Assembly: GCA_003990765.1 (NCBI GenBank)
Contig: RBNJ01000134.1
Location: forward strand, 1 to 39,836
Source: Jimgerdemannia flammicorona
Lineage: Eukaryota
Length of the DNA: 39,836 nt
Direction of reading: 5' to 3'
The notes under the pieces are model-generated. The model was not told the origin of the DNA, ran no database searches, and worked only from the letters and a program-made list of their open reading frames with translations. The translations under genes and the position numbers were made by a program. Of the stretch, positions 1-39,836 are shown one piece after another (within the stretch, counting starts at the first letter, position 1; every line of letters starts with the position of its first letter).

Positions 1-3000
1 CCTCCCCTCCCCCAGTCCCCAACCCTAACCTATCCATTATACATTTCCAGAACTCTCCCAAAACCTCACACTTGCCAAGCCAATGTTCAGGCATTTGTAC
101 CACCCCTCCCTCCTGACCAACATTGAAACAATCCTCGCACTCGAAAACCCCACCATCCACCAAGTGACCAGACCGATAGTTCAGCATCACATTCCGCTGA
201 AGAACCCGCCACCATGCCAACCAGAACTTGGGGGACAGCCACTGCCTCACCTGTTTGCTCCAAAGCCAGAGCCCATTCCAATTCCACTCTTCCCCGATTC
301 CAACCCTCTGCCAGGCTTCAGGCCACAGATCCCTGCCTAGGTCTCACAGGCACTCCAGACCCTCGTCAAGCTGAAAGTCCTCCACCAGAGCACCACCCAA
401 TAGAAGCCTATCCCATCTCCACATCTGCGGTCCCCAAACCTCCTCGGCCTTGTCACCTTGCCACTGAAGGCCGATTTTCTTAGCACCATCCACTGCTCCC
501 CACCAAAAGCCAGTAAACTGCATCCTCCGGCTCCCTTCCATGGCCACCATTGCAAGCAGGTCACCAGAGCCACCACGCGGGGAGTATCGAACCTCCCACA
601 ACCTCTGCATGAGCGGCACCCACTCCTGACCTCGAAGCTCACTCACCCTCCTTAGCCACCAAGCCCTCAGACATAAAAGCCGCTTAGGAAAGTCCACTAA
701 GCCCAGTCCACCTCTTTCCAAGGACAGTGTGAGCACCTCCCAACCAACCTGGCTTCGCCGCCCCCCCCAGATCCACAATCTCGCCATCTTCAACAACCTC
801 CTAACCACCTATGGTGGGAAATCCAAATGATACCCAACATACCATAGTTTCGGCATCCAGTACACATTCAACACCATCACCCTTCTGGCAAGGGACATTT
901 GCCGGCCTCCCCATCGCATCAAGACCTCACCCCACTCCAGCAGTTTACGGTCCCACCATGCCCAGGGAAGAAGAGACCCGAACACCGAGAAGTAGATTCC
1001 CAAGTAGCACACTGGTTCACCGGCCGGAACCACCATTCCAATAACATCACCCCCGACAATCCCAGTGCCCAGCACCAGCATCTCACATTTGTGCCAGTTC
1101 AGTTTAGCACCAGAACCCCACTCATACCATTCCACAGTCCTCTGCAACTCTCCAACATCCCCCAAGGAACCCAGTCCGACCACCATGTCATCAGCAAAGG
1201 CCCCCACCTTCCAGTTCACCCCTAAAATGTTCAAGCTGCCAATCTTATGCCGAATCCTGTCCAGTAGCAGCTCCAGAGAAAGGGCATACAATATGGGTGA
1301 CAAGGGGTCCCCTTGTGGCACCCCACGACCCAGGGGAAAAGTCACCCCCCGGTGGCCATTGATGACCAATGCCGCCTGACTGTTCTCCAAAAGGCTGACC
1401 AACGAACCTCTGAACCCCGGGGGGATACCAATCCACTTCAGCACCCCCTCCAACCATATCCTCCGCACTCTATCATAAGCCTTCTCCTGGTCCAGAAATA
1501 CCAATCTGCCATCCACCCCTGTCACCCGGGCACCTTCAATCACTCCGTGAACCCAGGCCGTCCCATCTTGAATCAACTGACCTCCGACAAACCCACATTG
1601 TTCCAATCTAAGCACCTGCTGCACAATCCCTTGCAACCTCAGCACCATGATCTTTGTCACCAGTTTGCAGTCCATGTCCAGAAGCATAATGGGCCACCAG
1701 TTCTTCCAATCCTCCCTCCTGCCCTTGTTCTTATAAAGCAAGGAGACCAGCCCCAAGCGCTGTCCCCCAATCCAGGCACCAGACCGAAGGACTTCATCAC
1801 ACATAGCCCTCATTTCCTCTAGTACCTCATGCACCCCTGTCATCTTCTGCCAAAAATCCCAGGGGAGTCCATCCTCTCCCGGGGCTGTCCCTTTACTCGT
1901 AGATACCACCACCCTGCAAATCTCCTCACCACTCACCGGGTCCCTCAATGCCTCAAGTCCCATGGCAGGGTCCGGGTGCCAATCCCCCAGCTGCCTTTCA
2001 ATGTCCAAAGCATCCAGTCCCCCTTCATCCTCACTCCAAAGGTTCTCCCACTGGGATCGCAATAGTTCCAAGATCGCTGGGGTCCCCACCACCAGCTCGC
2101 CGTCCTCGTCCAAAACTCCCTCCCACTGCTGCCTCATTCGTCATGCTTGTAACAACCGTGACAAGAACCTGGTAGGTCTCTCCCCTTCCTCAAGCCCTTG
2201 CCATCGCAAGCAGGCCACCATCCCCTGCAGTTGTTCCTCTTCCTCCCTTCATAGCACCCCTTTGAGCTCCTCCACCTCCTGTCGGATCCTCTCAATACAC
2301 CAATCAGCCTTGGCCCTATCCTCCAGTACACCCGCCCATCTCTCCATGAGCACCGCCAAACGCCGCAAGGCCCACATCACCCGCCGCCTTCATTGAGCAC
2401 CCTTTCCTTTCTCTGCTTCCCTTCAATACCCCTGAGCCTTCACCTTCAACCTCCTCCAGCGGTCCCCAATTGCCAGTCCTCGATCCTGCCACTTGCCGAT
2501 ATCTCCAACCACCTCTGTTTCCCAACCTTCCCACAATGTCCTATCCTCCAACAAGGAAGAGTTCAGCTGCCAATGTCCAGGCCCATCCTTATTTCCCCCA
2601 AATCTCCCCCCACCAAGCAGCTCCCAGTGATCAGACCATGGACACCATATGACTCCCAGCACTGTCCAGACATCCACTCCCCAACACTCTGCCATTAAAA
2701 CCCAGTCAATCCTAGAGCCCAGTCCTGCTGCCCAATGAGTATACACCTGCTGATCTGCCCAAAAGTGTCTTCCTGAGTCCACCAAAGAACACAGCCTTTC
2801 TGTCTCCAACCAGTCCACCAACCCACCACTCTCACCTCGCATGCCTCTCCCTCCATCAGTCCTGTCCAACTCCTTATCTTGTACCATGTTGAAGTCCCCC
2901 CCCATACAGTCAAACCCAACTTCTCCCAATAATCCAGCCTCTTTCAATCCGCGAATCCAATCCACCCTCTCCCCTCTCGCAGCCGGGCAGTAGCAAGACC

Positions 3001-3307
3001 CAACTGTCAGCGAGCCCCATCCAGGCCTCTTCCATACACCCCACACCACATGCGACCCCCAATGTCCAATGTCCCCAATGTCCCCCATCCCTTTCCGAAC
3101 AAGAATACTCACTTTCCCCCTCCAAACTGCTGCACCCCCCCATTCCTTAGTCCAATCCTGTAAATCCACATCAGCCACGTACCTAACATCCTGTAACAAG
3201 AAGAGGTCCGCATCCAGATCCCGAAGCCAACCAAAAATGTACTTCCTCCTAGCCACCCCCCATAACCCATTAATGTTCAATGAGAATATCCTAGTTGTAC
3301 TATTCAT
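1..3307 (-). pseudogene. LINE ORF2: AP endonuclease - reverse transcriptase - CCHC-type finger
   Basis: Motifs SLNINGL, LFLLQD, GGDFN, SRID, WSDH; FLDQEKAYDRV, GVPQGDPLSP, AFADD; FECEDC..EHWLGKC near 70-150. Track ORFs 2423-3337, 809-2137 and 344-808 share one frame, broken by in-frame stops (five TGA, one TAG) with no frameshift. Confidence 0.93.
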
Positions 3308-3338
3308 ATTGGATATACAATATAGAAGAGACCTCAAC

Positions 3339-5081
3339 CTATAATTCCATGCTCATCTCATCCCTTGCCAAGTCCAAGAGCCGCTCCGCTTCCAATTCAC
3401 CCTCCGCAATATCCTGAGCATCCAGTGCCCCCAAGATTTCCTGACACTCCACCCTGTCCACCTCCTCCATATCTGCCCTGTAGTCCAAGCAGACTGCGCG
3501 CCACTTTTCCAGTCCCTTCCTCGAGTTCCACAAGACAAGTGCTCTGTCGCTCGCAATCCTTCTAAGCTCCTCCTCTCACTGATCATCAACCTGATACTCA
3601 ACAGACTCCAGGAGGACAGCCAGGATCTCATTCCTCATCTTCCTCGGCACCTCTTCCCCACATAGAATCTCTTCCCAGTGCCTCTCCTCCATCACTCTGA
3701 AGTCCTTACCCCCCAACTCCTCAGCCACTACCCCTTCCAGGGTCTTCCACATCCACTTCTCCTCATCTACCGCCTCCGCCGCCCCCTGAGCAATTTGTCC
3801 CCCATCCACCTCAGGGTCCACCAGCGCACTCCTCCTCACTGACTCATCCCACTCTTCATCCGGCACATCCATCAACTCCTCCTCACCTCCAGCTCCATTC
3901 GGAACACTATACTGAGGGTGTCCACCTTCGCCCATCTCAGCATCCACCTCCAAGTTATCCTCCCTCACCTCCCCGACTCCAATCTGAGCCCCACCCTGGG
4001 CCATCTCACCCCCTTCAGCCCAGGCACTCTCCTGCAACCCTGCGGCCCCCTCTCCGGGGCTTCCACCTGTCCTACCCCCGCCCATCTTCGCCAACAACTC
4101 CTTCTGGATTCTCCTCCCCTGCATCTTCTCCCAAGCCCCCTTCTCTATCCGAACCCTCTTCCCATCCACCTCCCCCACCACCGTCCTAGCCTCAAACTCC
4201 TTCCAAGCTAATCTCCTCCTCGCAACTGCCCCTTCCAGGTCCTCCAGAGCCTCCAACAAGTCCTCTTCCTCCTCCTGGGTCCCCTTCACCCTAGTGACCT
4301 TACACTCCACCTGTCCCCACCTCAGCACCGTCAGCCAGTCCCTCGACTTTCCCGTATTCTCCTTTCCAGCCAGTCTCACCCTGACATCAACATCTCCAGT
4401 TCTAAGCTCTGTGCCCTCCCAGACCTTGAACCCCACATCTACAATCTCACCATACTCCTTGATCGCCTCCACCACCAACTCCCTGGTCCTTTCCTTCGAC
4501 ACTGTGGGAAGGTCCAACACCGTCAACTGCACCACCTGGGGGTCCCAGCGCATACACCAGGCCATAGGGACCACAACTCCACCAACCATCACCCCCTTCT
4601 CCATGGCTGCCAACAAGGCGTCCTCCTCCTCAAACCCCACCTCAACCCCTTCCTTTCCTCTCAAGAACTTCACCGACGCTGCTCCCTTAGCCTCCTGCAC
4701 CACCAGCCCCAAAATCATCCTCGCTGTCACTGCCAAGCCCCGGAAGCACATCATGACCGCGAATTCGGACCTCGACTTCTTGAGTAATGGGGCCGACACC
4801 ATGCCTGTCACCCCATCCGCCAGGTCCCTGGGCCTCATGCCCACTCCAAGTCCTGAATCGCCAACCACCGTCACATCTGGATTTTTTGCCAGATCCCCAG
4901 TCACAGCCCCATCAACAGTCACATCTCCAGCCCCTACTCCGGCCCCTTCCCTACTACCAGAGGCACCCAGGGGTGCACCCCCCTGACCCCCAGCAATAGC
5001 CATCAATGCCTTCCCCAGGCCCAGCCAACTATCCAGCCCAGTAGCCATCTTCCCCATCCTGACCTTGTCAGCAAAGGTCAT
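3339..5081 (-). pseudogene. LINE ORF1 (~580 aa; RRM-like N-half, acidic C-half)
   Basis: ORFs 3576-5081 and 3339-3533 are in frame across one TGA. VEVGF..., LTVLDLP...EAIKEYGEIVDV...RTGDVDVRV resembles Tx1/L1 ORF1 RRMs. Ends ~30 bp before ORF2. Confidence 0.85.
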
Positions 5082-5339
5082 CCTCTCCCCTCCTCTGTGT
5101 CACAGACCTCCCCTTCCTCCGCCGCTGGGGCCACGGCTAGCCATTGAGGCCCCTGGCATCCCCAAACCATCTCCCCTCCTCCCCACCTGCTGCCAGTCAA
5201 AGGCGCCGTCACCCCCCTGGCCAGTACGCTCACCAGATCAATTATTGCCATCCATGTTATTAGTCGCCAGATACCAAAAATGTTGTCGAAAGTATTGTCT
5301 GAGTCTTGTGTCACCCGAATGTTACAGGTGAAAGGCGTG

Positions 5340-7790
5340 ATTCTTGTACTTGTTAGAATACTTCATATAACTGGGTGATCTCTTCAGTAACTTGTTTTGT
5401 CAAATCTAGCTAGATTGGTTCAGCAGAGTCCTATACTTCTCAACCATATACCAAATAAAAGGGGGTCTATTGGGTAGCAGTTGCCTTTGAAGTACAGATA
5501 CTAATTAGGATTACTATGTAGAAAGTATATATTCCAGTTTAGCTGATCTCTAGTTTTGCTAAAACCTTGCTTAATGGTCTGGTTCATTTGTTCAGTAAGT
5601 TTATTGGCTTATAGGTGGTAGGCTATTGTTGGGTATAGTTTGATCTTGAAGTTGTTTGTAAAGATCTTCATGGTTTTGTTGACAAATTCTTGGCCTTAGT
5701 CTGTAATGATTTCTTTGGAAACCTCATAGCAGCTGAAAATTTCATTATACAAAATCTAAATAATTATTCAAGTATCAGCAGTCTCAATAGCAAAGACTTC
5801 AGGTCATTTTGTTAGATAATCTTCAATAATAAGAATATAGTATCTTCCTTAGTAAGTTACTGATAGAGGATCAATAATATCTATTTCTAGTCTCTGAAAG
5901 GCTCCAGCTGATACTATGATTGATATTAGTGGTATTTTGTCAGTTGGCTTTTATTGGTATCTTTGATAGATATCATATTGTTAAATATGAGTTGAAATTT
6001 GTTTTCTCATTTTTGGCCACCAGTATCTCTTTTTGATTCTTGCAATAGTAGCTCCAATTTCTCAGTGTACATTTTGATTATAGTTGGTTATAAGTATCTT
6101 TGGTATTTTATCTTCTTGTAGAACTCAGATATATTAATCTCCTTTTACTCTCCAAAGTTTGTCATTGCCTTTTTGAAATTTCTTGAAATTTCTTTAAATA
6201 AATAACTTGTAGGCTGGCTGAATTTCTTTCTTGAAGCTTCTGTGGTACAGGCTCCAGATAAGGGCAAGGTACAGTTCTTGGTTCATTTAGATGAGTAAAA
6301 AGTAGTCTTCTCTTGTAGAGACTTCTTTCCTTAAGTTTATGAGATTTTGACAGAGTATCAATATTGGAATTTTTGATACCTTTCTTATAAACAATAACAA
6401 ACTGATATTCTTGTAGAGATATGATCCATCTGGCAAAGTTTTCTGAGGATTCTGGTTTGTTGAACAATCATTATAGAGCTTGGTAGTTAGTGATGAGAGC
6501 AAATCTCTTTCCCAAGAGGTAGTGTCTAAAGTGATCTACAACTCATACTACTATAAGATATTCTAGCTTAGTGGCTCCATAGTTCACTTATATTTTGTTA
6601 GTAACCTTGCTAGCATACTCAATGATATGTTCTTTCTTCTGGTCATCTTACTGAGATAGAATTGATCCAAGTCCAAGGACAGAGGCATCAGTTACTAGAA
6701 TGAATAGTTTGTCAAAGTCTGGTTACACTAAGATAGAGGCTTTAGTGAGAGCCTTCTTAAGTAGGTCAAAGGACTTCTGTTGTTCTTCCTTCCAGTAGAA
6801 TGGTTGGTCTTTCTTGGAAATATCACATAGTGGGACTGCTTTGTCTGAAAATCTTGAAATAAATCACCAGTAGTAAGATGCCAATATGAGAAAGGATAGA
6901 GCTTCCTTTGCTGAGGTATGAGTTGGATAATTTTTGACTTTCTCTACCTTACATAGATCAGCATGAGTTCTCTGAGCTGAAACCACATATTTCAGATATT
7001 TGACTTGGTATTTTCCAAAGAAGTACTTCTTGGTATTGAGTCTGAGTCCTGAGTTAAATAGTGTTAAATACTTCATAGAGATCTTGTAAGTGTTATTTGA
7101 ATGTCTCAGAGTAGATGATTATATCATCTATGTATACTAGCACATTTCTTCCAATGAGGTCCTGATAGATATAGTTTATCATTTACTGGAATAAGATTAG
7201 TATATTGCAGAGTCCAAATAGTATTTAGAGGTATTCATACTGTCTTCATCTAGTGATGAAGGCCATCTTGCAGATGTTATTCTTAGTAATAAGTATTATT
7301 TGGAATCCTTGAAACTGATCAGTAGTGATCATGTACTTGGCTTTTTCTAGGATATTGAGGAGGTTATCAATTTTGGATAGTGGGTAGGCATCTTCTATAG
7401 TGATCTTGTTGAGTTTTCTGAAGTCTACAACTAGTCTCCATCCTTCTTTCTTTGATACTATGATTGCTGGTAAAGTTCAGAGGCTTGATGAGGGTCTAAT
7501 AATTTTATTTTGTAGTATTTTATCTATGTATTGTTGTTCAAACTCAATCAAGTAGTATGGTATTTAGTAGAAGCACTGTTGGATTGGTTTGGCATCTCCT
7601 GTATATATAGCATATTCTCCATATTGATATAGTGGAAAGTTATTATATGTAGTGGTAAATATATCCTCATAATCTTTTATTAACTTCTATATTTGTTGTT
7701 GCTGATCTTCAGTCAGAGTTGTTTCAACATTGATAGCTTTGACTGAGTTTTCCTCTCTGGTACCATTAGTCTTACTGGAGAGGGCTTGCT
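5340..7790 (-). pseudogene. Gypsy B RT - RNase H - integrase
   Basis: LVVDFRKLNKITIEDAYPL, YIDDIII (~7120-7140), TDASVLGLGSIL, NYGATKLE, ARWIISLQEY, YWWPKM, PEVFA, EIITD; many stops and frameshifts. Confidence 0.93.
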
Positions 7791-7797
7791 ATTTTCC
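7752..7797 (-). promoter_or_regulatory. Decayed -1 ribosomal frameshift signal (slippery heptamer + 7-nt spacer + 11-bp hairpin)
   Basis: Minus strand GGAAAAT-agcaagc-CCTCTCCAGTA-agactaatgg-TACCAGAGAGG. Restoring one CpG in each arm gives a perfect stem; the heptamer differs from GGGAAAC only by transitions. Confidence 0.7.
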
Positions 7798-8169
7798 AAA
7801 AATTTGAAGACTTCTTCCTCATAGGTATATATTAGTAGTTCAAAATATATATCCCAATATTGTCTCCTTAGAGATTGTTACTAGTTTGAAGCCCAGGTTT
7901 TGGATAGAAATATGAATTGGTGACATCTGGTTATAGATTTGTTCTTCTGCTAGAAAGAGGTGATATCTTTCTCAGAGTTCTATTAACAGCTCAAATATTA
8001 AGTAGTTGATATCTGTAGATAGATATACATATGTTGAGGCCTTTTTGCTGATATAGTTGAAGGAGAATATCTTCTCTTACTTAAATAGGACAGCAGATGT
8101 GGGGTTTTATTTAGTGGAACTATACTACTGTTACTATATAGACTTCAACAGATGGAGTGAGAGAGTTCT

Positions 8170-8545
8170 ATTGGTACTTCTGAAATCTCCTTATCCTCTC
8201 CTAGTACTGTCCAACTGATTCACCTCTTGAATAGTAGGCTGTAATGTCTTGATGGACAGAATTTGGCAGATAGCTTCCAAGGGGTTGAAGACTTGGTAGT
8301 TCTTACTATTGTTACAAATAATGATCTTCAGAGGATCTTAGTAATCCTGATTAATAATTTCTCCTTCTACTGTGATTCCTTTGGCTATAGAAAGTACAAT
8401 TTGAAGGTCAAAGGTCCTAATGGTCCTAGGGCAGAGTATTGCCTAATAGGGGAGATAGAGGTCATAATCTACTAATCCTTCTATTTGTGCAAGAGAAAGT
8501 TGTGCCCAGGGTGACAATAGCTTGACTTGGATAATTGGCTGAGTC
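8170..8545 (-). pseudogene. Gypsy B trimeric dUTPase relic (motif II region deleted in frame)
   Basis: IQVKLLSPWAQL..VDYDLY..LSI/AKGITVEGEIINQDY..EAICQIL..STRRG*GDFRST. Confidence 0.85.
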
Positions 8546-8559
8546 TTGAGGAATGGTGT

Positions 8560-9340
8560 CTCAGTGATTACTACTGCAGGAGAGATCTTTATACATTCTG
8601 GCTTGAAGAATGGCCAATGTACTCCAGTTTTTGGATTCCTCATATAGTTAAATTCAGTTCTTCCAAATGGGTCTAAGGTTTCCATGAAGGTGAAGGTAAG
8701 GTTGACTCCTTATTTGCCTTGGTGTAGTTGGCAATACTAATGAACAATAGTAGGAATTTCTAGTGGTAGATCCCAGATAGAGGTCTTATTCTTGGCTTTA
8801 CAGTCTCCTTCATAATTGATCTCTTTGTATTTTCAGCAGGCCCAGTGAATTTGGGGTTCTTGCAAGATGGGATCCTTTCTCTTGGCTCAGCTTTTGTAGG
8901 TATCTTCACTGAGATGAATACTTTGATATTTATATTAGTAATAGGTAAAGGTCTTTTCACAATCACAGTATCTTTGCTTTACAAATTTCTCATTCTACTG
9001 TTTAATTTTCTTACTTGTTGGATACCTTTTTTGATATTTATCATAGGTAAGTAGAGTGATCTATAGAGCCTAAGTAATAGTGTGGAAACTGTTGTTTTTG
9101 TCTTCAATTGTGAGAGTCTCTAAAGGTTGGTAGGAGAGAATCTTCTGCTCTTCCTTATAGGTCTTCTTGAAAGTCTTTGGGGTGGATGACAATGTTCATG
9201 TGAGGACTGGGGCTTATTTTAACTCATCTTTATCTTCTTGGAACCTTTTTGAGATTAAGAATTCAGCAGTTGCTACAAGCATCTCTTGGTGAGTGAAAAC
9301 AGTTATAGTATTTACACATACCTAGGCAGAAGGCTTATAT
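8560..9340 (-). pseudogene. Gypsy B accessory region (Cys/His finger + unknown domain), homologous to C/D
   Basis: AFCLGMCKYYNCFHSPRDACSNC; TLLTYDKY..RYCDC..QSIHLSED; SIWDLPLEI; FMETLDPFGR..NPKTGVHWP. Confidence 0.75.
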
Positions 9341-9629
9341 AATTTAGTTTTTCTTCAAAGATAGTAGTGGTTGTATAGATAGTCCTATAAATCCAAGTGC
9401 TTCTTCTTCACTGATATCCCATTAAATGCTTTCCTCCAGACTTTCAGTATTGATGACATCAACAAAAAAGTCTTTTTGGCTACTTTCAGGATCTCTGGGG
9501 GTATTAAAATTACTTCTTAATTCTTGTAGAAAATTTGCTTCACTTTCATTCTCTATAATAGTAAGTATATCTCCATATCTTTGCCATTCAATCTCAGAAG
9601 CCTGATCTGTTTTCCTTAGTGATCCCTTT

Positions 9630-9990
9630 GACTCAATTGGTACCTTGTACTTTTGATCATAGAAGGTGAAGACCAGGAGTTATTTCTTGATGGCTCTAAC
9701 TTGATACAACCAGTTGGTTCCTAAAATCAGATTATAGGAGATCACTAGAGTTACAATAGCTTGAGGTACATTGAGGCAGACTTTTCTAACTTGAATGAGT
9801 ATGTCTCTAATTAGTCCAAAGGGGGTAGATGCTAATCTATCTGCCATAATAACTTTTGCTTTAGTTCTTTTATCAATTCTCTATCCAATCCTTTCTAGTA
9901 TTTGCTGGATAATAATACAGACTGCTGCTTCAGTATCAATAAGGATTCTAGCATTTTCACTATATACTTTCCCATTAGCCAGTCTTGTGG
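9630..9990 (-). pseudogene. Gypsy B aspartic protease
   Basis: ARILIDTEAAVCII ... YNLILGTNWL. Confidence 0.88.
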
Positions 9991-10639
9991 ATTGGTGTTT
10001 TTAGTGCTGATGTTCATGAACTGCATGAATAGTGCTGGACTCCTAGGTGTGTAGTCCTTGGACAGAAACTCTCTTAGTGTCTTCCTTGGCTTCTTTGGGA
10101 AATTTTCGCCTAACTTCTAGTATATTCTTGAGAACTTATTCAAATGTGAGGCCTATATTCTGAGTACAGAGATACTCTCAAAGTGATACTGCTTTATAGG
10201 GCTTGCTACTCCTTCGATGTCTAGGTCTCTTGGGGTAAATCCTCTCATTTCTATTGGGCATTTCATCAGCTGAAGATTCTACACTTATGTACTCATCTTC
10301 TTCAAGATCTGGCAGAGAGGTACTTCTTGATACTCTTGATGGGCCAGCTTCTGGTTCAGGGGTATCTCTTCTGACTCTCTTGTCATTTTCCTGAGAAGTA
10401 TCTGAGGAGGAATGGCCATATCTTGAATATTTGCCTATAGATATAATTACTAGTAATAGTGGTGGAAGTAGGGTTTTTGGAGGTCTTCCTTGTCCTCTGG
10501 TCTGTGCAAGTGCTACATCCCAAGTCACCTTAGAGGGAAAGGCTTCATAAGTCCTCTTGACCACAAAGCCAGGTAGTTTTTTCTTCCATTTCTCAAGTCT
10601 CTTTATCCATTTGAATGAGGTTGACATTTTAGTCATTGG

Positions 10640-11630
10640 ATAGGATTTATTTCTTTGGACAAAATCTCTGAATATGACCTTGGTTCTCACAGTTGAAATA
10701 AGTTGAGGTATAGAGACCTATTGCTGGTAAACTTATAGTTGTAGCTAGTGGAGCCTGAGTGGAACTTCTGTTATCTTGTTACTAGTAGTCTGATCTATTA
10801 TTTCAATGATAATCTTGTTGTCTTCCTTCTTAGTTCTTTAACTGAGTAACTGTAATGACTAGGTCTCTCATTTATTTAGTGAGCATTATTATAGGGTCTT
10901 CTTGAATCCTTAATAGTAGTTGCTGTTACTGCTGTTGTTGTCTGTATTGGCTCAGAGTTGGGGGTCTGGTCTTATAGTTAACTAACTGGGCTCTTAAGTA
11001 AGCATTCTCTTATTCTATAGTTGTGCTATAAGTTTTTAGAGTTTTGACTTGGACTGGTTCTTAATGTTCTTGTATTTACTAAAGTGATCTATAGTCTGCT
11101 TTCCAATATCCTTGTACTCCAGCAACTTATTGCTCAATACTTTAATAGCTTATCCTAATGACTTGTCTTCTAAGCTCTGAAAATATTTCTTTGAGGAAGG
11201 TGGTTGAGACCAAAGCTAGTTGGACTGCAGATTGCAAGTTTGCCTTGATCATTTGAGCTTGAATTTAGTAGTAGAAACTTTTTAGAGTTTCATTAGCAGC
11301 TTGGCTCATATAGGTCAAAGCTTCTTGTACTTCTTATTGACACTCAAGACCATTGAACTGAGTGTAGAGTTAGGTATTATAGATATTATATCTGTCTACA
11401 TGGTCTCCATTTGCTTGAAGGTTGTTGGCTTATTCTGCTCTATAGATTTCTCTTCCAACTTGCTTTGCTTGGTTGTACTTTTGTAGAACAGAGTCTCTCA
11501 GGAGTGATTCTATGATTCTGAGCTTTCTCTGTACATCTCACTACTTGGCTGCTGCTTATACTTCAATTTCTCCAAAGAATTCCTTAATATCTTTACTGTC
11601 TATACTATAGAATTTCTGAAGGTAACTCAT
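10640..11630 (-). pseudogene. Gypsy B gag with zinc knuckle
   Basis: MSYLQKFYSIDSKDIKEFF at 11630 and (C)FNCENQGHIQRFC at ~10660-10700. A disordered coding-like leader continues up to ~12530. Confidence 0.75.
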
Positions 11631-12537
11631 GTCTAGTTCATCTTCACTATCTGAGTCTAATTCTGGAGTAGGATTTCTTAATGATCCTTGAGATGGAGAT
11701 GGTAGAGGTGCTTGATAAATTGGAGGTACTGGTAGAGGGTGGTATCTTGAAGAGGGTATAGAGAATCTGGCCTCTCTAATTAAAGCTAGGGTAGAGATTT
11801 TTGATAGTGGTGATTCTCTAATTAAGTGATAGTGATCACTAAATATAGAGGAGTAGAGCTTCTTGTCTCTTGAAGATAATACTAGGGTGTGAAGGACCAG
11901 GGTACTGGGGTTCTGGTAACTGGGATAGGACTGATGTAGCTGATACTTAGTTCATCTGCCCCTTGCTATTGTAAAGTAATAGGGTTCTGTTCATCTTGCC
12001 AAGGATCTATATTTTTGTCTGAATAGTGATAAAGGTTGAATTTATCTCTTGAATAGTCTGAGCAATTTCCCCAATCATCATCTTTCTCTGGTTCTGGAAG
12101 ATAAGGATGATAGTCTTCTTCTCTTTCAGATATTTCAAAGTATGCTTAGTCTAGTAGAGTGGCTTGAATGATGACAGTAGTAATATAATCACTTCTGCCT
12201 GAATCTCTTTATAGATTAGGGTCTGGTATTCTTCAGAAAAATCTTCTTCTTATTCTGGGCCTTGGGTCTGAATGGATTCTGATTGTCCTCCGAGGTATCT
12301 TCTTTCCTTTGAGGTTAAACCATAGTCTATATTACTTTTTTCTTCTAATTTGGTTTTCTGACTACTGGTCCTGAACAGAGTGAGAGCTGTCTTGACAATT
12401 GTATGAGCTTCTTCTTCTGAGGTAGGCTATTGCTAGTCCTGGTCTTGTTGCTGGCTAGTTTCTCCTGAATTCTCCACTTTAGATGGCTGCTGAGTTCTTG
12501 AGCCAAATGGTCAAGTCTTTAGAAAACTTTCCCAAAA

Positions 12538-13726
12538 TATGGTGTATGATTTGTATAGATCTAGTTACTAATACGTAGATAATATATATGGCTCAATATG
12601 CTACTGATTAATTATATGCTATTGATATCTTTATCTTCTAATAATGTTCTGACTCAATATTCAGTTCAACTGCTGTTTTATTTGTTCACATTTCTTATAT
12701 TAGGTTGGAATTCATATATCATGAGTCATTGGTCACATAACTAGATATTCAGAATAGTGAAAGGTAAAAGAACATATGTCATAGGTTCTGACATGCTGAT
12801 GATTATCTTAGTATTCCTGGCTAAGTTTCTGGTAGCATTCTGATATTTTCTGGATTTGTATTTTTTGAATTTTGTATAGTCCTTAACTGACTGTGGCAGT
12901 GTTTTCTTACTTAGCAGTTTTTTGTTGTAGTTTTCTTTGTAGCAACAATTTTAACTAACTTGTTCTTGAGTTTCTGGCTGGCATTTCTGATTTTTCTAAG
13001 CTTTTTAGTAAGTTGGTGATTATTCTGATATCCTTGGCTAGGCTTCCTGGTGATATTCTGATATTTTCTAGATCTTATATCCAATTCTCTATGGTGGTAG
13101 TAATTCATATTTTGAATTTTGTAATAATTTTTGAGATGGTAGCAAAATAGCAAGAGTAATTCTTTAGCTCTTGGAGTCTTTTCCCAAAGTTCTTACATTT
13201 GACTTCCTTTGTCTTTCAGAACTTAAGTTGGTATTGCAAACTAATTGACTGTAATCCAATTGACTTATATCTTGAATATATAGTTTTGTATCTTGAATCT
13301 TGAATTCTGAGATCTTTATCTAATTTCTGTAGTAGTAGCAAGAGTGATTTCCTTCAGCTCTTGGAGTCTTTTTCTAAAGTTCTTATACTTAACTTTCTTT
13401 ATCTTTTAGAACTTAAGTTGATATTGCAAACCAATTGACTTATGTTATATACCAATTGATAGAGGTTTATTCACTATAGATCAGAGGGGTATTTATACAG
13501 TTTTCAGGCTATATATAAGACTGAGTAATTGGTTAAAACTCACAATTACTAGAAGATACTATTTAGTATACTTTTGAAATTCAGGTGACTAACTAACTGA
13601 AAAAGGCTAGTTTTATATTTATAATAAATTTGGCTAGTTAAAGTGCAGTCACTATTTATACTACTAACTAACCTAAATATAGTTAGTTAAATACACAGTT
13701 ACTAACTTACTCAAATTTGACTAATA
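12538..13726 (-). repeat. Probable 5' LTR of B (long-U5 type), possibly with an internal insertion near 12570-12793
   Basis: Minus strand TATAAATACCCC..GTGAATAAACCTC (13463-13497) mirrors the C/D LTR. Internal duplication 13149-13250 / 13337-13440. Ends at ..ccaTA-TTTTGGGAAAG, which looks like a PBS with a deletion. Confidence 0.5.
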
Positions 13727-14757
13727 GAGCCATCCTCATGCATCTTAAAGTTCAATGTGATAGAGATTATATTATTCTCATCTTTCTTCTCATTTTCTTT
13801 AGGAAGTCTGACCAAATTATTTTCTGCATTCTCCACAGTTGTGTTGGAGTCAGTGAGAGGGTCTTGGAAGGGAGAAAGAAAGTTGTAGACATCATCTTCC
13901 AGTAGAATAAGTGGGTTATCATTATTCTCCAAGTTATCTAGAGAAGTGATGTTATTCTGCTTTTGAGATCTCTAGTTGATGGTGAGATCATCTACAAAAT
14001 AGAAAATATCTATAGAGTTTTAAGAGTAGTAGACTCTCAGGAGAGGGGCTTGAAATAGTGTAATCAGACTATAGAGGAATTGATCTGAGTTATTCTCTAG
14101 AATAGAGTTTTAAAGATCTTGAACTTCATTACTCTTGACTGTAATAGTAGATTGGGTCTCCTCAGTAACTATTTCCTCAAGGTGGTCTGCACCATAGCTT
14201 ATTAATTCTTGAATATCAGAGACCTTGATATATTCAAGATTGGGAATAGCCCAGAGTACATGCCTGAAGATCTGGTAGACTCTTCTGATCAGTTTTTGCT
14301 CATATCTATCCATATATGTAATATCTTCAATTTCTTGAAAGTTGGCTTATAAGAACTCCTAGCAGAGATGATGTCCTATTTTATATTCTTACTATATCTA
14401 GAGATACTCAGTGGCAGTAGTGATTCTTGTCTCTATTTCTCAATAGTTGAGAGTGTAGTGGTAGGGGTCTCTTGTATAGAGGTTCAGACTAGGGGTCCTA
14501 GCCTTATTATCTTCTTGATATCAGTAAATATTTATTCTTAGACTGATAGACCTGAGTGACTCCTTGATCTTACTATTTGGCAGATAGCAGATATCTTGTT
14601 TTTTGTAGTAAGCTTTGTAATTAATACCTTATCCTCTTTCTCTTTATACTTCTTTTATATCTTGAGGATCTGCTCCTTCAGTCCAGGGTATAGGGTCATC
14701 TGACTTGAGTAGTATACTGCTGGGGTCATTATGAGTTATAATGAGTTTAATTGTAGA
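13711..14757 (-). pseudogene. ORF3-like accessory gene relic (~345 codons, acidic tail)
   Basis: Track ORFs 14110-14313 and 13711-13932 are in frame and extend upstream through transition-type stops. EYKIGHHL..EQKLIRRVYQIF..AIPNL..IKVSDIQEL aligns by eye with ORF3 of element C. Confidence 0.6.
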
Positions 14758-15839
14758 TTATCTTATAATCAAAATGAGTTATAGTTGAATCATAACTTAT
14801 AACTGATGACTTACTAAGTCTAAGTAGTTTTCAGATTCTAATATTACTAGTTTCAAAGATATCATTATAATATATATTTATACTATTTTGGATAACTATA
14901 ACTACTAGTTTCAGAATTTCTATTTAAAATTCCAGTGACTTATTGATATATAATAATTTATTATATAAATATCTTCTTTATATAAAAATAGTAACCTATT
15001 TAATTAAGTATAGATTAAGTCCAATGGCTTCTTTTAATTGATAATAAGAGATTTAGACCTTTAAATATAATTTCTTAATTTTTAGTTTTGACTAATTAGT
15101 GAGATTAATAAGTATAAATTTAGATAATACTATAACTATTTTAAATTTATTTAAATTTTTAAGATATTTAATTATAATATATTCTAAACTAGTAGTAAAA
15201 AAAATAGATTTCAGATTTCTTAAGATAATATTTTTCTTTAAGAATAAGCTTGCTATTTTTCTTATTAAAAGAGTCTAGATTTTTAAGAGCTAGTCTTATT
15301 ATTATATATATACTGATAGAATTGATATATTATAAATAATCTGTTATAGACTATTAGTCCTAAGCTCTAAGTTTAGTAAGAAAGTACTAATTCTAATTAG
15401 TTAAATCTATAATGAAGTTACTAAGTTCTAATTATCTAATACTGAGACTAGGTCTAAGTATTGTTTTTAGAGTCTTATTATAGATAGAGATACTGTACTT
15501 ATATTCTAAGTTGATCAGACCTAGAATTATAAATAAGTTATATTTGAGAGTTCTTAATAAAAATATTTCTTTATTTTTTCTCAGAAAAGTAGAGCTGAGA
15601 TTATAACATACTTAGTACAGAGAGTATTTATACAGATTGGGTAGCTATGGCTAATATATTATACTAGATATATATTATTATATCATTATATCATATAAGA
15701 TATATAACTAGAGATTCCAGCTATAGCTAAGCTACTCTGACCAGTTATGGCTAATTAGAGCCATAGTTGGCTATAGCTAGCCACTAGCTAGTCAGGTGAC
15801 TAGACTTAATTTTTAAGTTATAGTATATATATATATTTT

Positions 15840-16290
15840 TTGTAGTCACCCATCCACAGTCTTCACTCACCTACTCACTCTTCACTCATTATATCTTTTT
15901 CTCACCAACTACTCTCTTTATAGCTATTTCTCTTTATAGACACCCACTCTCTTTGAGCCACCTACCCTCTTTGTAACTACTCTATGCTTTTTTTTTCAAC
16001 TATCAGAGCAGCCTTCATGGTCTTTATAGTCACCTACCCTCTTTACTACCTACTCATACCACTCACTCTTCACTTATGGCTCCTATATAGCCACCCATCT
16101 CTTTGTAGCCACTCACTCTTTTTGTAGTAACTCTATACTTTTTTTTTTTTTTTCCAATAGTATTTTTTTTTTTTCAACTATCTTTTATCTGAGAGACGGA
16201 GACCTATCTTTCATGATCTTTATGGCCATCTACCCTTTATGGCCTTCACAGCTACTTATTCTTCATAATCTTTATAATTACTCACCTCAC
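15840..16290. repeat. Degenerate low-complexity tandem repeats (tagccacccactcttt-like) with T runs
   Basis: Recurrent tagYcaccYacYctctttR units. Confidence 0.65.
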
Positions 16291-16839
16291 TTCCAAAACT
16301 GACCCCTTTTACTATAGTGTCCCAATCTACATTTTCTGAGCCCTAGGAGTCAAAACTGATCTTCATAAGTATCTATATAGTTTATTTATTATGATTACAT
16401 ATTGTTCATAATATTTATAGTATATATAGTAGATATAGTAAGACTACTATTATTTACAAATATATATAGCATATTGAAATATAATTTTTTAATGTCTCTC
16501 AAATATACTTATTTGCCTTTTTTTAACTTATTAAGATAGTATAGTGCTAATTTGACTAGTTTTGTAATTGCTCATTCTTATTCTAAATCTGTTTCTTCAT
16601 GTTTTTATTTATATTTATCTTAGTGTAAAACTTTTCTGAAAATATGGTAGTTTTTGAGAATATCTTCAAGAGTGGAATTGATAGTATAGAGATATAAATC
16701 TTTATATATTCCAATAGGTTGTGAAGATTATACTAGAATTACTTGAGCTTTTTACAGAGTAGTACAGATTTGTTATATTTTATTAGTATCTTTAGCTTTC
16801 TTTTAGGCTTATTTGATATCCTCTTCAGCTTTTTATTTG

Positions 16840-17030
16840 ATAGTAGGGGTAGTGGTAGAGGTGATAATAGTAGTGGTGATAGTAGTAGTAGTAGTAGTAG
16901 TAGAGATAACAATGATAGTAGTAGTAGTAGTAGTGACAGTGATAGCTTTCTTTTAAGTAGCAGTAGTAGCTTTCTTTTGAGTAGTAGTGGTAGCTTTCTT
17001 TTGGATAGCAGTGGTAGCTTTCTTCTAGAC
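16840..17030. repeat. (AGT)n microsatellite plus 24-bp tandem repeat x3.5, probably the relic of a repetitive coding region
   Basis: agctttcttttRRRtagYagtRgt starting at 16944, 16968, 16992 and 17016. Confidence 0.8.
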
Positions 17031-17597
17031 TTATTGCTTATTATATATTCTGGTATTTCATATGACACTTGTTTTGACTTTTTACTTCATCTAAATATGC
17101 TCCTCATTATTAGAAGTATTCTTATTACTAGCTGAAGTTAGTGAAGGGATGATGCTAGTTCTTGATGTATAAAATATTTCTTTATTAACTGTAATATATA
17201 CTTCTTTTAATGTTGATTTAATAAGAAAGATTTGGATTTTATAGATATAGTTTTTAATATTAGCTAAAAGGTTAAAGTGTTAATTGAGATACTTATCTTT
17301 TGATTATTGTTTATTTGCAAACTATTGTTAAAAGATATATTAGCTACAAAAAACTATATCAGCTATAAGGTTTCATAGTCACTTTGAGGTTTTATAGTCA
17401 TTTTGAGGTTTTATAGTTACATATCACACTTGGCCATATTAAGATTTTATTAAAAGTGTGAGAATTTTGAACTTAAGATAAGAAAATTATAGGTAAATAA
17501 TAATAGTTAATAGAAATATTATTATAATATTTTATATTTATATTATAGTTATTATATATATTATAATATATAATATAAGTATCAGATATCTAGATAA

Positions 17598-19276
17598 TGT
17601 GACCCTCATATATTATAGTTACTCTCATAGTTATCTAGTTACTACAGAAAATATATAAATAGTACCAGATACTCAGATTGAGACTACTGAACCTCAAAAG
17701 CACTATACCTTAAAGATACTGTACTCTAAGGGTACAATAGAAGTCACACATCATATTTAGCCATACTGTATATTTTATAATTAATCAGATAGCAACCACA
17801 ACTATATAAAATACCCTAGAGACAAGAGTGAATAAATCTCAGTCAGAAATTAAATCTAAAGCAATAGCTTCTCTTTCCACTCCAGTCTACTTTCTGATAT
17901 AAAGATTGCCTGAGATTTGCTACTAAAGTTTAAGTAAAGAACTTTGCCACCTTTTGAAGAGAAATCTACTGCTTAAGGAATAAGTTACTATATCTTGATT
18001 TACTTACCAGATAAGTCTGAAATTCCTCTTGCCACAAAGCCAGTCTTCTGATGCAACTTCATAATAGAGCCAGTCCATCTGATACAACCCCATGCAAATG
18101 AAGCTAGTCTTTGATATAACTTTGCCAAGAGAAGAGAATCTGAGTTATTCAAAAAGTCTGTTGATTCAGAAAGAATCTGTACTATCTGCAATTCCCAGAG
18201 AGTCCACCTTAAGAAAACTTGCCACAAGCTAGTCTATCTGATACAACTAGTGCTCTCAAAACGAATATTCGAATCAATTCAAAGTGGATATATATGGTAT
18301 TTGAATTGAATTGATTTGATTCAATTTGAATATTATTTTGATTTCCAAATTAGGATACAAACATTTTCCTCAATAACTCCATGAGTTTTCATCTGATTTT
18401 GATGTAACTAGTGTTTTTGGAAAGATCTCTATAATGGCTTTCCAATGATACTAAGATAACTGAAATCAGATGAAAACCTGTAGGTTATTGAGGAAAATGT
18501 TTGTGTTCTAATTTGGAAATCAAAACAATATTCAAATCAAATCAAATTAATTTGATTTGAATACCATATATATATATTCACTTCAAATTGATTTTAATAT
18601 TCGTTTTGGGAGCACTAGATACAACTTTGTAGTAAAGCCAGTCTCTTGATATAACTCTGTGCAAATGAAGCCAGTCCTTGATACAACTTGCTCAAGAATT
18701 TATCTGAGTTACTAAGTTATTCACTATCTGAGTTATTTCTCAGAAGAGCTAATTTAGAAAGAATCTACATCATCTAAATTATCTGAATTATTCAAATTAT
18801 CCATGTCTTTCAAGTTATCTGAGTTATTGAATTATTCACTACCCAAGTTATTTGAATTATTAAGTTATCCACTATTCTCAAAGAGCTTACTGATTCAGGA
18901 GAATCTGTACCAAATCAAGTTATCTATCAAATTATATAAGGAAACTGCCAAATTATCAGACTGCTTCATATAAGGTAATCTGTTATGCTATACAGAGATC
19001 ATTATGCAGAGATTGCTACTACTCAAGAAAGAAACTACTAAATTGCCAGACTATCATATATACTATATTATATACAAATCACTGCTATATTCAGAGAACT
19101 GTTCTAATAAGAAAATTGGCCATTATATTCAGATTGACTATTATACTACTAAATACCAAGGACCTTAAAAATTATAGAATATTTTATTACTTTTTGACAA
19201 AGTAACTGAGGACTCAAGCCAAACTACATCAACCCCTAATCTTGTAATTTTCCTCCATTGAGCCAGATATATTATA
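17598..19276 (+). repeat. 5' LTR of D (contains a MITE)
   Basis: tataaaataccctagagacaagagtgaataaa at ~17805 matches the C LTRs; followed by the PBS TTTGAGGGGCTCAACTGAGA at 19277. Confidence 0.8.
18248..18617. mobile_element. Foldback MITE, hAT-type (370 bp)
   Basis: TAGTGCTC...GAGCACTA termini, exact 8-bp TSD GATACAAC (18240-18247, 18618-18625); the two halves are reverse complements almost to the centre. Confidence 0.92.
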
Positions 19277-19861
19277 TTTGAGGGGCTCAACTGAGAAGAT
19301 TTCAAATTAATATAACTTTTTAGCTTATAAGATCCCATAGTCAAACTAAATATATTTGATATAATACTAATCTCTACTACTATAAGAGAACCAGTCATTA
19401 CCAGCATTTGGACAGAAAGAGAAGTAATTATCTCAAGACTTACTAACTATCCAGTATTAGAAAGATCTCAACAGAAAGCTAGTATAGTATAGAATTCTTA
19501 GCCTATACTAACAAACTTTCTATAGGACTAACTAGATCACACAGACAGCTCTACTAGAATCTTCAATGAGCTTATATAAGAACTTGAAGATCTCATTGCA
19601 TGAACCTGATTCTCTGCAGAAATCCTACCAATTTTACCTATTAAACCTCTCCCATCAGCTGTTACAGAATAAGAAGAACTAGGAGCACCTTCTTCAAGAA
19701 TACTCAGACCTATTGTATCTCATCCAAGATCTCTAACACTCTCTTCAGAATACCCAAGTGTCCCAAACTCCAACCACAACTCAGAAAGTAAACAATAATC
19801 AGAATCTGAATTAGAACTAGAATCTGAACCAGAATTAGAATTAGAGGATAGTAATAATGAA

Positions 19862-22800
19862 ATGGCCACCCCTTTGCCAACTTTTGCAGAATACTCAGAA
19901 GAAGACCCAAGAGAATTTCTTGATAGAATTGAAGAAATTGTAGCTCTGAAGAACCTCTCTCTCAAAAGAAAGATTGTTATCTATAAGGCTCAACTTAGAG
20001 AACCAGTCAAAGAAATCTTTACCTAAGCAAGAAATGACCTAAACTTAGACCTTGGAGTAGCTATCAATGGAGCACCAATCTGGCTAGCAGAGTATAAAGC
20101 CATAATCCACTGGCTTATCAAAAAAATATACAGAAAATGAGATCTACTATAAGGCCCAAGAGTCTATCATAGGAATGAAGATGAATCTTAGAGAATTATT
20201 CAGAGCATTCTTCATAATAATTCAAAAGAGAATATATGCTACTAGATTCAATACTACCAATCAAGACATTATAGGTCCAATGATCTTCATGAATGGGATT
20301 CTCCCAAATATTACTCAGTATATCTACACTCTAGGTATCAGAAGGTCTGAAGAGCAAGTAGATATAGCCCAAGAATTTTTTGATATCAGACAAGGAACCT
20401 AGAGTGACCATGACAAGAAGAATGATAAAGAAGATATTCTGGTTAAAGCCCTACAAGGACTCCTTCAAGGACAGGAGAGATCTAAAGAAAGAAAACCAGC
20501 TAAAGAATGAAAGAAGGATAGAAGTAAAATTTAAGACCTCAGTTCCAAGTTAGACTGATTGGTTGGACAGATTGAAAAACTCACCATATGTAAAAATCAG
20601 AGCTATCCACAAGATAACAGAGGATATATATCACAAAAGAACCAAAGTTATTCACCCAGAGATAACAGGAGCTATCATCAAGAAGAAAGAAAATACCCTA
20701 TCTAAGATAGAGCCCAAGTTTAGTGCTTCTACTGTGGACAATTCAGATACTATGCTACTAAATATAATAATAAAAAAAGTGACTAAAGGGACTCAGAATC
20801 ACCAAACTAAAGAAATGAAACCCAGTATAAGAGAACTGAAGTCTATCCTATCAAAGACTTTGAAGAAGAAAGCAATAGTAAAGACTATAGTAATCTAGAC
20901 CTATACCCAGTCAAAGTTATTATCAAAAAGTTAATTTATCTAGCAGAGAAAAGGAAGAGACCTATAGGAAGATCATCTAGGAACATTAGCAGAAGAATTA
21001 TCTAAGAAAAAGATAAAGGATATGAAGAAGAGCAAGTAGAAACACCTCTTTAATCTCTCTCATCTTTTGTTCCTGAAATAAATAAACTACTCCCAGATAA
21101 TAACAAAATAGAGTAAGAAGAACAGAAATCTGCTGCCCTGAAGCCTAAGAAGAAGTATACTCTGAAGACTATGCCTAGAGATATCTATAATGAAGCCTAG
21201 CAAAAGATTCAAGAAACCAAGATAGAAGTTCCTCTTCTGCAGTTTCTGCAACTGACACTAGCTAGAGTTTAAAACAAATTACTGAGAACTACCAGGTCTA
21301 GCACTGGCCAAGTCCCAATCCCATAGTAAGAAAAAGCTCCCACTCCTATTCAAGCTGTAGAGAGACATGTCAGTACCTATCTATATGGAGATATTAGAGG
21401 ACAAAAGGTGAAAATCTTCATAGATACAAAAGTAGCTGTCTATATCATTGTCAAATGATTTCTGGACACCCTCTAATGGCCTATTGATAGACCATTCAAT
21501 CTCAGCATCATAGTAGCAGATAGAGCCCAAACTCAATTCCTTAGAGAAGTATAAAACATCACTATCTTTCTGAGACATATTCCATTCTTTATCCCAAAAG
21601 CTGTTATCACTGAGACTGTTATCTATGATATGATTCTTGGTACCAACTAGATGAAGGAAATGAATGCAGTTGTTGATATTAGTCAATAAGTACTCAAGTT
21701 TGACTACTGAGGCAAGAAGTATAGAGTTAAGATGACTAGCTATAAGCAATCAAAGAAAAAGAAGAAGGTCACCATTCTAGAAGAATATACTTACAGTAAA
21801 GAGTCTACTATAGAAGAGTAAGAAGAATCTGAAGATAGAAATGATCTCAGGCTCAATCTCTGAATCAACCTAGTGGATGATGGGCCAGAAGATAATGTGT
21901 GAGCCAGAAATACTATCCCTATCACAATCAGAGCTATTGCAGAATAGATCAGAGGATATCCCATCTGTCTCAAAAGACACAAGTACTCTAAACACTCATC
22001 CAAGATCATTGAAACAAGGAATTTGCTTGGAACAGTCTGCCCTGAGTGTAGAAAAAGAAAGAAAAAATACAGACATATTCTGAAGACACCTATAGCTAAA
22101 GCTGCAGAAGTATAAGCAATTTGGGATCAAAAATCATCTGAGGAAGAAGAAACCCCCAAGCAAGAGGTTCCTAAACAAGAAGTATCCAAAGAAAAAGAGG
22201 TCCCCAAACTCATTCCCTGGGATGACCCTCACTAGATACTATCTGAAAACAATGATCCTTGGAATATTGAAGAAGAACTCATTACAATTCCCATTATCTC
22301 AAAGTGAGAAACATATCAGGAAAGAATCTTTTGGCTAGAAAGATGTTTACATCAAATGGTCTTCCACTCTTCCCCAGACTATTGCTACCAGTGCCATCTA
22401 CTGGATCAATAAGAAAGATAGAGACCCTAAAGGTCAGAACTCTTAACTACAATTATATAATCAACCACCTTTCAAGAAGTCACTATAAGGTTACAAAGTT
22501 GATTTAGAGAATAAGATCTCTTTACTCAAACAGAAGTATATCTCTTGGCCACCCTTCTCTCAACTTATAATTAAGATAAATACTGATTCCTAAGATAATA
22601 GGAGATTAATAGCCAGGAATAATATTTTGAGCAATAGAATATTGTAATTATAGAAGACACCCAGACTACCAAGACTACAGATACTAGAAGATTCACCACA
22701 GTCAGGATGTTGTAGTCCACACTTTAAAAAGAAGAGACAATAGAACCCAGATCTGAAAAAGCTAGACCAAGAAACTAAGAAGAAGAATTTTTAAGATCTA

Positions 22801-24258
22801 TAATTTGAGAGAAGATATTATAGCTCTTATCAGACATGTAACTCACTGAGGATGGATAGAAGATGCTATCAATTTTATGGAAGCCTAGACCCAATAAGAA
22901 AAAGAGGAATTAATTATCTCTGATATCTCTCTACTGGAGCCAGATGGCTACACCTCAATCTCAGAGCTTGAAGACTTTCTGTTAGAAGAGCTTCAGCCCA
23001 AGGATAGCCCAAACTCAGCAAGAATATTGCCCAGTATATTCTGCTACATCCTAAGGCCAAACTCCTGACCAAAGCTCACTAAGAAGATATAGAGTATGAT
23101 TTCTACAGTCTGGATGATGAACTCATCAAACCTGGAAAAACATTGGTGTTTAGAACTGAACTAGCCATATAGCAATTCAAAGATACTTATATCTAACTGA
23201 CCTCAAGGTCTGGACTTGTCAGACAGAGAGTAACTGTAAAAGGAGAAACTATGGATCTAGGATATATAGGCAAAATCAAGATCATTCTATATAACAGTAA
23301 TATAGAATAGTACTGATTTTTTGAAGGACAAAAGATTGCTCAAGCAGTCTTCATAAAAGTCAAGACTCCCTAATTATAAGAAGTCTCCAAACTGACTGAA
23401 GGAACAAGGCAAGCTAAAGGATTTGAAAGCTCAGACAAGAAGAAAGTATATCTCCTTTAGGTCAATTATCCCAAAAAGAATACTCCTCAGTAAGTATATC
23501 ACTAATCAGTCAAACTGCACAAGAATCTCATCCTGGAGTATAGAGAGCAAACTACCTTCAAAATCTTTACACTACCTAACTCCAGAAATCTCTTCTTCAA
23601 ACCCAATGAAAATATCCCAAACTTGGATATCAAGGGACATATATTTTCTGACAAGATGAATCCTGTATACTCATGAGCAACTAACCAGAGCTGAGAAAGT
23701 ATCACCTTATCAAAAGGAACCATCATAGGACACCTAGTGTCCTTCCTCAACTAAACTCACAGAGAAGTCTATGAGCTAAATCTATCAGGAAATAGCAAAA
23801 GGTTCTAGAAGAAAGAAAAGGCTCCTCTGTAATCCAGAAGACAGTAAAGCCTTCTACTAACATTGAAGAAGAATTGACACTCTAGCAATGGCAATAACTA
23901 ATAGAACTTCTTAATAAATATCAAGATATCTTCATCATAGACTATAGAAATCTATCATATAACTCACTATATCACTATAGTATAAATATAAGGAATATAA
24001 TACCCATCTGGTAGAAATCTTATAGAATACCCTATTATCTAAAAATATTTGAGAAAGAACAAATTTAGGAACTCTTAGATAATAAAGTTATCTGATCCTC
24101 TACCAACTCTTGAACCAGCCCTATACTTATTATACCAAAAGAAAGGAGGATAGAGACTCAGCATAGACTACAGAAAACTCAATTCAGTTACTAAAAAAAA
24201 TATATATCCTTTGCCCAGAATTGATGACCTCTTAGACTAGTTACAAGATATCAGATAT
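19862..24258 (+). pseudogene. Element D gag - PR - accessory region - dUTPase (~23020-23435) - RT start
   Basis: MATPLPTFAEYSEEDPREFLDRIE, CFYCGQFRYYATK(Y), FIDTKVA, YDMILGTN, TSRSGL, GQKIAQ, RQAKGFESSD, DYRKLNSVTKK. Confidence 0.9.
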
Positions 24259-25146
24259 GTATATCTATCTTCAATATCTCTATCTCTATTGTCTCCATAT
24301 ATATCTATCTCTAATATCTCCAGCTCTAGTATCTCTAATGTTATTTAATAGTCTTCAGCCATCTCTAGTATCTTATAATATAATATACAGAATTACTAAA
24401 AATATACTTAGATTATTATAGAGCTATATATTATGATAAATATAACAGAAAATATAATGCTTGAAGTATATAATAATGAGTATAATTATCTGAATTACTC
24501 TTTATAATGTAGTCTACTAATATAAGGCTTTATAGTCTGAGTATTTTAATCATTTTTTCAACTCAGTTATTGAATTCTAAATTATTATATTAGGAAGTAA
24601 GAGTTTGAAAGCTTGAAAAGTAAAAGTCAAAAGTCCAAATAAGTTTGAGAGAATGCAAAAGCTAAGTATTCCTACAATATACTTCAGGAGAAATGTCTGC
24701 TCTAAAGCCACTTCTGCTACACTTCAAGGCAAGACAAGATATTAGAATGAGATATATAAGCAGAAAGATAAGACATGTTAGAATGAGAGTAAGAGAAGGT
24801 TCCAAAATACCAGAAAATATATAATATATTAGCATAGAGAGCTAGTATAATAAATCAATATAAAGAACTGAGCAAAACTCTGTTTTTTTTTTTTTTTTCT
24901 CTAAGTCTGAACATACTAGCTGATTGTATTAGAATAAGTAGTAAGGTGAGGAGCATTAGATACATTGGCTGACTGGAGTTGTGTTAGAATGAGAGGAGAG
25001 ATATTGAAATGAATAGTAGCAAGACAAGGTGTCAGAAAAGAGTAATGAGGCAAAAGGCCAGAAAATGTACATTAAAAGAAAGCTCTTAACTTCTTGAGTT
25101 GTTTAGTAAATAATTCTGTAAGGTGGATTCTTGGCAACTAAAGAGT

Positions 25147-25430
25147 GTTGAAATAGAAGTCTCTAAAAGAACCTATATCTGTTTTATAAAAAAGAGTAGT
25201 CTGATTAAGAAAGAGAGACTCTATATAGCTAGAAGAGTTATAGACTAAGAATTCAAAGGCAAAATCAAGATTCTCCTATATAATACTAAATAGAAGACAT
25301 TTAAAATCACATGTGAAAAATGAATTATCCAAGTCATTATTGAGGTAATATATATGACCTTAAAGTTAAAGAAAAAAATGAACTATTACCCTCTAATAGA
25401 GGAGAAAAAATATTCAGATCAATAGAAAGA
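25147..25430 (+). pseudogene. dUTPase relic of a third retroelement family
   Basis: IEVSKRTY..KKSSL..IARRVID*EFKGKIKILLYN..EK*IIQVII..SNRGEKIFRSI (motifs II-V after G->A decay). Confidence 0.75.
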
Positions 25431-25769
25431 CACCCTAATAAGACTAAATAGAAGACCAAGGTACTGAAGATTGTCTATATTAAAGAACCTCAAGAATAAG
25501 ATTAGAAATAATATTAGTGTATTGCTGATAGATATGTCCCTATAGGACAATGTTCTCATAGAATTAAGATATACTATTTTGAATATATAGAAGAATATAT
25601 TATATATGTCCTTGAATCTAAGAAGTACAAGCCAATCATCTCAGAACAATGAGATGAAGAAATCAAGAACATTGATAATAAGATAGAGAAGTATAAGATT
25701 GAGAAGAAGAGACTATCTTAGAAATAATTGCTGTCTGGTAAGAAGACAATATAGAATATATCTCTCTCT

Positions 25770-26097
25770 AAGAGAAAATCAAAGAAAACTCTGTTAAAGT
25801 CCTTATTGACAGTAGAGCAAGTAAGTGCTATCTTAATAAAGAAACTGCTGACAAACTCTACCTCAAGATATATATAAAGGAACTCAGAAGAAAATATTAC
25901 TATATTCAGAAATAGAATAATATAGAAACTCTCTAAGATATATATATAAGAATATACTTCTATAACTTAAAAATTACATATAATATAAGACAAATCTTCT
26001 ACATTGTACATCTCTCTAGATACAACCTCATCCTCAGAAAATTCTGACTCACTCAGGAAAATCCTCACATCAATTGGTAAATCAATATAATGTCATT
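25770..26097 (+). pseudogene. Retropepsin-type protease relic
   Basis: VKVLIDSRASKCYL ... RYNLILRKF*LTQENPHINW (ancestral LIDSGAS / YDLILGKPWL). Confidence 0.8.
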
Positions 26098-26446
26098 TAG
26101 TGGTCGCTGAGTCCTTCAAATATGCCAGATTCTTTTCAAGATATATCTCTTAGACTAACTCAAGTTTGTTATAAGCAAGTTCTTATTGGAGTGCCTTCTC
26201 AAGGTCTTATAGTCCTCAAACTTCTTATCTTTAAACTGTTTTGTTATCTCTTAGATTGCTTGCAAGGAAGTATGTATATTGCACTAAGAAGAACTGACTT
26301 TATTTTAAAGGAAATAAGAGGGGTATTTATACAAAATATAATTCAATGATTGCTAAGATATAAAGCTAAATATAAATTTCAATAACTAAAATAAAATGCC
26401 AGAACAGAAAAAACTGCTAAGTTCCAGAGTCAATACTGATGGTTAT
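26098..26446. mobile_element. Possible hAT-like insertion end (TAGTGGTCG...), itself interrupted by element C
   Basis: Protease similarity stops exactly at a TAGTG start like the MITE's; the partner terminus is not in the window. Confidence 0.3.
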
Positions 26447-26480
26447 TGTGATAAACCACAAAATGTAGTAATCTTGAGAC

Positions 26481-29260
26481 TATCTAGACTCTTGGAGGAC
26501 TGGGTGAGACTGGTGACATTAGAGGGGGAGGAGGACTGGAGATTGATAAGAGTAAGAATGGAGGTGGTTGAACTACAACAGGTGCTGCGGAATGAGGAAG
26601 AGGCAAGGGTCCAGGGTCTAGTGATATGGCTTCATTAGCAGGAGAGAGTGGCCCTCAAAGTTTCTCACAAGAGCCCTTTAGGTGAGAAGGGTGCAACAAA
26701 GGTGGGAGGGGGTGCTTAATGCTGATGGTATATTGGTGTATAGTGTACAAGACATTCTTGGATCATTAAAGGAGCATTGGAGTAGATTGTGGAGTTAGGA
26801 GGAGGGTGGGGCAGATACTGAGGACATTGACTGAGTATTAGAGGGTTGGCACCCTATATGAGCAGATGGGCTGGGTGACTTAGTACTGCTGGTGCAAGAG
26901 GAGGAGATCCACTAGGTTCTTGCCATGATAACCTTGGGTATGGTGCCTGGGAAAGATGGTCTGCTCTGGGACTTCTGGAAAAAGATGGTGGGAGTCCCAG
27001 GAGTACTGGGAGAGATGATGGTACTGTGTGATTGGATTCTACAGATGGGGAGATGGGTGGGAGAACAGGATCTGGGGCTGGTGACATTACTTTATAAGAA
27101 CAAAGGAAGGCGAGAGGACTGGAAGAACTAGAGGCCGATTATGCTACTGGATATGGACAGAAAGTTGGTTACCAAGGTAGTGGTCACAAGATTGCAAAGG
27201 GTGGCCCAGCAAGTCTTGGGGGATGAGCAGAGGGGATTTGTGAGAGGCTGGCTCATCAGGGATAGCACAGCATAGATTCATGGAGTTATTGAAGGGGCAC
27301 GAGCCAGTGGACTAGATGGATATCTGGTCTTTCTGAACCAGGAGAAGGCTTATGACTGAGTGTAATGGGTCTGGCTGGTGAAAGTATTGGATAGGATTGG
27401 GATCCCACACCAGTTCAGGACAGCCATAGTCAACCTACTGGAAGGAAGTAGGGCTGTACATATATAATAGACACAGAGGAGTAGCATTTCCCCTGAGTAG
27501 GGGGGTGCCCCAGGGGGACCCACTGTCTCTCATTTTGTATGCTCTTTCTCTAGAGCCCTTCATAGACAGAATCAGGCAGAAGATAGTGGGGCTCTCTATC
27601 TTTGGCATTAGGTAGAAAGTAGGGGCATTTGCAGATAACATAGTGGTCAGCCTGGGATCAATTGCAGATGTTGAGAAGCTCAAGGAAATAGTGGAGTGGT
27701 ATGAGGTGAACTCAGGGGCTAGACTTAATTGGTATAAGTGCAAAACAATAGTGTTAGGCAATGGTCTGATGGGAGGGGAGATTATTGGTACCATTGTCCC
27801 TGCTGGTGAGGTAGTATGGTACTTGGGTATTTATCTGTCAGTATATAGGTCAGTTCTGCCTAGACTTTGGTGGGAGCAGCAGGTTGGCATCTGGGAGGAG
27901 GCCCTGCAGAGTTGGGGGGGCCACCAATTGTCTCTGGCAGGATGCGTTTTGATTCTGAATGTCTATTGGCTGCCAAAGTTGTGATATCTGGCTTATCATC
28001 TAGACTTCCCAGCTTAGGTGGTGAAGTGATTGATGAAGCTGGCCAAGGGATGGATCTGGGCTAGAAGGTGGAGTCAGATCAGCTGGGAGGTCTTGTCCTT
28101 ACCAGTGGTAAGTGGGGGACTTAGGCTGGTTGACTTTCCTAAGAGGCTGTACTGCTTAAGAGCATGGTGGCTGAAGAGAGTGGTGGAGTTAAGAGGGGGT
28201 GGTTGGGTCTCTCTACTGCAGAAAGTCTGGGAGATGAGGTCCTCTCCAAGGGGTTCAACTGGTGATCTCCTAGCACTTATGGGCCTTCAGAACACCAAAC
28301 AATTGTAATACAAAGGCTTCTGGTAGGGAGTGGCAGAGGGGGTGTGCTGCATTGGAATTAGGTGGCAGGGAAATGAAGAAGAGGCAGCTTGGGACCCAGT
28401 GATATGGAGATGGGACCAAGTGTTACTGGGTGGCATTTCCTTGATTGAGTTTGATATTGGTGATGGGATCGAATGCCAATGGGAACCAGGCCAGGACCTG
28501 TGGCCTAGCAGTTAGCAAGGAGTAGGAATTAGTGAGGAGTGGAACTGGCGTAGTATTTGGGCCTGGAGTGCCGAGGTGAGGAGGTGGCTGCTGCTGAAGT
28601 ACTGGGTGGTCTGGTGGTGTGTGCTGAGGCAGAATGTCATGCTCAACTTCCACTCAGATTATCTTATCGAGAGAGGTTGCTTCGACTGTAAAGAGTGTTA
28701 TAATGTAGGGCAGGAAGGGGGATATACATATGCAGATGCCTGAACATTGGCTAGGAGAGTGTGAGGTACTTAGTATCTTTTGGTAGAACATTGGGGATCA
28801 TTTGGGGGTAGTGTGTAGGGGAGCTGGCATGTGGGAGCGATGGGAGGATTTAAGGAATAGATTGGAGAGAGGGGTGGGGAAGGAATAGCTGACATTAGGC
28901 TGGGCTTTGGCCATTTGGGTGGGGCTGGCCAGTCACTGATTATTTGTTTTTGAGGATGGGAGGAGACTTGGCTCAGAGGTCAGGCTGCTGAGGTGGCATA
29001 GCCTTATGGAAGACACCTCGATGGACTGGTGGCTTAGTTGGGGGTTGCAGGGGGGTCGAAGGCATTGTTTGGTAGAGAAAATCTGTAGGCAGAGTGGGGG
29101 GAGAGTGGGAATTGCAGGTGAGAAAGTGGTCTTTGTCCATGTGGGTGGGGGAAGTGATACCCCTATGGGGATCAGGTAGTGGGAGGATATACTGTAAACT
29201 TATTGATAGACCAGTAATAAATGGCAGAGTCCAAGTGACTATAAAAATAAAAAAAAAAAA
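26481..29260 (+). mobile_element. L1/Tx1-clade LINE (copy 2), 5'-truncated, poly(A)-tailed
   Basis: LLYKNKGRREDWKN, QEKAYD, GVPQGDPLS, AFADN, FDCKEC..EHWLGEC. A-tail at 29241-29260; degenerate TSD tgtagtaatcttgagac (26464) / tgtagcaatctcaaaac (29262). Confidence 0.93.
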
Positions 29261-29376
29261 TTGTAGCAATCTCAAAACCCAACCAGGTGATGTAGACATT
29301 AGCATAGCATAGTAACCAGTAACCATTGCTGTGGAAAATGTATAAATAACCCAGATAGCTAAAGAAAGAAAAAACC

Positions 29377-29466
29377 CTGACAGTGGCTGTTACTCTAACA
29401 GTGGCTATCACCCTAACAGTGACTGTCATTCTGACAGTAGCTGTCACTCTGACAGTGAATGTTACC
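29377..29466 (+). repeat. 5 x 18-bp palindromic tandem array in the LTR (also 38642-38731)
   Basis: Consensus cTGACAGtggCTGTCAcy. Confidence 0.88.
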
Positions 29467-30391
29467 CCATAAATAGCATTCTATAGTTAGTCATATAGCA
29501 ACCAGATAGCAACCACAATGTATAAAATATCCCAGAGACAAAAGTGAATAAACTTCAGTCTAAAATACAAATATCAAAAAAGTCTCTAAAGATTGAGCAT
29601 TGGTCCCCTTTCCACTTCAGTCTACTTTTTGATACAAAGCTTGAAGTTTGCTGCCTTTAGAACTATTGGTTCACTTGCCAGATAAGCCTGAAGATCTCTG
29701 CCCAAGAGAAAGCCACCTTGCTCAAACCAGTTTCTGATACAACTTCACAGTGATCTGTTCATGCAAATGAAGTCAGTCTTTAATGCAACTTTGTCAAGAG
29801 ACCTTTTCCAAGAAGCCTGCCAATTCAGGAAGAATCTGCATCAGTAGTATTCCCAGTTGAAGCTGCTAATTTAGAAGAATCCACACTACCTGAGTTATTA
29901 TTCCCAGAAGTCTGCTGATTCAGGAAGAATCCATAATATCCGAGTTATCTGAGTTATCTGCATTACCTGCCATTTTCAAGTTATCTACATTCCTAGTTGA
30001 AGCTGCCAATTCAGGAAGAATCCATGACATTCGAGTTATCTGTATCACCCAAGTTATTCCTTTGTTCTCAGTAAGCCTGGTACAGAAGAATTTGCTGCCA
30101 GTACAATTCCCAGTAAGAAGGATCTATACCTTCCTCCATCCCCAGTGAGCCAAATCAAGTTATTTGCCAAATTATCAGAATGTCTACATAAGGAACCCAT
30201 TATGCTATACAGAGATTATCATATAGAAATCATATAAGGAGAACTACTAAATTGCTAGACTATCACACTCAGAAGATTGTTACACTACACAGAGATTGTT
30301 GCACCAAGACCATCATCCAGAAATTGCATACTTTTGGAAATTGCCTCACTATACAAATTGTGGCATTCCCAGTTGACCTAAGAAGGAAGCC

Positions 30392-30772
30392 TGTAATGGT
30401 TCTAGTTTCTAAATAAGAAAGCAACTAGTTCTGGTAGTCCTAAGTAGCTCAAAGAGATACTAAGGATTCAAGTGTTCTCAAAGAATTTCTGGGAGAAATA
30501 TTCTGAGCTTTATTTCTACAAGATCTGAAAGAAGGATCTGGAAGGATCTGAGAAATCAAAGGAAAATGCCAAGAGGAAAGTTCTTGGCAAAGATGACAAA
30601 TGATGACAAATAATATTCTACAAGTTTCCAAGATATTCCATGACTAGCTAAATAAGTACTAGTTAATACTCAGCACTAAGAAGGGGATTTCTAAGTATGC
30701 AAAAAGTGCTAGAAGGTTATAGAATATTCAAGAAAGACAGAGAAATGAAATAAACTATGCTAAAATGTTACA
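30392..30772 (-). mobile_element. Solo LTR of an unrelated family (381 bp)
   Basis: TGTAAT...GTTACA termini, 5-bp TSD aagcc/aaacc, absent from the D LTR; AATAAA on the minus strand near 30512. Confidence 0.8.
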
Positions 30773-30979
30773 AAACCCATTCATACATACAAATCACTGC
30801 TATATCCAAGAACCTGTTCCAAAAAGAAAACTGCTCACATATTATCCAGATCTTGACTATTATACCACTAAATACAAAGAACATTTTATTGCTTTTAACA
30901 AAGTAACTGGGGGCTCAAGCCAAACTACATCAACCCTCAACCTTATAATTTGCCTCTATTGAGTCAGGTACATTATATT

Positions 30980-30997
30980 TGGGGGCTCAACTGAGAA
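30980..30997 (+). promoter_or_regulatory. Primer-binding site, tRNA-Pro type
   Basis: TGGGGGCTCAACTGAGAA versus the canonical Pro PBS TGGGGGCTCGTCCGGGAT; differences are mainly transitions. Confidence 0.75.
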
Positions 30998-31534
30998 GAT
31001 TTCAAATTGACATGACTTTTCAGCTCATAAGAACCCATAGTCAAACTGGATACATTTGACACAACACCAATCTCTACTACTACAGGAGAACCAGTTATCA
31101 CCAGCATTTAGACAGGAAGAGAAGTAATCACATTAAGACTTGCTAACTACCCAGTATCAGAAAGATCTCAACCAGAAGCAGGAGGCAGTACAGCCCAAAA
31201 TCCCCAACCAGATCAACCAGAGAATATAGGCAGCCCTACTAGAGATTTTGGAGAACTTGTACAAGAACTAGAAGATCTTATCACATAAATCTGAGACCTT
31301 ACAGCCAGATGCCCCATACCAGTTCCATCAATCTCACCAATAGAACCTTTACCACAACTCCTTGCAGAATTAGAAGTAGCTTCTAAAAGAATACCTAGAC
31401 TTATTTCACTTTGTCCAAGGTCCTGAACACTATCCTCAAGATACCCAAGTACCTCCACCTCCAGTAATAGTTCAGAAAGTGAATCAGAATCAGAATCCGA
31501 ACTTGAACCAGAATCAGAAGAAAGTGATGATGAA

Positions 31535-34500
31535 ATGGCCACCTTATTGCCAACCTTTGCAGGATACCTGGAGGAAGACCCCAGAGAATTCCTTGATAGA
31601 ATTGAAGGAATTGCAGTCTTGAGAAATCTCTCAGATGAAAGAAAAATTGCCATCTACAAAGCTCAGCTCAGAGAACCAGCCAGAGAAATTTTCTACTAAA
31701 CAGCAAATAACCCAGATTCAGAACTAGCAAGACAGATACAAGCAGCAATATCTTATGAGCTAGAATATGAGGCCATGGTCCACTGGCTCATTGAAAAGTA
31801 TGCAGGAAATGAAACCCACCATAAGGCTCAAGAATTCATCATAAAGATGAAGATGAATCTTAGAGAATCACCCAGAGCCTTCTTTACAAGAATCCAGAAG
31901 AGAATACATGCTGCTGGATTCAATGCCACCAACCAGAACATCATAGGTCCAATGATCTTCATGAATGGAATTCCCCTGAATATTGCCCAGCATGTCCACA
32001 CCCTAGACATCAGAAGGTTGAAAGAATAAGTAGATATAGCCTAAGGATTCTTTGATGTCAGACAAGAAACTATCTGGAGTAATTATGATAAGAAAGAAGA
32101 TAAAGAAGATATCCTGGTCAAAGCCCTACAAGGACTCCTTCAAGGACAAGAAAGATCTGAAGAAAGAAGGCCAGCTAAGGAAGGAAAGAAGAACAGAAGC
32201 AAAATTCAAGATCTCAGCTCCAAGTTGGACCGATTGGTTGGACAGATTGAAAAACTTATCACATGTGAAAATTGGAGCTACCAAGACAACAGAGGACACC
32301 AGAGAAACCAAGGTTATCCACCAAGAGATAATAGGAATTACCAGCAGGAAGAAAGAAGGTACTCTGTCTAAGACAGAGCCCAAGTCCAATACTTCCACTG
32401 TAGACAATTTGGGCACTATGCTACTGAATGTGACAATAAAAGAAGTGACTGAAGGGACTCAGAACCACCAAACTGAAGGAATGACACTTAGTACAAGAGG
32501 ACTGAAGCTCATCCTATTGAAGATTTTGAGGAAGCCAGTAATAGTGAAGACTACAGTAACCTAGACTTATATCCTACCAAAGTTATCACCCAAAAAACAG
32601 TTTACCTAGCAGAGAAGAGGAAGAGACCTATAGGAAGGCCATCCAGGAATATCAGCAGAAGAATTATCCAAGAGGAGAATGAAGAACATGAAGAGAAGTA
32701 GGTAGAAATACCTCTCTGAACCCCCTCTTCTTTTGTTCCTGAGACAAACAAGTTGCTACCAGAAGATGAAGAAATGGAACAAGAAGAATGAGAACCTGCT
32801 ACTCCAAAGCCCAAGAAGAAGTACACTTCAAAGACCATGCCTAGAGATATCTATAATGAAGCCTGGTAGAAGATTTAAGAGATCAAGATAGAAGTCTCCC
32901 TCCTGCAGTTCCTATAACTGACACCAACTAGAGTCTGAAACAAATTGCTGAAAACCACCAGGTCTAGCACTGGCCAAGTTCCCATCCCACAGCAAGAACC
33001 AGCTTCCATTCCTATTCAGGCCACAGAAAGATATATCAGTACCTACTTATATGGAGATATTGAAGTACAAAAGGCAAAGATTCTTATAGATACAGAAGCA
33101 GCTATCTATGTCATTGCCAAATAGTTCCTGGACACCTTCCAATGGTCCATTGATAGACCATCTAATCTCAGCATCATAGTGGTAGATGGAGTCCAAACTC
33201 AACCCCTTGGAGAAGTATGAAATATTACTATCTCCCTGGGACACATTCAGTTCTCCATCCCAAAAGCTGTTGTCACTGAAGCTATTACCTATGACATGAT
33301 TCTTAGTACCAACTGGATGAAGGAAATGAATACAGTTGTTGACATCGGTCAACAGATACTCAAGTTTGACTACCAAGACAAGAAGTATAGAGTTAAGATG
33401 ACTAGTTATGAACAATTGAAAAAGAAAAAGAAGGTCACTATTTAGAAAGAATATGCCAGCAGTGAGGAGTCTACTATAGAAGAGGAAGAAGAATCTGAAG
33501 ATGGAAATGATCCTAGACTCAATCCCCAAATTAACCTGGTAAATAACAGACCAGAAGACAATGTGTGGGCCAAGAACACCATCCCTATCCCCATTGGAGC
33601 CATCACAGGAGAAATTAAAGGATGCTCTACCTGCCTCAAGAGACATAAGTGTCCTGAGCATTCCTCCAAGATCATAGGAACAAGGAAATCACCTGGCACA
33701 GCCTGTGCAGAGTGCAGAAAGAAGAAGAAGAAATCCAGACATATTCCAGGAATACCTGCAACTGAAGCTGCAGAAGTACAAGCAATTTGGGGGTCAAGAA
33801 TCATCTAAGGAAGAAGAAACTTCTGATCAAGAAGTCCCTGAACAAGAAGCACCTGAAGAAGAAGAGGTCCTCAAACTCATTCTCTGGGATAATCTTCATT
33901 AAACACTACCTGAAGACAATGACCCTTGGAATACAGAAGAAGGACCCAGTACAATCACCATTATCCCCAAGAAAGAAACTCACCAAGAAAAGACTTTTCA
34001 GCTAGGAAGATGTCCACATCAAATGGTCTTCCACTCTTCCCAAGACTACTGCTATCAGTGCCATTTACTAGACCAATAGGAAAGACAGAGACCCCAGAGA
34101 CCAGAACCCCCAAACACACTTGCACAGTCAACTACCTTCTAAGAAATTACCACCAAGTTGCAAAGCCAATTCAGGGGACAAGGCTTCTTTACCCAAACAG
34201 AAATATATCTCTTGTCTACTCTTCCACCTACTTATGACTAAGATGGATACTGATTCCTAAGGCAATAAGAAATTAACAGCCAGGAATACCATTTTCGAGC
34301 AATAGGATATTGCAACCATGGGAGACACCCTGACTGCTGAGACTGTAGACATCAGAAGATTTACCTCAGTTATGATGTCACAGTCCATACTTTGAAGAGA
34401 GGAGACAACAGAGGCCAGATCTGAAAAAGCCAAACCAGGAAGTCAGGAAGAAGAATCCTCAAGATCTATGATTTGGGAGAAGACATCCTAGCTCTCATCA

Positions 34501-35501
34501 GACATACAATCCACCAAAGATAGGCAGAAGATGCCACCAACTTCATGGAAGCCCTAGACTCTACAGGAAGAAGGGGAATCATCTATCTCTGAGACCCCTC
34601 TACTGGAGCCAGATGGCCACACCTCAACCTCAGAGCCTAGAGGCTCTCTGCTAGTAAAGTCTCAGCTCTAGGACAGCCTGAACTCAGTAAGGATATTGCC
34701 CAGTATGCTCTGCTGTACCCCAAGGCCAAACCCCCAACCAAAGCCCACCCAGAAGATGTAGAGTATGATCTTCACAGTCTGGAGGATGAATCTATCAAAT
34801 CTGGAAAAACCTTCATGATCAGAACCAGATTAGCCATGCAGCCACCCCAAGGATCTTACATCCAACTGACCTCAAGGTCTGGACTTGCCAGACAAGGAAT
34901 AACTATGGAAGGAGAAACCATTGACCCAGGATATATAGGCAAAATCAAGGTTATCTTACATAATAGCAGTACAGAATAGCACTGAATCATTAGAGGACAG
35001 AAGATTGCCCAAGCAGTCTTTATGAAGATCAAGACCCCACAGTTACAAGAAGTCTCTGAACTAACTGAAGAAATAAGACAAGCTAAGGGATTTGGAAGTT
35101 CAGATAGGAATGAAGTATATCTCCTTCAAGTCAACCATCTCAAGAGGAATGTTTCTCAGCAAGTATACTGGCAATCAGTCAGACTGTATAAGAATCTTAT
35201 CCTGGAGCCCAGAGAACAAGCTACCTTCGAAATCTTTGCACCACCCAACCTCAGGAACCTTTTCTTTGAACCCAGGGAAAATATCCCACACCTAGATATA
35301 GAGGGACACATATTCCCTGACAAGATGAATCCAGTACACTCCCGAGCAACCAACCAAAGTTGAGAGACCATCATCTTGTCAAAAGGAACCATCATAGGAC
35401 ATCTGGTGCCTTTTCTCAACTGAACTCATAGGGAAGTTTATGAACTAAACCTATCAGAAAATGGCAAAAGGTCTCAGAAGAAAAGAAAGGCCCCTCTGTG
35501 A
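31535..35501 (+). pseudogene. Element C ORF1: Gag - zinc knuckle - protease - Cys/His fingers - unknown domain - dUTPase - dUTPase-like domain
   Basis: MATLLPTFAGYLEEDPREFL; (C)FHCRQFGHYATEC at ~32390; ILIDTEAA at 33080 in the Gag frame. The single 1-nt slip at ~33790 is absent in D. Confidence 0.88.
34689..35105 (+). pseudogene. Element C trimeric dUTPase domain
   Basis: All five motifs: VEYDL, SRSGL, ETIDPGYIG, GQKIAQ, RQAKGFGSSD. Confidence 0.93.
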
Positions 35502-37990
35502 CCCAAGAGACAGTAAAGCCTTTCACCAACATTGGAGAGGAATTGATACTCCAACAAAACTAGTAGAACTTCTCAACAAATATCAAGATATCTTCACTAC
35601 CGATTATGGTAACCTGCCATACAATCCATCATATCACTACAGTATAAATATAAGAAACACAACACCCATCTGGCAGAAACCCTATAGAATAGAAAACATT
35701 CAAAAAGAAGCACATTCAAGAACTCTTAGACAATGGGGTCATCTGACTCTCTACCAGCCCCTGGGCCAGTTCTATACTTATTGTACCAAAGAAAGGAGGA
35801 TAGAGACTCTGCATGGATTACAGAAAACTCAATTCAGTCACCAAAAAGAATGTCTATCCTCTGCCCAGAATTGATGACCTCTTGGATCAGTTACAAGATA
35901 CCAGATACTTCAGCAGTATGGATCTCTTCGCAGGATTCCATGAGATCCCCATAGACCCCAAGGACATTCAAAAGACAGCCTTCCTTACTCTAGAAAAACT
36001 GTTTGAGTACCTCTGAATGCTCTTTGGACTTTGCAATGCACTCCCCACCTTTCAGAGGATGATGAATTCAGTCTATACCCCCTTGATTCACCACTGTCTG
36101 ATTGTATACATGGATGATTCCAACATCTATTCAGCAAATTTTGAAGAATACCTGTACTACCTAGAGAAATTCTTCAAACTCACCTGCAAGAACCACTTGA
36201 GACTGAATGCAAAGAAATGTTACTTTGGGAAACAGAAACTTGAATTCCTTGGATTCATAGTTTCAAAAGAAGGAATCCATGCAGACCCAAAGAAAACTGA
36301 GAAGATTAACAATTGGCCAGTATCCAAAACCCTGAAGGAAACACTATCATTTCTGATGTTAGTATCCTACTACAGAAGGTTTATCAAAGACTTTGCCCAA
36401 ATTGCTGCCCTGATTCAAATCCTTCTTAAGAAAGAAGTGCCATTCAAATGGACAGAAACACAAGAAAAAGCCTTCAGAGAACTCAAGAACTACATGACTA
36501 TAGCACTAATTCTTGTATACCCCAATCTACAGAAGCCATTCATCTTATATATAGATGCTTCTAAAGATATCCTTGGGGAAGTTCTGGCCTAAGAAGGACC
36601 CAATCAACAGCACCATGTGATAGCTTATGTAAGCAGAGCTACCCGTTAGCAGCAGATAAACTATAGTAGTACCAAATTGGAATACCTTGTAGTCATATGG
36701 GCAGTCATCCTGTTCAAGCATTACCTCATTGGAAAAAGGTTCACCCTGATCACAGACCATGTAGCCCTTAAGTAGCTATTCAACTACAAGGAACCCACTG
36801 GGATCCTAGCCTGCTGGATCTTTATCCTTCAGGATTACAAAATGACCATCATTTATAAAGCAGAGAAAGCCTACAATAATGTTGATGTACTTTCCCACCA
36901 GCCCCAATGAACCAGAAGGGTGTCCCAAGGAACTATACCCTAAAGAAAGCTCCTCAGACCATCAAGACACAAGAAGATCTCATCTGAAAAGAATATCAGA
37001 AAGCCCATCAAGGATAGGTGAATATAGAAGAGAAGTTGTGAACAATACACCAACATTGGCCCAACCTCAGAACACAAGTCTAGGACATAGTTAAGAAATG
37101 TGATATCTACCAAAAGTACCAAGGAAGGAAGAACTATCAAGCACTACTGTAACCAATTGCACTACCAGACAACATCCTTCAGAGATGGAGAGTAGATGTA
37201 ATTGGACCTCTACCAGTTATACTAAGAAGAAACAAATATATCCTTATATTTATAGAACATCTGACCAAGTGGCCCAAGGCTTTTCCAATGGAAATTGCAG
37301 ATGCCTTAACTATTGTAGGCCTCCTCTATAGACTCATACTCAGATATAGACCCCCAGAAGAACTTATCTCTGACTGAGGCACAGAATTCATCAATAACAT
37401 AATCACAAGTTATGCCCAAATTCACAAGATCTACCTCAAAAGGACTATATCATATCACCCTCAGACCAATGGTATGACAGAGAGAATGAACCAGACCATC
37501 AAGAAAGAACTTGTCTGAGTCAATTCTACTAATTGGGACCTCTGCTTACCTGAGATTCTATGGAAATTTGGAACACCCCTACTGCCTCTACCAAACAAAA
37601 GCTATTCAAAATGGTGTTTGCCAAGAAAACCAGAACTGCTGATCATGAGAATCTTGAAGACCTCCTCAAGAAGGCAGAACAATTACATAATCAAGCCTGA
37701 GGACAGATTATCAAAGCCCAAGAAAGACAAAAGAAGTATTATGACCAGAAATAGAAAGATCAGAAGATCAAAATTGGTGATCAAGTCCTAGTTTGGAGAA
37801 GTATAATAGAAACAAACTTTGCTACTAAACTGGAACTAAAATGAGAAGGACCATACCTTATATACAACATCAGAGAAACCAGCATCTATATAAGAAGCAT
37901 GAATGGACATGTCTTGAGAACTCCAGTCCACATCAATTGCCTCAAGATATACCTGTACAAATCATGACTCAGAGGATAGATCAACATCTC
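35463..37990 (+). pseudogene. Element C ORF2: RT - RNase H - integrase (GPY/F motif, no chromodomain)
   Basis: DYRKLN..YPLPRIDD, FGLCNA, YMDD (~36106), YIDAS, LITDH, WPNL..CDI, VDVIGPLP, YHPQTNG, EGPY (~37850). Confidence 0.95.
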
Positions 37991-38470
37991 CAGACCCTCA
38001 TCCTCAGCTCTTTCCAAGCCCTGCCAATTCTTCTGCCCCAATTTCACTAACTTGAAGGAACCTCCATACAATTGATCCAGAAGCATCAAGAGAACCTTGC
38101 CATTGCCCAGAGGTTACTTCAGATCTACTATCTACAAGTCTTCTACAACATTGGACAGCTATTGACAGAACAACCTTACATAAGGAGCCTAATCAGAATT
38201 ACTCTCAGAGAAGCAAGAACTGCCAAATGAATCTACACCCTATACAATTGAAATGTTGGAGCCCTGGTGCAGTCTCACTTCTATCTCAATAATATCCATC
38301 AGATGAATGAGACCACCTTTCAGAGTATTCTTCAACAAATAGACATCCTGTTTCTCGAAGAACAAGAAGAAGATCCAGAGCTAGAATGGAGTGACCCTGA
38401 TATAGACAATGAAGATGATGGAATGGGTATAGATGCAGAAGCAGCTTATACTTATTGGGATAATGACTGA
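37964..38470 (+). pseudogene. ORF3 after the integrase (168 codons, helical core + acidic tail), function unknown
   Basis: ATG at 37964 to TGA at 38470 in one frame, with three internal stops explicable as CAA/CGA transitions. Confidence 0.75.
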
Positions 38471-38509
38471 AGAATAGTCTGGAACAGACTATCCTTCAGT
38501 AGGGGCTGA
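38469..38509 (+). promoter_or_regulatory. Hairpin plus short polypurine tract
   Basis: gaagaatagtct-ggaac-agactatccttc (12-bp stem, 1 mismatch), then agtaggggctga, then the TG of the LTR. Confidence 0.7.
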
Positions 38510-39593
38510 TGTGACAAACCACAAAATATAGTAATCTCGAAATCCAACCAGATGACATGAACATTAGCATAGCATAGTAACTAGCAACCATTGCTGTAGA
38601 AAATGTATAAATAACCCAGATAGCTAAAGAAAGGAAAAACCCTAACAGTGGCTGTTACTCTGACAGTGGCTGTCACTCTGATAGTAGCTGTCATCCTGAT
38701 AGTAGCTGTCACCCTGACAGTGAATATCACCTCATAAATAGCATTCTATAGTTAGTCATATAGTAACCAGATAGTAACCACAATATATAAAATACCCCAG
38801 AGACAAGAGTGAATAAACCTCAGTCTGAAATATAAATACCAAAGAAGCCTCTAAAAATTGAGTATTAGTCCTCTTTCCACTCTGGTCTACTTTCCAATAC
38901 AAAGCTTGAAGTTTGCCACCAAGTTCAAGAAAGAACTTTGCCACCTTTAGAACTATTGGTTCACTTGCCAGATAAGCCTGAAGATCTCTGCCTAAGAGAA
39001 AGCTGCCTTGCTCAAGCCAGTTTCTGATACAACTTTACAGTAATCTATTTATGCAAACAAAGCCAGTCTTTAATGCAATTTTATCAAGAGACCCTTTCCA
39101 AAAAGCCTGCCAATTCAGAAAGAATCTATGTCAGTAGTATTCCTAGTTGAAGCTACTAATTCAGAAGAATTCACACCACCTAAGTTATTATTTCTAGAAG
39201 TCTACTGATTCAGAAAGAATCTGTGATATCTGAGTTATCTGAGTTATCCACATCATCCACTATTTTCAAGTTATCCACATTCCTAGTTGAAGCTGCCGAT
39301 TCGGGAAGAATCTGCAACATTCAAGTCATCTGCATCACCTGAGTTATTCCTTTGTTCCCAGTAAGCCCAATATAGAAGAATCTGCTACCAGTATAATTCC
39401 CAGTAAGAAGGATCTGTACCTTCCTCCATCTCCAGTGAGCCAAATCAAGTTATTCATCAAATTATCAGAACATCTACATAAGGAACCCATTGCATTACAC
39501 AGAGATCATTATACAGAAATCACATAAGGAGAACTACTAAATTGCCAGACTGTCACACTCAGAAGATTGTCACACTATACAGAGATCATTGTA
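38510..39593 (+). repeat. 3' LTR of C, interrupted ~290 bp before its end
   Basis: Colinear with the 5' LTR until agagatcattgta. Confidence 0.92.
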
Positions 39594-39836
39594 TAGTGCA
39601 CCGTACTTATACTCAACTTTTTCTATCTCCTTTTTATTGTATTTAATAAAAAAATAAAAAAAATCATAAATTGATAAAACATCCTATAAAGTTTAGTCAA
39701 ATAGAGAGCTTTTTTTATTTTTACATATAATATTTTAATAAAAATAGTTTTTTTATTATTTTATAATAAATATTGAGACCAGTCACAATTTTGGCCTTAA
39801 ATTAAAGCCTAATCACAAATCACTCGTCACAATTTC
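39594..39836. mobile_element. Start of an AT-rich insertion (TAGTGCACCG...), possibly a hAT-like DNA transposon
   Basis: LTR similarity ends abruptly at a TAGTG start; the other end is outside the window. Confidence 0.45.

What the first reader, a model, noticed from the sequence alone, without database searches (positions are those of the whole stretch)
33410..34690. Conserved ~430-aa uncharacterised accessory region between protease and dUTPase in two divergent gypsy families
Seen: C/D and the otherwise diverged B share colinear blocks. TFQLGRCPHQMVFHSSQDYCYQCHLLD vs AFCLGMCKYYNCFHSPRDACSNC*ILN; TLPPTYD..GYCNHG..C*DCRHQKIYLSYD vs TLLTYD..RYCDCE..YKYQSIHLSED; FMEALDSTGRRGIIYL*DPSTGARWP vs FMETLDPFGRTEFNYMRNPKTGVHWP. 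C/D add a further cluster, CSTC-x3-HKCPEH-x14-CAEC. I do not recognise this as a standard Metaviridae domain. Protein-level conservation implies past selection (inference).
Basis: partly seen in the sequence, partly recalled or inferred. Interest (0 to 1): 0.78.

Follow-up and report, generated by a model that had tools for sequence, protein, structure and literature searches.

The report
Orphan zinc-finger module beside retrotransposon dUTPase
Dead gypsy-type jumping genes here carry a real, strongly conserved but unnamed protein module of small cysteine/histidine fingers between their protease and their dUTP-destroying enzyme; it was probably made as abundantly as the capsid protein and most likely helped that enzyme work where the element copies its genome.

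Summary
Confirmed. In two Ty3/gypsy families, 370-440 in-frame codons separate protease and dUTPase. Open natural copies align at score 296 against shuffles of 40±6. Only three blocks are shared: finger ZnA (28 aa), finger ZnB (49 aa) and block 3 (52 aa). They are as conserved as protease and dUTPase, and an intact metagenomic polyprotein has all three. Inherited transversions give dN/dS about 0.06 in both families. No family library names the module.

Two additions. (1) Gag, protease, module and dUTPase form one frame that stops after a G_GGA_AAC/T heptamer kept in both families, with RT in the -1 frame (48 of 54 and 23 of 24 junctions). This suggests Gag-level expression. (2) ZnA also follows the dUTPase in two unrelated families (hhalign 96%), though a third dUTPase family lacks it.

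Best reading (0.4): a nucleic-acid or protein tether for the dUTPase, like betaretroviral NC-dUTPase. An F-box is not supported beyond one helix. The scan found this module before on other DNA of this genome (e1-7415948, e1-7553069, e1-7553689).

The parts
29258..30296 (+). 5' LTR of element D (family 1)
   Evidence: 85.5% identical to 38523-39586; 130 of 131 differences are transitions
31031..32431 (+). Gag region ending in a CCHC zinc knuckle (32396-32431), same frame as the protease
   Evidence: single-frame translation with scattered stops; zf-CCHC weak, E 0.047; coordinates
33032..33400 (+). Aspartic protease
   Evidence: Pfam gag-asp_proteas E 0.002 in D, 1e-10 in an open copy
33401..34703 (+). 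Accessory region of D (about 434 codons; 12 stops, one frame break near 33790)
   Evidence: open in frame in natural copies L061 and L050
33623..33715 (+). Family-1-specific Cys/His cluster (C-x2-C-x3-H-x-C-x2-H-x14-C-x2-C)
   Evidence: seen directly; not shared with family 2 or P0001; few variants, shared transversions 0N/1S
33990..34073 (+). ZnA: AF-x2-G-x-C-x-H-x3-F-(H/Y)-S-x4-C-x2-C finger
   Evidence: 15 of 28 and 14 of 28 identical to family 2 and P0001; also in P0003, P0004; AF2 pLDDT 86
34230..34376 (+). ZnB: Y..(F/W)..E..F-x3-G-x-C-x-(H/C)-x5-11-C-x2-C-x5-H-x-S-x-D finger, net basic
   Evidence: 19 of 49 and 18 of 49 identical; alignment; charge
34464..34619 (+). Block 3: helical L(P/G)x(E/D) segment plus A-x-D-P-x-G-x2-G-x-N-Y...W-P
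   Evidence: 22 of 52 and 16 of 52 identical; F-box likeness limited to one helix
34704..35102 (+). dUTPase
   Evidence: Pfam dUTPase E 1e-23
35103..35453 (+). Second conserved domain, read as a degenerate dUTPase-like fold (label recalled, no call names it)
   Evidence: 41 of 115 identical to P0001; shared transversions 0N/4S
35456..35462 (+). Position of the putative -1 frameshift heptamer (degraded in D); the first frame stops about 19 codons later
35569..37950 (+). RT, RNase H and integrase, beginning in the -1 frame relative to the dUTPase frame
   Evidence: Pfam RVT_1, RT_RNaseH, rve; frames
38523..39586 (+). 3' LTR of D
21735..22950 (+). Accessory region of element C (family 1, more decayed); ZnA 22329-22406; heptamer position 23787-23793
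8527..9634 (-). Accessory region of element B (family 2), with its own extra W-x-C-x2-C-x3-N-H-x3-C cluster at 8800-8844; heptamer position 7791-7797

Best explanation
[quoted passage not shown] SHOWN: the frame layout, purifying selection, three conserved blocks, ZnA beside dUTPases of unrelated families, a confident small fold for ZnA. INFERRED: (a) frameshifting at G_GGA_AAC/T, so module and dUTPase are made about 1:1 with Gag, well above RT, and packaged; (b) ZnA and ZnB each bind one zinc; (c) after proteolysis the fingers and the basic C-terminal half stay with the dUTPase and hold it on the element's RNA/cDNA or on a particle protein, keeping dUTP low where reverse transcription happens. 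It would work like the NC-dUTPase fusion of betaretroviruses, with a different finger standing in for nucleocapsid, which the protease separates from the dUTPase in this lineage. The window copies are dead, broken mainly by C>T/G>A hypermutation.
For: One stop-free frame from before the protease through the dUTPase-like domain in natural copies (L061 968 aa, L087 866 aa) and in P0001, whose 1179-aa ORF ends about 40 residues after the same point. The zero frame stops within 52 codons of the heptamer in 54 of 54 family-1 junctions and within 31 codons in 24 of 24 family-2 junctions; upstream domain in frame 0 with pre-RT motif in -1 in 48 of 54 and 23 of 24. G_GGA_AAC/T in 31 of 54 and 19 of 23 junctions, the rest differing by transitions; G_GGA_AAC is among the most shift-prone heptamers (PMC5009743, passages). 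dN/dS 0.06 on inherited transversions, like the family-1 dUTPase (0.06) and both proteases (0.00, 0.04). ZnA sits directly after the dUTPase in families f5 and f6, whose proteases are only 17-25% identical to this lineage's: HMM 10.3 bits against a maximum of 4.0 in 1000 shuffles for f5, hhalign 95.8%, E 7.8e-9. The half nearest the dUTPase is net basic, the half nearest the protease acidic, in all three lineages. Precedents: M-PMV NC-dUTPase is proposed to localise the enzyme at nucleic acid (PMC1802613, passages); rotifer Juno elements have a dUTPase followed by an extra zinc knuckle (PMC5408684, passages).
Against: No binding of zinc, nucleic acid or protein was tested. Family f4 has Gag-dUTPase-protease with no finger, so the finger is not required. 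f5 and f6 already have nucleocapsid next to the dUTPase, so ZnA is not simply its substitute. ZnA itself is only weakly basic (+1 to +2) and lies about 240 residues from the dUTPase in this lineage. The f6 finger alone does not beat shuffles (-0.8 bits; 99th percentile 1.3). Protease cleavage sites are unknown. The structure downstream of the heptamer folds no better than shuffles in 3 of 4 copies tried (z -0.28, +1.18, +0.98; -1.81 in D). The junctions were found with anchors that contain the heptamer (up to 5 mismatches allowed), which favours copies that kept it. P0001's DNA could not be fetched, so its slip site was not seen. The dUTPase tree split that separates finger-less f4 has only 75% support.
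Confidence: 0.4

Rival explanations
1. Counter-defence adaptor: block 3 is a degenerate F-box (or similar ligase-recruiting helix) and the fingers capture a host restriction or uracil-repair factor for degradation, in the manner of lentiviral Vif/Vpr (analogy recalled).
For: L-P-x-E-(V/I)-x3-I at the same place in family 2 and P0001. F-box-like_2 is the only Pfam hit on a block-3 piece, E 0.18. hhalign against 30 host F-boxes gives 27%, against at most 0.4% for five control profiles. The host has at least 148 F-box-like matches and 5 Skp1 matches. Elements suffer heavy C>T/G>A attack.
Against: The Pfam hit is on 1 of 4 block-3 pieces and below cut-off (12.3 vs 21.6 bits). An HMM of host F-boxes scores the ORFs at -1.9 to -5.0 bits, inside the shuffle range. 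The hhalign match covers only 18 columns, the first helix. Family 1 lacks the proline. The best-kept residues of block 3 (DPxGxxGxNY, WP) are not F-box residues.
Confidence: 0.2
2. Particle-assembly or trafficking module, unrelated to dUTP: an abundant Gag-frame product (like retroviral p12/pp24 spacers, recalled) that binds capsid, chromatin or host transport factors; its closeness to the dUTPase reflects only a tolerated insertion site.
For: Gag-level frame position. Long acidic linkers are also under strong selection (shared transversions 1N/4S and 1N/6S in family 1). Acidic tryptophan motifs upstream of ZnA recur in family 1, P0001 and P0004. P0003 and P0004 carry ZnA in short ORFs of unknown context.
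Against: ZnA recurs right beside the dUTPase in two unrelated families with a different gene order, which a neutral insertion site does not predict. Blocks ZnB and 3 were not detected in those families.
Confidence: 0.25
3. The fingers regulate or stabilise the dUTPase trimer itself (protein-protein role, no nucleic-acid tether).
For: Direct fusion 20-30 residues after the dUTPase in f5 and f6; finger-bearing dUTPases share R-S-S and E/G-G-G-(V/T) signatures in most cases and fall apart from f4 and the host-like enzyme.
Against: All five dUTPase motifs (labels recalled) are present in the natural copies without help; the finger's distance and side differ between lineages; tree support is 75%.
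Confidence: 0.12
4. A neutral spacer or decayed captured fragment kept only because the polyprotein frame had to stay open.
For: About two thirds of the region does not align between families; the AF2 model of the whole core is poor, pLDDT 39; all window copies are broken.
Against: Block identity equals protease and dUTPase; Cys/His/Gly/Trp are invariant over three to five lineages; dN/dS 0.06.
Confidence: 0.03

Closest known systems
dUTPase-bearing fungal Ty3/gypsy elements (PosPlaTy3-5 of Postia placenta; Phanerochaete and Tuber elements; PMC2864245, passages read)
   Same: dUTPase between protease and RT in a gypsy element.
   Different: The passages read mention no Cys/His accessory region before the dUTPase and the text has no occurrence of 'frameshift'; the paper's figure and old .doc supplements were not seen, and the sequences were not compared.
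Betaretroviral NC-dUTPase fusion (M-PMV, MMTV; PMC1802613 and PMC4531489, passages read)
   Same: Zinc fingers in one product with a dUTPase, made without the final frameshift into pol; proposed to localise the enzyme at reverse transcription; G_GGA_AAC is used by SRV-1 (PMC2995055, passages).
   Different: There the fingers are the CCHC nucleocapsid, the order is NC-dUTPase-protease and two frameshifts are used. Here non-CCHC fingers follow the protease, and one frame change follows the dUTPase region.
Bdelloid rotifer Juno elements (PMC5408684, passages read)
   Same: Gypsy-like, dUTPase between protease and RT, with an extra zinc-binding motif beside it.
   Different: Their extra motif is described as a Zn knuckle after the dUTPase, within pol; here three other blocks lie before it, in the Gag frame.
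Alpharetrovirus gag-pro / pol layout (Rous sarcoma virus; protease position recalled)
   Same: Protease in the Gag frame, -1 frameshift into RT-IN.
   Different: No dUTPase or accessory fingers; different virus family.
F-box domain (Pfam PF12937, PF13013)
   Same: L-P-x-E-(V/I) followed by an amphipathic helix in 2 of 3 lineages.
   Different: Second and third helices not matched; scores within the null range.

Membership tests
Ty3/gypsy (Metaviridae) LTR retrotransposon | Order PR-RT-RH-IN between two LTRs, no env | tested here: met
   Pfam hits in this order, LTR pair; the 3' ORF was not scanned for env likeness
dUTPase-bearing gypsy elements | Trimeric-type dUTPase domain between PR and RT | tested here: met
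   PF00692 E 1e-23 to 4e-29
Described gypsy/retroviral domain (Pfam, NCBIfam, PHROGs, PDB sequences) | Accessory region matches a curated model at its cut-off | tested here: not met
   best hits sub-threshold (zf-ChsH2 E 0.03, Zn_clus E 0.03)
F-box domain | Sequence match over the ~45-residue three-helix motif | tested here: not met
   Pfam 12.3 bits on 1 of 4 pieces; host F-box HMM within null; hhalign 27%, 18 columns
F-box domain | Three-helix fold | tested here: inconclusive
   AF2 shows helices 225-238 and 246-254 at pLDDT about 40
F-box domain | Binds Skp1 | not testable with these tools
   needs a binding assay
CCHC nucleocapsid knuckle (as in NC-dUTPase) | C-x2-C-x4-H-x4-C spacing | tested here: not met
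   ZnA is C-x-H-x10-C-x2-C and ZnB C-x-(H/C)-xn-C-x2-C; no zf-CCHC hit in the region
Known zinc-finger fold (for ZnA) | Structural match to a solved finger | tested here: inconclusive
   confident 47-residue model; fold searches give no usable verdict for so small a domain
Zinc-binding domain | Four conserved Cys/His ligands | tested here: met
   C, H, C, C invariant in 6 of 6 finger sequences from six lineages; metal binding itself not testable
Programmed -1 frameshift site | X_XXY_YYZ heptamer in the zero frame, downstream ORF in -1, zero-frame stop nearby | tested here: met
Programmed -1 frameshift site | Stable stimulatory RNA structure 5-9 nt downstream | tested here: inconclusive
   11-pair hairpin (family 2) and possible pseudoknot (family 1) begin 7 nt downstream and pair in most copies, but copies are related and folding z-scores are not significant
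Programmed -1 frameshift site | Measured frameshift product | not testable with these tools
   needs a reporter assay or ribosome profiling

The most novel reading that the evidence does not exclude
These elements evolved a lentivirus-like accessory protein, made at capsid stoichiometry by placing the -1 frameshift after it: new-type zinc fingers that travel between unrelated gypsy lineages together with the dUTPase capture a host uracil-repair or cytosine-deamination factor, and a degenerate F-box helix hands it to the host SCF ligase. That would be a two-part anti-uracil defence (dUTPase plus targeted degradation) in a fungal-type retrotransposon.
Probability: 0.12. Interest if true: 0.85.

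Novelty: new variant of a known kind. Interest (0 to 1): 0.5.

Why it matters
dUTPases in gypsy elements are known and unexplained. This lineage adds an unnamed finger family that recurs beside dUTPases in unrelated element families of one genome, and a layout (protease, module and dUTPase before the frameshift) that predicts these parts were abundant in the particle. ZnA is a 30-45 residue unit with a confident model, so zinc, nucleic-acid and partner binding can be tested directly. The result would show how retrotransposons keep uracil out of their cDNA, or reveal a counter-defence protein. Limits: function is untested, the window copies are dead, and relatives outside this genome are only three database proteins.

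Tried and rejected
Homolog searches: word-indexed search with the family-1 region found nothing among 2891 candidates of 532-1694 aa. A second run used the wrong length class, 2065-5000 aa, and found nothing. A third returned only P0001 among 4627 candidates. The full HMMER scan gave 4 hits; I dropped P0002 as a low-complexity repeat lacking the motifs. No relatives in viral contigs, metagenome contigs (42; one search returned only an unrelated dUTPase locus), prokaryote genomes (109) or phage records (108). ESM Atlas gave no usable hit twice (21, 54), which shows neither absence nor novelty.

Structure: the whole-core model was poor (pLDDT 39) and its Foldseek rows meaningless (69). The confident ZnA model had no match in PDB Foldseek (83), BFVD (84, best E 4.4) or the wide aligner (82, best Z 2.3); this does not show a new fold. 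Complex prediction of block 3 with host Skp1 gave no verdict (0.26 against a mark of 0.34, alignment not used) and is not used either way.

Other ideas: likeness to ichnovirus rep proteins (recalled; PF12132) found no candidate in the genome, with no positive control. A pattern for a further C-x-H-G type ZnA in the genome found 0. ZnA and ZnB as duplicates is weak (hhalign 20%). The window-copy comparison used a wrong frame and was redone. Family-1 and family-2 RT rows failed and were redone.

Literature: seven searches answered. No listed title or abstract start describes this module; PMC3248453 has no occurrence of dUTP, zinc finger, F-box or frameshift. Subscription papers and Repbase/GyDB entries were not searchable, so the module or the layout may be recorded there.
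Full report
SETTING. The window is contig C134 of G000, a 231-Mb eukaryotic assembly. I read the host as a fungus; that is inference from its intron-bearing Skp1 genes, large F-box family and mutation pattern, not a taxonomic result. The window holds a LINE (A, 1-5100; endonuclease and RT) and three gypsy relics: B (minus strand), C and D. C and D are one family (77% over 5.2 kb); B is a second family. Both are abundant: 2190 and 1259 first-look candidates, 150 scored each. All three window copies are dead. D's LTRs are 85.5% alike, and 130 of 131 differences are transitions; against an open copy, 121 of 190 changes in the accessory region are C>T or G>A, most frequent at CpG (19 of 44 sites) and CpA (46 of 197).

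OBSERVATION. All quoted blocks are present. The accessory region of D runs from 33401 to 34703, with 12 stops and one frame break near 33790. Window copies B and D align above chance in two frames (98 vs shuffle maximum 71; 66 vs 53; 0 of 500 each). Natural copies elsewhere in the genome are open from before the protease through the dUTPase (L061, 968 aa; L087, 866 aa). Their accessory regions (439 and 373 aa) align at 296 against 40.3±6.1 in 1000 shuffles.

ANATOMY. A profile of the two families, run over 1.84 billion representatives, returned four proteins. P0001 is an intact 1179-aa Gag-protease-module-dUTPase polyprotein from a metagenome (E 2e-19). P0003 and P0004 are short ORFs with ZnA only. 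P0002 is a spurious repeat and was dropped. Across family 1, family 2 and P0001, three blocks are conserved: ZnA 15 and 14 of 28, ZnB 19 and 18 of 49, block 3 22 and 16 of 52, compared with protease 54 and 60 of 123 and dUTPase 54 and 60 of 133. Each block beats 500 of 500 shuffles; linkers and the family-1 cysteine cluster do not. Family 2 has its own extra cysteine cluster. So the shared core is about 130 residues in variable linkers, acidic towards the protease and basic towards the dUTPase.

SELECTION. Using one natural copy per family as reference, 85 and 31 distinct aligned stretches were scored. Transversions shared by three or more copies, which mostly predate insertion, give 9 nonsynonymous to 29 synonymous (dN/dS 0.06) in family 1 and 4 to 13 (0.06) in family 2. 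Private changes give 0.35-0.92. The family-1 dUTPase gives 0.06 and the proteases 0.00 and 0.04; the family-2 dUTPase gives 0.47 on six changes. Per-block counts are small. The acidic linkers were constrained too.

IDENTITY. No curated family matches: Pfam, NCBIfam, PHROGs, PDB sequences. AF2 on ZnA with seven rows gives a confident helix-hairpin-helix (pLDDT 86, pTM 0.60). C, H, C, C are invariant in six lineages, which fits one zinc site; ligand geometry could not be measured. The whole core did not fold (pLDDT 39). I suspected an F-box in block 3. One of four pieces hits F-box-like_2 below cut-off, an HMM of 30 host F-boxes scores within the null, and hhalign gives 27% over the first helix only, against at most 0.4% for five controls. 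It is not filed as an F-box; an earlier scan note (e1-7553069) reached the same view.

EXPRESSION LAYOUT. In D, Gag, protease and the first part of the module share one frame. In both families that frame stops shortly after the dUTPase-like domain (37 of 54 junctions at codon 19 after the heptamer; 20 of 24 at codon 31), and the pre-RT sequence lies in the -1 frame (48 of 54; 23 of 24). The two families, with no DNA alignment across the module, both keep G_GGA_AAC/T there (31 of 54, 19 of 23), and P0001's ORF ends at the same place. G_GGA_AAC is a well-known shifty heptamer (PMC5009743, PMC2995055, passages). An 11-pair hairpin (family 2) and a possible pseudoknot (family 1) start 7 nt downstream, but fold no better than shuffles in three of four decayed copies. 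The junction anchors included the heptamer, which biases the heptamer count though not the frame offset. I infer a programmed -1 frameshift after the dUTPase region, so that module and dUTPase are made at Gag level. One search for this layout in gypsy elements listed only the general review; two look-ups of the scan's notes that included frameshift words returned one note lacking a word, and nothing.

ZnA TRAVELS WITH dUTPases. The genome has 8265 dUTPase candidates. Among 41 loci read (30 top hits and 11 chosen for long open frames) were a host-like enzyme and three more gypsy families. f4 is Gag-dUTPase-protease with no finger. f5 and f6 are Gag-dUTPase-finger-protease-RT in one frame. Their proteases are 17-27% identical to this lineage's against 33-48% within groups, and their RTs 42-45% to D against 57-60% among themselves. 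The f5 finger scores 10.3 bits on a ZnA profile (shuffle maximum 4.0 of 1000); f6 alone is not significant; the f5/f6 profile matches ZnA at 95.8%. Finger-bearing dUTPases fall apart from f4 and the host-like enzyme with only 75% support.

MECHANISM. The best-supported reading (0.4) is a dUTPase-associated tether: abundant, packaged, zinc-binding modules that keep the enzyme at the site of reverse transcription, as proposed for M-PMV NC-dUTPase (PMC1802613, passages). Against it: f4 does without the finger, f5 and f6 have nucleocapsid beside the enzyme already, and nothing was shown to bind. Rivals are a particle or trafficking role (0.25), a counter-defence adaptor (0.2), a dUTPase regulator (0.12) and a neutral spacer (0.03).

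COMPARISON AND VERDICT. Membership of Ty3/gypsy and of the dUTPase-bearing kind is met (PMC2864245 reports a dUTPase between PR and RT in PosPlaTy3-5; PMC5408684 a dUTPase plus extra knuckle in Juno; passages only, figures and old .doc supplements not seen). The module belongs to no family I could test. It is a new variant of a known kind. Interest 0.5.

Noticed in passing
window 35456-35462 (D), 23787-23793 (C), 7791-7797 (B, minus): The frame change lies after the dUTPase region, not between gag and protease, at a G_GGA_AAC/T heptamer shared by both families.
   Followed up: yes
L192-L202 (e.g. L200:1110-1262, L194:1664-1816 minus): Two unrelated gypsy families carry a ZnA-type finger directly after a dUTPase placed between Gag and protease, in a single ORF with RT.
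   Followed up: yes
L163-L191: A further abundant gypsy family has the betaretrovirus-like order Gag(NC)-dUTPase-protease with no finger; its dUTPase is closest to the host-like enzyme L162 (weak support).
   Followed up: partly
window 37964-38470 (+): A decayed ORF of about 165 codons, helical-looking with an acidic tail, between integrase and the 3' LTR of D; earlier scan notes describe such a third gene.
   Followed up: no
window 35103-35453: A second conserved domain after the dUTPase, under selection and present in P0001, with no Pfam hit; read from memory as a degenerate dUTPase-like fold.
   Followed up: partly
window 33446-33808 (+1 frame); L015, L028, L050: An alternative frame over the acidic linker stays open for 120-329 codons in several copies; probably a by-product of GAA-rich sequence, since synonymous sites in the main frame vary freely.
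   Followed up: no
window 18247-18618: A 372-bp imperfect palindrome (80%) inside the left end of element C, possibly an inserted non-autonomous element.
   Followed up: no
window 29258-30296 vs 38523-39586: LTR divergence is almost purely C/T and G/A transitions (130 of 131), in all dinucleotide contexts but strongest at CpG and CpA: RIP-like or methylation-linked hypermutation, which makes LTR dating unreliable.
   Followed up: partly
window 1-5100 and 26946-28767: A GC-rich LINE with long open frames (endonuclease, RT) that keeps its CpGs, unlike its neighbours, and a diverged second LINE fragment (65%) in the opposite orientation.
   Followed up: no
L124-L128: At least four divergent Skp1 paralogues and about 150 or more F-box-like matches in the host genome.
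   Followed up: no
L061 near residues 418-435; P0001 near 611-630; P0004: Acidic tryptophan motifs (W-D-x..., E/D-W-N/D) precede ZnA in three lineages and follow the finger in f6; possibly short linear binding motifs.
   Followed up: no

Follow-up and report, generated by a model that had tools for sequence, protein, structure and literature searches.

Copies of a Ty3/gypsy retrotransposon on a contig of Jimgerdemannia flammicorona (RBNJ01000134.1) change reading frame between a dUTPase-like region and the reverse transcriptase (RT), which raises the question of whether this step marks a programmed -1 frameshift, with protease and dUTPase on the Gag side of it, or only the decay of dead copies. 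The window analyzed, meaning the whole stretch of DNA, comprised 39,836 nt (positions 1 to 39,836 of the contig). Three copies within it, termed B, C, and D, all belong to one Ty3/gypsy (Metaviridae) family and have decayed, mostly through transitions, to the point of being dead; the ratio of transitions to transversions was 944:149, and the observed/expected CpG ratio was 0.00 to 0.03 in B, C, and D. The coding region of copy C is bounded by two long terminal repeats (LTRs), as in a Ty3/gypsy LTR retrotransposon, and the Ty3/gypsy domain order of protease, RT, RNase H, and integrase was recovered from Pfam matches along C, from the protease of the related metagenome protein P0049, and from tblastn matches of the gypsy polyproteins P0005 and P0013. 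No env was seen in the element represented by the copy C family. The copies and the main parts of C are as follows.

5400..12000, minus strand: copy B, whose DNA at the junction is ~50% identical to that of C.
19069..24257, plus strand: copy D, with 77% identity to C, ending inside RT.
29258..30296, plus strand: 5' LTR of copy C (direct repeats D1 and D2; 85.5% identity to 38523-39586 over 1064 columns).
31535..35516, plus strand: decayed ORF1 of copy C, from the ATG at 31535, with gag, protease, Cys-rich region, dUTPase, beta domain, and basic tail (alignment of P0049).
34725..35102, plus strand: dUTPase of copy C, frame 0 (Pfam PF00692, E 1e-12 for profile positions 3-85 and 2.5e-5 for 92-128).
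35525..36907, plus strand: ORF2 start in copy C (..TNIGEELIL..), then RT and RNase H (tblastn of P0001; Pfam RVT_1 and RT_RNaseH).
37054..37690, plus strand: integrase region of copy C (Pfam rve and rve_3; tblastn of P0005 and P0013).
38523..39586, plus strand: 3' LTR of copy C (match to 29258-30296, 85.5%).

The reading frame of C agreed with the original prediction that Gag begins at ATG 31535 and continues into protease without leaving its frame. ORF1 of this copy has numerous in-frame stops and is read in frame 2 upstream of ~33789 and in frame 0 downstream, an extra base private to C, which the original prediction did not mention, being present near 33789 in a G run between protease and dUTPase; it is absent from copy D and from P0049. 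In three-frame translations of C, the codons of ..VYELNLSEN.. start at 0 mod 3, the dUTPase frame, and those of ..TNIGEELIL.. start at 2 mod 3, a step of -1. ORF1 of D lies at 1 mod 3 and its RT at 0 mod 3, which is again a -1 step at the same junction, as had been predicted for the two copies. ORF2 of C is disturbed locally by two private deletions, one of 7 nt (35557/8) and the other of 11 nt (35691/2), 18 nt in all, recognized by comparison with copy D and with soil metagenome contigs; once these are allowed for, the RT frame of C, which is 60% identical to P0001 over 35675-36907 (tblastn), is the TNIGEE frame. C and D differ by 20 indels over 5.1 kb of alignment, none of them between C 34552 and 35558, and the junction was therefore inherited by both copies through descent. 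The junction in C is delimited by the following codons.

35441..35443, plus strand: TGA, the last -1-frame stop before the RT frame opens in C, after which the overlap begins (three-frame translation).
35499..35501, plus strand: TGA in ORF1 of C at a position that is Arg in P0048 and P0057, and hence a decay stop (protein alignment and translation).
35514..35516, plus strand: TAA at which ORF1 ends in the C-like subfamily (35511-35513 pairs with the final residue of P0048).

The ORF1/ORF2 overlap in C thus spans 35444-35516 (~70 nt); its -1 frame holds no ATG, and coding is conserved in both frames across it, for example PTLER over TNIGEE. As expected at a frameshift signal, C, D, and B each have a downstream ORF that overlaps the upstream one at -1 and carries no start of its own. 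In copy B, on the minus strand, the dUTPase is at 0 mod 3, ..EEVFKFLENSK.. at 2 mod 3, and RT at 0 mod 3. This matches a -1 step (2 to 0 mod 3) only if a 1-nt indel at ~7845, within the TA/T run ATATATATTTT, is private to B, and the need for one such indel had been foreseen.

These copies could also be read as having come from an ancestor with a single gag-pol ORF, or with a gag/pol shift before protease, the -1 step then going back to an indel that C and D both inherited, and B having gained two more. Such a history would suit sequences as full of stops and indels as B, C, and D, a junction that C and D share by descent, and a copy B whose dUTPase and RT share a frame and are separated by only ~90 nt read in a different one. 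However, B would need two indels in ~60 nt, whereas the observed rate is ~1 per 500 nt (its ORF1 has four other frame breaks), and the proteins related to ORF1 end where the frame changes. A HMMER protein search with C 34986-35360 returned five proteins at E<=0.001, of which three, P0048 (226 aa, 73% identity), P0049, and P0052 (312 aa), are relatives of the ORF1 tail; the other two, P0050 and P0051, proved unrelated to it. All three relatives stop short of RT, 20-45 residues past a YE(L/F)N motif, and P0057 likewise ends shortly past the junction motif without RT. P0052 comes from a 3909-nt contig, and P0048 and P0057 come from contigs of 3067 and 1553 nt, respectively. P0048 aligns unbroken to frame 0 of C over 34836-35513 at 72% identity, its stop corresponding to the TAA at 35514-16. 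P0049 is an unbroken metagenome ORF of 1179 aa with gag, CCHC, protease (392-502), Cys-rich region, and dUTPase (897-1021; PF00692, E 1.3e-32) and no RT; it terminates ~40 residues beyond YE(L/F)N, and its residues 1-1172 aligned to C 31847-35558 with one frame break, far upstream, in a frameshift-aware alignment. The JGI name of this protein is simply dUTP pyrophosphatase, and the ESM Atlas look-alikes of its tail (best score, 0.85) are leads only.

As P0049 shows, a trimeric-type dUTPase is placed between protease and RT. This protein ends before RT, and protease and dUTPase were not found to share an ORF with RT downstream of a gag-pol boundary. PDB dUTPases matched at E 4.9e-24, and the predicted model of P0052 matched dUTPase chains with a Z of 16.7 and an rmsd of 2.0 over 118 residues; the best match of the beta domain that follows (P0052 ~170-256, pLDDT 71-91) was a generic beta sandwich at Z 5.5, which gave no assignment. 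The dUTPase and RT were joined in one protein in none of 47 RT relatives and none of three dUTPase-tail relatives (648-2064 aa), and a search with the dUTPase segment among longer proteins gave no matches. The best RT relative, P0001 (63%), begins at LKEFEDIF. We infer the frame relation of ORF1 and RT for P0049 from these protein ends and from the record of P0049 and P0001 each on a 6987-nt JGI contig. A metagenome scan with P0001 gave 14 loci, the best 46% identical and none from the B/C/D family, and viral contigs and genome contigs searched with P0049 and P0001 gave no matches. The 46% RT relative (L001), in which the protease frame is -1 relative to RT and the two overlap by 7 nt in a run of A, was set aside, as it has a further RT stop and no dUTPase; at another locus (L002), protease and RT share one ORF.

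The junction was also compared with 2027 related soil-metagenome contigs (run X1), all short, aligned to C at a likeness of at least 80%. None of the 12 indels listed of 13 fell across 35440-35530, and the C-private 7-nt gap at 35557 was filled at a depth of 83/83. Among sequencing runs, part of the window (share, 0.10) was found in one soil-metagenome study only, and no RNA runs containing window sequence were listed. Because the intact or longer ORFs of relatives end at the junction and the contigs list no indel there, these sequence comparisons identify the architecture, gag to dUTPase in ORF1 and RT, RNase H, and integrase in the -1 frame, as a family trait and not an accident of dead copies. 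Its explanation as an artefact of decay is largely refuted and has very little probability left, and the ORF1/ORF2 boundary is very probably real and in need of recoding.

The reading that we favor, with a probability of slightly less than 0.6, is that ORF1 and ORF2 are fused by -1 frameshifting in their overlap. An active ORF1 would encode a Gag with a CCHC knuckle, protease, the Cys-rich region, a complete trimeric-type dUTPase, the small beta domain, and a basic tail, and ORF2 (RT, RNase H, and integrase) would overlap its end in the -1 frame with no start codon. Given that overlap and the missing start codon, the ORF2 enzymes would be made only as an ORF1-ORF2 fusion, through programmed -1 ribosomal frameshifting within 35444-35516 (C). 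Protease and dUTPase output would then equal Gag output, and polymerase and integrase alone would be rationed. We infer ribosome slippage itself, its site, and its frequency. The earlier proposal that protease, finger domains, and dUTPase are made at the Gag level, with only RT, RNase H, and integrase limited, is supported as to the architecture (P0049, P0048, P0057, and P0052); the mechanism is putative, no strict heptamer having been found.

The lack of a slippery heptamer in the copies would also suit expression with no fusion at all, the ORF2 enzymes being made from a spliced or internally initiated product, or RT and integrase being supplied in trans by other elements. We regard this as improbable, since the -1 frame of C has no ATG from the stop at 35441-43 to the RT motifs and the ORFs overlap as they do in classical frameshifting retroelements; in addition, packaging of RT and integrase normally needs fusion to Gag.

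For the favored -1 frameshift, the likeliest slip site would be a conserved R_GRA_AAT at (Ser/Leu)-(Gly/Glu)-Asn codons, represented in C by the following feature.

35456..35462, plus strand: candidate slip site of C, A_GAA_AAT, not a strict XXXYYYZ, at the center of a window in which base class is conserved at 15/15 positions.

The predicted 7-mers AGAAAAT at 35456 (C), AGGAAAT at 23787-23793 (D), and GGAAAAT at 7797-7791 on the minus strand (B) were all present as described. In a 411-column alignment, scanned for conservation once the site was already known, 35454-35468 was the sole 15-nt window in which purine/pyrimidine class was kept at 15/15 positions in B, C, and D. The three 201-nt stretches searched in C, D, and B contained no strict X_XXY_YYZ heptamer in the ORF1 frame; a strict slippery heptamer would exist only after presumed transitions are reverted. 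With regard to GGGAAAC as the ancestor, all three copies carry T, not C, at position 7. Immediately before the 7-mer, C and D have the codon TCA and B has TTG, which would fit two decay products of a CpG-bearing TCG, and the residues at the site, Ser-Gly-Asn in P0048 and P0057 and Leu-Gly-Lys in P0049, would allow N_GGN_AAN. We judge a -1 slip at exactly this 7-mer to be somewhat better supported than an even chance.

The boundary could be real and recoding could nevertheless occur elsewhere in the overlap, at Lys-Gly-Lys codons (A_RRA_AAG, 35483 in C) or at a noncanonical site with a lineage-specific stimulator, the 7-mer being conserved by dual-frame protein and nucleotide constraint. The -1 frame directly after the 7-mer reads TAG in B and D and TGG in C, and P0048, judged by its Asn-Asp residues, may have a -1 stop there as well; an ancestral TAG would require the slip to lie beyond it. 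A further heptamer candidate, weak and at the class level, occurs in C and D only (AAGAAAG at 35483 and AGAAAAG at 23814, respectively), and P0048, P0057, and P0049 keep KGKAPL in the ORF1 frame, with K(R/E)KAPL in C and D. Constraint of this kind is further suggested by the conservation of both overlap frames (PTLER over TNIGEE). Against this, the second site has no counterpart in B, TGG becomes TAG easily by G-to-A decay, the first base of the next codon is G in three of four C-like sequences (C, P0057, and P0048), and the spacing of a hairpin in B is right for the first site. We therefore consider recoding elsewhere to be rather unlikely, though a more serious contender than expression with no fusion.

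For the preferred slip at the 7-mer, a downstream stem-loop would assist, at least in the B lineage, in which two hairpins were found.

7752..7783, minus strand: hairpin in B, lying 7 nt 3' of the 7-mer, with 11 pairs, two mismatches (C.A and A.C, each at a CA dinucleotide), and a 10-nt loop.
7709..7746, minus strand: second hairpin in B, with 12 pairs including two mismatches and a 14-nt loop.

The first of these is the 11-bp hairpin that had been proposed for B, seen here as 11 pairs with two mismatches. By criteria set after the site had been seen, hairpins of such quality numbered four in 6601 nt of B, three of them within 7854-7709. Structure downstream in C and D had been described as less clear, and no convincing one was found: neither copy has a hairpin of at least 10 pairs downstream of the 7-mer. 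A candidate stem-loop 5-9 nt downstream is present only in B (7-nt spacer), and three sequences are too few for covariation. Folding 3' of the 7-mer was no better than that of shuffled sequences (z of -1.36 for C, +0.59 for D, and -1.05 for B). A pseudoknot drawn by eye in C and D (GUCUC/GAGAC plus GAAAGGC/GCCUUUC) was rejected, as its first stem is lost in the comparison of C with D. Rfam gave no families at the gathering score in the whole window, and the junction gave only a chance U6 match (E 0.59).

The position of a recoding signal sets the amount of each enzyme made per capsid protein, and descriptions of gypsy-type elements usually put protease, together with any dUTPase, on the pol side of it. 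If a clade has both enzymes on the Gag side, it would provide a second, independent instance of the layout that avian alpharetroviruses have for protease, and a natural test of whether the dosage of protease and dUTPase matters. Annotation pipelines that assume a gag/pol boundary before protease will mis-split or mis-score such elements. A dUTPase between protease and RT is itself already known from fungal and rotifer elements, having been placed there in bdelloid Juno, Vesta, and TelKA (PMC5408684) and in basidiomycete PosPlaTy3-5 and Phanerochaete elements (PMC2864245). Unlike in the family described here, the bdelloid PR-dut-RT-RH-IN is described as one pol gene behind a gag-pol frameshift (PMC5408684); the fungal survey (PMC2864245), whose structure table could include a layout like the present one, gives gag and pol either as a single fused ORF or as separate ones. 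A description of a gypsy element with a frameshift between protease/dUTPase and RT was not found in the open-access text searched.

The original comparison with a retroviral pro-pol shift held for the alpharetrovirus (RSV/ASLV) layout but not for the betaretroviral gag/dut-pro/pol layout, as both appear in PMC12789967. According to that paper, RSV and ASLV encode PR within Gag, and alpharetroviruses are the closest working analogue: as proposed for our element, Gag and protease are translated together, and one -1 shift before RT rations RT and integrase only. The element differs from them in being Ty3/gypsy by RT similarity and in having a Cys-rich region, dUTPase, and beta domain between protease and the proposed shift. 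Betaretroviruses (MMTV and MPMV) have a -1 pro-pol shift with dUTPase upstream of the shift into RT (PMC12789967 and PMC2238898). Their gag/dut-pro/pol genes use two -1 shifts, with dUTPase N-terminal to protease behind the gag-pro frameshift, whereas here gag to dUTPase is one ORF (P0049), a single shift would suffice, and dUTPase is C-terminal to protease, residues 392-502 of P0049 (protease) preceding residues 897-1021 (dUTPase). We give an even chance to the proposal that soil-fungus Metaviridae arrived independently at the alpharetrovirus plan, with a giant ORF1, a -1 slip at an ancestral G_GGA_AAY, and a lineage-specific stem-loop, dosing only RT, RNase H, and integrase; if this is true, protease and dUTPase would be present in each particle in numbers resembling those of the capsid protein.

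The gag-protease-dUTPase/RT-integrase layout is unusual but not unprecedented. In Skipper of Dictyostelium, described by Leng et al. in 1998, protease is reportedly separated from pol by a frame change, which would be a gypsy-type precedent, although Skipper has no dUTPase, unlike the element here. In a later review (PMC5006619), Skipper-1 is given simply as ORF1 gag and ORF2 PR-RT-RH-IN-chromodomain. The sole named relative of ORF1 found was Geosiphon pyriformis KAG9298930.1 (P0054), which is distant from the P0049 tail (27% identity over 79% of the tail) and is a gene model of unsure accuracy; like ORF1, this 916-aa model combines gag-like, protease-like, and dUTPase regions and ends without RT.

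The window is a eukaryotic transposon graveyard, and the elements that bear on the analysis are the following.

29258-30296 and 38523-39586: LTRs (85.5% identical) of copy C, a complete LTR element
19069-24257: copy D, 77% identical to C and truncated within RT
about 12000-5400, minus strand: copy B, far more diverged (DNA identity of about 50% at the junction)
344-5081, minus strand: a LINE-like (non-LTR) retrotransposon whose ORFs are long and open

Stops were found throughout every frame of copies B, C and D. Of the 5093 bases aligned between C and D, 1093 differed, through 944 transitions and 149 transversions, C-to-T differences were most frequent before A (281 of 537), and the CpG observed/expected ratio was 0.03 in C, 0.00 in D and 0.01 in B. 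The CpG loss and transition excess indicate that these copies are dead and heavily deaminated. The 6:1 transition excess and CpG ratios of 0.00-0.03 in B (5400-12000), C (30300-38500) and D (19069-24257) also suggest that repeats of this genome have been hypermutated, through methylation or by a RIP-like process. Both LTRs of C contain a unit of about 71 nt at 91-nt spacing (29915-30076 and 39205-39366), an additional copy of which (repeat family D9) lies upstream of D at 18749-18819.

In C, the frame of the dUTPase (Pfam PF00692) and of the ..VYELNLSENGKRSQKKRKAPL.. after it is 0 mod 3, and that of ..TNIGEELIL.. is 2 mod 3, a step back of one base from the dUTPase frame; D has the same frame pair, 1 then 0 mod 3. 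Translation therefore confirmed the -1 step between the dUTPase tail and RT claimed by the original prediction for C and D. None of the 20 indels between C and D falls between C 34552 and 35558. Downstream, C carries two private deletions, one at 35557/8 (7 nt) and one at 35691/2 (11 nt), which sum to a multiple of three, so that the RT-RNase H match of C (35675-36907, 60% identity) to P0001, an RT relative, is in the TNIGEE frame. The overlap in C runs from a -1-frame TGA at 35441-43 to the stop at 35514-16 of ORF1, which encodes gag, protease, a Cys-rich region, dUTPase, a beta domain and a tail; ORF2 encodes RT, RNase H and integrase. We consider this -1 boundary between ORF1 and ORF2 to be real, with a probability of roughly 0.85.

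On the minus strand of B, the frame again steps by -1, from ..EEVFKFLENSK.. (2 mod 3) to RT (0 mod 3). The dUTPase of B is also at 0 mod 3, the same as its RT, so B fits a -1 step from dUTPase to RT only if it carries a private 1-nt indel near 7845, a position that falls within ATATATATTTT. The alternative, that the frame layout of C, D and B is due to decay, is unlikely; reading B as a single ORF requires two indels within about 60 nt, compared with about one per 500 nt in the rest of B. The frames of B thus provide modest independent support for the -1 boundary.

Five lines of evidence point to design over decay. An every-protein HMMER search with C 34986-35360 as query (E<=0.001) returned five proteins, three of which were relatives of the tail. 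In the ORF1 relative P0049, one ORF runs without interruption for 1179 aa and encodes a CCHC knuckle, then an aspartyl protease at residues 392-502, followed by a Cys-rich region and, at residues 897-1021 (E 1.3e-32), a dUTPase that is complete. This ORF ends about 40 residues past ..IYEFNLGKD.. without reaching RT, about 22 codons beyond the ORF1 stop of C. P0052 (312 aa) has the same end point and the same ..HSSHWRK.. tail. P0048 (226 aa; identity to C of 73%) terminates at ..KAPLRLRRK, as does P0057 from the same cluster. P0048 aligned unbroken with frame 0 of C from 34836 to 35513, and therefore its stop corresponds to the C TAA at 35514-16; the in-frame TGAs of C at 35361, about 35421 and 35499 are Trp, Arg and Arg in P0048. 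In frameshift-aware alignments, P0049 residues 1-1172 matched C 31847-35558 with one frame break, near 33789, where a G run of C has an additional G that D and P0049 lack; D and B needed three and four breaks, respectively. A dUTPase and an RT were found together in none of the 47 RT relatives among longer proteins and in none of the three tail relatives of 648-2064 aa. The best RT relative, P0001 (63%), has its N-terminus at LKEFEDIF, and it and P0049 are each recorded on a 6987-nt JGI contig; P0049 as ORF1 and P0001 as ORF2 probably belong to a single intact element. The two-ORF architecture is supported by independent intact relatives. Among the ORF1 relatives only one is named, a Geosiphon pyriformis (glomeromycete) gene model that shares 27% identity over the tail; that the host is a soil fungus would be a guess.

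One soil metagenome is rich in this family, and 2027 of its contigs aligned to C at 80-100% likeness. Among the 12 of 13 indels listed for these contigs, none was in 35440-35530. The private 7-nt gap of C was filled in 83/83 depth, and its 11-nt gap was marked by loose contig ends. The extra G at C 33789, which breaks ORF1 between protease and dUTPase, was missing in only 58/256 depth (one contig), and the broken state seems to be common to many copies elsewhere. A 46% RT relative from a metagenome, locus L001, is without dUTPase, and its protease ORF ends in frame -1 to RT, the two overlapping by 7 nt at an A run (370-376), a step that could be decay or a related layout.

We propose that full-length RNA would be translated starting at the gag AUG, that most ribosomes would complete ORF1 and release a Gag-protease-Cys-rich-dUTPase-beta-domain product, and that a minority would slip one base back in the overlap, most likely at the Gly-Asn codons, and read on into RT-RNase H-integrase. 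If so, protease and dUTPase would match Gag in amount, with rationing confined to the polymerase and integrase. We infer the location and mode of the slip; a rival is that ORF2 is expressed without fusion to ORF1.

The candidate 7-mers AGAAAAT (C, 35456), AGGAAAT (D, 23787) and GGAAAAT (B, 7797-7791) and the hairpin of B were found where predicted. A strict X_XXY_YYZ heptamer in the ORF1 frame was found at the junction in none of the three copies. Across the 411-column alignment of the B, C and D junctions, the 7-mer centers the only 15-nt window (35454-35468) with an identical purine/pyrimidine pattern. At this spot C, D, P0048 and P0057 encode Ser-Gly/Glu-Asn, B encodes Leu-Glu-Asn and P0049 encodes Leu-Gly-Lys, each of which fits N_GGN_AAN. 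Of the originally suggested ancestral GGGAAAC, the first G is plausible for the common ancestor, because the codon ahead of it reads TCA in C and D but TTG in B, the two expected decay products of a CpG-containing TCG, and CpG has been erased in the copies. The C at position 7, which would have created a second CpG, is possible but not required; all three copies have T, and an Asn codon ending in T also satisfies the rule. A slip at the 7-mer is plausible. A slip elsewhere in the overlap is favored by the TAG that directly follows the 7-mer in the -1 frame of B and D (TGG in C), but the TAG of D looks derived, since in the C-like group C, P0057 and P0048 keep G as the first base of the next codon. 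A second, weaker candidate, the Lys-Gly-Lys codons at 35483 in C, is confined to the C/D lineage.

The hairpin of B (7783-7752) has 11 pairs and begins 7 nt past the 7-mer. Its two mismatches, C.A and A.C, lie at two CA dinucleotides and are the expected remnant of a decayed CCGG core. By criteria chosen post hoc, B has just four hairpins of comparable quality in 6601 nt, and three of these fall within 7854-7709. No hairpin of at least 10 pairs was found downstream of the 7-mer in C or D, fold energies were not better than those of shuffles (z of -1.36 in C, +0.59 in D and -1.05 in B), and Rfam gave no match for a downstream structure. In the B lineage a stimulator is likely, if weakly shown; one in C and D is unproven. 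Directly upstream of the 7-mer, C (35423-35446) and D (23754-23777) share a hairpin of 10 pairs that has a 4-nt loop and two mismatches.

The proposed likeness to a retroviral pro-pol shift held for the alpharetroviral type, in that the family works alike with extra modules added, and failed for the betaretroviral layout. In the passages of the sources consulted, retroviral protease is placed in Gag (RSV, ASLV), in Pol (HIV-1, MLV) or in its own ORF (MMTV, MPMV) (PMC12789967), and the dUTPase of betaretroviruses in the pro region (PMC12789967, PMC2238898). A dUTPase between protease and RT is described there for bdelloid Juno, Vesta and TelKA and for basidiomycete elements (PMC5408684, PMC2864245), the bdelloid one lying within pol, behind the gag-pol shift (PMC5408684); the family in the window differs from this layout as well. 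In surveyed animal LTR elements with separate frames, pol is mostly -1 to gag, according to a survey summarized in PMC5009743. Searches of open-access text found no description of the exact ORF1/ORF2 layout. In Skipper of Dictyostelium, protease is reported to be separated from pol.

Between the dUTPase and the shift site, C 35103-35440 encodes a conserved domain, all beta and about 85 residues long, with counterparts at P0052 residues ~170-256 and P0049 residues ~1040-1130; it was modeled with pLDDT 71-91 and had no Pfam family, and its best structural match (Z 5.5) was to generic beta sandwiches. Between protease and dUTPase, a stretch of about 300-400 residues (C ~33600-34650; P0049 residues ~560-880), kept in C, D and P0049, has an acidic run and two Cys clusters (e.g., ..GRCxH..CxxC.. 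and ..CxC..CxxC..) and likewise no Pfam family.

The LINE-like element adjoins the integrase end of B. Its ORFs are of 501 aa (no Pfam match), 304 aa (Exo_endo_phos endonuclease, E 2.5e-8), 442 aa (RVT_1, E 3.3e-24) and 154 aa. With a GC content of 56%, a CpG observed/expected ratio of 0.40 and a strong plus-strand C-over-G skew, it looks far younger than the adjacent LTR copies. The region at 26000-29000, between D and the 5' LTR of C, has a GC content of 45-50% and a strong positive GC skew that mirrors the LINE at 1-5000, but a CpG observed/expected ratio of 0.08, and is probably an older LINE fragment in the opposite orientation.
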